In this document: positions 1 to 64,000 of the stretch, in pieces | How positions within the stretch are numbered: the stretch's first letter is position 1 | How the letters are laid out: each line of letters begins with the position of its first letter | From: an uncultured Clostridia bacterium | Lineage (GTDB): Bacteria; Bacillota; Clostridia; Christensenellales; UBA1242 | DNA: 64,000 bases | Assembly (NCBI GenBank): GCA_934754475.1 | Contig: CAKVHV010000001.1 | Location: forward strand, 251,670 to 315,669 | Reading direction: 5' to 3' | The notes under the pieces: generated by a model | The model's input: the letters and a program-made list of their open reading frames with translations, nothing else | The model's database searches: none | Told to the model about the DNA's origin: nothing | Position numbers and translations under genes: made by a program

Positions 1-1
1 A

Positions 2-64
2 CCTTTCGTTTACAGCGCCAATGACCATTGCTGATATGACAAAAAGTGGGAAAATAAGGGGATA
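2..64 (+). CDS. 3' end of an upstream phage late gene (partial, runs off the window)
   Basis: Open frame from the window edge ending at TAA 62-64, 2 nt before the next start; tightly packed like the following genes. Confidence 0.3.
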
Positions 65-66
65 AA

Positions 67-465
67 ATGGCTTGGAATGATGGTGTTTCAAAAGAATTAG
101 AAGAGTATTTCAATAACATTGGAACATTCGGCGATAAAGCGATTGAAGCTGTGAAAGAGCAAATTGATATAGAAGTAAACAAACTTATTTTACAACTAGA
201 ATCCACAACACCAAGGGGAGCAACACTTGGGCTTTTGAACTCACTAAGGAATTCAAGAATCACAGCAAAAAGGAATTGGTATGGCTATTCTGTGGAGTTT
301 GTTGGACAGGACAGAAAAGGTGTGCCATATCAAAAAATTGCAAACATACTAAACTACGGAACGAGTTTCATAAAAGGAACTCGTTTTATTACAAAAGCAA
401 TCCATAACTTAAAGAATATGGATGAAAGAATCTATGAAAGATTTCAAACAAAAATTAAAAAATAA
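67..465 (+). CDS. HK97 gp10-like phage head-tail/neck protein
   Basis: 132 aa. The pattern TPRGATLGLLNSL...YGYSVEF...VPYQKIANILNYGTSFIKGTRFITKA resembles gp10-family proteins by eye. AAGGGGA RBS; sits directly 5' of the tape measure gene. Confidence 0.45.
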   Translation: MAWNDGVSKELEEYFNNIGTFGDKAIEAVKEQIDIEVNKLILQLESTTPRGATLGLLNSLRNSRITAKRNWYGYSVEFVGQDRKGVPYQKIANILNYGTSFIKGTRFITKAIHNLKNMDERIYERFQTKIKK

Positions 466-477
466 GGAGAGTGGCTG

Positions 478-2061
478 ATGGAAGTAGGAAGAAGTCTAGA
501 CCAGATAGACACAAAGGTCAAAAAACTAAATGATTCGCTTAAACAGTCCACGAACCTTACAAAAGAGTTAGATAAATCATTAAAGTTTGATCCAAAGAAT
601 ACTGAAGCTATGGCAAACAAAATGACTAATCTAAAGAACCAAATTGGGCTGGCAACACAAAAGGTCTCACTACTCAAACAACAGCAAATTCAAGCAAACA
701 AAGCGTTCCAACAAGGCGATATAAGTGCAAAAGAATACAACAAAATTCAAGTTGCAGTTCTTAAAGCAGAAAATGAATTGAAGAGATACAATGTGGAACT
801 TGACAATGCATCAAATCAAGGGAAAATTGCTAAGATTGGTAAACTATCGCAAGGGTTTGATAAAGTCGAAAATTCGCTAAAAAGGTCGCAAAAAACACTA
901 AAAGCATTTAGTAAATTGGCACTAGGATTGGTAACAACAATAACAGCATCAATCACTGCTTTTACTGCTCAAACAACAGCACTTAACGACCAGGCAAAAG
1001 CACTAGATGTCAGCATTGAAAAATTACAACTACAAAGAAATGTTTATAAGCAAATCACAGGCGATGCATCAAATTATGATTCAGCACTAACAAGTATGAA
1101 GGGTGTTATGACAAGCATAGCACTTGGTCAAGGTAGTGCTTATCTAAATATTTTGAAAAGACTTGGAGTTTCAACCAAAGACCTGGAAGGGAACACGAAA
1201 TCATTATCAACAATTTATGATGAAGTCTTGGTTGCTCTTTCAGAGATGGAAAACACAACACTTCGCAATTCGCTTGCCTATGAGTTGTTTGGCGATAATG
1301 CAATAAATGTTCTAGAAGTAATGCAATCATCTAGCGAAACCATTGCAGACTTAAACGAAAAGCAACTAGAACTTGGAATCACAACCGAAGAACAAGCACA
1401 GACTGCTGAAGAAATAAAAGCCAAATGGGATGAAATGAAATTAAAGTTTATGGAAGTTAGTGCAGAGCTAGCACAAACACTTCTACCTTTAATTGAGACT
1501 ATTTGCCAGTTTATGATTGAAAATGTGATACCAATTCTCACTAGCATCGCAAATTGGTTTGCTGGAATGAGTCCGTCACAGCAAAAATTCACAGTATTTT
1601 TGTTATTGATCATCATTCTCTTGCCAAAAGTAGTGGCAATAATCACAGCAATAGTTGGTGTTATTAAAGCAATAACCATAGCAAGTTATGGCGCTGCGGG
1701 TGGGATTGGTGCTGTATCAGCGGCAAGTGTACCACTTATTCCAATTGCTTTGGCTGTCGTTGCAGTAATATTAACACTTGCATTATTATTTGCATTTTTA
1801 ACAGGTAGAAGCAAGGAATTGACAAAGACTTTGGCATCTCAAACAGGACAGATGGCAGAGTTAGAAAGTTCATACTCAAACATTGGCGATGATTTCAATA
1901 TAAACACATCACAAGTAAACGAAAATTCAAACACAAATTCAGCAGAAATCCATGTTGACATAGATGCTCACGGAGACACTGAATTAAGCGAGCAGAATGC
2001 TGAACTTGTGGCAGACAAACTTGCTGAAAGAATCAATAAGGAACTAGGAGGTAAGATCTAA
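478..2061 (+). CDS. phage tail tape measure protein
   Basis: 527 aa with a long coiled-coil-like N-terminal half and central Gly/Ala-rich hydrophobic segments (AAGGIGAVSAASVPLIPIALAVVAVIL). Followed by Dit/Tal-like genes; stop/start overlap TAATG at 2059-2063. Confidence 0.7.
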   Translation: MEVGRSLDQIDTKVKKLNDSLKQSTNLTKELDKSLKFDPKNTEAMANKMTNLKNQIGLATQKVSLLKQQQIQANKAFQQGDISAKEYNKIQVAVLKAENELKRYNVELDNASNQGKIAKIGKLSQGFDKVENSLKRSQKTLKAFSKLALGLVTTITASITAFTAQTTALNDQAKALDVSIEKLQLQRNVYKQITGDASNYDSALTSMKGVMTSIALGQGSAYLNILKRLGVSTKDLEGNTKSLSTIYDEVLVALSEMENTTLRNSLAYELFGDNAINVLEVMQSSSETIADLNEKQLELGITTEEQAQTAEEIKAKWDEMKLKFMEVSAELAQTLLPLIETICQFMIENVIPILTSIANWFAGMSPSQQKFTVFLLLIIILLPKVVAIITAIVGVIKAITIASYGAAGGIGAVSAASVPLIPIALAVVAVILTLALLFAFLTGRSKELTKTLASQTGQMAELESSYSNIGDDFNINTSQVNENSNTNSAEIHVDIDAHGDTELSEQNAELVADKLAERINKELGGKI

Positions 2062-2957
2062 TGCGAAAGTTTTGGCTAGAAAATGCTAGTGGCAAAAAGT
2101 GGGATCTAACACCTAAAAATCCTTATAACAACAATAGTAGTTTTTTCGCAGAACCAGATGGTCTTGGAATTAAAACTAAGATAACTAGTTATGAAGTAGA
2201 AAACACTTGCTTTATTGAAAAAGTAGAAACACAATCGCAAACCATCTCTGGCGATTTGTATTTCAGTAGTTATGAACATTTTACTAAGTTTGTAGAGTTT
2301 GTGGGAAACATAAACACAAATCAAGCAATGAAACTTTATTACTCAACAAATGGTTTTTCAATAGACAATCCTTTTGAAACTGAGTGGTATAAACTTGTTT
2401 TAATCAATGAATTGAAAAAAGGCGAAATAGATTATAAAACAGGGTTCTTGAAAGTTCAAATCAAATTTGCTTGTATGTCGAGATGGAAAAAGGACAAACA
2501 CATAACATTGGAACTAAGTAGATATGGAGAGCCTTTGGTTTATCCATATTACTATCCATACTATTATGGTGGGAGCAACAATCTTGCAGTTGATATTGAT
2601 AATGAAGGAAACTTGCCAACAAGTTGCATTATTAAAGTTGAATCTATAACAGATACACCATTGATTAGACTATTGCAAAATGGAGAAATCATCGAACAAG
2701 CAAAATACAATTTAGTAGTTCAAGAAAATAGTTATCTATTGATAAATAGCAGTCCAGACAAACAGGAAGCGACATTATACACTTTAAGAAACGGGGAATA
2801 TGTAAAAGAGGATGTTTATTATATTGGCGAAAAAGACTATAGTTACTCAAACTTTATAACAATACCAGCAGGCAAATCTAGACTATTGATATCAGCCAAG
2901 AACACGAACTTTGGCAAGGTTACAATTTCATACTCAATACAAAGGGAGTTGGTGTAG
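2061..2957 (+). CDS. distal tail protein (Dit)-like phage tail component
   Basis: 298 aa directly after the tape measure, translationally coupled. The position is typical of siphovirus Dit; the sequence itself has no diagnostic motif. Confidence 0.5.
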   Translation: MRKFWLENASGKKWDLTPKNPYNNNSSFFAEPDGLGIKTKITSYEVENTCFIEKVETQSQTISGDLYFSSYEHFTKFVEFVGNINTNQAMKLYYSTNGFSIDNPFETEWYKLVLINELKKGEIDYKTGFLKVQIKFACMSRWKKDKHITLELSRYGEPLVYPYYYPYYYGGSNNLAVDIDNEGNLPTSCIIKVESITDTPLIRLLQNGEIIEQAKYNLVVQENSYLLINSSPDKQEATLYTLRNGEYVKEDVYYIGEKDYSYSNFITIPAGKSRLLISAKNTNFGKVTISYSIQRELV

Positions 2958-4031
2958 ATGGTAATTTATAAAATTTATGCAAGGAAGGATTTGCAATATA
3001 TAGACGGCGGCGTGGTTAAAGATTATTCAGTAGACAATGATATTGTTTCGGACAATACTAGTTGGCTTACATTAGTTAAGGTGTCAAATGGTTTCAAAGG
3101 CGACATTGTCGCACTTATTGATGGAAAAAAATTGATTGAACTTGGCGTAGTAACAGCAATTGATAACAGTGAGATGAAAATATCTTTCAAAAATATGAAC
3201 GAGCTATTCAATGATACAATTATCAATGTTTTTAAGTTCGCAAACATAATCAATTGCAAGTTCGAAGGTGTTCAGGGGTTGCGAACAATTTTGACTTTTG
3301 CGTACCTAAAAAATGATGATCCAGAGAAGATTCTTCCACTAGAGTTTACAACCTTTGGGCTTGCTAGTCGCTGTGTCTATACGGATGATAGTGACACAAT
3401 AAATCTAAAAGATTTTATAAGATGGATGTTCGATACTTACAATATTTATCTTGATTTTTCAATAGATTTTTCTAAGAACAAGATAATTTGTTCAATAAAT
3501 AAAAACTCGACAGAAGGGCTTGTTATAAAAGATAATATCCTTTTGTCAAGTCCAGAGTTTGATAACAATGATATGCCAAACTATAACAAGGCTTGTTTAT
3601 ATAATAAGGATACAGGTTTTATTGAGGGTGTCTATTATTTGTTAGAAGATAACACTATAACAAGTGATCCAAACAATAAAAAAAGAATATTACCTGTGAA
3701 TACAACGTACATCTCATGGGATGAAACGGAAGCCGTAAAAGAAGGTTATAAAATGGAAGATTTAGTAAAAAGCGAGTTGTGTGGGAACATCTATAATCAT
3801 TGCATTTTATACAAATTATCAAAGCAACAAAACATGATTAAATGCCAGGATTTTAAGTATGGAGATAAAGTGACAATCGTTTATAAAAACAGAGAATATT
3901 CTTCGATATTTACAGGATTAAAATACTCAATGAGCTCACAATATTACACTTGTGTGTTTGGTAAAACTCGAATAGATTTCACGGACAGAATGAAGATTTA
4001 CAACGATAGAAGATATAGCAGGAGGAAGTAA
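2958..4031 (+). CDS. tail-associated (Tal-position) baseplate protein
   Basis: 357 aa, abuts the previous stop (TAG-ATG). Assigned by gene order only. Confidence 0.4.
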   Translation: MVIYKIYARKDLQYIDGGVVKDYSVDNDIVSDNTSWLTLVKVSNGFKGDIVALIDGKKLIELGVVTAIDNSEMKISFKNMNELFNDTIINVFKFANIINCKFEGVQGLRTILTFAYLKNDDPEKILPLEFTTFGLASRCVYTDDSDTINLKDFIRWMFDTYNIYLDFSIDFSKNKIICSINKNSTEGLVIKDNILLSSPEFDNNDMPNYNKACLYNKDTGFIEGVYYLLEDNTITSDPNNKKRILPVNTTYISWDETEAVKEGYKMEDLVKSELCGNIYNHCILYKLSKQQNMIKCQDFKYGDKVTIVYKNREYSSIFTGLKYSMSSQYYTCVFGKTRIDFTDRMKIYNDRRYSRRK

Positions 4032-4032
4032 A

Positions 4033-5124
4033 ATGTCTTATTATTTGAAAGGAATTGGTGACCAGGTTACTGGCAGAAATGAGATTTCACCAATTTTTGA
4101 TGCTAAAATTAACAATTTTTTTGCCAAGAGCAGTCCTTGTGTTATAGGCTCTGAAGTAAATCAACTTAGTGGCACAGTTATTTCAAGAGGTGTAACCGTT
4201 GATTCAGGTATGGCATTTGCATTCGGTTATTTTGGTATGAGTGATGCGGTTGTTCAATTTAATTTTGTAACACCAAGTAGTGCAACACAATATTCAAAAA
4301 TTTATGCAGAATTTAATATGTCATTAAATCCACAATCATTTTCAATTAAAGTAACACCGCAATCAAATTCAAAGATTATAGACCTAACGCAAGATGACCT
4401 GTCAAAGATACCAATGGGTAAATTTCAATTGCCGCTATACTTAGTAACAATTCCAACAAATGGAAAAATTACAATTCAAGATTTAAGAGTTATTCAAAAT
4501 ACAATAGGAGAGATTGATTTTTCGTATGCGTCGAAAAATGTTATTTTGGATAAAAATCGCAACAAATACAGACCACTTGTTTACGATTCATCCTACAACA
4601 GAATGACAACTATTCTAGGTGGTGTTTCAAATAAAGAGTATGAAGTGGAAGTGCCAGGTCGATATTTGGTTTGGCGCTCACAAAATGCATCTGGAATTGG
4701 AACTGCTATTCCTGGGACTAGCAGTCCTGGCTATCTTGCAATAGAATTTCAAGAGCAAAAATTATATGGTTCACCTAAATATTACGAACTTGTAATTGAT
4801 TATTCACCAAATTTGCCAGAAAATTTGATAAGGATTCCCAAAGGTAAAAATGAGAACTATTGGTATTCAGGTGGCAGAATGCACATATTTGTTGAGCCAT
4901 TCACATCGCCAGCTGGGCAACCTAATATTTTATGCTATCCACTAGGAACATTGATAAATTGGGCTGATCACGATGATTGTGGCTCTGGCTCGGCACTTTT
5001 GATTTGTGAGCGCTATTGCATAGATGAAAAAAGAGGTTTGATGTTGCAGTATATAGAAAGAGTTGGAAATACAAATCAAGCCCAAAGAAATTGTGCATTG
5101 ATAGAAGTTTACGCAATCATATAG
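4033..5124 (+). CDS. phage tail/baseplate protein, unknown function
   Basis: 363 aa, starts 1 nt after the previous stop. In the tail module; no motif recognised. Confidence 0.35.
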   Translation: MSYYLKGIGDQVTGRNEISPIFDAKINNFFAKSSPCVIGSEVNQLSGTVISRGVTVDSGMAFAFGYFGMSDAVVQFNFVTPSSATQYSKIYAEFNMSLNPQSFSIKVTPQSNSKIIDLTQDDLSKIPMGKFQLPLYLVTIPTNGKITIQDLRVIQNTIGEIDFSYASKNVILDKNRNKYRPLVYDSSYNRMTTILGGVSNKEYEVEVPGRYLVWRSQNASGIGTAIPGTSSPGYLAIEFQEQKLYGSPKYYELVIDYSPNLPENLIRIPKGKNENYWYSGGRMHIFVEPFTSPAGQPNILCYPLGTLINWADHDDCGSGSALLICERYCIDEKRGLMLQYIERVGNTNQAQRNCALIEVYAII

Positions 5125-5133
5125 GAGAAATAG

Positions 5134-6858
5134 ATGAGCAATATAAAATTAAAATTATTAAGCAATAGAAAATTCACGATTACAAATATTGATGAGAACT
5201 ACTTGCTTGAAGATGAAAACAATGCCACCTCAATTGAAATTGAGTTTCCAAAAGAATACGAAAACTATTCAAAGCGAATAGACTTTATGAATTGCAAAAA
5301 AGAAAAATGGACAACGAGTTTATTTGAGCCAGAGAACGAAGAAAATATTTATGGAGAAGGCTTTGACAAACTCAACTTTACTTTTACTATTCCAGATGCA
5401 ATGGCAAAGCGTGGCGAATTAAAAATTCAACCAATAGCATATTTGGCAGATGGAACAGATACTATTGTGCCATTCAAAATTTTAATCGTAACAATTAATG
5501 ATTCAATTCTTTATGCGAAAACCCAGGGGAAAAACAACCCTGACTTGGTCATAAAAGCATACGAATATAGTAATAAAGCACTTGAATTATCACGAGAGGC
5601 ATTTCAAAAAACGGAAGAAGCAAAGGAGGCGGCAGTATCAGCAAAAAACAGTGCTACTAGTTCAGCAAACAGTGCAACAATTGCAAATGCGAGAGCAAAT
5701 GCCGCCAAAACTAGTGCAGAAGAAGCTCAAAAATCGGCATTAGACGCAAAAATATCTGCTAACACGGCGCAAACAAGTGCAAAAGAGGCACAAGCTTCGG
5801 CAGACAATGCTGATAAGAGAGCGACTAGTGCAGAAACAGTCTCAAAAGATGCTAATACAAAATCAACAAATGCCGTAAATACAGCAAATTCTGCAAACAC
5901 AAAATCCACCCAGGCGCTAGACATTGTGGAAAACTTGACAGTAACAAGCGAAGAACTCCCTTGCACTGAAAAAGTTAAAGTTGAAATAGAGACAAAATCA
6001 TCAACTAAAAGAAAAAACATAAAGTTCTCAGTTCCTGCACCAAAGCAAGGCAAATCATACCGAGCAAAAGGCCCTTGGGAAAACGACCTTGAGTATAGTA
6101 ACAACGAATACTATATTGACACAGTAAGTAGACATGGTTGTACTTATTGGTGTAAGCAAACCAATAAAGCACACGAACCAATAGTCAACACAGAAGATGA
6201 ATATTGGGGTTTACTAGCACAAAAAGGTAGTGATGCAGGTGTAACCATTGTAAACAATCTAGAATCCGAACACGCCGACTATGTTTTGTCAGCAAAGCAA
6301 GGCAAAGTCTTAAAAGAATTGATTGCAAGTTCTATTGAAAAAGCAATAAGTGATTTGGTTAATAATGCACCAGAAAATCTAAACACCTTAAAAGAGATTG
6401 CTGATGCAATAGATAACGATCCTAAGTTTGGAACAACAGTAAAGAATTTGATTAAAACCAATTCGGACAATATAACAAAAATTGTAAATGGAACAACCAA
6501 GGTTAAGAAGTCGGAGAATACGGAATATCTAGTCTCACAGGATACAAGAGAAGCAAACACAACACCTTTGGATTATATGTCAAACTCATCAAGACAAATG
6601 AGAGTAGAGTTTAAGAAACTATCAACAATAGGTGCAAATTCGGTGCTTACAGGCGAGTATTGCCAAATACTGACGCTAATTCCTTGGAGTGATAAATCTG
6701 GTGGCTATCCAACACAAATAGCCATAAACACAAGTGGCATTGCATACAGAACCGGAACAGGCGATTCAACTTGGAACGATTGGAAGATTGTAGTAATAAG
6801 TGCAAGTCGAAGCACACTTGGCGATATAACAGTAAGTTCAATTAACATTGTGACATAG
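5134..6858 (+). CDS. phage tail fibre protein
   Basis: 574 aa. Ala/Ser/Thr/Asn-rich coiled-coil stretch (SAKNSATSSANSATIANARANAAKTSAEEAQKSALDAKISANTAQTSAKEAQASADNA). Fibre-typical motifs YVLSAKQGKVL and APENLNTLKEIADAIDNDPKF. Confidence 0.7.
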   Translation: MSNIKLKLLSNRKFTITNIDENYLLEDENNATSIEIEFPKEYENYSKRIDFMNCKKEKWTTSLFEPENEENIYGEGFDKLNFTFTIPDAMAKRGELKIQPIAYLADGTDTIVPFKILIVTINDSILYAKTQGKNNPDLVIKAYEYSNKALELSREAFQKTEEAKEAAVSAKNSATSSANSATIANARANAAKTSAEEAQKSALDAKISANTAQTSAKEAQASADNADKRATSAETVSKDANTKSTNAVNTANSANTKSTQALDIVENLTVTSEELPCTEKVKVEIETKSSTKRKNIKFSVPAPKQGKSYRAKGPWENDLEYSNNEYYIDTVSRHGCTYWCKQTNKAHEPIVNTEDEYWGLLAQKGSDAGVTIVNNLESEHADYVLSAKQGKVLKELIASSIEKAISDLVNNAPENLNTLKEIADAIDNDPKFGTTVKNLIKTNSDNITKIVNGTTKVKKSENTEYLVSQDTREANTTPLDYMSNSSRQMRVEFKKLSTIGANSVLTGEYCQILTLIPWSDKSGGYPTQIAINTSGIAYRTGTGDSTWNDWKIVVISASRSTLGDITVSSINIVT

Positions 6859-6867
6859 GAGATTAGT

Positions 6868-7890
6868 ATGGCAAGGATTAAATTTAATGGCGTTGATATA
6901 GATACAATATGCCAAAAAAGAACCGACACAAACTATGGTCCAGTGCCAGCAATGAAATACTTCAAACTAAATGGTCAAGAAGCTTTTGATTATGTAAAAG
7001 GAACGAGTGGGTATGTCTTCAGCGAAAATATTGACATACCTATTTCTCTTAATGGCAAGCGAGTTCCTTTCGATTCAATAGGAACAAGACCATTGTCAAT
7101 AGATAGAGGTATGGATACTTCAAACAACGCAAAAATTTACATTCAAAGAGCATCCGATGGAAGAATATATAGAACAGTAGGAAACTCAACCGATAGTGAC
7201 TATACCATTGCACCAGCATCACTAAAACTTCGTGGACTTATTATAAGTCAATGTGGTGCAGGTGGCTCAGGTGGCGGTTCATCAAGTGGAACTGCTGGAA
7301 GTGGTGGCGGTGGTGGTGGATCTATGGTGTTTTACATTAAAATCCCAAGAAACTTTGTTGGAGTTTTGTGCCGAATGGACTTCTCAGATGGAGATGCCTA
7401 CCTTAATTGGCGAGATGTAACAGGTGTTTATTTATTATCAAGTAAAGGTGGAGGCGGCTCTTGGAATGGTGGAGGAGCAGGTGGTGCTGGAACAGGAATG
7501 GTAGTGGAAGGCGATATGCTTAATGTTGCGGCAGGACACATTGATGTTGTTAAAAGTGCAAATGGTGGCTCAGGTGGTGGAACAGGCAATCGTGGTGGCA
7601 ATGCAGATTTGCTAATGCTGATGACATATCCTGAGGACTCGACCTATACCGTTGTATGGTTTAGTCAAGGTGGACTTGGTGGCAATGCTGGTGGCTCTGG
7701 AAATGATGCTGGAGGTGGCGGCGGAGCAAGTTCTTGGGGTGGTGGTGCAGATGGCGCATCACCAGGACAGAACAATGGTAAAAATGGTGGCTACGGAGCA
7801 GGCGGCTCAGGTGGCGGTGCAAAGGTTTGGACTTTTACAAATCGTAGTGGAGGTTCTGGTGGAAATGCTGGAATCTGGTACATTTATTAA
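6868..7890 (+). CDS. glycine-rich tail-fibre-associated protein
   Basis: 340 aa. Globular N-terminus followed by repeated poly-Gly blocks (CGAGGSGGGSSSGTAGSGGGGGGS, GGGGSWNGGGAGGAGTG, GGGGGASSWGGGADG). Lies next to the tail fibre gene. Confidence 0.6.
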   Translation: MARIKFNGVDIDTICQKRTDTNYGPVPAMKYFKLNGQEAFDYVKGTSGYVFSENIDIPISLNGKRVPFDSIGTRPLSIDRGMDTSNNAKIYIQRASDGRIYRTVGNSTDSDYTIAPASLKLRGLIISQCGAGGSGGGSSSGTAGSGGGGGGSMVFYIKIPRNFVGVLCRMDFSDGDAYLNWRDVTGVYLLSSKGGGGSWNGGGAGGAGTGMVVEGDMLNVAAGHIDVVKSANGGSGGGTGNRGGNADLLMLMTYPEDSTYTVVWFSQGGLGGNAGGSGNDAGGGGGASSWGGGADGASPGQNNGKNGGYGAGGSGGGAKVWTFTNRSGGSGGNAGIWYIY

Positions 7891-7901
7891 GGAGAATAAA
7901 A

Positions 7902-8452
7902 TGGCGATTTTATCAGGTAAAATTTATCACAAGATAAACTTAAACAATTTTTCAATTGTAGACAACAAAATTGTGGTTTTGGTTGATTACTATCAAACAC
8001 AAGAAGATAGAGAAAAAGAGAAACAAAACACAGTTCCTATAAATGAATTTTTAACAAAGGCAAAAAACTTTATTGAAGAATTGCAAAATGAATTTTTCAA
8101 ACTATTAAAGCAAAACAATTTAGATCCCAACATAGAAGTTGATGATAAAAAATTACAAGAAATTCTGCAAAGCAATGAAGAAATAGCAAGGAAATATAGC
8201 GAAGGAATATCATTTGGAACAGATTTTGACTTTCTATTACAAAAGTTAGTGTTAGGTAGAACAATCAGTTTTAAACCAGCAAACATGGAAAAATGGAAAG
8301 AACTAGGACTCAACGAAGAGTGGCTGACAGAATCAGCATCAAAACTTGGAACTATGAAAGTTGAACTTTGCGACTATACAGGTCAAAACATAACACCAGA
8401 GTTCTTATATACTGAACTCAAAAAGAAAATAAACAATGCAGTAGATTGTTAA
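7902..8452 (+). CDS. phage hypothetical protein
   Basis: ATG at 7902 preceded by AAGGAGA. The track ORF 7652..8452 extends upstream only because the alternative frame of the GGN repeats lacks stops. Confidence 0.45.
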
Positions 8453-8462
8453 AGGAGAAATT

Positions 8463-8768
8463 ATGATAGCAATAGTTATAAGCATATGCGCTAGTGTTAT
8501 AAGTGGAATGGTTGTGTTTTTCTTACAAAACTTTTTCAAGAGAAGACAAAAGGAAGAAGAAAAACGAGATGAAAGGCAACATAAGAAGGATGTGTTGATG
8601 ATGAAAAGTATCAATGCAGTTGGCGATTTAACACTAGCAAATGCCATTGCAATTCGTGATGGTAAGACTAATGGGGAACTTAAAAAGGCCCTTAAAGAAT
8701 ATGATGAGTCGAGCAAAGAAATGCTCGACTTTTTAATTGAGAATTCAGCAGATGGAGGTAATAAATAA
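8463..8768 (+). CDS. small N-terminally anchored membrane protein (holin/lysis-module position)
   Basis: 101 aa, one N-terminal TM (IAIVISICASVISGMVVFFL) followed by a highly charged tail. GGAGA RBS. Confidence 0.4.
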   Translation: MIAIVISICASVISGMVVFFLQNFFKRRQKEEEKRDERQHKKDVLMMKSINAVGDLTLANAIAIRDGKTNGELKKALKEYDESSKEMLDFLIENSADGGNK

Positions 8769-9109
8769 TGTTGGAGATCATTTGTGTACCAGTGATTGTT
8801 TCATTGGTTTTTGGTTTAATGGAAGCCTATAAGGTTTTAATTGCTAAAGCAAAAAATAAGGAAACACTTATTCGAATTATTCCAATCATTGCTTGTGTGA
8901 TTGGTATTGCATTTGGAATTTTATTTTATTATGTATGCCCAAGTATCGTTGCCGCAACTAACATTTGGACAGCAATATTGATTGGTGGCGCTAGTGGTTT
9001 GTCGGCAACAGGTTGCAATCAAATTTTCAAGCAACTTAAAAAGTTTGGAATTGATGTTAAAGAAATCGAAAATAAAGAAAACAATGACAACCAAGGTGGT
9101 GCTGAATAA
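8768..9109 (+). CDS. holin-like membrane protein
   Basis: 113 aa with about 3 TM segments and a charged C-terminus. Overlapping stop/start with both neighbours; sits between the tail genes and the integrase. Confidence 0.55.
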   Translation: MLEIICVPVIVSLVFGLMEAYKVLIAKAKNKETLIRIIPIIACVIGIAFGILFYYVCPSIVAATNIWTAILIGGASGLSATGCNQIFKQLKKFGIDVKEIENKENNDNQGGAE

Positions 9110-9303
9110 TGCAAAACACCTCATTTGATTTTACAAATGAAGTGCCTAGAAGTAACGAATATAAAGACAAAGAAATTAAAAATCAAGAATATATAATCAT
9201 TAAAGGAACTCGCTATTTTAAGCGAGTTTTTTTAGATGATTGCGTTGAATTAGTTCGCTACGATTATAGTTCTAAAAAGTGGGTGTTTCTGCTTTTTGTT
9301 TAG
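9109..9303 (+). CDS. phage hypothetical protein
   Basis: 64 aa, ATG overlaps the previous stop (TAATG). No motif recognised. Confidence 0.3.
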   Translation: MQNTSFDFTNEVPRSNEYKDKEIKNQEYIIIKGTRYFKRVFLDDCVELVRYDYSSKKWVFLLFV

Positions 9304-9369
9304 GGTATTCTCTGGACTTTAATAGTTGTTTGCGGCAGTATGTGTATGAATAATATAAAGGAGCTTAAT

Positions 9370-11160
9370 ATGGAGAATTTAGAGACTGAAACTAAGAAAC
9401 CTAGAATGTTAATTCTGCTAAGAAATTCGACCAAGAAACAGGCTGAAAAGATTGTAAAGGAAGATGGTAGAATCGAATATGATATTCCATTACAAAGAAG
9501 CATTTTGAGACCTTGGGGCGAACGATTAGGATATGAGGTTCTAAAAGAAGAACTTGTCGAAGGTGGTGTATCAGGTTATAAAATCTCAGCCGAAAATAGA
9601 GATGAGATTGTAAGACTAAAAGCAATGGCTGATAGACACGAGTTCGAAGCTTTGGGAATCTATATGTCAGATAGACTAGGAAGAATTGCAGATGAAACAC
9701 CATTGATAGTATCGTTCCTAAATGCTAGGGGCATAAAAGTATTATCATACACAGAAGGCGAGATATCATCAAAAACACATAACGATAAATTGATGACATA
9801 CCTTAGATATTGGCAAGCAGAAGGCGAAAGCCTTAAAACATCAATAAGAATTAAAGATGCTAACGAAAAGTGCGTAGAGCAAGGAAAATGGAGAGGTGGA
9901 ACACCACCATATGGTTATAGGTCAGTAAGTAATGGAACATTAAACTTCAAAGGCAGACCGATATTCGATGTTGAAATAGATCCAGAGACTTCGCAAGTAG
10001 TTAAAAGAATATTCCAACTATACCTTGATCATTACAGCACGAAGTCAATAGCAAGAATTCTAAATGATGAAAATATCCCAACTAGAAGAGGCACTTTGTG
10101 GGCAAACAACACAGTTTCAAAAATACTTAACAATAAGTTATATACAGGCATTTATGAACTTGGTAAAGCAAGTGGAACAGTAAGAGTGATATCGCCAGTA
10201 ATGGAAAATTTAAAGTTTATTGAAGATGACACCTTTAACCAAGTTCAAGCTATGCTTAAAGAAAACAAACTAATAAAAGACGGAAAGAGACCTACGGTAA
10301 GAGGTTCATTATTACTAACAGGTTTGCTATATTGCGAATGTGGACTAAAATGCACAGGACACACCCAAGTGTATAAAACGACAAGAGTAGATGGTTCAGA
10401 ATATATCCACGAGTCCAGGTTCTATCGCTGTGGCGCACATAGATTGCCTAAAAAAGGACAATGCAATAAAAAACCATTCAATGCTGATAAACTAGAAAAG
10501 ATTGTCATAGATGATGCTAAGAAATTCTTACTAGAAACTGACATTGATAAACTAATTGAAAATCAAGAAGATAAAATCAAAACACAAGAAAAAGCACTGA
10601 TAGAACAAGGCAAAAAGATTGCACGAGACATGACACAAAAAGAAAAAGAAGTGTCAAAACTAAAAGAAGAAGTCTATAAGGTGCTTATAGGACAAAGCCA
10701 ATTCTCAGAGAAATTATTAAACGAAATTATAGAGACAAAGGAAAAGGAACTAGTTGACCTAAAAGAAAGACATAGTGAAACGGAATCAAGAATACAAGAC
10801 CTTAAGGTGGTACTAGAACAACAGAGAGTGATAAGTGGAGACTTGAAAGACTGGGGAAAGAGATTTGACTTGCAAGATATGAAAGAGAAAAAGGCTATGT
10901 TAATAGATTTAATCAATAAAATAACCATATACGATGAAAAAATTGAAGTACGATATAACATAAAGTTTGACAATTTTGAAAAAAATCATTATACTACTAC
11001 AGATGAATATTTGCATGGAGATAACTTGTCCGTGGAGTTATGTCCAACGAATATACAACAAGGCGTTTCTTTATGCCTACCATTTGCACAAAGGGTAACG
11101 CAAGCGAAGATGTTGGAATGGCGGATAGTAATGCTTTGCTTCTTGCAATTTCGGCACTGA
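9370..11160 (+). CDS. large serine recombinase (prophage integrase)
   Basis: N-terminal resolvase-type motif (LILLRNSTKKQ, equivalent to YxRVSTxxQ). Recombinase-domain pattern GKWRGGTPPYGYR, Cys cluster CECGLKC...CGAH...C, long C-terminal coiled coil. Start chosen at the ATG with the AAGGAG RBS. The ORF finds no stop until it is inside rarA-derived DNA. Confidence 0.85.
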   Translation: MENLETETKKPRMLILLRNSTKKQAEKIVKEDGRIEYDIPLQRSILRPWGERLGYEVLKEELVEGGVSGYKISAENRDEIVRLKAMADRHEFEALGIYMSDRLGRIADETPLIVSFLNARGIKVLSYTEGEISSKTHNDKLMTYLRYWQAEGESLKTSIRIKDANEKCVEQGKWRGGTPPYGYRSVSNGTLNFKGRPIFDVEIDPETSQVVKRIFQLYLDHYSTKSIARILNDENIPTRRGTLWANNTVSKILNNKLYTGIYELGKASGTVRVISPVMENLKFIEDDTFNQVQAMLKENKLIKDGKRPTVRGSLLLTGLLYCECGLKCTGHTQVYKTTRVDGSEYIHESRFYRCGAHRLPKKGQCNKKPFNADKLEKIVIDDAKKFLLETDIDKLIENQEDKIKTQEKALIEQGKKIARDMTQKEKEVSKLKEEVYKVLIGQSQFSEKLLNEIIETKEKELVDLKERHSETESRIQDLKVVLEQQRVISGDLKDWGKRFDLQDMKEKKAMLIDLINKITIYDEKIEVRYNIKFDNFEKNHYTTTDEYLHGDNLSVELCPTNIQQGVSLCLPFAQRVTQAKMLEWRIVMLCFLQFRH

Positions 11161-11498
11161 CATCTTGTGAAAAACTCGGGCTTCCGGAATGTAATTTGAC
11201 TTTGTGTCATGCAATTATTTATATTTGTGAAGCCGAAAAGAGTAATTCGGTTTGTGTGGCTATGAATAATGCCAAGACGGATGCTGAGATGTATAAAAAT
11301 GCAGTTGTGCCAAATCATCTTAAAAATCATCCAACCGGTTATAATGACGGTCATGGAATGTATAAATATCCACATGATTTTGGTGGATATGTCAAACAAC
11401 AGTATTTGCCGGATGTTATTAAGGACAAAAGATATTATTTTCCAAAGGATAATGGAAGAGAAAAGGGACTTGTTAGAAAGAAAGATAAATTTAAGTAA
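11100..11498 (+). pseudogene. rarA: 3' fragment of rarA/mgsA (replication-associated recombination protein A), separated from its 5' part by the prophage
   Basis: The translation ASEDVGMADSNALLLA...LAIIYICEAEKSNSV...VPNHLKN...YKYPHDFGGYVKQQYLPD...RYYFP matches the conserved C-terminal third of RarA. There is no AAA+ N-terminal part upstream, only phage DNA. Confidence 0.8.
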
Positions 11499-11544
11499 AA
11501 TTGATTTTCAGACTTTGAAGTTTTTAATTTATGCGACAAAAAAT

Positions 11545-11580
11545 GTCATACAAACATAATTTTGTATGGCGTTTTAATTT
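11545..11580 (+). terminator. rho-independent terminator after the rarA fragment
   Basis: 10-bp stem GTCATACAAA/TTTGTATGGC followed by GTTTTAATTT. Confidence 0.5.
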
Positions 11581-11634
11581 ACAATTTGGATTTTATATAG
11601 TATTATCTTACAAATACTAATTAGGAGTAAATTT

Positions 11635-12300
11635 ATGGAAAAAGCAAGAAAAATTTTGTCAATATTGACTATTGTATTTACAGGGGTACTATCTCTTCTT
11701 TTGATTATGTGGCTTTTTGGACTTGATATTCTTGGTGCAAACAAACTCAAAATTTATATGACTTTGGGTTCGCTTGCTGTTGGGGGATTCTTTGCAATTA
11801 ATAGTTTGAATATGACTATCAAAAACAAACCTTTGGGTTGGGTTTCATTTGGACTAATAACAGGAGCGGTGTTCCTTATAATTTTGACATTTTGGCTAAA
11901 TATACAAAATGATATTGTTAGAAATATTACTATTACACTTGGACTTGTATCAGTACTATTTAATATAATTGTCTCGTCCGGACTAGACCTTGGAAAAACA
12001 CAACTAGCAATTCAAATTATAGTGTATATTGTAGTTGGTGCTTTGGATGTATTTGCAACACTTCTTATATTCGGTGCTTTGGATATAGCAAAAACTTGGA
12101 CTTGGCTTGTAACTCTTATAATTCTTTCTATCGTTGGAATTATTGTTCTCAAAGTCCTTGCCAAGAAAAAGATTGCAAACAATCTTATCGAAGACGATAG
12201 TGTAGTCAAGGTTTCAAAACAAGAATATCTAAAACTTGTTGAAAAGGCTAAATTATATGACCAAATGATTGCAAATCAAAATAATAATCAAAATAACTAA
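11635..12300 (+). CDS. polytopic membrane protein, unknown function
   Basis: 221 aa with 5-6 hydrophobic segments and an N/Q-rich C-terminal tail. AGGAG RBS. Confidence 0.5.
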   Translation: MEKARKILSILTIVFTGVLSLLLIMWLFGLDILGANKLKIYMTLGSLAVGGFFAINSLNMTIKNKPLGWVSFGLITGAVFLIILTFWLNIQNDIVRNITITLGLVSVLFNIIVSSGLDLGKTQLAIQIIVYIVVGALDVFATLLIFGALDIAKTWTWLVTLIILSIVGIIVLKVLAKKKIANNLIEDDSVVKVSKQEYLKLVEKAKLYDQMIANQNNNQNN

Positions 12301-12335
12301 AATGGTTAAAAAAATAAGTTGAGAATTAACTCAAC

Positions 12336-12896
12336 TTATTTTTTGTTTTCATCTTCTAAAATTTCCAAGATTTTATCAATTGTCTTGTCTATTTCAATAT
12401 TTTCAATTATATAATCAAAGTACTTTGCATTTTCAATATATTTATCATAATCTCTAAGTCTTGCTTCCATGCTTTCCGCTGGCTCATTTCGACTAATAAA
12501 TCTTTTTCTAATTTCTTCTTTTGGTGCTGTCAAAAATACACTAGTAACTTTGTCGCCATACAAATTCTTAATTGCGTTTAGTCCGTTTACGTCACAATCT
12601 CTTAGTGCCACTCTGCCGGAATTTAAAATTTCATCAAAACTAGATTTTCTCATTCCACGATAAGTTCCATGTCTTATGGTGTGTTCAAAGATTTCGCCCG
12701 ATTCTCTGCGTTTTTTAAATTCGTCTTCGGTCAAAAACAAATAGGGGTTGTTTTGACTTTCGTTTTCACGCATTGGACGTGTTGTAGCATTAATTGGTCG
12801 TCCAAATTTGTCGGGGTATCTATTTATTAACTCTGTAATTATTGTATCCTTTCCAACTCCGCTAGGACCTTCGATAATTATGATTTGCTTTTGCAT
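12336..12896 (-). CDS. gmk: guanylate kinase
   Basis: P-loop GPSGVGKDT, then TTRPMRENE...YLF and YRGM motifs typical of Gmk. Confidence 0.8.
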   Translation of the reverse strand: MQKQIIIIEGPSGVGKDTIITELINRYPDKFGRPINATTRPMRENESQNNPYLFLTEDEFKKRRESGEIFEHTIRHGTYRGMRKSSFDEILNSGRVALRDCDVNGLNAIKNLYGDKVTSVFLTAPKEEIRKRFISRNEPAESMEARLRDYDKYIENAKYFDYIIENIEIDKTIDKILEILEDENKK

Positions 12897-12904
12897 ATAT
12901 TCTC

Positions 12905-13777
12905 CTAAATTGTTGGCTTAAATCCGCTAAAAATAATATTATCTGCATGTGGTGCAACTTCTAAGTATTTGCTTTGGCTCGAAACATTGTCGCCAATAAT
13001 TCCAACCGGTTTAAACTTGCTTACACATCTAGTAGGCAACATATCTGCTGAGTAGCAAATAAAGTCAGCATGAGTGATTTTGTAATATTTGAGCTTTCTT
13101 AATTTCTTTGTAGGAATAGACCCAAACATTTTGTTTGTAAAGTTTCCAGATTTAAGTATTCTTGTGATATATGGATTGATTTGATAACAATATTGTAGAG
13201 TATAAGGATTAATACTCATAATTGCCACTTGGCTATAGCAATCAAATTTGGTTATGTATTTTTGAATAGAACTGAGTACTTTGTCTTCAAACTTTCCAAT
13301 CATTCCGTCATTATCTAATTCAATAATTATTGGGGTTTTATTTGCAATATATTCAAGTGCTTCATCAAGTGTAGGGACTTTTTCGTGTTCATCATTTAAA
13401 TCTAATTCTTTGAGTTCCTTGAGAGATAATTTGTTTAAATATCCGCTAGTTGTAGAAAGAACCTTAGATAAATTTTTGTGCGAAAAACAAACGACGCTAT
13501 CGTCATCAAGCATTTGAACTGGGATGCAAATTGCATATCCGTCTTTGATTGCTTGTTTGTAAGAAGATAGTGTGTTTGGAAAGTTCTCCAAAGATACTTG
13601 TCCGCTCTTTGAAATATATTTGTCAACAATCCAATAATTATTTGTAATCTCAAAATAATTTGGTTGTAATTTTAGTCTGTCTATTTGTTTGGAATTTATA
13701 AATTTGTCAATATTATTTTTATATTTTTCAAAAGATAATTCGGGATTATCTTCAATTTCGATTAAATTTTTTTTCAT
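12905..13777 (-). CDS. glycerophosphodiester phosphodiesterase (GDPD)-like protein with divergent catalytic positions
   Basis: GDPD-like layout (ENFPNTLSSYKQAIKDGY..., VPTLDEALEYI, IIIELD). The usual HRG, E-x-D and HD positions read SKSG, CIPVQ and FSH. Start taken at the ATG at 13777 with an AAAGG RBS. Confidence 0.45.
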   Translation of the reverse strand: MKKNLIEIEDNPELSFEKYKNNIDKFINSKQIDRLKLQPNYFEITNNYWIVDKYISKSGQVSLENFPNTLSSYKQAIKDGYAICIPVQMLDDDSVVCFSHKNLSKVLSTTSGYLNKLSLKELKELDLNDEHEKVPTLDEALEYIANKTPIIIELDNDGMIGKFEDKVLSSIQKYITKFDCYSQVAIMSINPYTLQYCYQINPYITRILKSGNFTNKMFGSIPTKKLRKLKYYKITHADFICYSADMLPTRCVSKFKPVGIIGDNVSSQSKYLEVAPHADNIIFSGFKPTI

Positions 13778-14098
13778 ATCAAATACCTTTGTACTTTTGC
13801 AAAATTGCAAAGGTTTAATTATTTTTTAGTTAAAGGAAAGCGACTTTTAAAAATTATATGTTAGATTTCAAAATTTTATGAAAAGTCTGTTTAGTACAAA
13901 AAACCGCCATTTGACGACGATTTTTTGTCAAATCAGCAATTTTTTTATAACTCTTTTGATTATTTTATCAAAAAAACTAAATTTTATAAAGTAATTTTGG
14001 CTGTTTTTTTAAATTTTTTTTAATTTAAACAAATTTATTGCCTAAGTCAATTAATTAATATATAATTGTAGAGTAATTTTATATACCTTAGGAGAAAT

Positions 14099-15895
14099 AT
14101 GTCAAGACAAGATAAAATTCGTAATTTTTGTATAGTTGCTCACATAGACCATGGCAAAAGCACTCTTGCAGATAGACTTTTGGAAGAAACAGGAACTGTT
14201 GCCAAAAGAGACTTAACTGAGCAAGTTTTGGATAGTATGGATATTGAAAAGGAAAGGGGTATAACTATTAAACTTACACCTACCACCATGAAATATAACC
14301 ATAACGGAGAAGAATATACTCTTAATCTTATTGATACCCCCGGACATGTCGACTTTACTTATGAAGTTTCTAGGTCGCTAGCGGCTTGTGAAGGAGCAAT
14401 CCTTATTGTAGATGCTTCTCAAGGTGTCGAAGCCCAAACTCTTGCAAATGTGTATTTGGCTCTCGATAACGATTTGGAAATTCTTCCTGTTATCAACAAA
14501 ATCGACTTGCCAAGTGCCGATATAGACAAGACAAAAAAGGAAATTGAAGACGTAATTGGACTTCCTGCTGACGATGTTCCTTGTGTTAGCGCTAAGTGCG
14601 GAACAAATATATCCGACGTGTTAGAAATGATAGTTAAATCCGTTCCTAGTCCAAAAGGCGACGAAACAAAGCCACTTTCTGCTCTTATATTTGATAGTTA
14701 TTACGATAACTTTAAGGGTGCAGTGTGCTTGGTTAGAATAGTTGATGGCTCTGTTAGAAAAAATACCAAAATCAAGTTCTTTACAACTGGCAAAGAGTTT
14801 GATGTAACCGAAGTTGGAATATTTACTCCAAAGCCTACCGAAACCAAAGAACTGCTTGCGGGAGATGTTGGATATATTTGTGCTAGTATCAAAAACGTCT
14901 GTGAGACCAAAGTTGGAGATACAATAACCGATGCGCTTAATCCTTGTGCTACACCGTTGCCGGGTTATAAGGAAGTCAAACCGGTTGTATTTAGCGGAAT
15001 TTTCTGTGTGGAAGGGGATAAGTATAACGATTTGAAGGATGCTCTTGAAAAACTCAAACTCAACGATGCATCTTTGGAATATGTTCCCGAAGTATCCCAA
15101 GCCCTTGGATTTGGCTTTAGATGTGGATTTTTGGGACTATTGCATATGGAGATTATCCAAGAAAGGTTAGAAAGAGAATTTGACTTGGATTTAATTACAA
15201 CCGCTCCAACTGTTAACTACCGAATAACCAAAACTAATGGCGAAGTCTTGGATATTTCCAATCCAGCGGATATGCCAGAGACTCAGAGTATTGCCAAAAT
15301 GGAAGAACCTATGGTCAAAGTTAATATATTTACTCCGCCAGATTATGTGGGCGAACTTATGAAACTTTGTCAAGAAAAACGTGGGACTCATCTTGATTTG
15401 CAATATATTGATACTAGTAGATGTCAACTTATCTACAAAATGCCTTTGAATGAAATTATCTTTGACTTCTTTGACGAATTAAAATCTAGGTCAAGGGGAT
15501 ATGCAAGTCTTGATTACGAAATCATTGGCTACGAAGAAAGCAGTCTTGTCAAACTAGATATTTTGCTTAATGGCGAAGTTTGCGATGCACTTAGCCTTAT
15601 TGTTCACAAAGATAAGGCTTATGAACGTGGCAGAGCAATTGCCGAAAAACTCAAAGACGTTATTCCAAGACAATTATTCGAAGTTCCAATCCAGGCGGCT
15701 ATCGGAAACAAGGTTATTGCAAGAGAAACAATCAAGGCACTACGAAAAGACGTTCTTGCAAAATGTTATGGCGGAGATATAACCCGAAAAAGAAAATTGC
15801 TTGAAAAACAAAAGAAAGGAAAAAAGAGAATGAGGAAAATAGGCTCAGTTGAAATTCCAAGTGAAGCATTTATCTCTATTCTCAAAATTGATTAA
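14099..15895 (+). CDS. lepA: elongation factor 4
   Basis: [24 protein letters not shown]1 motif, [13 protein letters not shown]; full-length LepA-like C-terminus. Confidence 0.95.
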
Positions 15896-15896
15896 T

Positions 15897-17024
15897 ATGA
15901 AAAGTGTCGGAATTTATATTCATTTTCCATTTTGTGCTAGCAAATGTAATTATTGCAACTTCAATTCATATAGTGACAAAAACGATTTGCAAAAATCTTA
16001 TTTGCAAGCATTACTCAAAGAAATCAGTCTTTACAAAGACTCAAAACTCATTGTAGATAGTGTGTTTATCGGTGGCGGAACTCCATCGTTTATGTTTGAC
16101 GGATGTATTTCGACTCTAATGTCCGAATTACGAAAGTCTTTTGCAATTGACTCGGATGCCGAAGTTACTATTGAATGTAATCCAAATTCGGTTACTTTGC
16201 AAAAAGCTAGAGAATGGAAAGAAGCGGGAATTAATAGGGTTAGTATTGGCTTGCAAACTTCAAATGATAATTTGCTTAAGTTAATTGGAAGAGCCCATAC
16301 GAAAAAAGATTATATTAATGCCGTAGGGATAATTAGAGATGCTGGAATTAATAATATCAACACAGATTGCCTTATAGGGCTTCCACGTCAAAAATTGACC
16401 GACGTCAAACATACTCTAAGTTTGGTCACCAAACTTAATTGTACTCATATTAGTGTATATTCTTTAATAGTTGAAAAAGAAACCAAAATAAGTGCTATGC
16501 TAGAAAAAGGCGAGTTAAAACTCCCAAAGGAAGAAAAATCTTTGAGTATGTATGAGTTTGCTTGTAAGTACTTGAAAGAAAATGGCTACATTAAATACGA
16601 AGTTAGCAATTTTGCCAAACGTGGATTTGAGTGTATTCATAATTTGCATACCTGGCAGATGTGTGAGTACTTGGGTTTTGGTGCGGGTGCGCATGGATAC
16701 TATAATAATATTAGATATTCTAATTATAGAGATATTGAATCTTATATAAATACGTCGTCAAACAAATCTTTTGTAGAACAAAAAGAAAAACTAACTCTAA
16801 CCCAAAAATTTGAAGAAACTATTATGCTTGGACTTAGAACAAAGTTTGGAATTGATTTGGACGAAATCAAAAAGAACTTCAAAATAGACCTTTTAAAAAC
16901 CAAACAAAATACAATAAATAATCTTATGACAAATGGATTTTTGAGCCTAGTTTACAACAAATTAATTCCTACCGAACTAGGTTTTACAGTGCTAAATAAG
17001 ATTATACTTGAATTAGTTTCTTGA
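15897..17024 (+). CDS. hemW: radical SAM heme chaperone HemW (HemN-like)
   Basis: GIYIHFPFCASKCNYCNF CxxxCxxC motif and GGGTPS; conserved lepA-hemW order. TGA stop. Confidence 0.9.
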   Translation: MKSVGIYIHFPFCASKCNYCNFNSYSDKNDLQKSYLQALLKEISLYKDSKLIVDSVFIGGGTPSFMFDGCISTLMSELRKSFAIDSDAEVTIECNPNSVTLQKAREWKEAGINRVSIGLQTSNDNLLKLIGRAHTKKDYINAVGIIRDAGINNINTDCLIGLPRQKLTDVKHTLSLVTKLNCTHISVYSLIVEKETKISAMLEKGELKLPKEEKSLSMYEFACKYLKENGYIKYEVSNFAKRGFECIHNLHTWQMCEYLGFGAGAHGYYNNIRYSNYRDIESYINTSSNKSFVEQKEKLTLTQKFEETIMLGLRTKFGIDLDEIKKNFKIDLLKTKQNTINNLMTNGFLSLVYNKLIPTELGFTVLNKIILELVS

Positions 17025-17091
17025 AAATAAAAACTATTTTGATTAATAAATACTTTGAAATAATAGGGAACTTACAAAATAACAAATCACA

Positions 17092-17123
17092 ACACATTGA
17101 AATATTTCGATGTGTTTTTTTTT
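17092..17123 (+). terminator. rho-independent terminator after hemW
   Basis: Inverted repeat ACACATTGAAAT/ATTTCGATGTGT followed by a T9-10 run. Confidence 0.65.
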
Positions 17124-17164
17124 AAAAAATTTACAAAAATTTTCAAAAAGTTGTCATAAAACAC

Positions 17165-17193
17165 TTGACACTAGCATATAATTAAACTAGAAT
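17165..17193 (+). promoter_or_regulatory. sigma-A type promoter of the hrcA operon
   Basis: TTGACA, 17 nt spacer, TAGAAT. Confidence 0.6.
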
Positions 17194-17197
17194 AGTG

Positions 17198-17224
17198 TTA
17201 GCAATCTAAGGAATAGAGTGCTAA
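17198..17224 (+). promoter_or_regulatory. CIRCE operator (HrcA binding site)
   Basis: TTAGCAATC-N9-GAGTGCTAA versus consensus TTAGCACTC-N9-GAGTGCTAA. Lies between the promoter and hrcA. Confidence 0.85.
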
Positions 17225-17259
17225 CAATTAAAAAATTTAATTGCTAACGGGAGATGTGT

Positions 17260-18303
17260 ATGTCTGATAATTACAATTTGAGTGACAGAAAGAGAGAAAT
17301 CTTACTTAATTCTGTCGGTAATTACATAGATAATGCAATGCCGATAACATCGGGGAGTGTTCAGAGCAATGCTTTCAATACTTTGAGTTCGGCGACACTT
17401 CGAAACGAACTTAATGCGTTGGAAGAGATGGGGTATCTCAAACAACTTCATACATCTGGCGGAAGAATTCCAACTTCCAAAGGATACAAGTACTATGTAG
17501 ATAGCCTTCTTAAATCTCGAAAATTTGATTCAAAAGTTGTTGATGACATCAAAAATAAATTTGTTAAACGAAGCAATTTTATATTGGATGTTGTTGATGG
17601 ACTTGCAAAAAACGTCAGTGACGTTCTCAAACTTCCAACATTTATTGAAATGCAAAATGCCGATTCGCTTTGTGTCAAAGGTATTAATATAATTCCGCTT
17701 ATAACCGGTCAAGCACTAATACTTGTTCAGACTGATGCGGGAATTATTAATAATACAATTAATCTTCCAGACAAGATTTCCGAAGAGAATTGCAAGGATG
17801 CAAGCAAGTTTTTGACTACTAACTTATTTAATAAGCCTATTTGTGATATTATCTCAAATTTTGATTATTACAATAAGTTATTCAAAAATCAAATTAAGTA
17901 CTTCCAAGAATTCTTCGAATTTATAACCGATACTCTCAAGACTTATTCATCGCATAGTTTTAAGACACATTCAAACATGTCTAACTTGCTTGAAAATCCT
18001 GAGTGCAAAGATATTGGTTCTGCCAAAAAGTTTATGAATTTGGTCGAAAACGAAGAACAAATCTCCAAACTTATCAAAAACATTGATGATACATCCAATA
18101 ATGAAATTACTTACTCAATCGGTGACGATAATAGTGATGAATTTAGCGATTATAGTATTATCAAAGCAAATTATAGTTTGAAAAATGGTGTTGTTGCATC
18201 AGTTGGTGTAGTCGGACCACAACGACTAGATTATTACAGAATTGCATCGGCACTTAAATATATTACCGAAGAAATTAACCAAATAGAAAAAGACTTGAAA
18301 TAA
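17260..18303 (+). CDS. hrcA: heat-inducible transcription repressor HrcA
   Basis: LRNELNALEEMGYLKQLHTSGGRIPTSKGYKYYVD winged-helix region; operon position. GGGAG RBS 6 nt before the ATG at 17260. Confidence 0.9.
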   Translation: MSDNYNLSDRKREILLNSVGNYIDNAMPITSGSVQSNAFNTLSSATLRNELNALEEMGYLKQLHTSGGRIPTSKGYKYYVDSLLKSRKFDSKVVDDIKNKFVKRSNFILDVVDGLAKNVSDVLKLPTFIEMQNADSLCVKGINIIPLITGQALILVQTDAGIINNTINLPDKISEENCKDASKFLTTNLFNKPICDIISNFDYYNKLFKNQIKYFQEFFEFITDTLKTYSSHSFKTHSNMSNLLENPECKDIGSAKKFMNLVENEEQISKLIKNIDDTSNNEITYSIGDDNSDEFSDYSIIKANYSLKNGVVASVGVVGPQRLDYYRIASALKYITEEINQIEKDLK

Positions 18304-18313
18304 AGGAGATATA

Positions 18314-18823
18314 ATGTCAGAAAAGAAAAAAGACGGAAAGCAAACTTGTGAGAAACATTGTGCTTGTCATGAATTTCCAAATCATCATGAGCATACTCAG
18401 AGTAAAGAGCAAGAGTACTTAGAACTAGCACAACGTCTCAAAGCGGAATTTGAAAATTACAAAAAGCGAAATGCCGAAGTAGTTACTCAAAGTTTTGATA
18501 ACGGAGTTAGTCATACAGTTGCAAAATTGCTTCCAGCAATAGATAGTTTCAAACAAGCCAAAAGCAGTATAACAGATGAAAATACACTCAAAGGTCTTGA
18601 TTTGGTTCTCAATCAAATACTTGGTGCCTTTGAAGAATTGGGGGTTACAAAAATCAAAGCCGAAGGCGAAATGTTCGACCCAAACTTCCATAATGCAGTG
18701 CTTACGGGAAGTGAACCAGATAAGCCAGACTGCATCATCCTTCAAGAATTTCAAGAAGGATTTATACTTAAAAATGAAAGAGTTATTAGACATAGCGTAG
18801 TAAAAATAAATAAATTAAGTTAA
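18314..18823 (+). CDS. grpE: nucleotide exchange factor GrpE
   Basis: EFENYKKR, LLPAIDSF and FDPNFHNAV motifs; operon position. Confidence 0.9.
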   Translation: MSEKKKDGKQTCEKHCACHEFPNHHEHTQSKEQEYLELAQRLKAEFENYKKRNAEVVTQSFDNGVSHTVAKLLPAIDSFKQAKSSITDENTLKGLDLVLNQILGAFEELGVTKIKAEGEMFDPNFHNAVLTGSEPDKPDCIILQEFQEGFILKNERVIRHSVVKINKLS

Positions 18824-18835
18824 AGGAGAATTTAA

Positions 18836-20665
<1,830 letters not shown>

Positions 20666-20684
20666 TTAAAAAAGGCAAAAACAA

Positions 20685-21806
20685 ATGGCAGACAAGAATT
20701 ATTATGATATCCTTGGGGTTGGCAAAGATGCTAGCCCCGAAGATATTAAATCAGCATATAGAAGACTTGCCAAGCAGTATCACCCAGATATAAACAAAGA
20801 CCCGGGTGCAGGCGAAAAGTTCAAAGAAATTAACGAAGCCTACGAATGTTTGTCCGACCCACAAAAGAAGTCTAATTACGACCAATTTGGAAGTAGTTCT
20901 GGCCCACAAGGGTTTGGCGGATTTGGTTCAAATGGTGGCTTTGGTGGTTTTGGCGACTTTGGAGATTTGGGCGATATATTTGGAGATATATTCGGCTTTG
21001 GCGGAAGGTCAGCACAAAAAACAGGCTCTAGGGGTGAAGATTTACAAGTTCAAATAAATCTTTCGTTTGAAGAAGCAGTGTTTGGTGTCAAAAAAGATAT
21101 AATTGTGCCAAGATACGAGACTTGTTCTGCTTGTAGCGGAACTGGTGCAAAGAATGGCACTGAGTATTCAACTTGTTCCGATTGTCATGGAACTGGTCAA
21201 GTAAGGTATCAGACAAATTCGCCTTTTGGCAGTGTAATACGACAAGGTCCTTGTAAGACTTGTAACGGAACTGGCAAGGTTATCAAGGAAAAATGTTCGG
21301 AATGTGGCGGAAATGGTTACAAAAAAGTTAACTCAAATATTTCGGTTAACGTTCCAGCCGGAATTGATGATGGTCAAGTTCTTACAATGCGTGGAAAGGG
21401 TAATTGTGGCAAACGTGGTGGTGAAGATGGTGATTTGCATATCATTGTCAAGGTTAAACCACACAAATTGTTAGTTAGAGACGGATACGATTTAAGTCTC
21501 AAACTTTATGTACCTTTTTATACTTTGCTTCTTGGTGGCGAAGTCGAAATTCCTTTGACAAAGGGAACAACTACACTCAACATTCCAGAACTTACTCAAT
21601 CCGGTACTATATTTAAACTCAAAGGAAAGGGTATTAAGTATCTTAATCGTGAAACTTATGGCAATCTATCAGTTACTGTTGTTGCCGAATCTCCAAAATC
21701 TCTTAGCAAATCCGACAAGAAAGCAATTGAAGAACTAAGCAAAAATATCAAACAAGATAGTTTTGCTAGATACAAAGATTATCTCAAAGATATTAAGTCT
21801 TTGTAA
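20685..21806 (+). CDS. dnaJ: co-chaperone DnaJ
   Basis: J domain (YYDILGV...HPD), G/F-rich linker, four CxxCxGxG zinc motifs. Confidence 0.95.
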   Translation: MADKNYYDILGVGKDASPEDIKSAYRRLAKQYHPDINKDPGAGEKFKEINEAYECLSDPQKKSNYDQFGSSSGPQGFGGFGSNGGFGGFGDFGDLGDIFGDIFGFGGRSAQKTGSRGEDLQVQINLSFEEAVFGVKKDIIVPRYETCSACSGTGAKNGTEYSTCSDCHGTGQVRYQTNSPFGSVIRQGPCKTCNGTGKVIKEKCSECGGNGYKKVNSNISVNVPAGIDDGQVLTMRGKGNCGKRGGEDGDLHIIVKVKPHKLLVRDGYDLSLKLYVPFYTLLLGGEVEIPLTKGTTTLNIPELTQSGTIFKLKGKGIKYLNRETYGNLSVTVVAESPKSLSKSDKKAIEELSKNIKQDSFARYKDYLKDIKSL

Positions 21807-21853
21807 AAATTGTTTCACATAAAACAATCAAAAAAAATATTCCATAAAACAAA

Positions 21854-21883
21854 AATATCTCCACATAAGTGGGGATATTTTTT
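21854..21883. terminator. terminator hairpin between the convergent dnaJ and prs-like genes
   Basis: AATATCTCCAC-ATAA-GTGGGGATATT followed by a T run. Confidence 0.6.
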
Positions 21884-21921
21884 AGTATACAAAATTGATA
21901 ATTAAAATCATTTTAAGTTAC

Positions 21922-22704
21922 TTAAATTAAATCTTTAATGTCAAATACTTTTAGGTTGCCTAATTGTTGTTTATATAGGCTATTAGATGTATAAATTGCC
22001 TTGATTTGTGGGTTTTGGGTGAGTCTTAGGTTATATTTGTTATTTTCAAAATGTCCACAAACAATATAAATTTCAATGTTTTTTGGAATAGTGTCTACAA
22101 TATTTTGAATAGTGTCGCCAGTTGAAATTATATCGTCAATAATAATTATTCTCTTAGTGTTTTCAAGACTTCCAATCATTTGGAAACTGTCTATTAGCCC
22201 AGTACTAAGCGCACGTTTCTTTTCAAAATAGATGTAATTATTAGATAGATTTTCATATTTTTTCTTAGCACCCATATCTGGAAAACAAATCTTGTCTGAC
22301 TTAGTTAAGTTAATGTCTTCTTTAATTCTTTCAAATAAACTCTCTATAAGAGATATTTTGTTTGCATTATTAAAATACTCAAGTGAACAATGTGGCTCAC
22401 AAACAAATAATTTGTCTAATTTGAGTGAGTTTATTAATTTTGCTACAAGTTCAATAGTTTTGACTTCAATTTCGTTGTCTTTGTCCATTCTTTGATAAGG
22501 TAAGTAGGAGAGTGTAAGTTCAACTCTTATGTTTTTGGACTTGTAATATTCAATAAGCAAAATCAACTCAAAGAAACTAATTTGATTATTATACAAAATC
22601 TTTACACAATTATCTTTGACAAGTTTTAGTAGTTCTTCGTGCCTTAGTTTCATTTCTCCGCTTGAAAATCTTGGAATTTCATAGTCTATATCATTTATTA
22701 GCAT
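21922..22704 (-). CDS. short ribose-phosphate pyrophosphokinase (Prs)-like phosphoribosyltransferase-fold protein
   Basis: 260 aa. Prs-like landmarks FSSGEMKL, LSYLPYQRMDK (compare YARQDR), CEPHC, and the PRPP-binding loop IIIIDDIISTGDT. Shorter and more divergent than canonical Prs. Confidence 0.55.
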   Translation of the reverse strand: MLINDIDYEIPRFSSGEMKLRHEELLKLVKDNCVKILYNNQISFFELILLIEYYKSKNIRVELTLSYLPYQRMDKDNEIEVKTIELVAKLINSLKLDKLFVCEPHCSLEYFNNANKISLIESLFERIKEDINLTKSDKICFPDMGAKKKYENLSNNYIYFEKKRALSTGLIDSFQMIGSLENTKRIIIIDDIISTGDTIQNIVDTIPKNIEIYIVCGHFENNKYNLRLTQNPQIKAIYTSNSLYKQQLGNLKVFDIKDLI

Positions 22705-22775
22705 TAATTCACCTTCAAATTTTATTTCAACTATATATTAACATCAAAAAGCATTTTTGTCACTTGATTTTTACT

Positions 22776-22804
22776 TTGACAACTCCAAAATATTCTGTTA
22801 ATAT
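22776..22804 (+). promoter_or_regulatory. sigma-A type promoter of the pncA-like/NMNAT operon
   Basis: TTGACA, 17 nt spacer, TAATAT. Confidence 0.5.
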
Positions 22805-22808
22805 ATAT

Positions 22809-22830
22809 CTTAGAATTAGGATATTCTAAG
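22809..22830. promoter_or_regulatory. perfect 8-6-8 palindrome (candidate operator)
   Basis: CTTAGAAT-TAGGAT-ATTCTAAG, immediately downstream of the -10 box and upstream of the RBS. Confidence 0.35.
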
Positions 22831-22855
22831 TAATAATATCAAATTAGGAGTAAGC

Positions 22856-23419
22856 ATGGATTTATTAGTAGTTGTAGATATGGTCAAAGGTTTTGTTGAC
22901 CATGGTGCATTGGCTGACAAAAATATTAATAGAATTGTTGACGGGATTGTTGACAAAATTAATTTGTTTGTAGAAAAACAAGAACCAATTGTCGCATTTA
23001 AGGATACTCACGAAGAAAACGATATTGAGTTTGAGAGTTTTCCGCCACATTGTATCAAGGGTTCTAGCGAATGTGAATTAGTTGACAAGATTGCTAAGTT
23101 CGAAGACAAAATGATTGTTATTGAAAAGCCAACTACAAATGGATTTGTTACTAATGAGTTTCAAGAATATATCAAAAACCACACTTTTGAAAATATTATC
23201 ATAACTGGTTGTTGTACAGATATATGTGTTTTTAACTTTGCCAAATCTCTCAAAGAGTACTTGACTAAAAATAATTTGAATACAAATATTTTGGTGTATG
23301 AAAACTTGGTGGATACATTTAATGCACCTAATCATGATGCAAACTTGGTAAACATCGAGTATTTGAAAAAGTTGGAAAACCTTGGTGTATTGGTTATAGA
23401 TAACGAACATCAAATGTAG
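22856..23419 (+). CDS. pncA: isochorismatase-family cysteine hydrolase, probably nicotinamidase
   Basis: VVVDMVKGF (Asp) and ITGCCTDICV (catalytic Cys context); adjacent to the NMNAT gene. Confidence 0.65.
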   Translation: MDLLVVVDMVKGFVDHGALADKNINRIVDGIVDKINLFVEKQEPIVAFKDTHEENDIEFESFPPHCIKGSSECELVDKIAKFEDKMIVIEKPTTNGFVTNEFQEYIKNHTFENIIITGCCTDICVFNFAKSLKEYLTKNNLNTNILVYENLVDTFNAPNHDANLVNIEYLKKLENLGVLVIDNEHQM

Positions 23420-23436
23420 TTTCAAAGGAGTGATTT

Positions 23437-23934
23437 ATGAAAATCGGTGCATTTACAGGGAAATTTTATCCGCCACATATAGGGCATGTTAGTGCAGTGG
23501 AATATGCCTTGAAATATTGTGACAAAGTTATAATCGTAATTTCAAAAAACGATATTAGAAACAAACAAATTCTCAAAGACTTTGGCTTTGAACTATTGGA
23601 TGCAGAACTAATTAAAAGTTGGTTTGAAGAGTATTTTAAGGATAACGACAGGGTATCTGTTGAGATTTTTGACGAAAGCAATATGCGTCCTTATCCAGAT
23701 AGTTTGCAAGAATGGGCGGACAAATTTAAATTGCAGTTCCCACAAGTAAATGTCAAAATCGCTGATGAGAGTTACAAAGATTACAATCAAAAGTATTTTC
23801 CAGAATGTGAATTTTTAAGCCTTGATAGGGACTTAGTGCCTATTCATGCAACCGATTTGAGAAATGACTTAAAGAAGAATTTTGACTTTTTGATTCCTAC
23901 TGCCAAAAAGTATTTTGAAGATAGACTTAAATAA
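23437..23934 (+). CDS. NadR-type nicotinamide-nucleotide adenylyltransferase domain protein
   Basis: GAFTGKFYPPHIGH matches the GKFxPxHxGH nucleotidyltransferase motif of the NadR NMNAT domain. 165 aa, no ribosylnicotinamide kinase domain. Confidence 0.65.
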   Translation: MKIGAFTGKFYPPHIGHVSAVEYALKYCDKVIIVISKNDIRNKQILKDFGFELLDAELIKSWFEEYFKDNDRVSVEIFDESNMRPYPDSLQEWADKFKLQFPQVNVKIADESYKDYNQKYFPECEFLSLDRDLVPIHATDLRNDLKKNFDFLIPTAKKYFEDRLK

Positions 23935-23946
23935 AAGAAGATTAAA

Positions 23947-24675
23947 ATGAAAAGATTTTTTTTGAACCAACAACTTGAAGTTGGTCGTGAATACAAAATA
24001 GAAGGAATTGAGCATAATCATCTCAAAAATGTTTTGAGACTAAACGAAGGCGATAAAATTATCGCTGTTTGTGGCGATGATTTTGATTACATCGCTCAAA
24101 TTATTAAAATAACCAAAGGTGATACTATAATCTCAGTTCAAGACAAAACTCCAAATATTTCTAATCCAAAATCGGACGTAACAGTGTTTCAAGCACTAGT
24201 TAAATCCGAAAATATGTCGCTAATTGTTCAAAAACTCACCGAACTTGGTGTAAAAACTTTTGTGCCTTTTCTAAGCGAATTTATTACAAGCAAAGATAAA
24301 TCTAACAAATTTCAAAAGTTACAAGAAATTTCAAATCAATCAATCAAACAATGCAAACGAAGCAAACCAATGATAGTAAGTCCAGTTCTAAGTTTTAAAG
24401 AAGTGCTTTCAAATCTTAGAGATTACGACATCATTATATTTGCAAATGAATGTGAAAAAACTCACAATTTAAATGAGTTAAATCTAACCAAGGATAAGAA
24501 AATTGCAATAATTATTGGCTCGGAAGGTGGATTTAGTAGTAGTGAAATAGAAAGTCTGATTAATGCCAAAGCAAACTCAGTAAGCCTAGGAAAACGTATT
24601 TTAAGAGCAGAAACAGCATCAATTGGATTGACAGCGGTTGTTATGTATTTGCTTGGGGAGTGGGATTATGAATAA
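23947..24675 (+). CDS. rsmE: 16S rRNA (uracil1498-N3)-methyltransferase
   Basis: RsmE layout with the C-terminal IIIGSEGGFSSSEIE and LGKRILRAETA motifs. Confidence 0.85.
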   Translation: MKRFFLNQQLEVGREYKIEGIEHNHLKNVLRLNEGDKIIAVCGDDFDYIAQIIKITKGDTIISVQDKTPNISNPKSDVTVFQALVKSENMSLIVQKLTELGVKTFVPFLSEFITSKDKSNKFQKLQEISNQSIKQCKRSKPMIVSPVLSFKEVLSNLRDYDIIIFANECEKTHNLNELNLTKDKKIAIIIGSEGGFSSSEIESLINAKANSVSLGKRILRAETASIGLTAVVMYLLGEWDYE

Positions 24676-25918
24676 AGTTGTCATATTAACTTTGGGTTGC
24701 AAACAGAACAAGTACGAAAGTGATTGCATGGCTAATCTACTAAAAGATAATGGCTACGAAGTTACAGAGAATTTGGAGTTTGCAGACATTTATATAATTA
24801 ATACTTGTGCAGTTACAAGCGAAGCGGAAAAAAAGAGTAGACAATATATTTCCAAATGTCTCAAATTAAATGGTGATGCCAAAATTGTAATTTGTGGCTG
24901 TGCTAGTGAAAAAAATTCAAATCAATTTGATACCAAATCCAACGTATTTTCAATAATTGGAAACGAAGGCAAAGAAAAAATACTTGAATATATAAACAAT
25001 TCTATCAAGGAAAAAAATGAACTTTCAAAAGTTTACATTAGTCCACAAAACCCACAAAAAACCAGCACTAGAGAACATATCAAAATCCAAGACGGATGTA
25101 ATAACTTTTGTTCATATTGCATTATTCCTTATCTTCGTGGAAGGTCAAGGAGTAGGGATTTGCAAAGCATAGTTGAAGAAGCAAAGACTCTCTCAACTAG
25201 GTCAAAAGAAATTGTACTTACGGGAATTGACATAAGTAGTTTTCAAATAGACGGAAAACCCGCACTACCAAAACTACTAGACAAACTAAAAGATATTCCA
25301 AGTACAATAAGACTTGGCTCTCTGGAAGTCGGAGTTATAACCGAAGAACTTATGCAAGTCTTGTCAAATATGCCAAATTTTGCACCGCATTTCCATTTGT
25401 CTTTGCAGAGCGGTGACGACGAAATTCTCAAAAAAATGAATAGACATTATTCGTCTCAAGAATTTTTTGAAAAAGTTTGCTTAATTCGTAAGTATTTTCC
25501 ACTTGCAAATCTGACAACTGACGTAATAGTTGGCTTTGCAGGTGAGACAGAAAAACAATTTGAAAACACCAAAGAGTTTATTAAAAAAGTTGGTTTTTCG
25601 TTTGTGCATATTTTCCCTTATTCCAAGAGAGAAGGGACAAGAGCATATAATATGGAAGACTTGCCAATGAAAATCAAAAAAGAACGCGTGGATATTTTGG
25701 AAAAAGTCAATTTGGAACTACGACAAAAATATCTCAGTCAGTTTGAAAATAAACTCGGCACTATGCTCGTTGAAGAAAAGAAAGAGTTTTTCGAAGGATT
25801 TAGTCCTGAGTATATTAGATGCTATTTGGACTCAGACAAAGTCGAGCCGGGTGAAAAATATAAAATTAAATTTTTGAAACCATACAAAGATGGAATGAAA
25901 GTTGAACTTTGTAAGTAA
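24668..25918 (+). CDS. mtaB: tRNA methylthiotransferase MtaB (MiaB-like radical SAM)
   Basis: N-terminal LGCKQNKYES, radical SAM CNNFCSYCIIPYLRG, C-terminal TRAM-like region. Confidence 0.85.
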   Translation: MNKVVILTLGCKQNKYESDCMANLLKDNGYEVTENLEFADIYIINTCAVTSEAEKKSRQYISKCLKLNGDAKIVICGCASEKNSNQFDTKSNVFSIIGNEGKEKILEYINNSIKEKNELSKVYISPQNPQKTSTREHIKIQDGCNNFCSYCIIPYLRGRSRSRDLQSIVEEAKTLSTRSKEIVLTGIDISSFQIDGKPALPKLLDKLKDIPSTIRLGSLEVGVITEELMQVLSNMPNFAPHFHLSLQSGDDEILKKMNRHYSSQEFFEKVCLIRKYFPLANLTTDVIVGFAGETEKQFENTKEFIKKVGFSFVHIFPYSKREGTRAYNMEDLPMKIKKERVDILEKVNLELRQKYLSQFENKLGTMLVEEKKEFFEGFSPEYIRCYLDSDKVEPGEKYKIKFLKPYKDGMKVELCK

Positions 25919-25943
25919 AATATTTTGATATAGGAGAATAAAT

Positions 25944-26342
25944 ATGTGTATATTTTGCGATATAATTGAAGGAAAAATTCCTAGTTATAAGATTTATGAA
26001 GACGAAAAAACCTATGCTTTCTTGGATATTTCGTGTGATTATTATGGTCACACACTTGTAATTCCAAAGAATCATTGTGAAAACGTGTTAGATGCAAATT
26101 CAGACGACCTTAATGCTGTAATTAATACTATTCAAGTAATTAGTAAACATTACACAAAAGACTTGGGATTTGACGGAGTGAATATCTTGAATGCTTCGGG
26201 TGAAAGTGCAGAGCAGAGTGTTTTCCACTTGCATTTCCATATAATTCCAAGAAAAACGGGCGACGGACTTCATACTTATCCTAGTAGAGAGAAACTTGAT
26301 ATAAACTTGGAAGACGTCAAAAACAGACTTAAAATAGACTAA
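25944..26342 (+). CDS. hit: HIT family nucleotide hydrolase
   Basis: CIFCDII and histidine triad HLHFHIIP. Confidence 0.9.
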   Translation: MCIFCDIIEGKIPSYKIYEDEKTYAFLDISCDYYGHTLVIPKNHCENVLDANSDDLNAVINTIQVISKHYTKDLGFDGVNILNASGESAEQSVFHLHFHIIPRKTGDGLHTYPSREKLDINLEDVKNRLKID

Positions 26343-26419
26343 AATTGTAGTTTTTAATCAAAAAGACTTGACAATTACAAAATTTTATATATAATTAAGT
26401 AGAATAAAAACAAAAGTGG

Positions 26420-26611
26420 GTGAAAAATTTGTCTACAGTTAGAGTTGGCGAAACAGAATCTGTTGAAAGCGCTATCAAAAGATTTAAGAGAAAATGTCAA
26501 AAAGACGGCATTATCGGTGACCTTCGTAAACACGAACAATATGAAAAACCAAGTGTTAAGAAGAAAAAGAAACAAAAAGCCGCAATCAAAAGAAGCAAAA
26601 AAAGAGCGTAA
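26420..26611 (+). CDS. rpsU: 30S ribosomal protein S21
   Basis: VRVGETESVESAIKRFKRKCQKDGI...YEKPSVKKKKKQKAA is typical of S21. Confidence 0.9.
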   Translation: MKNLSTVRVGETESVESAIKRFKRKCQKDGIIGDLRKHEQYEKPSVKKKKKQKAAIKRSKKRA

Positions 26612-26623
26612 ATTAATTTCAAT

Positions 26624-26648
26624 GCACCAAATTATTTGGTGCTTTTTT
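26624..26648 (+). terminator. rho-independent terminator after rpsU
   Basis: GCACCAAATTATTTGGTGC followed by TTTTTT. Confidence 0.75.
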
Positions 26649-26949
26649 GTTGCTTTTTAATTTAAATTTAGAATTAATTTTTCATCATTAATTAAATATT
26701 TTAATAAGCCTTTATTTTTTTAGATTGTATTTATTTGAAATATTGTTTTTGCTTAAAATGATATTTTCAAACTATGTTTTGAGTGATTTTTCTAAATAAA
26801 ACATTATGTTTCAAAATACTACATTAAGTTATAAAATTTTGAATAACTTCTCAAAATGTAACAAAATTAGAATTTTAAATTTATTGTTAATTTTAGCCAT
26901 TTTTGTTAGACTTTAAGTGTTGAATAACAAAAAAGGAAATGAATGAAAA

Positions 26950-27306
26950 ATGAAAAATACTAGGCTCAAATTTTTGGCTAGTCTTGCCAAACAAAGATTA
27001 CTAAACAAGGATTATGATAATACAATAAGTCAAAACAAAAACAAAGCATCAAGTTATTTTTTGGAAAATGCTAGAGCGCTCAAAAGACTCAAAGCCGAAA
27101 CTAATTATGTGACAATCAAAAACGAAGAAGACCTTGAATTTGTTGAACATGTCAAGGAATTAATTAAGCAAGATTGCTATAATCCACTCAAAAAACTCAC
27201 AGATGATACTTATTTTGAGTCTTTGAATGAATTTGAAAAGGAATTTTATATCTTGAATTTAAGTGAAAAGTACACCAAAGTTCGTGAAGAAGTTATGTGT
27301 GGCTAA
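26950..27306 (+). CDS. hypothetical protein
   Basis: 118 aa, GGAAATGAATG RBS region, terminator hairpin downstream (AGATAAGTT-TATT-AACTTATCT followed by T run). No motif recognised. Confidence 0.5.
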   Translation: MKNTRLKFLASLAKQRLLNKDYDNTISQNKNKASSYFLENARALKRLKAETNYVTIKNEEDLEFVEHVKELIKQDCYNPLKKLTDDTYFESLNEFEKEFYILNLSEKYTKVREEVMCG

Positions 27307-27406
27307 AAAATATAGATAAGTTTATTAACTTATCTTTTTTATTGCTTTGAAAAGTCTTTGGGTTGTGCTAAAATATTAAATGAATAATTTACTGGAGACA
27401 AACAAA

Positions 27407-29746
27407 ATGGCAAATTTAGATACACTCAATCCCTTACAACAAGAAATTGTTATTAGTACCGAAGGCTCATATTTAGTTTCGGCAGGTGCTGGTTCGGGGA
27501 AAACAAGAATACTAACAAATAGAATTTGCTGTTTGATTGAAAAGGGTGTAAAACCTAGTAATATTTTGGCAATCACCTTTACGAACAAGGCAACCAAGGA
27601 AATGCAAGAAAGAGTAACTAGAATGACCGATGGCAATGCTTTTGGTCTAACGATTAAGACATTTCACTCTTTTTGTGCGGGGATTTTGAGAGAGTTTATT
27701 TATAAACTTGATGGCTTTGATAAATACTTTTCGGTTTATGATGACAAAAATCAAAAAGATTTACTCAAAAAAGTTATCAAAGATTTAAACGTCGACGAAG
27801 AAATCGCCAAAAAATGTGAGTATCATATATCTAGTGCCAAAAATTTGGGTCTTGACCCCGATGAATATCTCAAAGACAATAAATATGAACCAAACATAGA
27901 CACAATTGTTAGTGTTTATAGAGAATATCAAGCACAACTAAGGAACAATAATGCACTAGATTTTGATGATTTACTTCTCAAAACTTTGGAGTTATTCCAT
28001 ACTTTCCCTGGTGTTTTGGAGTATTTACAAGAAAAATATAAATATATCCACGTAGACGAATTTCAAGATACAAACTTAGTTCAATACAAAATTTTGTATA
28101 TGCTTGGAATTAAGTACAAAAATGTATTCGTAGTTGGTGACGAAGACCAATGTATTTATACTTGGCGTGGAGCAAATATAACTAACATTAAGTCATTTAT
28201 CGAAGACTTTAAGCCAAAAGTATATAAACTTGAACAAAACTATCGTAGCACAAAAAATATTATATCTAAGGCTAATTTACTAATCAAAAACAATATTTCT
28301 CGTATCGACAAAACCTTGTTTACCGAAAATGAAGATGGTGACGAAGTGTCATTCAAAGAGTGTTATGACGAAAAAGAAGAAGCGGAATATGTAGCAAATC
28401 AAGTATATCTTCTCAAATCACGTGGTGTTGACCCAAGAGAAATTGGAATTCTAATGCGTGTATCGTCTCTAAGTAGACAAATAGAAGAAAAGATGCTTAA
28501 CTACAATATCCCATATGTTACAAGCGGAATTTTTAAGTTCTTTGATAGACTTGAAGTCAAAAATGTCCTTGCTTATCTATCTATGATAGTCAATCCAAGA
28601 GACAATACAAATGTAACTAGAATTATAAATGTTCCAAAAAGGGGAATAGGTCAGTCTACAATAGACAAACTTGAGAGTATTTCAAGAGAAACTCATAGTC
28701 CATTAACCGAAATTATCGAAAACTTTAGAGAACTCGATATTTCTGCTACAATCAAAAACAAAATCGCCGATTTTGGAAATTTAATTACTGAATTTAAAGA
28801 AGCATACGAAAAGAAATCTTTGTCTGAGTTTGCTGAGTTTGTTATTAACGAAGCCGGACTCAAAGACATGTACAATACAAAATCCGAAGAAGATTTGGAT
28901 AGAAAATTAAATATTGAACAACTTATCTCGTCCATAAAAGAATACGAACATGAAAACGAAAATGCGACTTTGACCGATTATTTGGAAAGTGTAACTTTGC
29001 AAACTTCACTCGAAAAAGAAGATGATAATGAGCCATCGGTTTCAATCTCAACCATTCATGCAAGCAAAGGTCTTGAGTTTGACTATGTATTCTTAATTGG
29101 TCTTGAAGAAGGCAAGTTCCCACTAAGTAGAGCCTTAGATAATGCGGACGAACTTGAAGAAGAAAGACGTCTTATGTATGTTGGAATTACTCGTGCAAAG
29201 AAAAAATTATATATAACTCGAGCAAAATCTAGGTTTTTGTATGGTAGACGTGAAGAGACTATTTGTAGTAGATTTATCGAAGAAATGGGCATCAAAGTTC
29301 CAAAAAGACAATTTAGTAGTTTTTCGAGTGATTATGACGGCTTTGGCTCAAGTGATTACTATTCAAATAATTACAAAAGTAACTATAATTCACAATCAAA
29401 CTATTCAAATGGTTATTCAAACAATTATGGAAAGTCCAGTTTTGGCAATAATTTAAATAAGTCAAATTATAGTTTTGATTCGTCCTATAGCACCAAAAGA
29501 CAAGAATTTGGGGGAAGTTCAAATAATTTAAACAAACTCCAAAGCATGAATTCCAAAGTATCATCATCCAAAAAATTTGATGATTTCAAAGTCGGAGTTC
29601 AAGTATTCCATACCAAGTTTGGTGTTGGAACTATCATCAAAAGAGAAGATGCCGAAGGAAATAATTATGTATCAGTTGACTTTGGCAAAATCGGAGTTAA
29701 GACATTGTCTCTCAACTTTGCACCTTTGCAAATCCTTAAAAAATAG
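27407..29746 (+). CDS. pcrA: ATP-dependent DNA helicase PcrA (UvrD family)
   Basis: VSAGAGSGKTRILT Walker A, VDEFQDTN, QNYRST, TIHASKGLEFD, YVGITRA. Carries an N/S/Y-rich insert before the C-terminal FKVGVQVFHTKFGVGTI domain. Confidence 0.9.
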   Translation: MANLDTLNPLQQEIVISTEGSYLVSAGAGSGKTRILTNRICCLIEKGVKPSNILAITFTNKATKEMQERVTRMTDGNAFGLTIKTFHSFCAGILREFIYKLDGFDKYFSVYDDKNQKDLLKKVIKDLNVDEEIAKKCEYHISSAKNLGLDPDEYLKDNKYEPNIDTIVSVYREYQAQLRNNNALDFDDLLLKTLELFHTFPGVLEYLQEKYKYIHVDEFQDTNLVQYKILYMLGIKYKNVFVVGDEDQCIYTWRGANITNIKSFIEDFKPKVYKLEQNYRSTKNIISKANLLIKNNISRIDKTLFTENEDGDEVSFKECYDEKEEAEYVANQVYLLKSRGVDPREIGILMRVSSLSRQIEEKMLNYNIPYVTSGIFKFFDRLEVKNVLAYLSMIVNPRDNTNVTRIINVPKRGIGQSTIDKLESISRETHSPLTEIIENFRELDISATIKNKIADFGNLITEFKEAYEKKSLSEFAEFVINEAGLKDMYNTKSEEDLDRKLNIEQLISSIKEYEHENENATLTDYLESVTLQTSLEKEDDNEPSVSISTIHASKGLEFDYVFLIGLEEGKFPLSRALDNADELEEERRLMYVGITRAKKKLYITRAKSRFLYGRREETICSRFIEEMGIKVPKRQFSSFSSDYDGFGSSDYYSNNYKSNYNSQSNYSNGYSNNYGKSSFGNNLNKSNYSFDSSYSTKRQEFGGSSNNLNKLQSMNSKVSSSKKFDDFKVGVQVFHTKFGVGTIIKREDAEGNNYVSVDFGKIGVKTLSLNFAPLQILKK

Positions 29747-29754
29747 GAGAAAAT

Positions 29755-31701
29755 ATGGATAAACTTGTCAGAATGAAAGAATTAATTTCAAGACTTAAAG
29801 AACTCAATTACGCATATTATACTCTTGATAATCCACTTGTTTCAGACAAAGAGTATGACGATTTGTATTATGAACTTGTAAGTTTAGAAAAAGAAACTGG
29901 GGTTATTTTGGACGACTCACCAACTCAAAAAGTTGGTGATGTTGTGCTAGATAAATTCAAAAAAGTTAAACATCAAAAGAAATTATATAGCCTTAACAAA
30001 GCAAATTCGTTTGAAGAATTGCGTGAATGGTATGACGATATGATTTCCAAAGGTGCTAAGTCTTTTAGTGTAGAATACAAGTACGACGGACTTAGAGTTA
30101 CTCTTTCTTATGAAAACGGAATTTTGAAACGTGGCGCAACTAGGGGAAATGGTTTAGTTGGTGAAGACGTAACCGAACAAGTCAAGACTATTAGAAATGT
30201 TCCAAAGACAATAGGTTATAGAGAAAAAGTGACAGTCATGGGTGAAGTTTTGATGCGATTATCTGAACTCAAAAAATTCAACAAAACCGCCAAAGAACCT
30301 TTGAAAAACGCACGAAATGCGGCAGCGGGCGCACTTAGAAATCTTGATACCAAAATTACTGCTAGTCGAAATCTTGATGCGATTATGTATGATATTTTGG
30401 AAATTGATACTCCAAAGTCCAGTCAACTAGAAGTTCATAATTTTTTGAATTCGAATAAATTTGATACTTTTGATTTCTTTGAGATTGTTTCAAAGTTTGA
30501 AGATATTACAAAATTAATAGACTTAGTAGACCAAACAAAATCTAACCTAGATGTTTTAATTGATGGAATGGTTATCAAGGTTAATGAGTACGATGTAAGA
30601 GAAAAAATTGGCTATACCGAAAAATTCCCTAAATGGGCAATTGCATACAAGTTTGAAGCACAAGAACTCACAAGCAAAGTTGTCGGAATAACTTGGCAAG
30701 TTGGAAGAACGGGGAAACTCACACCAGTTTGTGAGATTGAGCCTATTGAACTTGCGGGAGCAACTGTAACTCATGCAACACTCAATAACTATGATGATAT
30801 TGTAAGAAAAGACGTCGCAATTGGAAGTAGGGTGTTTGTTAGACGTAGTAACGAAGTTATCCCAGAAATCTTGGGTGTTGCTGAACACTTGGAAAATAGT
30901 CAAAAGATTGAAAAACCATTGGTTTGTCCTTGTTGTCACACAAAACTTGTGTACGATGATATTAATATCTTTTGTCCAAACGAACTCTGCCCGGATAGAA
31001 TTGTAAATAAACTTACACATTTTGCTAGCAAAAATGCAATGAATATCGAAGGACTTTCGGACAAAACAATTTTGCAACTATTCAAAATTTTGAATGTAAC
31101 CAAAGTCTCTGATTTATTTAAACTTAAGAAAAACGATTTGAGTGTACTTGAAGGTTTCAAAGATAAAAAGATAAACAATCTACTAAATTCAATCGAAAAA
31201 AGCAAGAATGTAACTTTGGATAGATTTATTTATTCTTTGGGAATAAATGGTGTAGGAAGCAAGACAGCCAAAGATTTGGCAAGGCACTTTGGAACTTTTG
31301 AAAACCTAAAAAATGCCAAATTAAATGACTTGATTGCAATTAAGGACGTTGGAGATACGATTGCACAAAATATAGTAGAGTATTTTGAAAACTCTCAAAA
31401 TTTATTGCTAATTTCCGAACTTTTTGATAGCGGTGTTAAACTTGAAAGTTTGGACACAGTTAGTTCAGATAGCATTTTTGCGGGCAAAACCATTGTTATA
31501 ACTGGAACACTTGAAAACATGTCACGTGACGAAGCAACATCTTTGCTTGAAAGTATGGGTGCTAATGTTTCTAGTTCGGTTAGTTCCAAGACAGACTTTT
31601 TGTTGTGTGGCGAAAATGCCGGAAGCAAACTTAGCAAAGCCCAAAGTTTGGGAGTAAAAATAATTGATTTGGATTTTGTCAAAAAACAAATTAAGAATTA
31701 A
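29755..31701 (+). CDS. ligA: NAD-dependent DNA ligase
   Basis: Adenylation motif EYKYDGLRV, Zn finger CPCCHTKLV...CPNELC, HhH repeats, C-terminal BRCT (GKTIVITGTL). Confidence 0.95.
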   Translation: MDKLVRMKELISRLKELNYAYYTLDNPLVSDKEYDDLYYELVSLEKETGVILDDSPTQKVGDVVLDKFKKVKHQKKLYSLNKANSFEELREWYDDMISKGAKSFSVEYKYDGLRVTLSYENGILKRGATRGNGLVGEDVTEQVKTIRNVPKTIGYREKVTVMGEVLMRLSELKKFNKTAKEPLKNARNAAAGALRNLDTKITASRNLDAIMYDILEIDTPKSSQLEVHNFLNSNKFDTFDFFEIVSKFEDITKLIDLVDQTKSNLDVLIDGMVIKVNEYDVREKIGYTEKFPKWAIAYKFEAQELTSKVVGITWQVGRTGKLTPVCEIEPIELAGATVTHATLNNYDDIVRKDVAIGSRVFVRRSNEVIPEILGVAEHLENSQKIEKPLVCPCCHTKLVYDDINIFCPNELCPDRIVNKLTHFASKNAMNIEGLSDKTILQLFKILNVTKVSDLFKLKKNDLSVLEGFKDKKINNLLNSIEKSKNVTLDRFIYSLGINGVGSKTAKDLARHFGTFENLKNAKLNDLIAIKDVGDTIAQNIVEYFENSQNLLLISELFDSGVKLESLDTVSSDSIFAGKTIVITGTLENMSRDEATSLLESMGANVSSSVSSKTDFLLCGENAGSKLSKAQSLGVKIIDLDFVKKQIKN

Positions 31702-31808
31702 AAATTTTACATTTTTATAAATTTAACAAAAAATTACAAAAAACTGTTGAAAATTTTGAAAGAATATATTAGAATATATAAGTAATTAATATAACTTTAG
31801 GAGTAAGT

Positions 31809-32003
31809 ATGTTATTAGAACCACCAATTGACGAATTAGTCGGAAAAATGGGTAATCCTTTTAAATTAGCTGTAATAGTTGGAAAACGTGCTAAATTTTT
31901 GAGCGAAACTCTTACAGAAGAACAAAAAGAAGAAAAACCAGAAGTTACTCGTGCAGTAGAAGAAGTTGATAATGGTACAATTGTTATTTCTGACGAAAAT
32001 TAA
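31809..32003 (+). CDS. rpoZ: DNA-directed RNA polymerase subunit omega
   Basis: 64 aa. MLLEPPIDELVGKMGNPFKLAVIVGKRAKFL is typical of RpoZ. Confidence 0.8.
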   Translation: MLLEPPIDELVGKMGNPFKLAVIVGKRAKFLSETLTEEQKEEKPEVTRAVEEVDNGTIVISDEN

Positions 32004-32152
32004 TTAGAAAGTTGTATTTATCTATTCGAGACTTTAAATTTCACGAGATTTTTGAAAATGAAATTTGCAAAGTTCTATTGCATTATCAAAAAGTTCTACT
32101 TTTATAATTTTTTGATATTCAATGGAACTTTTTTAGTGTTAGGGGAAAGCCT

Positions 32153-34345
32153 TTGATTGCAGAAATTATTGTCGATGTTCAAAATAGCCAAGTAGACAAG
32201 GTATTTGATTACAATATACCTTCTTCTTTTGATTTTCTCAAAGTAGGCTATAGAGTAATTGTTCCTTTTGGCAATAGAAAAATCGAAGGCTATATAATCG
32301 GCATCAAAGATTCAACCGATTGTCCGCCTGACAAACTAAAAAGCATAATTAGTGTTTGTGATGAATATCCACTAATTTTGCCCGAAATCGTTGAACTAAT
32401 TAAGTTTATGAAGGACAAACTCTATCTAAGACTTATCGACGGAATTAGGCTTGCAATCCCAAGTCAAGTCAAAAATTCGGATTACAAGTTTGAGACTTAT
32501 GTGACTTTGAATGATGAAAATTTGGAAGATTATTTGAAAACACTAAACAAACGTAATCAAAATATTCCAAAGATTATTGAGTGCCTTAGACAAAATGGCA
32601 AAGTCCAAATTAGTTTTCTTAACTCAAAGTATGGAAATGCTAATGTCAAAAAATTAATTGAAAGCAAAATTTTGAGTATTCAAAAAAACAAAGTAAATAG
32701 ACTCAGAATTTCGGATAAATCTCAAAACAAAGTTGAACTTACATCTTTGCAAAAGTCGTGTGTCAAAGATATTTTGAAATCAACTGACAAGCCAATTGTC
32801 TTGTATGGAGTGACAGGAAGTGGAAAGACCGAAGTTTATATGAATGTTATAGACAAGGTTTTGAGCCAAGGCAAGACCGCACTTATGCTAGTTCCAGAGA
32901 TTTCTTTGACCCCACAAATGGTTAGAGTATTTAGCGATAGATTTGGGACAAGTATTGCTGTTTTGCATAGTGCTTTGAGTGTGGGCGAAAAGCACGACGA
33001 ATGGCTAAGGATATATAGTAACGATGCCAAAATTGTAATAGGTGCTAGGTCGGCTATTTTTGCACCGCTTTCAAATATAGGGGTAATCATAATCGACGAA
33101 GAACATGATGGTTCGTATCTGTCAGACAGCAATCCTAGATATTTTACTCAAGATATTGCGGTATTTAGGGCAAAATATAACAAGTGTCCGTTGGTTTTGG
33201 GCAGTGCAACACCTTCAATTGAGACTTTTTACAAAACTCAAACTCATGAGTATAATCTAACTCAAATGCCAGTTAGGGTTAATCAAAAACCTATGCCAAA
33301 AATAGAAATTGTAGATATGTGCAATGAGTTTAGACATGGCAACAACACAATTTTAAGTTCACGACTTTTGGAAAAACTAGACGAGACAATAAAAAATAAT
33401 AATCAAGCGATTTTGTTTATTAATAGACGTGGATTTAGTTCGTATCTTATGTGTAGGGAGTGTTCGTATATCCCAAAATGTACAGAATGTGATGCAAATT
33501 TGGTTTATCACAAAGATGAGAATGTTCTCAAATGTCATTATTGCGGAAAAAAGTTTAGAGTACTCACCAAATGTCCACAGTGTGGCAGTGATTCAATAAA
33601 ACTAGGTGCAACCGGCACTCAACAGATTGAAGAATTAATACACAAGCATTTCCCTAGTGTTTCGGTATTTAGATTAGATAATGATAGTGTCAAAAACAAA
33701 AATTCATACTCAGAAATACTAAGTAAATTCGGAAGTACCAAACCTTCAATTTTGGTTGGAACTCAAATGGTCACTAAGGGGCATGATTTCCCAAAAGTCA
33801 CCTTAGTAGGAATTGTAGATGCAGATATTTCGTTATTTAATTATAGTTACAAGGCAAACGAAACAACTTTTCAATTAGTCACCCAAGTATCCGGAAGAGC
33901 GGGACGAAGTGACCAAGCGGGCGAAGTGGTCTTGCAAACCTATGTTTCCAAAAATCCAGTTTATTTGACTAGTGCAAATTATGACTACAAAAAATTTTAT
34001 GACAAAGAAATAAATCTAAGAGAAACAACTAAGTTTCCGCCTTTTGCTAAGATTGTAAGAGTGCTTTTGGCAAGCGAAGATGACGATTTGGTCAAAAGTG
34101 CCACACACAAACTTATACTCAAACTTAAGGATTTAAGAGTAAACTATGGCGATAAGTTCTTCTTTTTGGAAGCGATGAAAGCGCCAGTAAATAAGATAAA
34201 AAATAAACATAGATATCAAGTTGTTCTTAGATTTAATAATTCGATAGAAACAGAAATTATCCAAAAGATATACGAAGTTTTGGATACTCTCAAAAATAAT
34301 AAATTAAGTGTGTTTGTGGAACTCAATCCAAATTCACTAAGTTAG
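32153..34345 (+). CDS. priA: primosomal protein N' (replication restart helicase PriA)
   Basis: GVTGSGKTEVY Walker A, IIDEEHD, Cys-rich zinc region CRECSYIPKCTECDANLVYH...CHYCG...CPQCGS. Probable TTG start. Confidence 0.9.
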   Translation: MIAEIIVDVQNSQVDKVFDYNIPSSFDFLKVGYRVIVPFGNRKIEGYIIGIKDSTDCPPDKLKSIISVCDEYPLILPEIVELIKFMKDKLYLRLIDGIRLAIPSQVKNSDYKFETYVTLNDENLEDYLKTLNKRNQNIPKIIECLRQNGKVQISFLNSKYGNANVKKLIESKILSIQKNKVNRLRISDKSQNKVELTSLQKSCVKDILKSTDKPIVLYGVTGSGKTEVYMNVIDKVLSQGKTALMLVPEISLTPQMVRVFSDRFGTSIAVLHSALSVGEKHDEWLRIYSNDAKIVIGARSAIFAPLSNIGVIIIDEEHDGSYLSDSNPRYFTQDIAVFRAKYNKCPLVLGSATPSIETFYKTQTHEYNLTQMPVRVNQKPMPKIEIVDMCNEFRHGNNTILSSRLLEKLDETIKNNNQAILFINRRGFSSYLMCRECSYIPKCTECDANLVYHKDENVLKCHYCGKKFRVLTKCPQCGSDSIKLGATGTQQIEELIHKHFPSVSVFRLDNDSVKNKNSYSEILSKFGSTKPSILVGTQMVTKGHDFPKVTLVGIVDADISLFNYSYKANETTFQLVTQVSGRAGRSDQAGEVVLQTYVSKNPVYLTSANYDYKKFYDKEINLRETTKFPPFAKIVRVLLASEDDDLVKSATHKLILKLKDLRVNYGDKFFFLEAMKAPVNKIKNKHRYQVVLRFNNSIETEIIQKIYEVLDTLKNNKLSVFVELNPNSLS

Positions 34346-34353
34346 GAGAAAAT

Positions 34354-34821
34354 ATGGCAATAAGAAATGTAATTCAAGTAGGCGATGAAATTTTAAGAAA
34401 GAAGAGCAAACCCGTCAAGGAATTTGACCAAAAACTAGCCGAACTTCTCGACGATATGCGAGAAACAATGGTCAAAAATGACGGATGTGGACTTGCAGCA
34501 GTTCAAGTAGGAATCTTGCGTAGAGTGGTTGTTTTGGATGTCAATCATATGAAGATTGAATTAATAAATCCAGAGATTGTAGATAGTTATGGTGAATCAA
34601 TCGAGAGAGAAGGTTGTCTTTCGGTCAAGGGCGAAACTGGATACGTTAAACGTCCAAGCGAAGTTACTGTCAAGGCTCTTGATAGATATGGCAACGAATT
34701 TATCTTGACAGGTGTAGATATGCTTGCAAGAGCATTGTGTCACGAAATCGACCACCTAGACGGAATCTTGTATATAGACAAGGTGATTAAAGACTACAAA
34801 GAAAAAAAGGATAAAAAATGA
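34354..34821 (+). CDS. def: peptide deformylase
   Basis: GCGLAAVQVG, EGCLS and HEIDHLDG motifs. Confidence 0.92.
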   Translation: MAIRNVIQVGDEILRKKSKPVKEFDQKLAELLDDMRETMVKNDGCGLAAVQVGILRRVVVLDVNHMKIELINPEIVDSYGESIEREGCLSVKGETGYVKRPSEVTVKALDRYGNEFILTGVDMLARALCHEIDHLDGILYIDKVIKDYKEKKDKK

Positions 34822-35750
34822 AAGTAATATTTTTTGGAACACCCGATTATGCTGTGCCAGCATTACAAGCAATAATAGATAGCAAACACCAAGTAGTTGC
34901 GGTTGTTACTCAGCCCGACAAACCAAAGGGTCGTAGTAATAAACCCGTCTTTACTCCAGTCAAAGCACTAGCATACAAGTATAATATCCCAGTATTTCAG
35001 TTTGAAAAAATTAGAAAAGACGATGTAAGTGATTTGCTAAGTATTGATGCTGATATAATAGTTACTTGTGCATATGGTCAAATAATTGGTGCTAATGTTT
35101 TGTTTGCCAAAAAGTTTGGTGTTATTAATTTGCACGGAAGTCTACTTCCAAAGTATAGGGGTTCTAGTCCTATTCAATGGGCTTTGATTAATGGCGAAAA
35201 AGTTACAGGTGTTACTGTGCTTAAATCCGATGTAGGAATGGATGACGGTGAAGTTTTGATGTCAAAACAAATTGATATTTCAGATGATGACAATGCAATA
35301 ACTTTGTTTGATAAACTATCCAAACTTTCTGCCGAAGTAGGTGTCGAAGCCTTAAATATGTTAGAAAGTGGAAATTATGAGTATTCCAAACAAGACGAAA
35401 GCAAGGTTACACTTTGCAAAATGTTAAGTTCAGATATGTCAGAACTTAATTTTAATAGTACCCGCAGTGAAATTATTGGATATATCAAAGGGCTTGCTAT
35501 GTGGCCAACTGCACATATAACAATCGACGGAGTGTACTTCAAACTATTTAATGCAAAGCCTTATGAAGGTGACTTTGAGTCATATCAAAATGGACAAGTA
35601 GTAATTGCAAATTCCAAACAAGGGCTAGTAATAAAATGTAGCGACGGACTAATAGAAATCACCGAATTGCTACCCGAAGGCTCAAAGAAGATGAGTGCAA
35701 AGAGTTATCTTAATGGCAAAAAAATAAATGTTGGGAGTATACTTAGGTGA
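34818..35750 (+). CDS. fmt: methionyl-tRNA formyltransferase
   Basis: FFGTPDYAV and NLHGSLLPKYRGSSPIQWA; ATGA overlap with def. Confidence 0.92.
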   Translation: MKVIFFGTPDYAVPALQAIIDSKHQVVAVVTQPDKPKGRSNKPVFTPVKALAYKYNIPVFQFEKIRKDDVSDLLSIDADIIVTCAYGQIIGANVLFAKKFGVINLHGSLLPKYRGSSPIQWALINGEKVTGVTVLKSDVGMDDGEVLMSKQIDISDDDNAITLFDKLSKLSAEVGVEALNMLESGNYEYSKQDESKVTLCKMLSSDMSELNFNSTRSEIIGYIKGLAMWPTAHITIDGVYFKLFNAKPYEGDFESYQNGQVVIANSKQGLVIKCSDGLIEITELLPEGSKKMSAKSYLNGKKINVGSILR

Positions 35751-37030
35751 ATAAAGAATTGTCTCTATCATATATGATTTTGAAAAAAGTTATTTTGGAT
35801 AAGTCATATGTGAGTATAGAACTTAACAAAGCCTTGCAAAAGAATCCAAATATCAATACAGCACTTGTCACAAAGATTGTGTATGGAGTGCTTGAAAAAG
35901 ACATAACTTTGGAGTATTTTGTTGAGTGTAATATAAACAAAATGCCCAAACCAGAGATTTTGATACTTCTCAAAATGGTCGGGTATATTTCAAAAACTAT
36001 TAATAGTATTCCAACATTTGCACTTGTAAACGAAGTAGTTAATTTAGCCAAAAAAGAAGATAAATACGCATCGGGTTTTGTAAATGCTGTAAGCAAAAAA
36101 TTAATATCTAGTCAAATTGTATTGCCTAGCAAAAAAGACAAAATTAAGTACATGAGTGTTAAATATAACTATCCTGAGTGGGTTATAAGCGAGTTACTTA
36201 AGAGTCACGACGAAAAGTTTGTTGAAGACTTGGTGTCAGTTAATCTTACAACTCTTACACATATTAGAGTTAATCGTAGTCTTATTTCTGCTAGAGAATT
36301 TAAAATTAAACTTGAATTATTCGAAATTAAATACGAGCCAAGCCTATATGACTATACAATGTATGTAGACTATGCAAAATTACTCAAAGTCAAAGATTTA
36401 GACAAACTTTATGTGGTTCAAGGACTTCCTAGCATAATTACTTGTAATGTCTTGGGTGCGACTAAGGGCAAGGTTTTGGATACATGCTCAGCACCGGGGG
36501 GAAAGGCTATATTCTTGGCTGAAAACAAAAATTTGGATATTTTTGCTTGCGATATACATGGTCATAGACTTGATTTAATCAAAAAGTATGCAAAAAATTA
36601 TGATGTAACAAATATTCATTTTTGTTTGCAAGACGGAACAAAATTTAATCCCGCTTGGGAAAATAATTTTGATTACGTCCTTTGTGATGTGCCATGTAGT
36701 AACTTGGGAGTATCCCGAAAAAAACCAGATGTGTTTTTGAACAAAACTTTAAATGATGCAAAAATGCTAAGTGGAATTCAGTATCAAATACTCGAAAACT
36801 CGGCTAGATATGTTAAGTCTGGCGGGATTTTGCAATATTCAACTTGTACAATTATAGATATAGAAAACAGATGCGTAATTGAAAAGTTCCTAAAGAATCA
36901 CAAAGATTTTGAATTAACTGAAATTGAAGTCCCAAATTTGAATGTTTCAAACGAATCTGGACTTTGTACATTTTATCCAAACTTAACCCATACCGAAGGA
37001 TTTTTTATAGGGAGATTAAAGAAAAAATGA
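35747..37030 (+). CDS. rsmB: 16S rRNA (cytosine967-C5)-methyltransferase
   Basis: DTCSAPGGK SAM motif, CDVPCSNLG and YSTCT catalytic Cys motifs; def-fmt-rsmB order. Confidence 0.85.
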   Translation: MNKELSLSYMILKKVILDKSYVSIELNKALQKNPNINTALVTKIVYGVLEKDITLEYFVECNINKMPKPEILILLKMVGYISKTINSIPTFALVNEVVNLAKKEDKYASGFVNAVSKKLISSQIVLPSKKDKIKYMSVKYNYPEWVISELLKSHDEKFVEDLVSVNLTTLTHIRVNRSLISAREFKIKLELFEIKYEPSLYDYTMYVDYAKLLKVKDLDKLYVVQGLPSIITCNVLGATKGKVLDTCSAPGGKAIFLAENKNLDIFACDIHGHRLDLIKKYAKNYDVTNIHFCLQDGTKFNPAWENNFDYVLCDVPCSNLGVSRKKPDVFLNKTLNDAKMLSGIQYQILENSARYVKSGGILQYSTCTIIDIENRCVIEKFLKNHKDFELTEIEVPNLNVSNESGLCTFYPNLTHTEGFFIGRLKKK

Positions 37031-38232
37031 CAATACTAATGGATTATGAAAAAGAAGAATTATATAATGTTTTGGCAAGCCAAAATGTTCCAAAATTTAG
37101 AATAGACCAATTGGTCAATGCTATGTATAATGGCAAAGACTTTGGCGATGTTATTAATCTTCCAAAGGATTTTTTGGAAAATTTAAATAACTTGGGATAT
37201 GTTTTGCAACCAATCAAGATTAGAAAAACATATACGAGTGGCTCAAAAGACAAAACTATCAAGTTTTTGTATGACTTAAGTGACGGGAATATTATCGAAG
37301 GTGTACTTATGAAATATGCCTTTGGAAACACTCTTTGTATTAGTACTCAAGTTGGATGCAAGATGAATTGTGCTTTTTGTGCAAGTGGACTTAGTGGATT
37401 TGTTCGCAATTTGTCTGCGGGCGAAATTCTTGGTCAAATAGTCACAGTTAACAAATACTTGGGTGGAAGTCTCAAAGATAGAAAGATTACAAATGTCGTG
37501 CTTATGGGTAGTGGCGAACCACTAGATAACTTTGACAACGTCAAAAAGTTTTTGAAAATCGTAACTTCAAGCGATTGTTTTGACATCAGTGTAAGAAATA
37601 TTTCTGTATCTACTTGTGGTATTCCAAGCAAGATTGAAGAACTAGCAGACTTGGGTTATGCGGTTACACTATGTTTTTCGTTGCACGCTTCAAATGATGA
37701 AACTAGACGTCAGATTATGCCAATTGCAAGACGTTATTCAATAGCCGAAGTCTTAGATGCACTTAAGTATTATCACACTATGACAAATAGAAGAGTTATT
37801 ATTGAGTACACTCTTATTGATGGTGTAAATAACTCCATGTCAAATGCCAAAGAGTTATCTCAAATTCTCAAAAACTTGCCATGTCATGTAAATCTTATTA
37901 GACTAAACGAAGTCGAAGGAAGAGACTTGAAAGCACCAACTATGGATAGTTGTAATAGGTTTTTGGATAATTTAAATAGATTTGGTGTTAGTGCTACAAT
38001 TCGTCGTAGCCTTGGCGATGACATCGAAGGGGCTTGTGGAATGCTTAGAAACAAAGAAATTGTTGAAGGCAAAGTTGTAGATAGACCAAAACTAGATATA
38101 AATAAATCTAAACCAAAGCCTAACAAAAATACTCAAAACAAAGTCAAAGACCCAACAAAACTATTAAAGACCAAACAATTCGGAACAAAAAACAATTCAA
38201 AAATTGGCAAAAAGTATGATAGAAAAAAATAA
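37027..38232 (+). CDS. rlmN: 23S rRNA/tRNA (adenine-C2)-methyltransferase RlmN with a Lys-rich C-terminal tail
   Basis: Radical SAM CKMNCAFCASG, GSGEPLDN; ATGA overlap with rsmB. The last ~50 aa are a K/N/P-rich extension. Confidence 0.9.
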   Translation: MTILMDYEKEELYNVLASQNVPKFRIDQLVNAMYNGKDFGDVINLPKDFLENLNNLGYVLQPIKIRKTYTSGSKDKTIKFLYDLSDGNIIEGVLMKYAFGNTLCISTQVGCKMNCAFCASGLSGFVRNLSAGEILGQIVTVNKYLGGSLKDRKITNVVLMGSGEPLDNFDNVKKFLKIVTSSDCFDISVRNISVSTCGIPSKIEELADLGYAVTLCFSLHASNDETRRQIMPIARRYSIAEVLDALKYYHTMTNRRVIIEYTLIDGVNNSMSNAKELSQILKNLPCHVNLIRLNEVEGRDLKAPTMDSCNRFLDNLNRFGVSATIRRSLGDDIEGACGMLRNKEIVEGKVVDRPKLDINKSKPKPNKNTQNKVKDPTKLLKTKQFGTKNNSKIGKKYDRKK

Positions 38233-39088
38233 AGTAGTCAAAATCGTTGGAGATATTTTTACAGTACTCAAAAAAGATTCTTTAGTTTCGGCATGTTGTC
38301 TCAAAAATATAAAGAAGAATCGTGTAGTTGTTGGTGATGATGTCGAACTAAAAAAAGACGAGTATAGTGTAGACAAATACATTATAACCAAAGTTTTTCC
38401 ACGAAAAAATTGCATTCCACGACCAGTTGTCGCAAACATAGACAAACTCTTAATTCTTGTAGCAAACGAGCCAAAGCCGGACTTTTATTTGGTTGATAAA
38501 TTATATATCTATTCGGTTACGAATAATATTGAACCCATAATAGTTATAAATAAATCAGATATTTCGGACAAAAGTTTTGTAGACAATATCAAATCTCAGT
38601 ATGGGTTTATCAAGACTTTTGTAATAAGTGCCAAATGCAAAAGCGGGATAGATGAACTCAAAAAATACATTTTGAAGTCAGTCTGTGCTGTTTGTGGACA
38701 ATCGGCAGTAGGGAAATCATCACTCATTAATGCTTTGATTCCAGATGTCTATCAGTCGACACAAGGTCTAAGCGAAAAGATTTCTAGGGGAAAACATACA
38801 ACTAGAGTGAATGAACTATTCGTTTGGAACAATTTGTGTATCGCTGACACCCCGGGATTTAGTAACTTGGATTTGAATATAGACTTTGACGAGTTGCAAG
38901 AGTATTATCCGGAGTTTCAAAAATATAGAGAGAATTGTAAGTATTTAGATTGTTCTCATGTCGGCGAAGGCAAAGATTGTGGAGTAATCAAAGCAAAAGA
39001 TATGGGGAAGATAAATAAAGATAGATACCTAAGATATGTGGATTTATACAATAAATTAAAAGAAAATTGGGAGAAAAAATATGATTAA
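38204..39088 (+). CDS. rsgA: ribosome small subunit-dependent GTPase A
   Basis: CGQSAVGKSSLINAL, DTPGF, C-terminal zinc motif CKYLDCSHVGEGKDC. The start could equally be the ATG at 38216. Confidence 0.85.
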   Translation: MAKSMIEKNKVVKIVGDIFTVLKKDSLVSACCLKNIKKNRVVVGDDVELKKDEYSVDKYIITKVFPRKNCIPRPVVANIDKLLILVANEPKPDFYLVDKLYIYSVTNNIEPIIVINKSDISDKSFVDNIKSQYGFIKTFVISAKCKSGIDELKKYILKSVCAVCGQSAVGKSSLINALIPDVYQSTQGLSEKISRGKHTTRVNELFVWNNLCIADTPGFSNLDLNIDFDELQEYYPEFQKYRENCKYLDCSHVGEGKDCGVIKAKDMGKINKDRYLRYVDLYNKLKENWEKKYD

Positions 39089-39740
39089 AGTATTGCCAAG
39101 TTCAAATCCATGTCCCGAAGACAAACTCTTGGGATATTCCAAAAAACTTATGGAACTAGGAGTTGAGTACTTGCACTGTGATGTTATGGACGGTGAGTTT
39201 GTTGAAAACTTATGCCTTAACTTTGAAACACTCAAGTATGTTAGAGACAATTCTAATATCTTGCTTGATGTTCATCTTATGACATATAATTTGTTAGAAA
39301 CAATCACTAAATTTTCAAGTTTGAAACCTAATATAATTACATTTCACTACGAAGCACTCAAGTCCGAAAGAGAGTTTTTCAAAATTGTCAAGTTACTCAA
39401 AAAGGAAGATATACTAGTAGGTCTTGCAATTAAACCTAATACACCAATAGACGTAATAACTAGACTAATAAATAGTGTAGATTTAGTTTTAATTATGTCA
39501 GTAGAACCGGGCAAAAGTGGTCAAATGTTTTTGGAAAGTTCTTATGAAAAAATAAAGACAATCAAGAAATTAATCAAAGACAAAAATATAATTATCGAAG
39601 TGGATGGCGGAATAAATAGCGACAATTCACAAAAAGTAATTTCCTGTGGTGCAGACTTTTTGGTTATGGGGTCGGCTTTTTATAATTCCAAAGACAAGTT
39701 GGGCTTGCTTTGCAGTATTGATTCTCACTACAAAAAATAA
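39081..39740 (+). CDS. rpe: ribulose-phosphate 3-epimerase
   Basis: HCDVMDGEFV, IMSVEPGKSGQ and VDGGIN motifs. Confidence 0.88.
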   Translation: MIKVLPSSNPCPEDKLLGYSKKLMELGVEYLHCDVMDGEFVENLCLNFETLKYVRDNSNILLDVHLMTYNLLETITKFSSLKPNIITFHYEALKSEREFFKIVKLLKKEDILVGLAIKPNTPIDVITRLINSVDLVLIMSVEPGKSGQMFLESSYEKIKTIKKLIKDKNIIIEVDGGINSDNSQKVISCGADFLVMGSAFYNSKDKLGLLCSIDSHYKK

Positions 39741-39882
39741 TTTACTAAGTCAAAATTTCATTTTGTTTTGTTAGTTTGAAAATTTCGCAATAATTAATTA
39801 CATTCAATTTTCAATTAATTCTTCACTAAATATTTTTGAATTTCATATAATGATTAAAAGTATTTATGAAAAAGGGGTATTT

Positions 39883-39963
39883 ATGAAAATTTATTGCTTC
39901 AAACTTCCAAAATTTTTGAAACCATTATTTAAATTAATATTTAAAAACCAATTAAATGAATAA
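39883..39963 (+). CDS. candidate 26-aa cationic amphipathic peptide
   Basis: MKIYCFKLPKFLKPLFKLIFKNQLNE with an AAAAGGGG RBS 7 nt upstream. Below the ORF-track size cutoff; no other support. Confidence 0.25.
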   Translation: MKIYCFKLPKFLKPLFKLIFKNQLNE

Positions 39964-39977
39964 TATTTAATTTACAT

Positions 39978-40226
39978 ATGAAAATTATTATAACTGTTGA
40001 TTTTTCAAATAATCAATTCAATAGCGACTTTAGTCTTTCTAATGTTCTCTTGCAAGAACATACTATTTTGTTAGTTACAAACAAAACTCAGCTTGAAATT
40101 GCTAGAAAATCTTATGACTTAATAGTTTCAGGTTATTCTAGTTTTAAACTAGACAAGCCCGATTATGATATTAATGCCTTAGATTATTTGCCCGACCAAT
40201 TAATAGATATAATTAATTCTAAATAA
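39978..40226 (+). CDS. hypothetical protein
   Basis: 82 aa ORF followed by a strong terminator. No motif recognised. Confidence 0.4.
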   Translation: MKIIITVDFSNNQFNSDFSLSNVLLQEHTILLVTNKTQLEIARKSYDLIVSGYSSFKLDKPDYDINALDYLPDQLIDIINSK

Positions 40227-40233
40227 AAAAATT

Positions 40234-40268
40234 CACTAGTATTAACTAAGTAATACTAGTGTTTTTTT
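40234..40268 (+). terminator. rho-independent terminator
   Basis: CACTAGTATTA-ACTAAG-TAATACTAGTG followed by T7. Confidence 0.75.
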
Positions 40269-40280
40269 GTTCAAAAGAAC

Positions 40281-40310
40281 TTGACAAATTAGAACGGGGG
40301 GGGGTATAAT
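40281..40310 (+). promoter_or_regulatory. consensus sigma-A promoter with a G9 homopolymer in the spacer
   Basis: TTGACA (40281-40286), 18-nt spacer AATTAGAACGGGGGGGGG (G9 at 40296-40304), TATAAT (40305-40310). Lies 47 nt upstream of the lipoprotein gene. Confidence 0.7.
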
Positions 40311-40356
40311 ACTGATGAAGGAGTGTACATTTTGCACTTAAAACAAAGGAGAAAAA

Positions 40357-41475
40357 ATGAAGAAAAAAGGGAAAATAATTACAGCACTAGCATCAATTGG
40401 CTTGTGTCTTGGCGGAGCGGTTTTGTTATCCGGTTGTGACAAAGGTGGAAATGCTGATGGAAGTAATAACACAACTGATGCTCAAATAAGAGTGGTGTAT
40501 GCCGAAGCAGTTGAGAACGGATACACTGGAACTTACGAAGAATGGCTAGAAAGTATAAAAGGTGCAAAAGGTGACAAGGGTGATACTGGATTAAAGGGCG
40601 ACAAAGGCGATAAGGGAGATAAAGGTGACCCAGGTGCACCGGGAAAGGATGCAACTGTTGCTACATATACAATCACTTTTGATTATGGTACTACAGATTT
40701 TGCAGGTACTCTAGAAATGAGACGTTTATTTACTAATGCATATCTTAGTGGAACAATTAAGTCAAATTCATGGATAAAAAATATGCCAAAACCCAAGGCG
40801 GAATATGGTGACTTTTTTGATGGGTGGTATATTGAAGATACTGATAAAAAAATTGAAGACTATGATTTTATAGGTGGTGATGTCAAATTAGTCGCTAGAT
40901 ATAAGGATATTGGTTGGAGTTTGACTGGACAAACTTATGTTGTTGATGAAAATAGCAAATTGGTTATAATCAATAAATCCGACAGTTCTGACACAATTTC
41001 AAAATATATTAAACGCAGTATAGACAATATAGAAACTAGTTTGATTGAAAGAGTTGTTGTTTTTGATGAAACTGTCAAAGGGATTATGGATTTGGGTTTT
41101 TATAATTGTAAAAATCTTAAATCAGTTGTTTTGCCGGATAGTATTAACTGGATAGGTACTAGTGCTTTTTCAGGGTGTAATTCATTAAATTACATATCAT
41201 CATCTTCAAATCTTGAGAGTATAAAAGATAATGCATTTTCTGGTTGTAGTTCATTAAGAAATATAGCGCTATCTAATAATCTACAAAGAATAGGTGATGC
41301 TGCTTTTTCTGGCTGTGATTTGCTATACTCAGTTAGTTTTGATGGATTACTAAGTGAATGGTTTCAAATTGAAATGGTATCAGCTTCAAGTAATCCGCTA
41401 TATAATGCACCTAGACCAACTCTCAAAGTTAAAGATGAAAATAATGAATGGATAACCGTGGATTTAACGTATTAA
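40357..41475 (+). CDS. surface lipoprotein with a collagen-like Gly-X-Y repeat and BspA-type leucine-rich repeats
   Basis: Signal peptide with lipobox LLSGCD. GAKGDKGDTGLKGDKGDKGDKGDPGAPGKD triplet repeat. YTITFDYG...FDGWY repeat. LRRs of the type IGTSAFSGCNSLNYI / IKDNAFSGCSSLRNI / IGDAAFSGCDLL. Confidence 0.8.
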   Translation: MKKKGKIITALASIGLCLGGAVLLSGCDKGGNADGSNNTTDAQIRVVYAEAVENGYTGTYEEWLESIKGAKGDKGDTGLKGDKGDKGDKGDPGAPGKDATVATYTITFDYGTTDFAGTLEMRRLFTNAYLSGTIKSNSWIKNMPKPKAEYGDFFDGWYIEDTDKKIEDYDFIGGDVKLVARYKDIGWSLTGQTYVVDENSKLVIINKSDSSDTISKYIKRSIDNIETSLIERVVVFDETVKGIMDLGFYNCKNLKSVVLPDSINWIGTSAFSGCNSLNYISSSSNLESIKDNAFSGCSSLRNIALSNNLQRIGDAAFSGCDLLYSVSFDGLLSEWFQIEMVSASSNPLYNAPRPTLKVKDENNEWITVDLTY

Positions 41476-41855
41476 AAATTGGTGAAAATGGTTATTCAAT
41501 GCCAAAAGCATATACAACTCATGGTTTTTATAGAATTCAGTTTGGCTCAGATATAACTGATATTCCAGATGAAATTTTTGCTAATAATAAAATTTTACAA
41601 ATAGTTGAGCTTACAAATAATATCAAAACAATAGGTGCTAGCGCATTTGGTGGTTGTACAAAAATTGAAGCAATCTATTTGTCAACAAATGAAAGTCAGT
41701 ACGAAGCAGTTCTTAAAAATAATATTGGAAATTACAATAAATGTTTTACTGATAATGTCAAATTTTATTCCGAGACACAGCCAACTGAAAATCTTGAAAA
41801 TTACTGGCACTACGATAGTGATGGTGTTACTCCAGTTATTTGGTCTGCGGAATAA
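41448..41855 (+). CDS. LRR-domain protein without a signal peptide (possibly the frameshifted 3' part of the preceding lipoprotein gene)
   Basis: IPDEIFANNKILQIVELTNNIKTIGASAFGGCTKIEAIYL continues the same LRR type. It overlaps the upstream ORF by 28 nt in another frame and has no RBS or leader of its own. Confidence 0.5.
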   Translation: MDNRGFNVLKIGENGYSMPKAYTTHGFYRIQFGSDITDIPDEIFANNKILQIVELTNNIKTIGASAFGGCTKIEAIYLSTNESQYEAVLKNNIGNYNKCFTDNVKFYSETQPTENLENYWHYDSDGVTPVIWSAE

Positions 41856-41871
41856 AACTAATACAAAAATA

Positions 41872-41907
41872 AAAAAATACAAACGTCAAAAAAGTTTGTA
41901 TTTTTTT
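41872..41907 (+). terminator. rho-independent terminator
   Basis: ATACAAAC-GTCAAAAAA-GTTTGTAT followed by T7. Confidence 0.7.
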
Positions 41908-41977
41908 AAATTTCATCAAAAAATAGGTTGTATTTATCCTATTATTTGTGATATAATAAAAATGTTAGGGGGTATTT

Positions 41978-42217
41978 ATGATTACAGATACAAACAATTT
42001 AATATCTATTACAGAAGCAAATCAAAATTTTTCTAAGGTTGTAAAAAATGTTGAACAAAATGGCGAAGTGATAATACTCAAAAATAACAAGCCACAATAT
42101 GTAGTTTCAAAATTTGAAAACAAAGAAAATACATTAGACGAAAATGCTATGACTTTGGTTGTTGCCAATATGATTTTAACTGAGCATTCAAGGGCTTTTA
42201 AGGAGCTAGGAAAATGA
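41978..42217 (+). CDS. phd: Phd/YefM-family antitoxin
   Basis: 79 aa. ISITEANQNFSKVVKNVEQNGEVIILKNNKPQYVV is typical of the Phd/YefM N-terminus. Overlaps the doc start (ATGA). Confidence 0.8.
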   Translation: MITDTNNLISITEANQNFSKVVKNVEQNGEVIILKNNKPQYVVSKFENKENTLDENAMTLVVANMILTEHSRAFKELGK

Positions 42218-42594
42218 TAAGATTTGACAAAGAAAAAGTTCTTCTTTTGCAACAATTAATCATTAAATCTTCGGGTGGAACTGCGGGTGTTAGAGATTTT
42301 GGGTTGCTGGATTCTGCTATAAATAGTGTTTATCAGACTTTTGATGGTGTAGAACTATATCCTTCCAAAGAAGAAAAGGGTGCAAGACTTGGATTTTGTT
42401 TGGTATCCAATCATGCATTCGTTGATGGAAACAAACGAATTGGTCTGCTTGTTATGTTATCCTTTCTTGCAATAAACGGGATTAAAATGAAATATACTGA
42501 TGATGAATTAATAGAAATAGGGTTGGCTCTTGCAGATGGCAAAATGAAATATGAACATTTGCTTAATTGGATTAAGGAACATAAGATTTATTAA
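42214..42594 (+). CDS. doc: Doc (death-on-curing) Fic-fold toxin
   Basis: Fic/Doc motif HAFVDGNKRIG. 126 aa, coupled to phd. Confidence 0.85.
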   Translation: MIRFDKEKVLLLQQLIIKSSGGTAGVRDFGLLDSAINSVYQTFDGVELYPSKEEKGARLGFCLVSNHAFVDGNKRIGLLVMLSFLAINGIKMKYTDDELIEIGLALADGKMKYEHLLNWIKEHKIY

Positions 42595-42598
42595 TTAT

Positions 42599-42636
42599 AA
42601 ATAGCAACTAAGGTTTAATTTAGTTGCTATTTTATG
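42599..42636. terminator. bidirectional terminator between doc and rpmB
   Basis: AAATAGCAACTAA...TTAGTTGCTATTT hairpin flanked by A and T runs. Confidence 0.65.
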
Positions 42637-42701
42637 ATATTGAATTCAAACAACAAAAAAACTCCTAACAATTTTGTTAGGAGATATTTTTATATGTCAA
42701 A

Positions 42702-42890
42702 TTACTTTTCTTCGTTTTTAAGAGTTTTTAGACATCTTGTGCAAATATATTCGTTTTGGATTTTTCCGTCAACTTCAATAGATTTCTTTTGAAGATTCGC
42801 ACCCCAAGTTCTTCTTGTAGCGATATGAGAGTGACTTACTTGGTTTCCAGCCACTTTTTTCTTACTACATATAAAACATTCTTTTGCCAT
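42702..42890 (-). CDS. rpmB: 50S ribosomal protein L28
   Basis: MAKECFICSKKKVAGNQVSHSHIATRRTWGANLQKK is typical of L28. The track ORF extends upstream of the true ATG. Confidence 0.9.
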   Translation of the reverse strand: MAKECFICSKKKVAGNQVSHSHIATRRTWGANLQKKSIEVDGKIQNEYICTRCLKTLKNEEK

Positions 42891-43235
42891 TGTAAAATTC
42901 ACCCCCAAGGTAATTTTTTGTTTCGTTTGTAATAAACTAATAATATAATGTGTATTTTGTATGCACAAAAAAACACCAAAGTTATTTTAAACACATAGAG
43001 TATATCAAATAAATTCCGTTTAGGCAAGACTTTTTTTAAATTTATTTAAACTATTTTATTTTAAGAGTAAAATTTACAAAATCTCTTGCCAAATCTTATA
43101 TAATATTGTACAATTATATGTGTAGAAATTTCATGGTTTCTAAATTTCAAAGATTTTGTTGATTTTTTAATTTTCAAAATTTTTGGAGATAATCATTTCG
43201 GTGATTGAATAGTAAAGTTAAAAGGAGATAATACT

Positions 43236-43568
43236 ATGGCTGTTAAAACTAGTAATGCGTATGGTAATATAACAATTGATGACGAAGCAATAGCATGTGC
43301 AACTGGACATATTGCTAGAGAGTGCTATGGCGTTGTCGACTTGGTTGGTCAAGGTTCGGTTAAGTCCAAAAACCAACTTACTAAGGGTATCAAAATTATA
43401 ACCGTTGGTAATAGAATTTACATTGATTTGTTCGCTATTTTGAAATATGGTGTTTCAATCGGAACTGTAACAGACAACCTTAAGAGTGCTGTTAAGTACG
43501 GAGTAGAACAATTTACTGGAATGATTGTTGATAGTGTAAATATAAATGTAGTAGGAGTTAGGGTTTAA
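43236..43568 (+). CDS. Asp23/Gls24-family envelope stress protein (YloU-like)
   Basis: 110 aa; IDDEAIACATGHIARECYGVV and the conserved rpmB/asp23/yloV neighbourhood. Confidence 0.8.
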   Translation: MAVKTSNAYGNITIDDEAIACATGHIARECYGVVDLVGQGSVKSKNQLTKGIKIITVGNRIYIDLFAILKYGVSIGTVTDNLKSAVKYGVEQFTGMIVDSVNINVVGVRV

Positions 43569-43606
43569 TTTTTTAGACGTAACTTCTTTAAAGGGATATA
43601 TAAATT

Positions 43607-45253
43607 ATGTTAAAAACAATAAACAGTACAATGTTTCGCAAAATGATTATTGCTAGTGCGAAAATTTTGGATGATAACAAAGGTTTTGTAGACTCATTAA
43701 ACGTATTTCCAGTGCCAGATGGTGATACTGGAACAAACATGAGTTTGACTTATAATAATGTTGTAAAAGAACTTAATAATTGTTTGGAGAATGATTTTGC
43801 TTCAATTTCAAGAGCGGTTGTAACTGGCGCTCTTAGGGGTGCAAGGGGAAACTCTGGTGTTATTCTTTCACAAATTCTCAAAGGAATAAGTAATGTTGTT
43901 GGTACTTGTGAAAAAGAATTAACTACTAAGATGTTTGCAAAGGCTATGGCAGAAGGTTCAAGTATTGCTTACAAAGCAGTTGCTTCTCCTAAGGAAGGAA
44001 CAATTCTTACAGTTATTAGAGTTATGTCTGAGTCTGCTCAACGTAATTGCAAAAAGCATGCTGACTTTGAAGCTTTCTTTGATGCTATTTTAAATGATGG
44101 CGAAGCGATTTTGCAACAAACTCCTGAGATGTTGCCTGTTCTTAAAAAAGCTGGTGTTGTAGATGCTGGTGGTAGGGGACTTATTATTATCTTCAAGGGT
44201 ATGCAAAAAGTTATACTTGGTGAAGAAGACTTTGATATTAACATCGAGCAATTAATTAGCACACAAGCAATGAACAACAATGACTTCTATGTAAATTTGG
44301 ACAACCTTGCGGATATTGAATTTGCTTACTGTACTGAGTTTATGATTACTCATATGAAAAAGAAGACAACCGAAAGCGATATTGAAAAGTTTAGAGAAAA
44401 TCTAAGTAATATCGGCGATTCTGTTGTGTGTTTTGGTGATTTGGAACTTGTTAAGGTTCACGTACATACAAATCAGCCAAACTTGGCTTTGGGTTCAGCT
44501 TTGGAACTTGGAGAAATTATTAACATTAAGATTGAAAACATGGTTGAGCAAAACAGGGAACTTAAACGTGCTCAAACTCAACGTCAACAAAATCTAAAAG
44601 AAATCGGTATTGTAGCAGTAGCACCAGGTCAAGGAATTGCTAACGTATTTGCTGATTTGTTGGTTGATGATATGATTGAAGGTGGACAAACTATGAATCC
44701 GTCCGCCGAAGATATAGCCAAAGCGGTTGATAGAATTCCGGCTAAAAATGTAATAGTTTTGCCTAATAACAAAAATATTATCTTGGCTGCCGAACAAGCA
44801 AAAACTCTTACCAAAAAGATTTTGCATGTAATTCCTACTAAGTCTATTCCAGAAGGTGTGGCTTCAGTTCTTGCATTTAATCCAGATGCAACTATTGACG
44901 AAAACATCGAAGCAATGACAAATGCCAAAGAATCTGTTACAAGTGCATCTGTTACTTATGCTGTAAGAACTACACATGTTAATGGTTTTGACTTGCAAAC
45001 AGGGGACATTATTGGTCTTGATAACAAAGGAATTATTGCCAAAGGTAGTTTGGTTAAAGATACAACTATTCAACTTATTGACAAATTAGTTAGTCCTGAT
45101 AGCGTTAATATTACATTATTCTATGGCAAGGATGTTGCCGAAGAAGATGCTAATGCCTTGGCTGAAGAACTAGAACAACGTTTCCCAGATTGTGATATTA
45201 ATATGATTTCGGGCGAACAACCTGTTTATTATTACATAATTTCAATTGAATAA
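43607..45253 (+). CDS. DAK2-domain protein YloV-like
   Basis: Dak2 motif PVPDGDTGTNM and RGNSGVILSQ; long C-terminal domain as in YloV. Confidence 0.85.
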   Translation: MLKTINSTMFRKMIIASAKILDDNKGFVDSLNVFPVPDGDTGTNMSLTYNNVVKELNNCLENDFASISRAVVTGALRGARGNSGVILSQILKGISNVVGTCEKELTTKMFAKAMAEGSSIAYKAVASPKEGTILTVIRVMSESAQRNCKKHADFEAFFDAILNDGEAILQQTPEMLPVLKKAGVVDAGGRGLIIIFKGMQKVILGEEDFDINIEQLISTQAMNNNDFYVNLDNLADIEFAYCTEFMITHMKKKTTESDIEKFRENLSNIGDSVVCFGDLELVKVHVHTNQPNLALGSALELGEIINIKIENMVEQNRELKRAQTQRQQNLKEIGIVAVAPGQGIANVFADLLVDDMIEGGQTMNPSAEDIAKAVDRIPAKNVIVLPNNKNIILAAEQAKTLTKKILHVIPTKSIPEGVASVLAFNPDATIDENIEAMTNAKESVTSASVTYAVRTTHVNGFDLQTGDIIGLDNKGIIAKGSLVKDTTIQLIDKLVSPDSVNITLFYGKDVAEEDANALAEELEQRFPDCDINMISGEQPVYYYIISIE

Positions 45254-45259
45254 ATTTTA

Positions 45260-45292
45260 AAAGTGTCAAGACTTGTCTTGGCACTTTTGCTT
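45260..45292 (+). terminator. rho-independent terminator after yloV-like
   Basis: AAAGTGTCAAG...CTTGGCACTTT hairpin followed by TGCTTT. Confidence 0.6.
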
Positions 45293-45391
45293 TATTTAGT
45301 ATTTTTTTGGCAGTTTAATATTGACAAATAATTATTTTTGAAATAAAATAAGTACACAAAGAAAATATTTGTTTTATAAAGTGGGGTATTT

Positions 45392-46051
45392 ATGAATAGG
45401 TCCAAATTACTTTTTTCTTTTAGTTTAATAAACTTTGTCGCAGTTTTAATTTGTGTATTCCTTATGCCAAATCAAGTTGTTATAAAGTTTGACGCAGACA
45501 TGTTGGTTACAGATTTGTTTAGTCATTGGTTTTCAATAATTATTCCGGCGCTACAAGTTGTTTCGTGTTTTATAATCTTGTTTATAGACCAAAAGGAGCA
45601 ATGGAAAGTTCCACATCATTATAGATATATAGTTGCATATATTGCTATTTCTCTTGCGACCTTGTACTCGTGGATAATGATAGCAATTCAGTTTGGTGGA
45701 TACAATGTTGGAGACAAGGTTAAACTTCCTTTGACTTGTCTAATTTTAATCCCGCTTGCACTATTTATGCTTGTTTATACTTATTATCAAGGTTACCGAA
45801 AGTTCCAAAACAAGTCAATTTTTGGCTTTAGTTGGGTTAAAAATAGCCCTATGGCATGGAAAAAGACACACTTTAACGCAAGTGTTAACGGAATGATTTG
45901 TGCAATTTTGATGATTTGCACTGCGGTTATTAATGATGTTAAATTTAATGGTTCAGCATGGGCATATATTGTTGCTCTTGGATTATTTGTAGTTGTATAT
46001 TATTTGTTTACTTTGGTTTATTCTTATATAATTTCCAAAGATTATAGATAA
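45392..46051 (+). CDS. polytopic membrane protein (SdpI/YhfL-like)
   Basis: 219 aa, about 6 TM. The central IFGFSWVKNSPMAWKKTHF resembles the SdpI-family loop. Weak call. Confidence 0.45.
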   Translation: MNRSKLLFSFSLINFVAVLICVFLMPNQVVIKFDADMLVTDLFSHWFSIIIPALQVVSCFIILFIDQKEQWKVPHHYRYIVAYIAISLATLYSWIMIAIQFGGYNVGDKVKLPLTCLILIPLALFMLVYTYYQGYRKFQNKSIFGFSWVKNSPMAWKKTHFNASVNGMICAILMICTAVINDVKFNGSAWAYIVALGLFVVVYYLFTLVYSYIISKDYR

Positions 46052-46242
46052 TAACTTGGAATAGAACTTTGAATATTATTGCAATTTAAATCTGTTTAAA
46101 AGTATTAAATTGAGATTTTACTTTGCAATCATTTCAAAGTTTTTTTTACATATTTTGGATAGTAAGTGTTGTAATATTTTGTCGAATATAAAGCCAAAAT
46201 ATAATAACAAAGCAATGCTTTGTTAAAATAGGAGGTGGACTT

Positions 46243-46383
46243 ATGGCACTTAGAAAATGCAATAGTACTTCAAAAAAGAATTGTTCTACAAAGAGAGCAA
46301 CTAAGAAAACAGAAGCAAGTACTGACAATGCAAAATCTAGAACAACTGCTAAAAAGACTTCTAGAACAAAAAATTGTAACTAA
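46243..46383 (+). CDS. 46-aa very basic Ser/Thr/Lys-rich small protein
   Basis: MALRKCNSTSKKNCSTKRATKKTEASTDNAKSRTTAKKTSRTKNCN. Strong SD AGGAGGTG 5-6 nt upstream of the ATG. Below the ORF-track cutoff. The antisense track ORF 46146..46328 is judged to be a shadow. Confidence 0.5.
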   Translation: MALRKCNSTSKKNCSTKRATKKTEASTDNAKSRTTAKKTSRTKNCN

Positions 46384-46573
46384 TTAAAGTTCGGTTTTTC
46401 ACTTCAAATTATTTTGTATCATAACACTTTTTCGCAAAAAAAATCATATGTGGTTAGTCAAAGTAATTTGAAGTGTTTTTTTGTGTAAAGTTAAATTAGT
46501 TTATATCGTCATATTATAAAGTTGACTTTGCATATAGTTAAGATTATAATATAGTTAGTAAAGGGGAAATTTA

Positions 46574-47101
46574 ATGGAAGATAAGTTTAAATTAATTTTG
46601 GATGATGATGAAAAAATAGTTGAAGTTTTACGTCCTAACAAAGAAAAATTAATTTTTTCTACCATTTTTGGTTGTTTACTAATAGGATTAATATTTTGCT
46701 TGCCATTACTTATAGCATTCATTACTGAAGAAACTGAAACAAATGGACTTTTGTGGATTATTCCTGTTGTAATTTTTGTGTTGATTTTGGTGATTGCTAT
46801 TATAGTTTCGATTTTGTATTACAACAAAACTTATTATGCCTTTACAAATAAACGATTGGTTGTAAGAACCGGTATTATTGGTGTAGACTACAAAAGTTTG
46901 GATATGAAAACAATTGGTGCAATTAATGTTTATGTAAGTTTAATTGATAAAATTTTACACAAAAACACTGGTAGTTTGCGTTTTGGCAGTATGAGTAGTC
47001 CAATTAACGGACAAAATAGTGCATTTAATTTTAGTCATATTACAAATCCATATGAAAATTATAAGAAGATTAAAGAATATATTGAAAATATAAAAAAATA
47101 G
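46574..47101 (+). CDS. membrane-anchored bacterial PH-domain protein (YdbS/YdbT-like)
   Basis: Two TM segments followed by YYAFTNKRLVVRTGIIGVDYKSLDMKTI, typical of bPH_2 domains. Confidence 0.65.
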   Translation: MEDKFKLILDDDEKIVEVLRPNKEKLIFSTIFGCLLIGLIFCLPLLIAFITEETETNGLLWIIPVVIFVLILVIAIIVSILYYNKTYYAFTNKRLVVRTGIIGVDYKSLDMKTIGAINVYVSLIDKILHKNTGSLRFGSMSSPINGQNSAFNFSHITNPYENYKKIKEYIENIKK

Positions 47102-47242
47102 TCTAATTAAAAAATGTCTTGAAACATAATAAAAAATGCAACAAAAATTATTTTAAAAAAATTTTAAAAAATTATAAAAAAAGTGTTGCATTTTTTAAAA
47201 ATATTTGATATATTAATAAAGTACTTGATACAAGGACAGTGT

Positions 47243-47318
47243 GGGAGTTTAGCTCAGCTGGGAGAGCATCTGCCTTACAAGCAGGAGGTCATAGGTTCGA
47301 GCCCTATAACTCCCACCA
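47243..47318 (+). tRNA. tRNA-Val (UAC)
   Basis: Cloverleaf by eye: acceptor GGGAGTT/AACTCCC, anticodon loop CTTACAA, T loop GGTTCGAGCC, encoded CCA. Confidence 0.9.
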
Positions 47319-47342
47319 TTTTATTTTAATTTTGTATTATGT

Positions 47343-47392
47343 ACGGGAGCGGCGGCAGAAAGCGCGGTAGAGCGACGACTTGCCAAGGCGAC
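47343..47392 (+). pseudogene. degenerate copy of the 5' half of tRNA-Gly (acceptor to anticodon arm)
   Basis: ACGGGAGCGGC...GGTAGAGCGACGACTTGCCAAGGCGAC versus the genuine GCGGGAGTGGCTCAGTGGTAGAGCGTCGCCTTGCCAAGGCGAA 14 nt downstream. Lacks a T arm and 3' acceptor strand. Confidence 0.7.
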
Positions 47393-47405
47393 CAAAATTT
47401 AATAT

Positions 47406-47480
47406 GCGGGAGTGGCTCAGTGGTAGAGCGTCGCCTTGCCAAGGCGAATGTCGCGAGTTCGAATCTCGTCTTCCGCTCCA
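47406..47480 (+). tRNA. tRNA-Gly (GCC)
   Basis: Acceptor GCGGGAG/CTTCCGC, anticodon loop TTGCCAA, T loop GTTCGAATC, encoded CCA. Confidence 0.9.
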
Positions 47481-47513
47481 ATCTAAATCTCACTTATGTG
47501 AGATTTTTTTGTT
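47467..47513 (+). repeat. direct repeat copy 1: last 14 nt of tRNA-Gly plus its terminator
   Basis: CGTCTTCCGCTCCAATCTAAATCTCACTTATGTGAGATTTTTTTGTT, identical to 47717-47763. Confidence 0.95.
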
Positions 47514-47716
47514 GCTAGTGACGAGATTCATGTTGTCAAATGACAACAACCAAAGTGCAGTTTTGCACTTTGGGAACTCACGACCAAGTCGCATGTATTC
47601 GTGCAATAGACGTTTGTACTAATAAAATACGAATTGATGTGAATTATGATACGTCTTTTGAAGTATAGTAGTTAGCACGAAGGCTGAGCCAACCAAGGTT
47701 GACTCTGCACCGAACA

Positions 47717-47763
47717 CGTCTTCCGCTCCAATCTAAATCTCACTTATGTGAGATTTTTTTGTT
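47717..47763 (+). repeat. direct repeat copy 2: orphan tRNA-Gly 3' end plus terminator
   Basis: 47/47 identity with 47467-47513. Separated from copy 1 by a 203-nt hairpin-rich insert. Confidence 0.95.
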
Positions 47764-47814
47764 AAAAAATTAAGTAGTATGTGGTGAATTTTGGTAACAA
47801 AAAAATCGCTTAAT

Positions 47815-48495
47815 TTAAGCGATTTCTGTTTTATTATTTGCTAATTTTTCTTTGAAATATTCAGTCACACACAAATAACCAAGCACAAGTGTTGTAGCAA
47901 TTAATATTCCACCCAAAATATCTGTTATCCAATGTACTCCAGATATAATTCTTCCAACCAAGATTGCTAGTCCTAGTATGATTGTAATTGTATTAAGTGT
48001 TATTCTCAAAGGTTTGTTTTCGATAATTTTTAGATTTACAAATATGGCGGATGTACTAATAAACATTGCAAGAAGTGTGTGTGAAGAAGGGTAGGATGGG
48101 TCAAGGTTTCCATCAATCAAAACTGGTCTATAATTAATTTTAACAAACTCAAATAGTACATAGATTATCAAGGTTATGATGTAGAATAATCCCAAAATAG
48201 ATATTTCTGTGTCAACTTTCTTAATGCTTTTTCTTTTGATTAATTGTATTAGCCCGATAACCATATATACAAATGCAATTCCAAATGCGATGTATCCAAG
48301 CAAATTAGATAGTTTATAAAAAGTTTCGTTAAATCCTAATCTTTCTTGAAAAAATTTGTTGATTGTAGCGAGTCCTACCTGACTTTCGTTTGGACCTATG
48401 CTTTGTTTGTCTACAAGTGCAATAATTATTGTGTAGACTATTGCGAGCATGCCAAACACAATTGTGCTTATAAGCAATTTTTTACTTTTTTTCAT
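47815..48495 (-). CDS. PAP2-family membrane phosphatase
   Basis: PAP2 motifs KINYRPVL, YPSSHT and GRIISGVHWITDILGG. Start at the ATG at 48495 with a GGAG RBS. Confidence 0.75.
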   Translation of the reverse strand: MKKSKKLLISTIVFGMLAIVYTIIIALVDKQSIGPNESQVGLATINKFFQERLGFNETFYKLSNLLGYIAFGIAFVYMVIGLIQLIKRKSIKKVDTEISILGLFYIITLIIYVLFEFVKINYRPVLIDGNLDPSYPSSHTLLAMFISTSAIFVNLKIIENKPLRITLNTITIILGLAILVGRIISGVHWITDILGGILIATTLVLGYLCVTEYFKEKLANNKTEIA

Positions 48496-48639
48496 AAATA
48501 ACTCCATTTTTCTTTGAAATACTTTCAAATTCTAACAAAAAATTATTTAATAGTCAATTAATAATCAAATAAACACCAATTTAATTGACTTTTTTGAATT
48601 TAATGTGTAACATGAATTTGATATTACTTTTTAGGACGG

Positions 48640-49932
48640 ATGAAAATGGTTTTGCCTTTGATTATAATTGGAACTACATTAATACTCATGCAGTTGTGCG
48701 TTATATTTGACTGGAAGATTAAAACAAAACATTTTACATTCTGTTGGTATTGGATAGTTTGTTTAATTGGCGCTTTGGTTTGTGTTGTTTGTGGATTTAT
48801 CAAAACGGATAGTCTCAAAAACGTTTTTGTTAGTTCTGGCGGTATGAACCCAATGCAAATCTTAATTATATTTATCTCGGCTTCTAGTTTGTCTGTTCTT
48901 CTTGACAAAATTGGATTCTTTAATTATGTTGCACAACTTGCTTTGAATAAATCTAAATCTAGCCAGACAAAAATATTTTTTACTTTTAATATAATAATTG
49001 CAATTCTTACAATATTTACTTCAAACGATATAATAATTTTGACATTTACACCTTTTATTTGTTACTTTACAAAACATGCAAAAATTGACCCAACTCCATA
49101 TCTTATTTCCGAATTTGTATCTGCTAATGCGTGGAGTATGTTCTTTTATATAGACAATCCTACAAATATTTATCTTTGCTCCTTGCATGGAATAACATTT
49201 TTGGATTTTACACTTAAGATGTTCTTGCCGGCAATTGTGGCAGGGGTTTTCTCATTACTTTTGACATATCTGTTATTCAGAAAGAAACTAAAAACACCAA
49301 TTAATATCGAAGCCCAAGAACTTCCAAAACAAAACAAAACTTTGCTATCTTTTGGACTAACAGGACTCATGCTAATGATAGCATTTATGATAGTTGGGCC
49401 ATATTTGGGACTAGATATTTGGTATATTCCTTTGGCTTGTGCTGTGGCTACTTATTTGGCTACATTTATCTATCTACTTTGCAAAAAAGAAAAACTTACA
49501 ATAATTGTTGATGCTCTCAAAGATTTGCCATACTCGCTTATGCCATTTTTGATGTCAATGGCGATAATCGTGGCAACACTTACGGACATTGGATTTATTC
49601 AAATACTAGGTGATGCAGTTAGCACTCAAAGTATGTTTGTAATTGGTTTCTTTGCATTCCTTATGGGAAATGTCGTTAATAATATTCCAATGACAATGTT
49701 GTTTACGGGGATACTAGGAACATTTAATGCAAGTCTAAATACGATTTATAGTGTTGTTATTGCTTCAAATATTTGTGCGTTCCTAACTCCGGTTGGTTCA
49801 CTTGCTGGAATAATGTTTATGAGTATTCTCAAAGATAACGATGTTAAGTTTAGTACAAAACAGTTTATTGGCTATGGGGTAATCACTTCTATTCCAGTAA
49901 TGGCTATAAGTATGCTTATGCTACTTGTTTAA
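48640..49932 (+). CDS. ArsB/NhaD-superfamily (citrate-transporter-like) permease
   Basis: 430 aa, about 11-12 TM. Overall resemblance to ion-transporter-superfamily permeases; substrate not inferable. Confidence 0.5.
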   Translation: MKMVLPLIIIGTTLILMQLCVIFDWKIKTKHFTFCWYWIVCLIGALVCVVCGFIKTDSLKNVFVSSGGMNPMQILIIFISASSLSVLLDKIGFFNYVAQLALNKSKSSQTKIFFTFNIIIAILTIFTSNDIIILTFTPFICYFTKHAKIDPTPYLISEFVSANAWSMFFYIDNPTNIYLCSLHGITFLDFTLKMFLPAIVAGVFSLLLTYLLFRKKLKTPINIEAQELPKQNKTLLSFGLTGLMLMIAFMIVGPYLGLDIWYIPLACAVATYLATFIYLLCKKEKLTIIVDALKDLPYSLMPFLMSMAIIVATLTDIGFIQILGDAVSTQSMFVIGFFAFLMGNVVNNIPMTMLFTGILGTFNASLNTIYSVVIASNICAFLTPVGSLAGIMFMSILKDNDVKFSTKQFIGYGVITSIPVMAISMLMLLV

Positions 49933-49968
49933 ATAAAAAATAGTACCTAATAGGTTAGGTACTATTTT

Positions 49969-50490
49969 TTATTTCTTTTCAATATCTTTGATAGTTGGAA
50001 ATATCCAAGTGATATATTTCATAAATTCATCAGCATCAATATCCTGTGTTGAAAAATATGTCATATATACTCCATTCCAGTGATAAGAATATTTTCCGTC
50101 TTTGAAGCCATTTTTTTGATAAAACTTTTTTCTAAGAATTCTATAATCTGCATTATCGCTTGTGTCATCTTGTTCTTCAACATCGACAACAATAGGGGTA
50201 TTAGGATAAGTATCTTTAAGCCAAGACAAAAATTTTGTTCCATAACCTTGGTTTTGACAATCTGGAACTATTGCAAAGTAATTTAAGTGAAGGAAATTTT
50301 CCTTGACAACATAATGCATCATTCCAACAAATTTGTCGTTATCGTATTGACCGACCAACTTGAAATCGCCAAAAACCCCACTGAATAATTTATCAAAATC
50401 TACTCTTTCGTTTTCAATAAAACTTTCAAGATATAATTTTCTAAAGTCATCTGCATTTTTCAAATCTTTTGTTTCAAGGTATTTAATCAT
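49969..50490 (-). CDS. GNAT-family N-acetyltransferase
   Basis: Acetyl-CoA motif VPDCQNQGYGTKFLSW. Start at the ATG at 50490 with an AAGGAAA RBS. Confidence 0.75.
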   Translation of the reverse strand: MIKYLETKDLKNADDFRKLYLESFIENERVDFDKLFSGVFGDFKLVGQYDNDKFVGMMHYVVKENFLHLNYFAIVPDCQNQGYGTKFLSWLKDTYPNTPIVVDVEEQDDTSDNADYRILRKKFYQKNGFKDGKYSYHWNGVYMTYFSTQDIDADEFMKYITWIFPTIKDIEKK

Positions 50491-50630
50491 GTTATTTTCC
50501 TTATATGCCTTATTTTTTGTATTAAATAACATTATTGTGTAATTTAAAATATTAATTTATTTATTACTTGTATTATGCTACTATTTGTTCGTCTCACAAA
50601 TCCAAATGAATTGAAAATTTATTAATTTGA

Positions 50631-51524
50631 TTAATATTTAAAATATTCTTTAAAGTCATTAAGCAAATTTAAAATCTTGTTGTTATGATTGTATTCATAT
50701 GCTTGTCCAAGTGAATAAATAAACTGATATACAAATATTCTATCATTAATGTATTTAAAGTCAAACATTTCTTTACAAAGTTGTTTAAGTAGCGGATATA
50801 TCATATTGTAATCTTCAATTTTTACATATTGCTCTGCATGTTCGTTTGCAAATTTCTGTGGTGCATCTAGCATCATTTTTATTATTAAAATTTCATAATC
50901 TATAGAACAATACAAAACTCTGTCAAAATCTATTAAATATATTTTCCCATTATCAAAAATAAAATTATCAAAATGTGCATCGTTATAAATCAAACATGGT
51001 TTGTTTTCAGCAAAAATTTGCTCTAATTTCTCGTCTTTAAAACGTTTAACACAAGAAGTATCAAATCCTTTTTTGTTTAGAATGTTTATGTTTAAATCAA
51101 AACTATTTTGCCATTTTTCAACCCAGTTTGTAATTTTGAATTTGCTATCTAAAAATTTTGCATCCAACTTATGAAATTTATTTAAAATATTCGCTATTTG
51201 AAATATACAATTGTTTCTTTGAGTATTTGTCAATGTATGCCAAATATCAAATAAACTGTATCCATTTAATTTAGATATTATCAAATAATCTATGCCATCA
51301 TGATTGCCACTAGTGATGTATTTTGGAATAAAATCAAGCCTAATATTTTTATAAAATTCTATTTCTTTTTGTAATTTTTCGGGTTTACTAGTAGGGCTTG
51401 TAATTTTAATGACATATTTGTCATCAATAATATGAGTAATATTAGTAAATCCTGAGTTTACTTTTTCAATTTTATTGCAAACAATTCCATTCATTGAGCA
51501 TATTTTTTTGATTAATTCTTGCAT
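50631..51524 (-). CDS. aminoglycoside/choline-kinase-family phosphotransferase
   Basis: Brenner-type motif YNDAHFDNFIF and the metal-binding LIDFD; 297 aa, typical size. Confidence 0.75.
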   Translation of the reverse strand: MQELIKKICSMNGIVCNKIEKVNSGFTNITHIIDDKYVIKITSPTSKPEKLQKEIEFYKNIRLDFIPKYITSGNHDGIDYLIISKLNGYSLFDIWHTLTNTQRNNCIFQIANILNKFHKLDAKFLDSKFKITNWVEKWQNSFDLNINILNKKGFDTSCVKRFKDEKLEQIFAENKPCLIYNDAHFDNFIFDNGKIYLIDFDRVLYCSIDYEILIIKMMLDAPQKFANEHAEQYVKIEDYNMIYPLLKQLCKEMFDFKYINDRIFVYQFIYSLGQAYEYNHNNKILNLLNDFKEYFKY

Positions 51525-51705
51525 TTGTCTCCTAGAATTTCAAAATAAATAAAAATTTATTATACAATCCAAATATGTTTATTTTGAAATTTTTTCTATA
51601 GTTTTAATTATATATAATAACCATTATGAGTATATTCATAGATTAACATCTATCCAAATTTTAGTCAACCTAAATTTGATTAACTACATATAAAATATAA
51701 ATCAT

Positions 51706-51734
51706 AAAAAAGACTGCAATTTGCAGTCTTTTTT
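51706..51734. terminator. bidirectional terminator hairpin
   Basis: AAAAAGACTGCA-ATT-TGCAGTCTTTTTT. Confidence 0.7.
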
Positions 51735-51777
51735 GATTGTACTATAAAACAACTAGACTCTCTGGTGGCTTTCTAGT

Positions 51778-51829
51778 ACAAAAGAAAAATGGCTCAAAAA
51801 GCCATTTTTTATGGCGGAGAGTTAGGGAT
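51778..51829 (-). repeat. direct repeat copy: orphan 18-nt tRNA-Ser 3' end plus terminator
   Basis: ACAAAAGAAAAATGGCTCAAAAAGCCATTTTTTATGGCGGAGAGTTAGGGAT matches 51957-52009 except for one substitution/indel in the hairpin loop. Confidence 0.95.
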
Positions 51830-51956
51830 ACGTCTATATTAACGAAAGTGAATATATTTCGACACGAGTGTGCTGGCACACAGTGGAAGTGTCGAATACC
51901 GGGGTTCGAATGTAACGAAAGTTACAACTGGCAGAATGCCAGGAATACCAACTCGA

Positions 51957-52009
51957 ACAAAAGAAAAATGGCTCAAATAAGCCATTTTTTATGGCGGAGA
52001 GTTAGGGAT
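51957..52009 (-). repeat. direct repeat copy overlapping the genuine tRNA-Ser 3' end and its terminator
   Basis: See 51778-51829. The two copies are separated by a 127-nt insert. Confidence 0.95.
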
Positions 52010-52079
52010 TCGAACCCCAGGATGCTCTCACATCAACGGTTTTCAAGACCGCCGCTTTCGACCGCTCAGCCAACTCTCC
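51992..52079 (-). tRNA. tRNA-Ser (UGA)
   Basis: Minus strand GGAGAGTTGGCTGAGCGGTCGAAAGCGGCGGTCTTGAAAACCGTTGATGTGAGAGCATCCTGGGGTTCGAATCCCTAACTCTCCGCCA. Long variable arm, anticodon loop CTTGAAA, encoded CCA. Confidence 0.9.
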
Positions 52080-52283
52080 ATATTAAATTTTCGGGGCATT
52101 TTCAATAATAATTCTAACAGCCCCAAATTCTAAAAATTGTAAATTTGTTAGAACTTTTGTTAGAATTGTAAGGTGTTGCTCACTAAGTTGTTAGAACTTG
52201 GAACTCTCAAAACCCGCCATTTTCGGACAATTAAGCAGAAATATTAGAAATCTATGAAATTTCACACCAGCAGATAACTGCTT

Positions 52284-52306
52284 GTTTTCAAGACCGCCGC
52301 TTTCGA
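52284..52306 (-). repeat. orphan 23-nt copy of the tRNA-Ser D-arm/anticodon-loop segment
   Basis: GTTTTCAAGACCGCCGCTTTCGA is identical to 52039-52061 inside the genuine tRNA-Ser. The flanks diverge on both sides. Confidence 0.9.
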
Positions 52307-52625
52307 TTAACTCGTCAAGTTAGTTTAAACTAACAACAAGGACATTATACAATAAAATTTTTACAAAAGCAAGTGTTTTGTAATATTTTTTTACTTTTAA
52401 TTTTTTGAATAAATTACATATTTTTTCAAAAAGAAAAATATAAAATAATTAATTTTATTATGTAATGTTCAAATTTATGTTATACTAAAACTAAGATAAA
52501 TAATATTTATTTTAATATTCCACAAAATAATTATTAAAATAAAGTTTACTGTCAAAGTAAAAGATGGTGTATACAATACAAATAGTTTTGAATGTAATGG
52601 CGAGTGGATTGCATTCCAAAAAACT

Positions 52626-52949
52626 TTGGTTGTTAATTTCAATAAATTTGATTATTTTGATACAACTATTCAATATAACTCAGATTACAATATTGATTAC
52701 ATCGTAATTCAAAGTGGAGATACACTAAACTCACTAATTTCTTCGTTTTCAAACGATAATGGAACTTGGTATATTTTGGATAGTGATTATGGTGAAGTTG
52801 CTGACAAAGATATTACTATTGCAAATGGGTCAAAATACGTACTTGATTTCAAATCTAACAAACCTTACATTAAGAGCAATTCTTGTGCGATTTATATATT
52901 TGACCACAATCCAACTTCTCAAGATTTTGATTTGATTAGCAGTAATTAA
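52626..52949 (+). CDS. hypothetical protein; the frame is open from 52500 with no canonical start or RBS (possibly 5'-truncated)
   Basis: The track ORF starts at a TTG with no SD. The same frame reads protein-like sequence (KFTVKVKDGVYNTNSFECNGEWIAFQKT) for 40 codons upstream without an ATG/GTG. Confidence 0.35.
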   Translation: MVVNFNKFDYFDTTIQYNSDYNIDYIVIQSGDTLNSLISSFSNDNGTWYILDSDYGEVADKDITIANGSKYVLDFKSNKPYIKSNSCAIYIFDHNPTSQDFDLISSN

Positions 52950-53165
52950 AAAATATAAATAAGACTTTGGCAATTTAGCAAGGTCTTATTTTTTTAGTTG
53001 TAAAATTTAGAGATTACAAAATAATTAATTTATTAAAATTAGATTTAAATAACTATACAAATTTTCAAAAATGTATAATATCTTTTTGTGATAAAATTAA
53101 TTTAATTGACAAAAATTATTAGAAAAAATAAAATTAAAGTGTAAAAAAATTCAAGGGAGTGTTGT

Positions 53166-53735
53166 ATGGAAGGATTTAAAAATTTTTGCAAAAAACTTAA
53201 ATGGGATAGCATAATAATTTCGCTTTTGACAATTATTCTAGGGATAGTCTGTGTTGTTGTTCCAAATGAATCGGGGAATGTTCTTACTTTGATATTCGGA
53301 ATCTCTTTGATTGTTATGGGTGTATGCTTAATTATTAGATTATTCACAGTTGATACATTTTTGACCGAACATATTTTGTTACTATCTATTCTTATGATAA
53401 TTTCGGGCATATTTATTTTGATATTCCCAGAAACTATCAAGAGTTTAATGACTGTTTTGTTTGGTATGTTTATAATACTTGACTCAGTTTCGTCATTGTC
53501 AGATAGTATTTATTTGTGCAAAGCTAAAATCAAAGGTTGGTCGGTTCTATTTATCTTGTCACTAATGACAATTGTTTTGGGAGTAGGTGTTATGTTTTCT
53601 ACTTTTGAAACTGTCATGATATTTGCTGGTTGTTCATTAATTATTGAAGGTGTAAGAAAATTTGTTACAACTCTAATCTACAGCCACAAAATCAAAGTTG
53701 CCAAAAAACAACTCAAAGAAAACGGGCTTATCTAG
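53166..53735 (+). CDS. HdeD/DUF308-like membrane protein
   Basis: 189 aa with six regularly spaced TM helices and repeated G-x-x-x-I/L-x-G patterns as in HdeD-family proteins. GGGAG RBS. Confidence 0.6.
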   Translation: MEGFKNFCKKLKWDSIIISLLTIILGIVCVVVPNESGNVLTLIFGISLIVMGVCLIIRLFTVDTFLTEHILLLSILMIISGIFILIFPETIKSLMTVLFGMFIILDSVSSLSDSIYLCKAKIKGWSVLFILSLMTIVLGVGVMFSTFETVMIFAGCSLIIEGVRKFVTTLIYSHKIKVAKKQLKENGLI

Positions 53736-53857
53736 TTTTAGAGATTTTTTAAGCGGGAGAAGAGTGAACAATGCAAAGTATTTTTTGCTTTAACAAATAT
53801 GTTCACAATTTCCCCCGTTTTTTGTTTTTTAACATTTTTAATTATGTCAAAAAGGTG

Positions 53858-53886
53858 TTTACAAATTAATTTAGATTTTGTATAAT
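53858..53886 (+). promoter_or_regulatory. sigma-A type promoter of the rho-like gene
   Basis: TTTACA, 17 nt spacer, TATAAT. Confidence 0.5.
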
Positions 53887-53958
53887 ATGTTTGTACAAAT
53901 TGAAAAACCAAAGAAAAGTTAAGGCAAATTAACAGATTAATTTGTTAAAGGAATTAAT

Positions 53959-55209
53959 ATGATGAGTGAATATAATTTGGAATACATACAAAAATTAAGA
54001 ATTCATGAACTAAGAGATTTTGCTAGACAAGTTGGAATTGCTAGTCCAACAACTATGAAAAAAGAAGATTTAATATCCAAAATCAAGGCAGTAATGAGTT
54101 CTGGAGATTCATCAAAGTTAAGTGAGAAATCGTCAAGTCCGGACTCGTTAGACTTTTTTTCGCTACTTACATCAGCAAATTCAAATTTGCTAAATGAATT
54201 ACTTGTCAAATCTAGTAAAAATGTTGAAAACACTGTTCCTAACGAGAATGGGGATTTATCTAATACTCTTGTAATGAAAAAAAGTATGCTCAATAATATA
54301 AATACACCATATGCTTATTCTTCAAGTAATTTTATTGGGCTTAGTTTTAATGTTGGACAAGGTCCAATCAAATATGACGAAGATATTTCGGAAATGGAAG
54401 GATACTTGGATATTCATCCAAATGGTTATGGAATTGTAAGAGCCAATGGATTTATGCCAAGTTCAAGAGATGCCTATCTTACTATGGCACTTGTTAAAAA
54501 GTACAAACTCAAAACTGGTGATTATGTAACCGGCAAGGTTAAGTATATATTGGAAGGCAAGCCAAGAGTTATGTTTGATATTCTTAGTGTAGATAACAAA
54601 CACGATTCAAGTCTTCAAAGTTTTGATGAAGTTCCTTACAAGAAAGGCAATGATACCTTTTATCTTGACAAATTTGAGATGAAAATAACAATTGGCGAAA
54701 GATTATATGTCAAGAATATGAGTATTGAAGATGCGGTTAAATTAGGTTTTGACTTGGTTGATGAAAACGATGCTTGCGTCAAACTTATCAATCTCAAGGC
54801 TTTGCCAGAAGAGTGTTTTGAATCTCATCAGAAAATGCAAATAATTAATTGTGAATTTAATAAGACTGAGTCGGATGTAGTGGATACAATCGAACTTGTT
54901 TTGGAAAGAGTTAAGAGAGAATTTGAAAGGGGTAAGTCAAATGTAATAATGATTTACAACTTTAGCGAACTTATAAGAATGTATAATGTCGCTATGGAAG
55001 GATGCTATACATTCAACAAATTTAATGCTCAAGCTCTCAACAAACTAAGAAATATTATGTATACCGCCAAATACTCGGATACCAAGCGAAATGTTACAAT
55101 CATGTGTATAGATAGAGTCGGGGTTTCTGAAGATGTTCAAACTATAGTTAACTCCGAATTTATGCCTTTGTTTAATACAAAGTACGACTTTAACGATTTT
55201 AGAAAATAA
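53959..55209 (+). CDS. Rho-like protein: Rho N-terminal and RNA-binding domains retained, ATPase motifs lost, C-terminus truncated
   Basis: Rho_N-like IQKLRIHELRDFARQVGI...KEDLISKI. Cold-shock-like core MEGYLDIHPNGYGIVRANGFMPSSRDAYLTMALVKKYKLKTGDYVTGKV. The C-terminal half is colinear with the Rho ATPase domain (ELVLERVKREFERGKSNVIMIYNFSELIRMYN), but the Walker A/B positions read GERLYVKNMSIEDA and LINLKALPEE. Confidence 0.7.
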   Translation: MMSEYNLEYIQKLRIHELRDFARQVGIASPTTMKKEDLISKIKAVMSSGDSSKLSEKSSSPDSLDFFSLLTSANSNLLNELLVKSSKNVENTVPNENGDLSNTLVMKKSMLNNINTPYAYSSSNFIGLSFNVGQGPIKYDEDISEMEGYLDIHPNGYGIVRANGFMPSSRDAYLTMALVKKYKLKTGDYVTGKVKYILEGKPRVMFDILSVDNKHDSSLQSFDEVPYKKGNDTFYLDKFEMKITIGERLYVKNMSIEDAVKLGFDLVDENDACVKLINLKALPEECFESHQKMQIINCEFNKTESDVVDTIELVLERVKREFERGKSNVIMIYNFSELIRMYNVAMEGCYTFNKFNAQALNKLRNIMYTAKYSDTKRNVTIMCIDRVGVSEDVQTIVNSEFMPLFNTKYDFNDFRK

Positions 55210-55442
55210 TATTTTTTAAATTTAAATAGAAGCAAGAAACTTGGATTTGCTTCTATTTTTTGTTAAATCATGGTTTAAAATTATTAACATATTACTAAGT
55301 TATTTCATATATAACATTAAATACAATTTGATAAATTTGTACATAATAAATCTAAACCAAAAAAATTTAATAAAGTTTTTTACAAGAAATACTTTACTTA
55401 AAACAAATTGTATGATAAAATAACAACGTCTGAATTTGATAT

Positions 55443-55517
55443 GGCACCTTAGCCAAGTGGTAAGGCCCGGGTCTGCAAAACCCTCATGCCTCAGTTCGAA
55501 TCTGAGAGGTGCCTCCA
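55443..55517 (+). tRNA. tRNA-Cys (GCA)
   Basis: Acceptor GGCACCT/AGGTGCC, anticodon loop CTGCAAA, T loop GTTCGAATC, encoded CCA. Confidence 0.9.
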
Positions 55518-55546
55518 ATATTCTATTTCAAATTTGGACAAACTAT

Positions 55547-55633
55547 GCTGGTGTGGCGGAATCGGCAGACGCACAGGACTTAAAATCCTGCGGTGTAACA
55601 ACCGTACCAGTTCAAGTCTGGTCACCAGCACCA
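55547..55633 (+). tRNA. tRNA-Leu (UAA)
   Basis: Acceptor GCTGGTG/CACCAGC, anticodon loop CTTAAAA, long variable arm, T loop GTTCAAGTC, encoded CCA. Confidence 0.9.
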
Positions 55634-55669
55634 AAAAATCCTTTGATATATGGGATTTTTGAATATTAT

Positions 55670-55706
55670 GAGATTGTGTAAAATTTTTACATAATCTCTT
55701 TTTTTT
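55670..55706 (+). terminator. rho-independent terminator after the tRNA-Cys/Leu pair
   Basis: GAGATTGTGTAAAA/TTTTACATAATCTC stem followed by T8. Confidence 0.7.
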
Positions 55707-55742
55707 GTCATTTTTAACACAAAAGTGATGTCAAAAATGATG

Positions 55743-56912
55743 TCAAATTTCATAGTATAAATTATTGTATAATTTATGTATATTTTCTTTGCTATTTGTT
55801 CTATCTTTTTTGATATAAATATCTTGAGTAATTTGTGTTGTTGAGTGTCCTAACCAACTACTAATTAGTTTAATTGGTGTGCCTAAATACATATGATTAG
55901 TTGCAAATGTGTGTCTTAATGTGTGTATTCCACCTTTTATATTTAAACTTTTTAGTATTTCTTTGAATTGACGATATACTTTTTCTTTGTTGAATTTTTT
56001 TAGAATATTTGAATTGTTTATTATAAAGTTTTTTGCTTCGTTTGATAAATCTATAGTTTTTGTTGGCAATTCATCTTCATGTTGTTTTAAGTTTTTTGCA
56101 ATAAGTATATTGTTTTTTGTATCTATATCCTTTTCTATATCTTTATAATTTAATTCGTCTTTTCTTAGTCCTGTTATTAGATATATCAGTATTGGTACTT
56201 TTATTTCGTGGTCTTTTATGTAATTAAGTATTTTTACTTGTTCATCATATGTGAATGGTGGTCTTATGCTCTTTATTTTCTTTTCTTTTATAAAAGCATT
56301 GAATGGATTGATTTTGATTTTTCCTAATTCTAGTGCTTTCTCTAAGCTTGCCTTGAAATATAATATACATTTTTCTTTTGGTCTTGATTTTGGAATTTTA
56401 TTAAAGTAATTTTGTAATTCTGTAGTATCAAGTTTGTTTAAGAATATATTATGAAAATATTGTAATTTTTTAAATAGTATATTTTTTATTTCTTCTCCAG
56501 TTTGAATTGAAACAAATTTTTCTTTGAAAATTCTAAACCATTCATAAAACCAGTCAATAATTTTAATTTTATTGGTTAGATTTCTTTTTATAATTTCTTT
56601 ATTTGCTTGTTTGATTTTTCTATATTTATTAATTATTTCTTGCTGTGTTTTTCCGTAAATATATATTCGGTTTTTGTTGATAGTTATTGTTTTTTGGTAT
56701 CTACCATCTTTTCTTTTTGTAATTGTCATGTCTTGCTCCTTATTATTTTCTAATAATTGACAAGACATATTTTTTTCTTTTTGATTAAATAATTCTTCTT
56801 CAGCTTCAAATTTGCCAACAAAAAATTGGATTATTTCTAAAGCATTTTTTAGTTCTTGCTCAGCTTGTTTGCTGAGTTTTAAATAGTTTTTTGTAAAGAA
56901 TTGGTTATACAT
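55743..56912 (-). CDS. int: tyrosine recombinase / phage-type integrase
   Basis: Catalytic box GGIHTLRHTFATNHM...LGHSTTQITQDIY. N-terminal arm-binding-like ITKRKDGRYQKTITINKNRIYIYGKTQQE. The true start may be the internal Met (MSCQLL...). Confidence 0.88.
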   Translation of the reverse strand: MYNQFFTKNYLKLSKQAEQELKNALEIIQFFVGKFEAEEELFNQKEKNMSCQLLENNKEQDMTITKRKDGRYQKTITINKNRIYIYGKTQQEIINKYRKIKQANKEIIKRNLTNKIKIIDWFYEWFRIFKEKFVSIQTGEEIKNILFKKLQYFHNIFLNKLDTTELQNYFNKIPKSRPKEKCILYFKASLEKALELGKIKINPFNAFIKEKKIKSIRPPFTYDEQVKILNYIKDHEIKVPILIYLITGLRKDELNYKDIEKDIDTKNNILIAKNLKQHEDELPTKTIDLSNEAKNFIINNSNILKKFNKEKVYRQFKEILKSLNIKGGIHTLRHTFATNHMYLGTPIKLISSWLGHSTTQITQDIYIKKDRTNSKENIHKLYNNLYYEI

Positions 56913-56952
56913 GGTTTTAACCGCCTTTTTTTATTGTGTATAATCAACTCCT

Positions 56953-57802
56953 TTAAAACCAAGATTCATCATTATTACTTGTCTCTTTATTAATTGTAAT
57001 TAAGGATTTTTGTAAAATATCTTGTATGTGTTTAATGTCTTCTGGATATATGTATAAACATTTTATACCTAAATTTTTGTAAATCTCTTTTTTATGTTCT
57101 GATTTATTAGCATAATCTTCGTTATTTGTTAATCCAAAGTATTCAATATATATATTTTGATTTTTGACATAAAAATCAGCTGTATATTCTTCATCGTTGT
57201 ATATGATTTTTTTTTTCATATTCATGTAAGTAGTTGTTGTTATAAAGCCAATTGTCAATAATCATTTCTCCTTGACTTCTAACATAATGTCCATCATCTG
57301 CTCTAAATTCTGGTAAATATTTTTTTCTGTAATCAAGTTGATTATCTTCATTTGTTATTGATTTTAGTCTATTGTCTGCTTGGCAAAGAGTGAGTATATA
57401 TTTAGTTCCAAAGTTTGTTTCTAGGGTTATTCTATTTAAATCGTTATTTAAATTTAAATTGTTAGTGTCTAAAAATGGAATAAGGATATTTTTTAACTGT
57501 ACTTGGTTTTTGTTCAATATGTAATATTTGTTTAATAAATATGTTGTTTTGTTACTTTTTATTGATTCAACAAAATTTATTTTTTTTGAATAAAATAAAT
57601 CATAAAATTCTACAATTGAATATGTGTTTGTTAAATTATTTTTTATTGTGTTAATTGTAAAATATGTGGTTCTTCCTTTTTTTCGTATACTATCGATATA
57701 TGATAATTCATTATTTAAATATAAATATTGTCCTGTAATTGGCGATAAGAAATCATTTACATATTCTGCTTTGTCATAGTCTGAAACATACACTGAGTTC
57801 AT
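56953..57802 (-). pseudogene. PD-(D/E)XK-like nuclease-domain gene split by a frameshift in an A10 tract
   Basis: Track ORFs 57191..57802 and 56953..57258 overlap at the homopolymer (T10 on plus, 57207-57216). Joined, they read ...GHYVRSQGEMIIDNWLYNNNYLHEYEKK|IIYNDEEYTADFYVKNQNIYIEYFGL..., an E...D...E-x-F/K nuclease-core pattern. Confidence 0.6.
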
Positions 57803-57817
57803 TTAGATAGATTCTCC

Positions 57818-58135
57818 TTATTGCATTTCAACTAAAGTAGATAATCTACCTAGTTCTCGGTTTAGATTATCATTATTTAATTTTTTTAATAGTATTACTG
57901 CTGAATATTGTTTGTCAGTTAGATAACCAATGTCATTTTTTATTTGTCTACCAACTAAGTAATCTAGTGTTACATTATAGAAGTCTGCGAGTTTACACAA
58001 TGTTTCAATTGTTGGTTCTCTTTTTTCTTTCTCATAGTAATTGTAACAAGTAATTGATGTATTTATCAATTTTGAAATATCTTCTTGCGTATTTTTTTTT
58101 GCTAACCTTAATTCTTTTAATCTCATATTTTTCAC
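57818..58135 (-). CDS. XRE-family HTH repressor (cI-like)
   Basis: LKELRLAKKNTQEDISKLINTSITCYNYYEKEKREPTIETLCKLADFYNVTLDYLVG is a typical HTH_3 domain. Divergent from the rightward genes. Confidence 0.85.
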   Translation of the reverse strand: MKNMRLKELRLAKKNTQEDISKLINTSITCYNYYEKEKREPTIETLCKLADFYNVTLDYLVGRQIKNDIGYLTDKQYSAVILLKKLNNDNLNRELGRLSTLVEMQ

Positions 58136-58181
58136 CTTTCTTGTTTTTTACTATTGAAAGTATAACTATTTAATGTATTTT

Positions 58182-58258
58182 TAGCAATATTTTATAAAAA
58201 ATATGAAAATTTTTTATCAAATTGCTAAAAAACGCTTTGATATTTTATCAATTTGCTA
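58182..58258. promoter_or_regulatory. three operator-like repeats in the divergent promoter region
   Basis: TTATCAAATTGCTA (58214-58227) and TTATCAATTTGCTA (58245-58258) are direct repeats. TAGCAATATTTTATAA (58182-58197) is the inverted version. Confidence 0.55.
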
Positions 58259-58303
58259 TATTATATTAATAATAATAAACATTTTGATAAAAGGAACTTA
58301 GTC

Positions 58304-58450
58304 ATGCCAAAACAGCCAATATCTCAAAGACAAATATTTGAAGTAAATATAGATAGTGCTGAGATGAAACGAAGAAGAGAATCTGATGCTCAAGCGTTTG
58401 ATAATATCACAAATAAATTTTTGGAGAGATTCCATGCATCCAGTAATTAA
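58304..58450 (+). CDS. small early protein (48 aa)
   Basis: MPKQPISQRQIFEVNIDSAEMKRRRESDAQAFDNITNKFLERFHASSN. AAAAGGAAC RBS. First rightward gene after the operators (Cro/excisionase position, no motif recognised). Confidence 0.4.
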   Translation: MPKQPISQRQIFEVNIDSAEMKRRRESDAQAFDNITNKFLERFHASSN

Positions 58451-58562
58451 AACATTAGGTTGGATATTTGCCACCGTAGGTGGTTCTTATCTAATCGTAA
58501 CAATAATTAGATTAATAAAATCCAAGAGGAAGAGAATTCATGATGATAAACCTAAGAATTAA
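58434..58562 (+). CDS. 42-aa single-TM peptide
   Basis: MHPVIKTLGWIFATVGGSYLIVTIIRLIKSKRKRIHDDKPKN. GGAGAG RBS. Overlaps both neighbouring ORFs. Below the track cutoff. Confidence 0.35.
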   Translation: MHPVIKTLGWIFATVGGSYLIVTIIRLIKSKRKRIHDDKPKN

Positions 58563-58752
58563 CTTTGGAGATTGCAAAGTAACAAATAACAAAAGATTAC
58601 ATATAAATATGAATTTAAAGTCTCCAGCAAAATATGTTGTAGAAACTAATCTGTATAAATACTATTTTGACGATTACAAGGAATTTGTAAATAAGTTTAT
58701 TGCGCTTACAAAGCTAGGAATAGATTGCACATGCAAAACACTATTTAATTAA
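58540..58752 (+). CDS. hypothetical small protein (70 aa)
   Basis: ORF with an AAGAGGAAGAG RBS-like stretch upstream. No motif recognised. Confidence 0.4.
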   Translation: MMINLRINFGDCKVTNNKRLHINMNLKSPAKYVVETNLYKYYFDDYKEFVNKFIALTKLGIDCTCKTLFN

Positions 58753-58824
58753 AATTTTATCTTGGCATGGGTTAGATACAAAAACTTTTTTGTAATTTCA
58801 TATTATCCTTTGTTTTTACTTATA

Positions 58825-58864
58825 ACAAGTCAGATATTATTCCATGCCATAATATCTAACTTGT
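58825..58864 (+). other. 16-bp stem-loop whose loop is complementary to an upstream heptamer (possible pseudoknot)
   Basis: ACAAGTCAGATATTAT-TCCATGCC-ATAATATCTAACTTGT (15/16 paired). The loop CCATGCC is complementary to GGCATGG at 58764-58770. Confidence 0.45.
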
Positions 58865-58870
58865 TTACAT

Positions 58871-58916
58871 GCTGGCCTATTGTAGTTAAAAGTGAGTTCG
58901 AGTCTCATAGCCAGCC
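58871..58916 (+). ncRNA. tRNA-like minihelix (acceptor stem plus T arm only)
   Basis: GCTGGCC-N14-GTGAG-TTCGAGT-CTCAT-AGCCAGC-C: 6/7 acceptor pairs, canonical T loop, no D or anticodon arm. The acceptor and T loop resemble the nearby tRNA-Leu. Confidence 0.3.
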
Positions 58917-58960
58917 TTTCAAACTTTTTTCCATTTTGGAGTACTTATGTACTCCGTCTA

Positions 58961-59027
58961 TGCGGAACATGGTGATAATTTGTAAAAGTAAACAAATTAT
59001 GTAAGTTCAATTCTTGCTTCCGTTCCA
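58961..59027 (+). ncRNA. non-canonical tRNA-like element ending in CCA
   Basis: TGCGGAA...ATTTGT-AAAAGTAA-ACAAAT...GTAAG-TTCAATT-CTTGC-TTCCGTT-CCA. Has a T arm with TTCAATT loop, a 6-bp acceptor and an 8-nt middle loop. No D arm and no discriminator, so it is not a normal tRNA. Confidence 0.25.
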
Positions 59028-59051
59028 TTATTAAAATATAGGGGGTTAGAT

Positions 59052-59261
59052 ATGTTTAAAACTGGTGGAAATATATTTACTAGAGTAGTTGTTTCGATAT
59101 TTTCGATTTTAATTACTTTGGCATTGCTATTTGTTGTTGCTGTACTTATATATTGTGCTGTCAAAGGTATAACTTTTTCTGTTGGATTTAAAGAAGTACT
59201 CGGGTTTTTAATTCCTAATGCTGTAAATTCAACTAAATCAAAAATAAATGTATGGAGATAA
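59052..59261 (+). CDS. small membrane protein
   Basis: 69 aa, one long TM (VVVSIFSILITLALLFVVAVLIYCAV). GGGGG RBS. Confidence 0.5.
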   Translation: MFKTGGNIFTRVVVSIFSILITLALLFVVAVLIYCAVKGITFSVGFKEVLGFLIPNAVNSTKSKINVWR

Positions 59262-59265
59262 AATT

Positions 59266-61092
59266 ATGTCAAAAAAATTTATAGCAGGTCTTGCTTTGGG
59301 GCTAGGTATTCCAGCGGTTGCTGGTGGAATAGTATTGGGAGTACCAAGTATTCGAGAACGAATTATTCCTAAGGCAGATAACACTCAATATGTAAAACAA
59401 ATCGAAGAATTAGAAAAGACCAATTCTTCTTATAAATCTGAAAATGATAAACTTAAGCAAGAGAATAATACATTAAAACAAGATAATGTAACTTTTGCTG
59501 GTAGAATACAAAATCTAAACGCTGAACTTATAACAGCAAATAATACGATTAAATCTAAAGATGAATCAATTACATCTAAAGAAAAAGAAATTGCTACTTT
59601 AACATCAGATAAAGAAAAATTGCAAGCAGATTTAGATAAATATAAAGAACTTGCCGGTTCTGATGTAAATTACATTGAACTTGTAAATACATTGCAGACA
59701 CAATTGACTGAAAAAACATCTGCTCTAACAACTGCTACTGCAGAACTGGAGCAATTGCGTACAGACAAAGAAACTCTTACTGCAAGAGTAACTGAGCTTG
59801 AGACTGAGCGTGATCAACTCATTGAAGAGTTGGCTAATTATAGGTCAATGGATAACATAGACAAGCTTAAAGTAGAAAACTTTAATGGTCGTTGGTATGA
59901 AGAAGGAACTTTTAAGTCATATTACACAATTGAAAATGGCGTAGCTACTTTTAATGCCAATGAAGATAAAGGATTGCTTAATAATATCTATGGACAGATG
60001 TATATTATGATGAACACTTCTGGCGGAAAACCGGTCACTTTAAGTGATGACGGAACATATTTTACCACCGAAGATGGCACTAAATATTCAAAGTTTTATA
60101 CAAATACAATTCGTTCTGTAACACCAAACTATTCATTTGCTGGTACTTATTCAAAGGATACTACAACGATTAAAATCAATGCAGACAACACCACAAGTTT
60201 AACAGATTCAACTGGTACATATACTGGAGCGTATGTAGTTACAGCTAAAGAAAAGAATATTGGCGGAAATATAACTATTATTAATACAATAATTGCAACT
60301 TACCAAATAAACGATGAGTCGGTAGAAAAAGTATACACAGTAACATCAAGTGATAATAATTTGGTTGACTTAGATAATTGTTGTTTTAGTAAAATTTCTT
60401 TTGATTCAATAATTCCAAATTCCGATACTTTTACATTGCCTGATAAATATATTAAATTTGTATTCAAAAATTTAAACAAAAGTAAGCAATTTATCTTTTC
60501 TTTAGTTGGTTCGTCTTCTTCTTCTGTTTCTTCTTATGTTGTTAATGGTAAATCTGTTAGTTATAGTCGAAATAGCACTGCTTCTTTTTGGACAGCAAAT
60601 TTTTCGTTTGATAGTTCAACTTCTTTTATTGAATTTTATGTGTATGGTTTTCATTCTATTATAAATAGTTTAAATTTTAGTTATTTTAGTCCTTCTTTTG
60701 CTTTAGTTGATGTTGACTATGTTGGTTATACGGTTGATGACTTGACACCTATAGGGCTTATAAAGGAATTTTATTTTGCCAATCATGGCTATTCTCAATT
60801 TTCTACAGATTGTCAAACAGTTTCAGATTATATAGTTGGAACATACACAAACGAAGAAAATACTGTTACTTTAACATCAGAAACAGCAACAGTAAATAAT
60901 ATTACAGCCACTTCTTATGATGTTATAGCTAAAACTGACGGTGTAGATATATATCAAACCGTGACTATTAAGTATACTACAACAGTGGATGAAGTAGAAA
61001 CAACACATACACTTGTTTTGGAGTTAAAGAACAAAGTACTACTTAGTTCTTTACTAGATAATACAGAAATTGCTTTGACAAAAAGCAATTGA
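59266..61092 (+). CDS. N-terminally anchored coiled-coil surface protein with a large Ser/Thr/Asn-rich beta-type ectodomain
   Basis: TM FIAGLALGLGIPAVAGGIVLGV, about 170 aa of heptad-like sequence (KLKQENNTLKQDN...ELEQLRTDKETLTARVTELETERDQLIEEL), then about 400 aa with no recognised motif. GGAGA RBS before the ATG at 59266. Confidence 0.6.
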   Translation: MSKKFIAGLALGLGIPAVAGGIVLGVPSIRERIIPKADNTQYVKQIEELEKTNSSYKSENDKLKQENNTLKQDNVTFAGRIQNLNAELITANNTIKSKDESITSKEKEIATLTSDKEKLQADLDKYKELAGSDVNYIELVNTLQTQLTEKTSALTTATAELEQLRTDKETLTARVTELETERDQLIEELANYRSMDNIDKLKVENFNGRWYEEGTFKSYYTIENGVATFNANEDKGLLNNIYGQMYIMMNTSGGKPVTLSDDGTYFTTEDGTKYSKFYTNTIRSVTPNYSFAGTYSKDTTTIKINADNTTSLTDSTGTYTGAYVVTAKEKNIGGNITIINTIIATYQINDESVEKVYTVTSSDNNLVDLDNCCFSKISFDSIIPNSDTFTLPDKYIKFVFKNLNKSKQFIFSLVGSSSSSVSSYVVNGKSVSYSRNSTASFWTANFSFDSSTSFIEFYVYGFHSIINSLNFSYFSPSFALVDVDYVGYTVDDLTPIGLIKEFYFANHGYSQFSTDCQTVSDYIVGTYTNEENTVTLTSETATVNNITATSYDVIAKTDGVDIYQTVTIKYTTTVDEVETTHTLVLELKNKVLLSSLLDNTEIALTKSN

Positions 61093-61227
61093 TAAAAATC
61101 AAAACTAGAAGAGATTACTTGCAAAGTAATCGTTATAACTAAATATATGTGTAAGCCTGGCATAACATTGCTAGCACAAAATTAATACTTAAAGTTAATT
61201 AAAAAATAAACTTAAAAAGGAGTTTCT

Positions 61228-61413
61228 ATGAGTTATACAAGCATCAAACTTAGTGGCTGGATTAAGTTGCTAATTGCAATTCTGATTATTGCTTTGATAG
61301 TAGCAACACTAATAATTCTAGCTAATAAAATACCGCAAGTAAATACATTTTTTGTAAACATTTGGACATGGATAAAGGATTTATTTACTGGCAAATTATT
61401 TAAGAAAAAATAA
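61228..61413 (+). CDS. small membrane protein
   Basis: 61 aa, TM LIAILIIALIVATLIILA. AAAGGAG RBS. Confidence 0.5.
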   Translation: MSYTSIKLSGWIKLLIAILIIALIVATLIILANKIPQVNTFFVNIWTWIKDLFTGKLFKKK

Positions 61414-61425
61414 CGGTGGTGTTAT

Positions 61426-62637
61426 ATGGAAAATAAAAAAATTAGAACTATAAATATTATAGTTATTATTCTTACTGTTATTATGAGTTTTCCAATTGTT
61501 TATAATTTATTTTTACAGTTTTATACATTAAAAAAATTGCCAACATTAGTTACATCGACATATGTAACAACAGTTGAAAATTCCCATACTGGAGAAAAAC
61601 TAACAGCTATTGAAGCTAATTATTATCAGAACTACAATGGTAAAGGTAAAGAAATTGTTGAATTGTTATTTAATGTTTATTCAGGTATAGATAAACAAGC
61701 TATTTATTCTCGTGGCTTTCAATTAATAATTGGAAAAGATAAAAATCAATTGTTTTACTATGATAAATATGACGGTGTTTCATTTGAAACTGGACACGAA
61801 TACATTTGGGGTGATCCATTAATAGTAGATATTAATGGGACTACATATGCCGTACGAATGGACGGTAAATATAAGCAGAAACATGTTGAAGATAGAGTTG
61901 GTTCAATAATGACTAAAGGTATTTTTGGTTTGCCTGTTGTTCTTTTTGATATTGTTAAAAATGGATTTACAAAAACTTATTATACTGATGAAAATTATAC
62001 AATTGACCAATTGTTACTAAAAATAAAATCGATTATAAAATCGTCAAGCAATGGAACTGGAGATAGCGTTATTCCTCTTATCGATTTGGGAGATTTCTTG
62101 CATGTATATGAGATAAATGATGGAGTAATTAGTGATACAGCTGTTGGAGAAAATACACTACAAAATAGTTATTTTACAATGAAAACTCATTATGATAAGC
62201 GTGGTATAGTTTGGGCAAAACAATCCATGTTCAATTCAGTTGCTAATGACAGCAATTATAATGTTTCAGGACTTCTTGCTGATGTAGATTATTGGCAGGT
62301 TACAAGCACATTAACATTAACTCAGGATGATTTTGTTGCTCGAAATACTGACAAAGGCAATTATTATTCTTTGTCTGTGGCTAAACTTACTGAGCTTAAA
62401 AATTATGATAATTTGGAGATAAATATTGTATTCGATATAGACAAAATTAAGGATACAGTTTTAGGCTTAGACTATTATTCTTTAATAGGAATTAAAGCAA
62501 AATCCTTGTTTGTTAAAGGAACTAAAACTCAAAACTTTGAGTTGCTTGAGAATAGTCTAAAAGATACAAATATAAAAAATATTAGTTCTTCGAACTGCAT
62601 TACTATTTTAAATAATAATTCGGGGGTGGAACTATGA
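61426..62637 (+). CDS. N-terminally anchored membrane protein, unknown ectodomain
   Basis: 403 aa, TM INIIVIILTVIMSFPIV. No motif recognised. Confidence 0.55.
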   Translation: MENKKIRTINIIVIILTVIMSFPIVYNLFLQFYTLKKLPTLVTSTYVTTVENSHTGEKLTAIEANYYQNYNGKGKEIVELLFNVYSGIDKQAIYSRGFQLIIGKDKNQLFYYDKYDGVSFETGHEYIWGDPLIVDINGTTYAVRMDGKYKQKHVEDRVGSIMTKGIFGLPVVLFDIVKNGFTKTYYTDENYTIDQLLLKIKSIIKSSSNGTGDSVIPLIDLGDFLHVYEINDGVISDTAVGENTLQNSYFTMKTHYDKRGIVWAKQSMFNSVANDSNYNVSGLLADVDYWQVTSTLTLTQDDFVARNTDKGNYYSLSVAKLTELKNYDNLEINIVFDIDKIKDTVLGLDYYSLIGIKAKSLFVKGTKTQNFELLENSLKDTNIKNISSSNCITILNNNSGVEL

Positions 62638-63263
62638 TAAACAAATTATTAGATATATCTACAGTTTTTAAATCGATTGGTAAGATTATTGGTCTAGCGT
62701 TGGTTGGTGTTGTAGTAATAATTTTACTTGTGTTACTTTTAAGGTTTAAAGAAACTAGAAAGTTGACTCTTTATGCTTTGGCTGTAGTAATTATAACCTT
62801 TGGAATTATATCATGTGTAAATATCAAAAGCACTTTTGATACTAAGTCCAAAGAGATTGGAAATGCGTTTCATTTAGAGCAAAAATACGATTATAACATT
62901 ATTGCAGAATTTGATTTTGGAACTATCGAATTTGATTCTGATGACAATGTTAATTACAAGAATATTAAGTCAGAGAGTGCTCGCACTTTTAATGGCGTAG
63001 ACAAAGATTACATAATGTTGTTTAATGGTGAACCTGCAGACATAAACAATGTATCTGCAGGGAAAATGGATAGTACTTTTAAATTTACCTTTTACGATAC
63101 TGAAGAAAAAGTATTATCTATTGCTGAAGTTAGAATTGTTATAGAATTTTTAGCTAAAGAAACTAGGATAACAACAACTATGAAAAATACAAATAGTAGC
63201 GTTTCATATATGGATAGTTATATGGAAATCAACGGTTGTATTATTAAAATTATTGGGAGATAA
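62634..63263 (+). CDS. membrane protein (2 TM) with an unknown ectodomain
   Basis: 209 aa; ATGA overlap with the previous gene. Confidence 0.55.
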   Translation: MINKLLDISTVFKSIGKIIGLALVGVVVIILLVLLLRFKETRKLTLYALAVVIITFGIISCVNIKSTFDTKSKEIGNAFHLEQKYDYNIIAEFDFGTIEFDSDDNVNYKNIKSESARTFNGVDKDYIMLFNGEPADINNVSAGKMDSTFKFTFYDTEEKVLSIAEVRIVIEFLAKETRITTTMKNTNSSVSYMDSYMEINGCIIKIIGR

Positions 63264-63266
63264 ATT

Positions 63267-64000
63267 ATGTCAAAGAAAGCAAGAATTATTTTAGCTTCCG
63301 TTTCAATTGTTTTGGTACTGGTAATTGGTATTTTAATATATATATTTTTCCCTGCTATCAAAGGTAGTATAACTGGGAAAGGTTATTTGACTCCAGAGCA
63401 AGGTCAAGAAATGTATGATAAAGGTTACGCTGACGGTTCTAAAAATGAAACTGAACTAAAAACAAAGATAAATTATTATATGACTTTGGTAGATAATTTG
63501 CAAAAAGATAAAACTAAATTGCAAAGTTTAGTTGACGCAAATAATAATACCATTGCTCTTAATGATAAAAAAATTGCTGAGTTGGAGTCAAAACTTCAAT
63601 CTAGCAATTTGACAATAGAAGATTACAAATCTCAATTAGAATCTTCTGAGAAAAACAATCAAGAATTGCAAGCAAAATATGATTACGAAGTTTCTAACAA
63701 CGCAAATCTTAAGATTGAAGTTACACGCTTGCGTCAAGAAAAATTGGAACTTCAATTGAATTTAACTAATGCTCAAAATAGGATTGCTGAGCTTAATCAA
63801 ACAGTTTTAGGTTATGAAAACTTTATTCAAGGACTTATTGCTGAAAACCAAGTGGTAGCAAAGTTCTATTATGACAATAGTCTTTATTCTGTAATGGTTC
63901 TCCAAAAGGGAGACAAGGCAAATGTAGCAAATCCAACGGATACTACTTACAAGAAGTTCTTAGGTTGGATGATAAACAATCAGCTTGTAGATGTTCCTAA
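63267..64000 (+). CDS. N-terminally anchored coiled-coil protein (partial, continues beyond the window)
   Basis: Not in the track because no stop is reached. ATG at 63267 with a GGGAGA RBS. MSKKARIILASVSIVLVLVIGILIYIFF TM, then coiled coil (KLQSLVDANNNTIALNDKKIAELESKLQSS...RLRQEKLELQLNLTNAQNRIAELNQ). Same architecture as 59266..61092. Confidence 0.6.
   Translation, partial: MSKKARIILASVSIVLVLVIGILIYIFFPAIKGSITGKGYLTPEQGQEMYDKGYADGSKNETELKTKINYYMTLVDNLQKDKTKLQSLVDANNNTIALNDKKIAELESKLQSSNLTIEDYKSQLESSEKNNQELQAKYDYEVSNNANLKIEVTRLRQEKLELQLNLTNAQNRIAELNQTVLGYENFIQGLIAENQVVAKFYYDNSLYSVMVLQKGDKANVANPTDTTYKKFLGWMINNQLVDVP

Follow-up and report, generated by a model that had tools for sequence, protein, structure and literature searches.

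A run of nine guanines (G9) between two consensus promoter hexamers probably functions, judging from sequence comparison, as a spacer-length switch for the sole promoter of a surface-lipoprotein gene in the window (the whole 64-kb stretch of DNA that was analysed). [quoted passage not shown] Promoters of the sigma-70/sigma-A type generally depend on a spacing of 17 +/- 1 nt. In this case, output is expected to be sensitive to spacing because the promoter consists of two perfect hexamers without a TG extended -10 motif; it would peak with G8, be reduced with G9 as well as at a spacing of 16 nt, and be low with G10. Given that a perfect-consensus promoter should work best at 17 nt, the population would be a mixture of cells with much, some and almost no lipoprotein, which amounts to a heritable and reversible volume control rather than a strict on/off switch. 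The comparative basis of this proposal comprises the anatomy of the promoter, a tract that is not explained by chance, length polymorphism of the tract among strains with fixed flanks, and repeats in homologous genes. From these observations, we infer that the promoter is in use, that spacing alters transcription, that switching is fast, reversible and clonal, and that variation of the protein is selected.

To our knowledge, the phase variation described in gut commensals is mostly due to invertible promoters, in Bacteroides and a few Firmicutes, and promoter switches driven by repeats are textbook examples only for pathogens such as Neisseria, Haemophilus, Treponema, Mycoplasma and Campylobacter. 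The window locus most likely represents a mutational expression dial of the Neisseria/Treponema kind in an uncultured human-gut commensal of the Clostridia type. The mechanism itself is known; what is new is the G-tract spacer promoter at a lipoprotein locus of gut Clostridia, along with a hint of a family-wide trait. If the proposed switch of this adhesin-like, strain-specific lipoprotein is real, surface diversification in uncultured gut Clostridia may rely on the same inexpensive form of mutation, tract length in reads would become a marker for on/off states of surface antigens in metagenomes, and the protein family would be marked as a probable target of immune or phage pressure. Given that assemblies report the majority tract length only, the expression of such genes cannot be judged from annotation alone.

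The promoter and its G tract

All features described here are on the plus strand. Direct reading of positions 39900–40700 gives the promoter region as cTTGACAaattagaacGGGGGGGGGTATAATactg. The -35 hexamer TTGACA (40281–40286) lies 5 nt inside the left edge of an accessory island that is described in the next section. It is separated from the -10 hexamer TATAAT (40305–40310), which lacks the TG extension, by an 18-nt spacer, AATTAGAACGGGGGGGGG (40287–40304), composed of AATTAGAAC followed by exactly nine G (40296–40304); this G run, the proposed hypermutable element, abuts the -10 hexamer. Direct reading and a promoter scan both agree with the preliminary description, according to which the TTGACA and TATAAT boxes are 18 nt apart and nine of these positions belong to a single G run. 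The two hexamers match the consensus at 12 of 12 positions, and the scan identifies no other 12/12 match between 38500 and 42500. Thus, a repeat capable of slippage (for G/C, about seven units or more) is located between recognisable -35 and -10 hexamers.

A census of homopolymers across the window, which has a G+C content of 31.9%, reveals, in addition to the G9, one G6 (36496–36501), six G5 and three C5 runs. The G9 at 40296–40304 is the sole G/C run longer than six nucleotides in the 64 kb, as previously claimed, with G6 as the next longest. The expected number of G runs of nine or more per window is between 0.010 (independent bases) and 0.020 (first-order Markov model), which bears out the earlier assertion that such a run is very unlikely to occur by chance. 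Perfect matches to TTGACA-N16-18-TATAAT are found twice in the window (the second one at 26368), compared to 0.20 expected from 100 shuffles, none of which reached two matches.

The promoter is located directly 3' of a strong rho-independent terminator (40232–40268; 11-bp stem, 6-nt loop and T7 tail; -16.5 kcal/mol, z = -6.1) in which the upstream 82-aa core gene (39978–40226) ends. This terminator is kept in strains that lack the island and shields the lipoprotein gene from upstream transcription. The start codon of the lipoprotein gene (ATG at 40357) is 46 nt 3' of the promoter, so that the 88-nt gap between the terminator and the ATG holds the promoter, a 46-nt leader and, by direct reading, a ribosome-binding site, AAAGGAG (40345–40351), 5 nt 5' of the ATG. 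Transcription of the lipoprotein gene would be expected to start near 40317.

Several other arrangements were considered and rejected. The promoter scan and RNA folding leave no other promoter for the lipoprotein gene in the interval from the end of the terminator (~40268) to the ATG at 40357. For transcription initiated within the G run (reiterative transcription), the 27 nt from the terminator to the tract offer no plausible -10 or -35 element. An inverton is excluded because the region 39700–42800 contains neither inverted repeats that bracket the promoter nor a nearby recombinase gene; the inverted repeats present there are the hairpins I5, I10 and I15 and, otherwise, short, imperfect, AT-rich sequences of 16–28 nt that are mostly 71–88% complementary.

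The lipoprotein gene and its island

The gene downstream of the promoter is represented by two open reading frames. ORF1 (40357–41475) encodes a 372-aa lipoprotein that consists of a signal sequence, a conserved YxGTYEEWLxSIKG module, ten G-X-Y triplets, a middle domain and BspA-type leucine-rich repeats (LRRs), whereas ORF2 (41448–41855, 135 aa), in the -1 frame, encodes the C-terminal part of the LRRs and a conserved YWHYxxDGxTPxIW end. The translation of ORF1 starts with MKKKGKIITALASIGLCLGGAVLLSGC, where a positively charged N-terminus and a hydrophobic stretch precede a lipobox of the form [LVI][ASTVI][GAS]C, namely, L-S-G-C at residues 24–27, with the predicted cleavage before C27. The conserved module, YTGTYEEWLESIKG, is located between the lipoprotein signal and the G-X-Y triplets, which are uninterrupted (residues 69–98) and are short for a stable triple helix. 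BspA-type repeats (LRR_5, PF13306) are detected in both frames, with 86.5 bits for ORF1 and 35.3 bits for ORF2 against a gathering cutoff of 27.7, and the Pfam Collagen family (PF01391) scores 25.5 bits in ORF1, just below its cutoff of 27.2; homologues from L063 and L056, two of the loci discussed below, are above that cutoff, with 75 and 36.4 bits, respectively. The preliminary description of a surface lipoprotein with collagen-like and BspA-type LRR domains is therefore upheld by the lipobox, the ten triplets and the LRR_5 score, with the Collagen profile just short of its cutoff. From the lipobox LSGC, the collagen-like triplets and the LRR_5 repeats, we infer that the predicted ORF1 protein is exposed on the cell surface.

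ORF1 and ORF2 overlap by approximately 28–30 nt (region 41442–41475); conceptually fused, they align from one end to the other with P0019 (residues 1–479), a single-chain homologue. This match along the entire length indicates that the two frames derive from one ancestral gene that was split by a frameshift within 41442–41475. The split is common to all island copies, and the exact 372-aa protein is present in independent assemblies, with none found in a clustered protein collection. Between haplotypes, ORF1 shows four synonymous versus three non-synonymous differences. Judging from the sequence of the overlap region, a fixed frameshift mutation is the more likely cause of the split, and ORF2 may be translated by coupling from the ATG at 41448. 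A programmed -1 ribosomal frameshift from ORF1 to ORF2 was considered and rejected, as neither a slippery heptamer of the X XXY YYZ type nor a homopolymer is present in 41442–41475. Both the frameshift split and the strain-specific island nature of the whole unit were overlooked in the preliminary description. A terminator 3' of ORF2 (41870–41908; -13.6 kcal/mol, z = -6.9), which corresponds to the inverted repeat I5, is followed by the separate promoter of a phd-doc gene pair, so that the G-tract promoter appears to control the split lipoprotein gene only.

This unit is part of an accessory island of 2,373 bp (40276–42648) that consists of the G-tract promoter, the split lipoprotein gene, the terminator, phd-doc and, at the right end, another terminator (42601–42633; -17.9 kcal/mol, z = -5.8). 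The island stands in place of 36 bp in the strains L098/L099, in which the flanks are 98.5–99.6% identical to the window and BLAST homology ends at 40275 and restarts at 42649. It is missing from all 10 places listed for the commonest variant of the neighbouring 82-aa gene, where this gene is directly followed by rpmB, asp23 and fakA, and from six of the nine places listed in a second set based on a neighbour gene. Most strains of the species lack the island, and a minority carry it. The 82-aa neighbour protein belongs to a cluster that is found on hundreds of human-gut contigs, with one member annotated as ‘Clostridiales bacterium’. The G+C content of the island equals that of its surroundings (31.9%). 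Inspection of the translations and a Pfam search detect neither an integrase gene nor a regulator gene on the island. Among PLSDB plasmids and GenBank phages, there is no close relative of the island; the matches are weak, are confined to the collagen repeat and doc, and hence lend no support to an origin from a plasmid or prophage.

The phd-doc genes are preceded by a promoter that is predicted from its consensus match (41928–41957; TTGTAT and TATAAT separated by 18 nt, with a TGTGn extended -10). The antitoxin gene, of the phd/YefM family (41978–42217; PF02604, 39.1 bits against a cutoff of 29.8), overlaps by 4 nt (42214–42217) with the toxin gene, doc, of the Fic family (42214–42594; PF02661, 55.1 bits against a cutoff of 24). 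The translation of doc includes HAFVDGNKR, which fits the Doc motif HxFx(D/N)(A/G)NKR, and its DNA is weakly similar to annotated phage doc genes. With these features, the pair is a predicted type II toxin-antitoxin module.

Tract length in strains and repeats in homologues

Island-bearing contigs were reached through neighbouring proteins, and all comparison sequences are metagenome assemblies. The tract is G9 with an 18-nt spacer in the window and in ERR7746349 (L001); these two sequences are identical over 3,667 nt and, hence, are not independent but probably come from the same strain. It is G10 with a 19-nt spacer in ERR10692596 (L092/L096), SRR29134054 (L093/L097) and SRR29133874 (L104), and is interrupted (GGGAGGG, 16-nt spacer) in SRR31242776 (L095). 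The flanks of the tract do not vary among the island-bearing assemblies, which all have TTGACAAATTAGAAC to its left and TATAATAC to its right. Thus, across five samples, repeat number is polymorphic among close strains and the flanks are conserved, which disposes of an invariant G9 across strains, the observation that according to the preliminary description would speak against phase variation. Of the spacers of 17, 18 and 19 nt that it envisaged, those of 18 and 19 nt are seen across strains, one of 17 nt is not, and one of 16 nt is also present.

A four-strain alignment of 2.75 kb contains 53 variable columns and six indel sites, five of which are in homopolymer runs, the sixth being an intergenic AT pair (41869–70). 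The G tract is the sole indel site with three length alleles in this alignment; other homopolymers are variable as well, e.g., T7/T6 at 40262–68 and G5/G6 at 41968–72. According to the pattern of SNPs, L092 belongs with the window and L095 with L093; since each of the two pairs is heterogeneous in the tract, at least two changes of the tract must have taken place among island copies with more than 99% identity. A 17-nt spacer is found in none of the five independent island samples (16, 18 and 19 nt) and in none of six assemblies of a second lineage, labelled Candidatus Gallimonas (19 and 20 nt); accordingly, the fully ON state is unseen in these two sets of assemblies. Exact-pattern scans for the promoter give no match in JGI metagenome contigs or in viral contigs.

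Distant homologues, which have the N-terminal module in common with the window protein, were identified in a protein-guided genome scan with the 372-aa protein, and the comparison covered about a dozen lineages, with L002, L014, L056 and L063 among the matches listed. No close orthologue of the 372-aa protein is among the matches listed, which are dominated by the DKGDKGDK collagen pattern. The homologue loci taken from these listed matches contain six G/C runs of at least eight nucleotides in 654 kb, i.e., about one per 100 kb, and four of the six are in a promoter-like spacer (L063, L056, L002 and L050). In L063 (35% G+C), the arrangement TTGAAA-ACATGC-G8-TTC-TATAAT, with a 17-nt spacer, is located 24 nt 5' of the gene for a collagen lipoprotein (724 aa) with 48% identity to the window protein over residues 1–99. 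In L002 (33% G+C), TTGAAA-AATTC-G9-TGGT-TATGAT (18-nt spacer) precedes a 150-aa gene that is followed by a gene for an 876-aa collagen/LRR lipoprotein at the end of the operon. L050, labelled Saccharibacteria, has a G9 in TTGCGC-17-TATAAA, with a 143-aa ORF and a reverse transcriptase downstream and no lipoprotein gene; L014 has a short G5 in a 17-nt spacer.

The Gallimonas-labelled lineage (56% G+C) is represented by L056, in which TTGACA-AATAC-G10-CAGGG-TATAAT is followed by the gene for an 841-aa collagen lipoprotein, and by further strains that were retrieved via the neighbouring yqfD gene. The general form of the promoter in this lineage, 5' of the homologous collagen lipoprotein gene, is TTGACA-AATAC-Gn-CATGG-TATAAT, with G10 in L056 and L114 and G9 in L107, L111, L115 and L116; the contig L112 ends exactly at the tract, which may be an indirect hint of length change within a clonal population. 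This promoter possesses a TGn extended -10 and spacers of 19–20 nt and, given the extended -10, may be less sensitive to spacing. A different repeat is found in L118 (34% G+C), which encodes the closest full-length homologue (P0016, 36% identity): the promoter TTGACA-A(GGCT)x5C-TATAAT has a tetranucleotide repeat that fills the 22-nt spacer, and loss of one GGCT unit would yield a spacer of 18 nt. A spacer repeat is absent from roughly half of the homologues that were inspected (L119, L025, L032, L034, L006 and L046). Similar G-run promoters are also seen 5' of a prepilin-like gene in low-G+C contigs of a viral collection.

Together with the comparison of strains, i.e., the length alleles on fixed flanks, the spacer repeats in homologues lend support to the phase-variable interpretation put forward at the outset. 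At the level of the family, we tentatively suggest, with somewhat less than even confidence, that the genes for collagen-stalk surface lipoproteins of uncultured gut Clostridia share a recurring tendency to carry spacer repeats, probably as a result of selection. Tracts of G8–G10 from three or more lineages, along with the (GGCT)x5 of another lineage, are the examples. Because the repeats recur within an 18-nt target, in lineages of 33–56% G+C, and with a second type of repeat, selection on mutability rather than coincidence is suggested by what is a rough argument and not a formal test. In this species, the proposed switch travels with its gene on the island, which would be stabilised by the phd-doc addiction module. 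If the family-level reading holds, slipped-strand contingency loci would be, besides invertons, a widespread and largely neglected basis of surface heterogeneity among gut commensals, readable from tract-length polymorphism in metagenomic reads.

The fixed frameshift and the interrupted GGGAGGG tract could mean that the locus is decaying. The G9 would then be a neutral hot spot that mutates as any G9 does, with unselected switching, upstream of a frameshifted lipoprotein remnant on an island kept by its toxin-antitoxin pair. Fixation of the ORF1/ORF2 frameshift in all island copies, the interruption in L095, the lack of an allele with the optimal 17-nt spacing among the island and Gallimonas-lineage assemblies, the rarity of the island in the species and the variability of the other homopolymers fit this scenario. 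However, a G9 is strongly disfavoured in DNA of 32% G+C and yet is placed exactly between perfect hexamers, and the signal peptide, stalk and LRRs of ORF1 are intact, with the few differences between haplotypes divided almost evenly between synonymous and non-synonymous ones. Furthermore, repeats are found in the same spacer in homologues with 30–48% protein identity and 33–56% G+C, including (GGCT)x5, which is hard to explain without selection for mutability. On this evidence, a decaying locus appears unlikely.

Illumina data are error-prone at G runs of 9–10, and the length differences between short-read assemblies could in part be homopolymer error. Taken to the extreme, the tract would have a single true length, with G9 and G10 both generated by miscalls, and the end of contig L112 at the tract as well as the metagenomic origin of all comparison sequences are compatible with such an artefact of sequencing or assembly. 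It is nevertheless very improbable, given that the tract is present in every assembly, that the window and an independent Logan assembly, apparently of the same strain, agree on G9 over their identical 3,667 nt, that G10 is recovered in three samples, and that GGGAGGG combines a substitution with a length change and is accompanied by other linked differences, so that it cannot be a length miscall. Alternatively, the G run could be a protein-binding or DNA-structure element, such as an operator or a rigid G·C block, with conventional regulation and incidental variation of length. Promoter tracts of Neisseria opc and T. pallidum tprE/G/J act with regulators (PMC7864442), and the conserved CATGG that follows the tract in L050 and in the Gallimonas lineage might represent a motif. 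By contrast, the island contains no regulator gene, the sequences that flank the tract differ between lineages while its position in the spacer is conserved, and the tetranucleotide repeat that replaces the G run in L118 suggests that length, not sequence, matters; an operator or structural element is, in our view, quite improbable.

Comparison with known phase-variation systems

The variable surface lipoproteins (vlp) of Mycoplasma hyorhinis, a member of a low-G+C lineage derived from Firmicutes, are reportedly switched by a poly-A tract in the -35/-10 spacer; they are said to form a multigene family with repetitive coding regions, in wall-less organisms that use genetic code 4. The window locus resembles vlp in that a homopolymer is located in the -35/-10 spacer of a surface-lipoprotein gene, and differs in that the tract is poly-G rather than poly-A, there is a single such gene, and the ORFs all appear intact under code 11. 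Among gut commensals, there is a likeness in setting to the pilus clusters of Bifidobacterium breve UCC2003, where a slipping G tract affects a surface structure; this tract is reportedly in a coding region and would act as a translational on/off switch, whereas the window tract is in a promoter spacer. According to PMC9187656, replication slippage in poly-G controls this surface structure in B. breve, a human-gut commensal that, unlike the window organism, belongs to the Actinobacteria.

Among the routes by which gut commensals attain phase-variable surface adhesins and capsules, invertons are the best known (PMC11892184). They require flanking inverted repeats and a recombinase, neither of which is present at the window locus. 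Phase variation in gut commensals also proceeds via epigenetic switches (PMC11741434). Within the body of literature searched, no description of spacer repeats was encountered for either gut Clostridia or collagen-like lipoproteins.

In Treponema pallidum, poly-G tracts of ~7–11 nt are located in or next to the promoters of surface-protein genes, namely, tp0126 and the tpr genes E, G, J and L; the tract of tp0126 lies between the -35 and -10 elements, with transcription best at a spacing of 17 nt, and expression of tprL is permitted by G8 and close to background with G10 (PMC7864442). The shared feature is poly-G in the promoter of a surface-protein gene. T. pallidum, a pathogenic spirochaete, differs in having many such tracts in its genome and in that the proteins are unrelated; heterogeneity of tract length within isolates was shown there by fragment analysis, whereas the window locus was compared between assemblies. 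In porA of Neisseria meningitidis, a poly-G tract lies between the -35 and -10 hexamers, and slippage changes the spacing and yields graded transcript levels (PMC7864442), a finding credited to van der Ende et al. 1995 in PMC5084427. As in the window, a G run occupies the core-promoter spacer of a surface-protein gene; in contrast, porA encodes a porin of a Gram-negative pathogen, neither the gene nor the promoter is homologous to the window locus, and its switching was measured experimentally, whereas the window locus is known from polymorphism between strains alone. The likeness to the Mycoplasma, Neisseria and Haemophilus loci is an analogy of mechanism, not homology, and the Treponema loci are likewise not homologous to the window locus. 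With three of the five defining features observed, the window locus is, in its predicted mechanism, best compatible with a transcriptional contingency locus of the porA/tp0126 class.

The island and its split lipoprotein gene

The promoter that carries the G9 tract, the surface lipoprotein gene with collagen-like repeats and a phd-doc module together form an island of 2,373 bp (40276-42648 of the window). In strains that are otherwise 98.5-99.6% identical, 36 bp stand in its place. The island contains no integrase and has no obvious target duplication, and its G+C content equals that of its flanks. The lipoprotein gene is divided by a -1 frame change into ORF1 (40357-41475, 372 aa) and ORF2 (41448-41855, 135 aa), and the split is the same in all four island strains. 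A conceptual fusion of ORF1 and ORF2 aligns end to end with P0019, a homologue encoded as a single chain. Neither a slippery site nor a homopolymer is present in the junction region (41442-41475).

Lesser differences in homopolymer length are found on the island and adjoining it: the G5 in the ribosome-binding region of phd (41968-41972) is G6 in the island strain L095, and the upstream terminator, which has a T7 tail in the window (40262-40268), has a T6 tail in the other two island strains compared with the window (L092 and L093) as well as in the empty-site strains. In the hairpin of this terminator (40234-40261 of the window, the 2030-2057 region of L095), the 6-nt loop is reverse-complemented in L095, from ACTAAG to CTTAGT, with the stem unaltered; this change looks like a palindrome-mediated micro-inversion. 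Elsewhere in the window, a second promoter match with both hexamers perfect, TTGACA-16-TATAAT, is located at 26368-26395.

Repeats in the promoters of homologous lipoprotein genes

Among full-length homologues of the lipoprotein, the closest is preceded, in the single strain represented by contig L118, by a perfect (GGCT)x5 tetranucleotide repeat that fills the 22-nt spacer between TTGACA and TATAAT (2431-2464); the repeat is of another type than the G run and occupies the same promoter position. In six contigs of the Gallimonas lineage (L056, L107, L111, L114, L115 and L116), the homologous gene lies between gap and yabP/yqfD and encodes proteins that range in length from 723 to 841 aa and contain 20-26 collagen triplets; therefore, the coding repeat is variable in length, like the promoter tract. 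In L112, another contig of this lineage, the G tract is the exact end of the contig.

G-run promoters before other genes

In the viral collection (IMG/VR), eight promoters with perfect hexamers and a run of at least eight G in the spacer were detected. In two contigs from this collection with 36-37% G+C (L121, 9885-9915, and L126, 13061-13091), the arrangement TTGACA-N7-G10-TATAAT, with a 19-nt spacer, is located just 6-7 nt 5' of the ATG of a gene whose product starts with MKKHKHYQGFTIIEVV, an N-terminus like that of type IV prepilins. Here, too, a G-tract promoter precedes a surface-structure gene.

In contig L050, labelled Saccharibacteria, G9 is found inside a promoter-like TTGCGC-17-TATAAA (6934-6962). 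On its 3' side lie an ORF of 143 aa and a gene for a reverse transcriptase (RVT_1); on its 5' side are a collagen-like gene and an ORF of 537 aa, both of which may encode tail fibres. The locus may represent a phage diversity-generating retroelement with a slippery promoter. In the G-run locus of L063, from a metagenome-assembled genome labelled Bacteroidaceae (35% G+C), the promoter, TTGAAA-17-TATAAT, is Firmicute-style and is accompanied by the ribosome-binding site AAGGAG, a combination dissimilar to the promoters of Bacteroides; the bin might carry a wrong taxonomic label.

Follow-up and report, generated by a model that had tools for sequence, protein, structure and literature searches.

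Rho is among the best-understood molecular motors and, to our knowledge, its known paralogues all keep the motor. The alpha subunit of F1-ATPase, a non-catalytic protein of the RecA/F1 type, still binds nucleotide and is an obligate member of a hetero-hexamer. RfaH, LoaP and UpxY are cis-encoded processivity factors for long operons, some of them encoded beside the long genes that they serve. RfaH and the regulators of Rho have been tabulated in a review (PMC12360218), and Rho-dependent termination is modulated by the Rho inhibitors Psu, Rof/YaeO and Hfq (PMC12360218). [quoted passage not shown] 2024 (PMC11347177).

The stretch of DNA analysed here (64 kb, in the following called the window) contains an open reading frame at 53959..55209 (+ strand, as for all features of this gene given below) that codes for a protein of 416 aa, identical (100%) to sequence cluster P0001 and 94% identical to its orthologue from UBA11490. 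This protein is a true Rho homologue that retains the RecA-type fold, and it shares with canonical Rho (TIGR00767; structures from E. coli, T. maritima and M. tuberculosis) both the fold and the domain order Rho_N, OB, RecA. Conservation of the Rho_N module and of the primary RNA-binding site had been proposed in the original prediction, and both score above their Pfam thresholds. The Rho_N helix bundle (aa 1-46; 53959..54096) matches PF07498 at aa 11-44 with an E-value of 9e-8 and 32.3 bits (cutoff 24.9), and carries the family-invariant motif LRIHELRD...SPTTMKK with the invariant columns L13-R19, P30, T31 and K35. The OB or cold-shock-type primary RNA-binding domain (aa 143-212; 54385..54594) matches Rho_RNA_bind (PF07497) at aa 146-198 with an E-value of 4e-15 and 55.7 bits (cutoff 27). 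Between the two lies a linker of about 96 aa (aa 47-142; 54097..54384), rich in Ser and Asn and mostly modelled with low confidence. The earlier description of this segment as a Ser/Asn-rich insertion of about 100 aa holds for most of its length, which is of low complexity, but the segment also harbours a family-invariant motif, DFFxLLTSxNSxxLNxLL, which reads DFFSLLTSANSNLLNELL in the window protein (aa 65-82; nt 54151-54204) and is a conserved helix motif. Residues D65, F66, L69 and L70 are conserved in the family alignment, and in the AF2 model helices are found at 66-71 and 76-87, while pLDDT values fall below 50 at 50-62, 88-109 and 127-141.

An ATP-synt_ab domain was not found by Pfam in the window protein, and whole-protein Rho models remain far below their cutoffs (90.4 bits vs 509.45 for TIGR00767; 83.6 vs 315 for NF006886). 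Nevertheless, the region from aa 246 to 416 (54694..55206) is a degenerate, C-terminally truncated RecA-type domain, and four kinds of comparison agree with its previously suggested colinearity with Rho. With phmmer, aa 272-406 match residues 201-340 of E. coli Rho from the PDB; the family profile aligns with T. maritima Rho in a single stretch (144-400 to 59-340); and hhalign against clostridial Rho gives a probability of 99.9 and an E-value of 4.4e-33 over 397 columns. When the AF2 model (pLDDT 79.6) was compared to the PDB with Foldseek, all top 50 matches were Rho, aligned over about 295 columns with an rmsd of 3.4-4 A, and pLDDT values for the RecA-like domain of this model were mostly above 90.

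Functional residues of 30 family members were mapped to E. coli Rho, and E. coli numbering is used for the positions compared. In the OB domain the cytosine-reading pair is kept, as R161 and D171 in the window protein, with R66 present in 29/30 and D78 in 30/30 members, and the position of Y80 is occupied by Y or F in 27/30. F62 is changed to Y and F64 to I in the window protein, and the first pyrimidine pocket is altered (E108 to K, R109 to P, Y110 deleted), so that the RNA specificity, and even the ligand, may differ from those of Rho. With its RNA-binding half kept and its ATP-motor residues lost (see below), the Rho derivative probably binds RNA without moving along it.

The residues of the motor have a different fate. 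At the P-loop site (aa 246-258; 54694..54732) the window protein reads GERLYVKNMSIED where Rho has GQRGLIVAPPKAGKT; three residues are deleted, G171 and R173 are kept, and G183, K184 and T185 are changed to M, S and I, respectively, so that the Walker A sequence PPKAGKT with K181, K184 and T185 is not present. The motif [AG]xxxxGK[ST] is absent throughout the window protein and, at the P-loop site, from every family member, in line with the loss of the P-loop proposed originally. The same proposal had labelled LLIDERPEE of Rho as Walker B; this is, however, the motif of the catalytic Glu and the Arg valve, and its remnant KLINLKALPEE (aa 275-285; 54781..54813) shows INLKALPEE in place of LLIDERPEE, with D210 changed to K, E211 to A and R212 to L, and with P213 and E214 kept. 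The position of E211 is Ala in 26/30 family members, and that of R212, Leu in the window protein, is R, L or K across the family. The true Walker B strand lies elsewhere and is likewise lost: its remnant, together with the following helix, is NVIMIYNFSELIRMYN (aa 328-343; 54940..54987), where VIILLD265 of Rho corresponds to VIMIY333, and the position of the Walker B Asp D265 is Tyr in 28/30 and Asn in 2/30 members. In this remnant R269 is replaced by Glu or Asp in 29/30 members, whereas R272 and N275 are kept. The Q-loop is shortened and its contacts are lost (K283 replaced by C, F or V; T286 by F or Y), and the position of K326 in the R-loop is Asp in 29/30. Compared to Rho, about 70 aa are missing at the end of the protein, the lower limit of the 70-80 aa estimated before. 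The alignment reaches E. coli residue 337 and is followed by 13 more residues, which places the end of the chain near residue 340-350, ahead of Arg finger R366; this finger and the C-terminal subdomain are absent. Scaffold residues G171, R173, P213, E214, K251, R252, E255, R272 and N275, on the other hand, are invariant or nearly so in the family. Since the family as a whole has neither Walker A nor the catalytic Glu and Walker B Asp, and has also lost the Arg finger and the RNA contacts of the Q- and R-loops, the sequence rules out ATP-driven translocation; the window protein cannot be such a translocase, as had been anticipated, and would be devoid of ATPase activity.

Compared to canonical Rho, the window protein is without Walker A, without the catalytic Glu and the Asp of Walker B, without Q/R-loop contacts and Arg finger, and shorter by some 70 residues at the C-terminus; it resembles Rho in the R66/D78 pocket, in several scaffold residues and in a clostridial N-terminal signature. 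By definition it would belong to the "Rho-like" class, as Pfam sees only its two N-terminal domains; that class, as delimited by Moreira et al. 2024 (PMC11347177), is a bin of HMM misses, whereas the remainder of the window protein is a conserved, selected, degenerate RecA domain. Other rho paralogues, described as Group B, Type 4 or the short form of paralog_Rho2, have also lost part of the ancestral architecture, but they lack the N-terminal domain and keep the catalytic and bicyclomycin-pocket residues, which is the opposite of the situation found here; against paralog_Rho2 (NF041509) the window protein scores 49.7 bits, with a cutoff of 628. Plant RHON1 and cyanobacterial DUF4912 proteins likewise carry a Rho_N-type helix bundle outside of a working Rho, but have neither the Rho OB nor the RecA-type domain. 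As in the alpha subunit of F1-ATPase, a RecA-type fold has outlived its catalytic function and is kept in a structural or regulatory role; in the window protein, however, the P-loop itself is deleted. Psu, Rof/YaeO and Hfq, and likewise RfaH, LoaP and UpxY, may be analogous in function, but none of them is derived from Rho. The original prediction had considered the variant undescribed. That goes too far: such sequences fall into the bulk "Rho-like" class of PMC11347177, and "Rho termination factor N-terminal domain-containing protein" is the name that NCBI gives to family members. Our literature search found no functional or structural study of an ATPase-dead Rho.

The same changes are carried by more than 100 sequence clusters from uncultured Christensenellales-like Clostridia of gut and rumen; the family is represented in 13 GTDB species and reaches down to 32% identity, and the reading frame is intact in these >100 clusters. 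We define the family by alignment A1, the P-loop-less truncated Rho derivatives of Christensenellales-like Clostridia, with the window protein as its first row. Its signatures are LRIHELRD, DIHPxGYGIVR, GERxY, KAxPE, YNFSELIR, the C-terminus EFxPLFN and a length of 386-426 aa, all of which are found in the window protein; only two members depart from this length, one being a fragment of 281 aa and the other a form of 491 aa that is extended at the N-terminus. Near the N-terminus, the family and canonical clostridial Rho have the signature IHELR..AR..GV.SPT..KK in common. Compared to the 94%-identical orthologue, dN/dS amounts to 0.043 for the whole protein, 0.024 for the OB domain and 0.040 for the RecA-like domain, in which 49 synonymous changes stand against 14 non-synonymous ones; relative to L010, the Rho_N bundle has no non-synonymous difference. 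The gene is thus maintained under purifying selection and is not a pseudogene, and the species distribution, the changes shared family-wide and the low dN/dS agree with the intact coding capacity noted originally. A metagenome scan with the family profile yielded 7 loci, among them a less degenerate relative (L055) that is full length and has lost the P-loop but has kept NERPED. The family is itself part of a broader radiation of Rho derivatives without P-loop, which has no name so far.

The signals flanking the gene suggest a transcription unit of its own, with a conserved predicted promoter and a predicted terminator. A predicted sigma-70-type promoter, TTTACA-17-TATAAT (53858..53886), matches the consensus in 11/12 positions, and its -35 box, TTTACAAA, is invariant in 5 species within a poorly conserved surrounding spacer; the proposal of an own consensus promoter is borne out at this level, that of a consensus match. 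A Shine-Dalgarno sequence AAAGGA (53947..53952) can be read 6 nt 5' of the ATG, and the alignment of 5 species shows its core, A(A/G)AGG, to be conserved. Downstream, a 13-bp hairpin followed by a U-run (55224..55262) is predicted to act as intrinsic terminator, with a minimum free energy of -14.3 kcal/mol (z = -2.8; 2/200 shuffles equal); a simple scan had missed it because its loop exceeds 8 nt. The leader had been described as structured, yet it folds no better than shuffled sequences (z = -0.56; 52/200 shuffles equal) and Rfam finds nothing in the window except tRNAs, so that a structured leader or riboswitch was rejected.

Outside of the window's own subclade, most relatives have one neighbour in common. 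In 16/16 lineages tested there, the gene for the Rho derivative lies tail-to-tail with a gene for a giant membrane-anchored surface protein (2,500-4,600 aa); these giant genes are homologous, convergent, and located 34-200 nt downstream, and in the 5 spacers folded the spacer is a bidirectional terminator of A-run, hairpin and U-run. Upstream of these pairs at least 4 different contexts occur. Across the family as a whole the upstream gene is DUF308 in the subclade of the window, encodes an RNB exoribonuclease in 8 lineages, and is YpeB or another gene elsewhere; a constant upstream operon partner was rejected on account of this variation. The window's subclade (>=60% identity) is without the giant neighbour. 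In the window, ORFs longer than 900 aa are absent, tblastn with the giant proteins gave no match, and downstream of the gene come its own terminator and then tRNA-Cys and tRNA-Leu. A 763-aa lipoprotein encoded upstream in close relatives was considered as a shrunken giant protein and discarded for lack of homology, and the C-terminus of the giant protein gave no match in a metagenome scan of its own. As the giant neighbour is missing in the window's subclade, the idea of a giant client is indirect for the window gene and, as the pairs are convergent and not operonic, the linkage may reflect shared ancestry of gene order.

Overall, and with moderate confidence, we consider that a Rho-derived pseudo-ATPase, acting as a static RNA-binding regulator with a giant mRNA as ancestral client, explains these data best. 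In this view a clostridial-type rho was duplicated, and the copy kept the helix bundle at its N-terminus, the primary RNA-binding site in the OB fold and the scaffold of the RecA domain, and lost all residues for binding and hydrolysing ATP, for gripping RNA in the central channel and for activating the neighbouring subunit, as well as the last ~70 residues. Single-stranded, cytosine-containing RNA would be held through the R66/D78-type pocket and not be translocated. Such a static binder could protect RNA against Rho or nucleases that survey it, or could be a mark on transcripts in some other way, and in the wider clade the ancestral client would probably have been the mRNA of the adjoining giant surface-protein gene. 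Considerably more speculative is the idea that the family constitutes a new class of transcript-specific decoys, which would occupy rut-like, C-containing sites on long, poorly protected mRNAs and so block their curtailment by Rho or nucleases; the ancestral client would then be the giant transcript of 8-14 kb, and in the window's subclade the factor would have persisted when the two genes became separated.

Just as tentative is an alternative in which the protein acts on canonical Rho as a poison or partner subunit, entering mixed rings or capping oligomers and thereby tuning termination genome-wide. Being without P-loop and Arg finger, a poison subunit would disable the adjacent catalytic sites, and the near-invariance of the RecA scaffold and of structural residues in common with Rho, as well as the occurrence of canonical Rho in the order Christensenellales (P0367), are in agreement with such a role; hetero-hexamers have been raised for other Rho paralogues by Moreira et al. 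2024 (PMC11347177). However, the C-terminal subdomain that contributes to the subunit interface of Rho is missing, and a 1.7-Mb Christensenellales contig with canonical Rho appears to be without any family member, as a contig of this length is given for none of the family clusters.

Slightly less probable still is that the protein is the sole relic of Rho in Rho-less genomes, serving as a general RNA chaperone or cold-shock-like binder of single-stranded nucleic acids unconnected to termination. [quoted passage not shown] Canonical rho was absent from the 64-kb window by tblastn and from ~20 kb around each of 19 family loci. A comparison of canonical Rho clusters with the carrier genomes, which covered the 120 listed of at least 8000, gave no match. 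A general chaperone, though, would have no need for a degenerate RecA domain as strongly constrained as this one (dN/dS 0.040), nor would it be expected at a fixed position beside one giant gene.

An NTPase with a non-canonical site is very improbable. The window protein does contain the tripeptide G325-K326-S327, but the residues around it do not form GxxxxGK[ST], its counterpart in E. coli is H256-D259, a turn that precedes the strand of Walker B, and elsewhere in the family the position reads NKS, SKP, GRP or DKQ; catalytic Glu, Walker B Asp and Arg finger are absent as well, and a cryptic P-loop at aa 325-327 was rejected for its wrong context and lack of conservation. That the gene was brought in by a phage or an island as an anti-Rho or defence factor is equally improbable, even though an integrase-bearing island lies 0.5 kb away, with a tyrosine integrase (55743-56912) directly after tRNA-Leu, and a weak Pfam match (E 0.059) links the protein to the S1/CSD domain of TOTE conflict systems. 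Relative to the tRNA attachment site the gene is on the side of the chromosome, four other species without the island show synteny of its flanks, and a search of 2.9 million viral contigs yielded no relative; as PADLOC gave no match and PHROG matches were restricted to the Rho_N/SAP-like helix, this origin was rejected. A decaying pseudogene or a recent loss-of-function rho allele, which the loss of all catalytic motifs and of the C-terminus might suggest, is refuted almost beyond doubt by frames open in >100 clusters and 13 species, by identical substitutions fixed across lineages down to 32% identity, by a dN/dS of 0.04 and by the conserved promoter.

Retention of the RNA-recognition module and of the RecA scaffold under strong selection, with the motor deleted, points to a terminator that has been repurposed as a pseudoenzyme, and surveys that score Rho as present or absent by domain matches should place such proteins in a category of their own. 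Should the protein compete or co-assemble with Rho, the abundant but uncultured Clostridia of gut and rumen would possess a natural modulator of termination encoded in their own genomes, and the family would also offer a built-in separation-of-function variant with which the primary site of Rho could be studied alone. The pairing with giant genes in related lineages provides a concrete and testable client, and bears on how very long genes are transcribed completely where transcription and translation are uncoupled.

The window protein, the 416-aa product of the Rho-derived gene, is a Rho homologue along its entire length. Two Pfam domains, Rho_N at aa 11-44 and Rho_RNA_bind at aa 146-198, exceed their thresholds, no ATPase domain is detected, and the NCBIfam Rho equivalogs scored it with 84-90 bits, far under their cutoffs of 315 and 509. 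Despite these scores, its C-terminal half is homologous to the Rho motor. Phmmer aligned aa 272-406 with residues 201-340 of E. coli Rho, the profile of the window's family (P-loop-less, truncated Rho derivatives) matched residues 59-340 of T. maritima Rho in a single colinear stretch, and profile-profile comparison with nine canonical clostridial Rho proteins gave a probability of 99.9 and an E-value of 4.4e-33 over 397 columns. When an AlphaFold2 model (mean pLDDT 79.6; mostly >90 in aa 246-416) was searched against the PDB, each of the best 50 matches was a Rho structure, aligned over about 295 columns at 3.4-4 Å. The colinear RecA-domain alignment of the original prediction is upheld by all of these comparisons. 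In the model, most of the linker (aa 47-142) is disordered; the linker contains an invariant helical motif, DFFxLLTSxNSxxLNxLL.

Residue states were counted in 30 diverse family members, with positions taken from an alignment of the family HMM with E. coli Rho. Known functional residues fall at their expected numbers in the E. coli sequence used, and its segments agree with the PDB alignment. At the primary RNA site, R66 (29/30) and D78 (30/30) are retained and position 80 is Y or F in 27/30, F62 is replaced by Y in all members and F64 by I in 29/30, E108 is K in 28/30, R109 is P in 29/30 and Y110 is deleted. In the motor, G171 and R173 are retained. The P-loop carries a three-residue deletion together with G183->M/L, K184->S/D/N and T185->I/L, D210 is K/R, E211 is A in 26/30, and R212 is R/L/K (Leu in the window protein). 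D265 is Y in 28/30 members, R269 is E/D in 29/30, K283 and T286 are hydrophobic, and K326 is D in 29/30. The chain ends 13 residues beyond the position of E. coli G337, and R366 and the C-terminal subdomain are absent from the family. This motif-by-motif alignment and the counts confirm the motif losses and early C-terminus described from sequence; only the label of LLIDERPEE had to be changed from Walker B to the catalytic-Glu/Arg-valve motif. Walker B proper, VIILLD, is likewise lost in the window protein.

The gene lies on a bacterial chromosome stretch with 31.9% G+C. A prophage end (1-11160; distal tail protein with Dit_N, 2061-2957; tail-fibre-repeat protein, 5134-6858; large serine recombinase, 9340-11160) adjoins gmk, which is followed by lepA, hrcA-grpE-dnaK-dnaJ, then pcrA, ligA, priA, fmt, rsmB, rsgA, rpe and a fakA-like gene, and several tRNAs. 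A surface-type protein with collagen-like triple-helix repeats and BspA-type leucine-rich repeats (LRR_5) is encoded at 40357-41475 (+). Three intervals of 1.4-2.1 kb (25918-27380, 41475-43607 and 57802-59248) contain no ORF of at least 150 aa and no Rfam match at gathering threshold. The Rho-derived ORF (53959..55209, +) is an uninterrupted reading frame of 416 codons, as had been claimed. Its own consensus promoter is also supported, since the predicted TTTACA-17-TATAAT (53858-53886, +) matches consensus at 11/12 positions and its -35 box is invariant in five species, the remaining spacer not being conserved. A ribosome-binding site, AAAGGA, can be read 6 nt 5' of the ATG, and a 13-bp hairpin with U-run follows the stop codon (folding z = -2.8). 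The proposed structured leader was not borne out, as shuffling its ~65 nt gives sequences that fold just as well (z = -0.56).

Among 5.8 billion proteins searched, 103 clusters (E <= 1e-60) are of the window's form, none with an ATPase domain, all but two of 386-426 aa, with identity down to 32% and query coverage of 94-100% except for one 281-aa fragment. Members occur in 13 GTDB species, all uncultured gut and rumen Clostridia labelled Clostridiales, Christensenellales or Christensenella sp. The nearest relative, at 94% identity, is in the MAG UBA11490. Against this orthologue, dN/dS is 0.043 for the whole gene, with values of 0.024 for the OB domain and 0.040 for the degenerate RecA-like domain. 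The distribution and the overall ratio exclude pseudogene decay; the gene is maintained, as it had looked to be.

Exhaustive HMMER analysis of 1.84 billion representatives uncovered family (b), further truncated P-loop-less derivatives of 360-410 aa at 25-35% identity, as well as full-length Rho-like proteins with degenerate P-loops. Two more diverged P-loop-less Rho-derived families, reached via loci sharing the N-terminal motif (L022-L035; Lachnospiraceae, Candidatus Scatosoma and other Clostridia MAGs), align with the window's family either over full length (hhalign probability 99.2) or solely across Rho_N and the OB domain. One has ~380 aa and retains an hhhhD-like IIDNL strand, the other has ~330 aa with only Rho_N and an OB-like domain recognisable, and in both a basic linker (GRGRP or YGRP) resembles that of clostridial Rho. 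Because the derivatives share with canonical clostridial Rho an N-terminal signature, IHELR..AR..GV.SPT..KK, and the basic RGRP linker, their sequences point to duplication of a clostridial rho, on one or more occasions, as their origin. At locus L055 (PPCM01000005.1, an 899-kb contig), 7980-9392 encodes a 470-aa full-length Rho-like protein whose P-loop is lost (the site reads HPEGVNV), with T in place of the Walker B Asp and L in place of the Arg finger. It retains NERPED and the C-terminal subdomain and also has the giant gene partner described below; by sequence, it looks like an intermediate stage in motor decay.

In the window and in relatives at 60% identity or more, the gene order is DUF308 membrane protein, Rho derivative, tRNA-Cys/Leu and deaminase, with an integrase island inserted after tRNA-Leu in the window. 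There, a tyrosine integrase (55743-56912, -) lies directly after tRNA-Cys/tRNA-Leu (55443-55633), and ORFs beyond it, to about 64000, have no Pfam match. In relatives, this place is taken by a dCMP/tRNA-deaminase and glycerol-kinase block, so the region is an element that integrated at tRNA-Leu. A short ORF at 52548-52925 (+; 107 aa) resembles a 763-aa lipoprotein, encoded upstream of DUF308 in close relatives, only across the last 140 aa of that lipoprotein (32% identity) and is probably a gene remnant.

Outside the window's subclade, a convergent giant gene lies 34-200 nt downstream of the Rho derivative in 16/16 lineages with mutual identity of 69% or less (loci L012-L019, L047, L050-L053, L055, L061 and L062), namely 12 of the window's family, three of family (b) and the full-length degenerate form L055. 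The products, of 2,470 to about 4,600 aa, are homologous among themselves, T/N/Y/S-rich and without Pfam match. They begin with a signal peptide and finish in a C-terminal TM anchor whose last residues are RKKGKYR or RRHxKFR. The five spacers folded contain a symmetric A-run/hairpin/U-run (z = -3 to -7.7), a predicted bidirectional intrinsic terminator. No giant gene was found in the 64-kb window or adjoining the L022-L035 derivatives. The upstream neighbour varies (RNB exoribonuclease, YpeB/SleB sporulation genes, metallophosphatase or nitroreductase), so the giant gene is the conserved partner. A second recurrent neighbour, from RNA metabolism, is the RNB-domain exoribonuclease (RNase II/R-like, 618-667 aa), encoded on the same strand ~100-150 nt upstream in eight lineages (L013-L017, L019, L052, L062). 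Since the pairing persists at such depth of divergence, it argues for a functional link between Rho derivative and giant gene, convergent pairs being weaker evidence than operons.

NCBI names members "Rho termination factor N-terminal domain-containing protein" or "hypothetical protein". In Moreira et al. [quoted passage not shown] The claim that such a protein had not been described is thus to be narrowed to an ATPase-dead Rho with retained RecA scaffold, of which a 2025 review and full-text literature searches yielded no description.

Judged by all known Rho requirements, the residues lost would exclude ATP binding and hydrolysis, RNA threading and trans-activation of a neighbouring subunit. 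The OB site would permit binding of single-stranded, C-containing RNA, and the folded RecA-like body may serve assembly or partner contacts. Whether the protein would act by itself, serve as a decoy for Rho or join mixed rings hinges on the coexistence of canonical Rho; searches of the window and of the flanks retrieved around family loci found no canonical rho, and canonical Rho is present in at least some Christensenellales. The best reading is that of a static RNA binder that would regulate or protect transcripts, which is of interest to Rho specialists, and the giant-gene pairing provides a concrete testable lead.

Follow-up and report, generated by a model that had tools for sequence, protein, structure and literature searches.

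Mimics of tRNA are known from plant RNA viruses, from tmRNA, from mascRNA and from a few phage RNAs. In mitochondria, tRNAs punctuate polycistronic transcripts, and in MALAT1 the mascRNA, a reduced tRNA mimic ending in CCA, serves in 3′-end processing. Among phages, RNase P matures the C4 antisense repressor RNA of P1 and P7 from a precursor that offers the enzyme a tRNA-like acceptor/CCA feature, and the loops of C4 are complementary to a downstream ribosome-binding region. The tRNA-like domain of tmRNA combines an acceptor, a T arm, a reduced D loop and CCA, with no anticodon arm. Hairpin-rich DNA is also relevant here: Ff phages and Gram-positive plasmids that replicate by the rolling-circle mechanism (RCR) use orientation-specific hairpin regions, among them the ssoA, ssoT and ssoU regions of plasmids and the minus-origin and packaging hairpins of Ff.

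Here we describe a locus in a stretch of 64,000 nt of DNA from an uncultured Clostridia bacterium (the window). Positions 58753-59051 are a conserved non-coding structured module with two tRNA-shaped elements (TLE1 and TLE2, for tRNA-like element), in a temperate, inovirus-like (filamentous) prophage of gut Clostridia. With tRNA (RF00005), phage tRNAs included, the elements share the 7/5 stack of acceptor and T arm, the T loop TTCRAnT, a GG partner for that loop at the elbow, and a discriminator followed by CCA (TLE1 is without the CCA), whereas the TLEs of the window have neither a D arm nor a 7-nt anticodon loop. As in mitochondrial punctuation, tRNA-shaped elements lie between coding units, and like mascRNA one of them is a reduced tRNA mimic ending in CCA. 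The module differs from both in its setting in a bacterial DNA phage, in its flanking hairpins, and in that its processing by RNase P and RNase Z is one that we infer.

The likeness to C4 is one of situation: a phage regulatory region, upstream of co-transcribed genes, with a small RNA that would use tRNA processing. The two are without sequence relation, and a test for the complementarity to ribosome-binding regions that characterizes C4 was negative for the module (see below). Compared with tmRNA, with which it shares the acceptor, T arm, reduced D loop and CCA as well as the missing anticodon arm, the module is without the tag reading frame, the pseudoknot series and G3·U70. ARAGORN found no tmRNA in the window or in L049, a circular copy of the element introduced below, and the only match of a tmRNA family to the module was that of the Rfam model tmRNA_permuted to the homologue in L031, at 20.9 bits against a threshold of 47. 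Finally, like the sso regions and the Ff hairpins, the module is a non-coding, orientation-specific, hairpin-rich segment of the 200-300-nt class that belongs to a probable ssDNA replicon and is independent of the type of Rep; unlike them, it is missing from most sister phages. It also has no CS-6 motif as found in ssoA, and its tRNA-specific loops and CCA would be unexplained by an sso role. By the tests run, neither tRNA nor tmRNA nor any further family in Rfam includes the module. Our full-text literature searches on tRNA-like elements in inoviruses and filamentous phages returned nothing specific, and we found neither a tRNA mimic described in inoviruses nor an Rfam model for the module.

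The Element That Carries the Module

The left end of the prophage is a tRNA-Leu(UAA) gene (Table 1), which together with a tRNA-Cys takes up 55443-55633 and is followed by the integrase. Past the HTH repressor, the gene order is small rightward genes, the module, and then membrane and coiled-coil proteins. Further to the right lies the gene of p403, many homologues of which are on contigs of 14-17 kb from gut Clostridia MAGs. The rest of the element is seen in L049, a circular contig of 15,865 nt whose ends overlap by 28 nt. Its positions 1-8392 are 100% identical to window positions 55608-64000, and its last 59 nt are window positions 55578-55636, which hold the 3′ part of the tRNA-Leu. Thus, of an element of 15.9 kb the window carries the left 8.4 kb. 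The element is also found as a circle, and its attP lies beside the integrase.

Outside the window, L049 encodes a Rep with HUH domains (PF02407 and PF00910). Upstream of this gene is a strongly structured intergenic region of 449 nt, more strongly structured than the module segment, with a 12-bp stem that bears TAGTATTAC in its loop (L049 position 12815). This stem-loop is probably the plus-strand origin, which would place an HUH Rep and its origin together on a small circular genome. The relatives have a Zot/pI-like ATPase plus Rep_1 or another Rep, and share the core p403-p209-p772-Zot. The ATPase is clearest in L031, where a 284-aa protein matches PF05707 (Zot/pI-type ATPase) and phrog_197 (1.2e-18); the syntenic 286-aa protein of L049 matches no family, its BLAST identity being 22-34% to the syntenic ATPases of the relatives and 26% to that of L031. 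On the combined evidence of the integrase, repressor, small membrane proteins, circle, Rep with origin, and Zot ATPase of the relatives, the host element is probably an inovirus-like ssDNA phage replicating by the rolling-circle mechanism. The initial annotation had missed the filamentous phage, and its identity adds a rival to the roles proposed for the module at the time, namely, that of a cis-element in ssDNA.

Attachment sites vary in this group. The element of the window uses tRNA-Leu and that of L057 the 3′ end of a tmRNA, and in L001 a tRNA-Arg adjoins the integrase. BLAST of window positions 57800-64000 against 50,697 phage records gave zero matches, and scans of IMG/VR with a protein profile and three DNA motifs gave nothing related, the single match (L059) being a chance one inside a gene of a high-GC phage.

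Layout and Folding of the Module

Table 1. Features of the prophage part of the window and of the module (window coordinates).
Feature	Position	Strand	Basis
Prophage left end: tRNA-Leu(UAA), attL	55547-55633	.	ARAGORN and Rfam
Tyrosine integrase	55743-56912	-	Pfam PF00589
HTH repressor	57818-58135	-	Annotation of window genes
s70, 70-aa early protein gene, immediately 5′ of the module throughout the close clade	58540-58752	+	ORF list
GGCATGG, 5′ strand of long-range pseudoknot pairing	58764-58770	+	Exact complement of 58842-58848
Hairpin 1: 7+9 bp, one C/A mismatch, 8-nt loop TCCATGCC at 58841-58848	58824-58865	+	MFE fold
TLE1, 46-nt minihelix	58871-58916	+	Sequence reading
T-rich box CTTTTTTCCATTTT (TTTTTTCCATTTTTCATTC in relatives)	58924-58937	+	Conserved in alignments A3 and A10
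Hairpin 2: GGAGTAC-TTAT-GTACTCC	58938-58955	+	Sequence reading
TLE2	58962-59027	+	Sequence reading and models R1/R2
69-aa membrane protein, first downstream gene	59052-59261	+	ORF list, translation; called in L049 and L057 too
403-aa protein (p403)	61426-62637	.	168 homologues, all unannotated

The four structures reported in the initial annotation (hairpin 1, the two tRNA-like elements and hairpin 2) are present where it had put them. GGCATGG lies about 55 nt upstream of hairpin 1 and about 70 nt upstream of its loop, most of which is the complementary CCATGCC. TLE1 starts 5 nt past hairpin 1. It consists of an acceptor of 6 bp (GCTGGC/GCCAGC, 58871-58876/58910-58915), a 15-nt linker that is a remnant of the D arm (D loop), and the T arm GTGAG-TTCGAGT-CTCAT (58892-58908), and it is without an anticodon arm and without CCA. 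The acceptor had earlier been read as GCTGGCC/AGCCAGC: six of these pairs form, and the supposed seventh is a C·A mismatch. TLE2 starts 6 nt past hairpin 2. Its acceptor also has 6 bp, one of them G·T (GCGGAA/TTCCGT, 58962-58967/59018-59023); a 7-nt linker, CATGGTG, which contains GG, replaces the D arm, and a 9-bp stem with an 8-nt loop (AAAAGTAA) replaces the anticodon arm (58975-59000). The T arm GTAAG-TTCAATT-CTTGC (59001-59017) and the acceptor strand are followed by the discriminator T59024 and an encoded CCA (59025-59027). The gene of the 69-aa protein begins with its ATG 25 nt after this CCA and has a ribosome-binding site, GGGGG, 7-11 nt upstream. A weak sigma-70-like match (9/12) is present at the end of s70 (58726-58755); no promoter can be assigned with confidence.

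The 299-nt segment folds better than expected from its dinucleotide composition, with z-scores of MFE against dinucleotide shuffles of -2.94 for the RNA of the + strand, -5.05 for the RNA of the - strand and -3.23 for + strand DNA; 0 of 200 shuffles folded as well as the segment. Together with the helices kept in six other lineages (see below), these scores bear out the description of the segment as non-coding and highly structured with two tRNA-like elements. Its longest ORF is a TTG frame of 80 codons (58762-59004) that is not conserved; the longest open frame in the segments of relatives varies in frame, strand and length, hence the segment is non-coding, and the earlier statement that it holds no credible ORF stands.

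Standard detectors pass over the segment. ARAGORN at default settings and Rfam at gathering thresholds both recovered the five ordinary tRNAs of the window and gave no call within the segment. Relaxed searches, which had been proposed as a check, added little. With introns allowed or thresholds relaxed, ARAGORN proposed a tRNA-Thr with a 58-66-nt intron (58761-58916), in which TTGGC is an alternative partner of GCCAG; we treat this as a weak artefact of the relaxed threshold. Under permissive conditions the Rfam tRNA model reached 14.2 bits at best, on TLE1 (58871-58916), below its gathering threshold of 29 bits, and did not match TLE2; matches of other families there were mere noise, with none of them credible. 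The notion of a large ornate RNA akin to GOLLD or ROOL found no support, as neither these two nor other such families of Rfam gave a match at E up to 10 in 58500-59300 or at E up to 1 in L049, L030 and L031. A descriptor of acceptor, T arm and N-CCA, scanned over the whole 64-kb window, found the five real tRNAs and a TLE-type element here, plus two poor matches that were overlong (>130 nt).

Homologous Segments and Covariation

Six further lineages have a homologous segment directly after the 70-aa gene: L057, L030, L058, L001 (whose segment is identical in L052-L055), L031 and L050. The segments are of two types. In type A (window, L057, L030, L058 and L001) the order is GGCATGG, spacer, hairpin 1, TLE1, box, hairpin 2, TLE2 with NCCA, and a third hairpin that the window and L057 have lost. 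Type B (L031 and L050) has GGCACGG, a hairpin 1 with the loop CCGTGCC, one fuller TLE, and the third hairpin; in L031 the T-rich box is placed upstream of hairpin 1. The fuller TLE is made up of an acceptor of 7 bp, a D arm with GG (L031), an 8-bp stem carrying a loop of 15-18 nt where the anticodon loop would be, a variable region, a T arm and A-CCA. It scores 49.5 (L031) and 45.4 (L050) bits with the Rfam tRNA model, above the threshold that the copies of the window fail to reach. ARAGORN does not call the elements unless introns are forced. TLE1 aligns with the 5′ half of the fuller TLE and TLE2 with the 3′ half, which makes TLE1 and TLE2 paralogous derivatives of a tRNA-like ancestor. The linker of TLE1 aligns with the D arm of this fuller version, in keeping with the earlier suggestion that the minihelix is an internally deleted tRNA. 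The T loop of TLE1 in L057 is TCCGAGT, and U55 is thus lost.

When the full structure (61 pairs, pseudoknot included) is laid over the five type A sequences, 96% of the cells are paired, compared with 35-44% for slid partners. Changes within type A are mainly one-sided, giving G·U, and are both-sided in five pairs. Hairpin 1 is paired in 100% of the cells over the five sequences, and its inner and outer stems are swapped for other complementary sequences in L001, L031 and L050. At pair 6 of the TLE1 acceptor, C-G, U·G and A-U all occur, and every cell of TLE1 is paired. The TLE2 acceptor is variously GCGGAA/TTCCGT, GCGGT/ACCGC and GCAGT/ACTGC, while hairpin 2 combines an invariant stem with a variable loop. 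The pseudoknot, at first a guess from complementarity, is kept in 7 of the 7 homologous segments (with one G·T in L030), and between types A and B it undergoes a double compensatory change: GGCATGG/CCATGCC becomes GGCACGG/CCGTGCC in L031 and L050, an A-U pair being exchanged for G-C. In sum, covariation is present in both acceptor-like stems, the T arm and the pseudoknot.

The pairs that change also tell the strands apart. There are 19 G·T pairs and only 2 A·C pairs, so the gene-sense strand is the folding strand. The module is a selected structure of the sense strand. It should be noted that the ssDNA strand packaged by inoviruses has the same polarity as mRNA, and the strand bias and the covariation therefore cannot separate a function in RNA from one in ssDNA.

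A Wider Family of tRNA-Like Elements

A covariance model of TLE2 (R1) gave 73.8 bits on TLE2, 14 bits on TLE1 and 27.9 bits on the TLE1 copy of L001; TLE2 scored 47.6 bits with a second model (R2). R1 also picked up similar elements in L008 and L025; in both, the element closely precedes a 139-aa gene that is homologous to p123 of L049. Five more homologues of the 139-aa gene all have the same layout in an upstream gap of about 200 nt: a hairpin rich in GC, in some cases with a T run, then 3-9 nt, a TLE that has no D arm and ends in N-CCA, and a long hairpin directly after the CCA.

For TLE2 on six distinct sequences, aligned with R1, 90.7% of the cells pair against 42-54% for slid partners, 12 of the 19 pairs change on both sides, and 0 of 500 shuffles reach the observed score; this alignment is fitted to the model, which favours the R1 result. 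An independent count was made by anchoring each of 14 distinct sequences at its own 5′ end and CCA. Here 91.7% of the cells in acceptor and T arm pair (40-53% when slid), with double changes in 12 of 12 pairs, the window row being off by one because of its 6-bp acceptor. Covariance-model alignments and the end-anchored count were used for these divergent elements because MAFFT mis-registered their 5′ ends. The T loop TTCRAnT and the N-CCA end are present in 14 of the 14 TLEs, and GG in the linker or D loop in 13. None of the D-arm-less copies reaches the Rfam tRNA threshold, the best having 21.9 bits. Every TLE begins 3-9 nt past a hairpin, and in most relatives another hairpin follows the CCA within 2-4 nt.

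A search with R2 found no TLE in the other loci, about 35, that have the p403 core. The cassette is accordingly an accessory one, and it occurs at two different gene junctions. It is found with three types of Rep (PF02407, PF01446 and PF23343). Given this, and its absence from most relatives, the cassette is not the Rep origin, and a core role in replication or as a packaging signal is unlikely. That it is a Rep origin is ruled out further by the segment having no nick motifs and by the origin lying elsewhere in L049. A tie to one particular downstream gene is ruled out also: a 69-aa gene, an 82-aa gene, a family of 116-131 aa and the 139-aa family all occur downstream.

Processing as the Favoured Reading

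We favour the view, to which we give a probability of about 40%, that the TLEs are tRNA mimics processed by RNase P, RNase Z or exonucleases, which would punctuate the operon transcript of the phage. Punctuation between early and late transcripts had been among the roles first proposed, and the reason for preferring it here is that a hairpin precedes each of the elements by 3-9 nt. As judged from sequence, the module has retained the parts of tRNA that processing enzymes read (the acceptor/T stack, the T loop with its GG partner, and the discriminator with CCA) and has lost the decoding anticodon loop, so that the elements cannot decode. A tRNA mimic may in this way let the phage exploit the tRNA-cutting enzymes of its host.

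The proposed events are as follows. Once the transcript has folded, the host enzymes of tRNA maturation would recognize the acceptor/T-arm stack and the elbow formed by T loop and GG. Cleavage by RNase P would fall at the 5′ end of every TLE, and RNase Z would cut 3′ of TLE1, which is without CCA; at TLE2, 3′ exonucleolytic trimming would halt at the CCA. The cuts would part the early regulatory mRNA from the mRNA of the structural genes. The upstream fragment would then end in a protective hairpin, and its downstream counterpart would, in relatives, have another at its beginning, while small, stable, CCA-ended tRNA-like RNAs would be released. In Firmicutes, hairpins at the ends of an mRNA shield it from 3′ exonucleases and from RNase J1. 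That transcription runs through the region is assumed on a single ground, the shared orientation of all flanking genes.

The structure and conservation of the module are solid, and from them we infer the mechanism. A few features sit uneasily with it. Processing alone does not account for the pseudoknot and the T-rich box, TLE2 of the window offers only 6+5 stacked pairs, TLE1 of L057 has lost U55 of the T loop, and in L025 and L083 a terminator-like hairpin with a T run stands just before the TLE, which would limit read-through if efficient. With more hesitation we extend the scheme to a general one, which on balance we consider unlikely: that filamentous phages of gut Clostridia have portable cassettes of hairpin, tRNA mimic and hairpin, at which RNase P and RNase Z split an operon into separately stabilized mRNAs and release a D-arm-less, CCA-ended RNA with a role of its own. 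If true, this would be a counterpart in bacterial viruses of the tRNA punctuation of mitochondria.

Should the elements serve as signals for processing, they would reveal the means by which a phage in Gram-positive hosts obtains unequal mRNA levels from a single operon; to our knowledge, such hosts are without the RNase E on which Ff phages rely. The 'tRNA scaffold' principle would, in addition, have an example in nature. In any case, the 14 sequences, which covary strongly, can be made into a curated RNA family as they stand, which would aid the annotation of an abundant and almost unannotated group of gut prophages.

Other Readings

The module could instead act in DNA. Its hairpins, in the packaged or rolling-circle (+) strand, would be a minus origin, a packaging signal or both, and the tRNA likeness would reflect ancestry or the recruitment of a host factor: folded in this way, the packaged ssDNA (a 'tDNA') could bring in a host factor that binds tRNA and so start synthesis of the complementary strand. 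An inovirus-like RCR phage is the right setting for such an element, the + strand DNA folds better than its shuffles, the structure is specific to the + strand, and its independence of Rep type is as expected of a host-dependent minus origin or a signal linked to morphogenesis. We nevertheless rate this reading as improbable. TTCRAnT, the GG elbow partner and N-CCA have been retained across 14 divergent copies, and we know of no meaning that these would have in DNA. Moreover, most related phages that share the morphogenesis genes are missing the module, it shifts between two genomic positions, and the CS-6 motif of ssoA (TAGCGW) is absent from both strands of 58753-59051. In L049 the separate 449-nt region on the Rep side, with its nonanucleotide origin, could hold these signals. 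Were the module to act in ssDNA all the same, it would represent an origin or packaging signal of a kind not seen before.

About equally improbable, in our estimate, is a function of the released RNA in trans. A CCA-ended mimic would then be a decoy or sponge for a host factor that binds tRNA (candidates are the CCA-adding enzyme, toxins that modify the acceptor end, EF-Tu and T-box leaders), or a tRNA scaffold that displays a variable loop. The tRNA-specific conservation fits this as it fits processing, and the extended stem with its variable loop, standing in the place of the anticodon arm, looks like an RNA displayed on a tRNA body. A TTTCCG-like loop motif is common to the copies linked to the 139-aa gene and to L031 and L050, whereas the TLE2 loop of the window and the loops of L001 and L030 have no motif in common. 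None of the loops that are conserved resembles that of an anticodon, which makes a decoy against anticodon nucleases, as once suggested, unlikely; the alanine determinant G3·U70 is missing as well. An antisense or anti-Shine-Dalgarno function of the loops was rejected: their complementarity to downstream ribosome-binding sites and starts was no better than that of shuffled loops (z from -1.0 to +1.0), and no consistent complementary target was shared elsewhere within the elements.

Lastly, that the elements are non-functional remnants, either captured host tRNA genes in decay or a relic attP left by swaps of integrase modules, is very improbable: the varied attachment at tRNA-Leu, tRNA-Arg and tmRNA genes and the resemblance of the TLE1 start GCTGG to the adjacent tRNA-Leu speak for it, but the real attP is at the integrase end, as the ends of L049 indicate, a relic attP would be without the 5′ acceptor strand, the stems change by compensation rather than by random decay of a host tRNA array, the spacer is scrambled between the window and L057 while the helices are nearly identical, and relatives integrated in other genes still have GCTGG.

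Prophage and attachment sites

The temperate, inovirus-like prophage of 15.9 kb occupies positions 55547-64000 of the window, runs on past the window end, and is integrated at the 3′ end of tRNA-Leu(UAA). A circular contig from an independent sample (L049; Logan ERR7746349) is identical to the prophage. Hardly any proteins of the prophage could be assigned to a Pfam or PHROG family. In L057, a close relative whose 70-aa protein (the early gene product upstream of the structured segment) is 96% identical, the contig begins with the 3′ end of a tmRNA adjoining the integrase (1-28; Rfam 20.3 bits, truncated), whereas a related contig, L001, has tRNA-Arg at this position. Different RNA genes therefore serve as attachment sites among the relatives.

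Replication module

The Rep of the circular form is CRESS-type (PF02407 and PF00910), and upstream of its gene lies a strongly structured gap of 449 nt, in which a 12-bp stem displays TAGTATTAC, the circovirus-type nonanucleotide, within a filamentous-phage genome. Sister phages carry a Rep_1 or G2P-like Rep in its place; the replication module has thus been exchanged. L049 also encodes a PAPS-reductase-family protein of the ATP-pyrophosphatase fold (14481-15227, outside the window; PF01507; phrog_424 at 1.6e-37).

Structured elements elsewhere

tRNA-like elements of the same kind as the window's, ending in N-CCA and without a D arm, are found in another clade of these phages, between the gene for a large adsorption-like protein and a 136-143-aa gene. 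Hairpins flank the element in every case, and a TTTCCG-like motif is common to the loops of these elements.

Locations of structured elements outside the window
Feature	Location	Context
tRNA-like elements, other clade	L008 14862-15060; L025 9600-9860; L060-L084 about 1290-1500	
Two hairpin-rich gaps	L049 9978-10157 and 10803-11034	outside window
Structured intergenic region, 449 nt	L049 12519-12967	outside window, upstream of Rep gene

Both hairpin-rich gaps share the motif CTGATGAGATAGC, which at first impression resembled a hammerhead core; it has no Rfam match and lies in an imperfect inverted repeat. The window has two copies of the 10-mer GGGTTAGATA, one directly after the pseudoknot strand (58769-58778) and the other spanning the start codon of the 69-aa gene together with its ribosome-binding site (59043-59052). 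Since the doubling is limited to the window and L057, it may be due to chance. Farther upstream, at 7001-8000, G+C content peaks locally at 0.437, against about 0.32 in the surroundings, with a strong GC skew.
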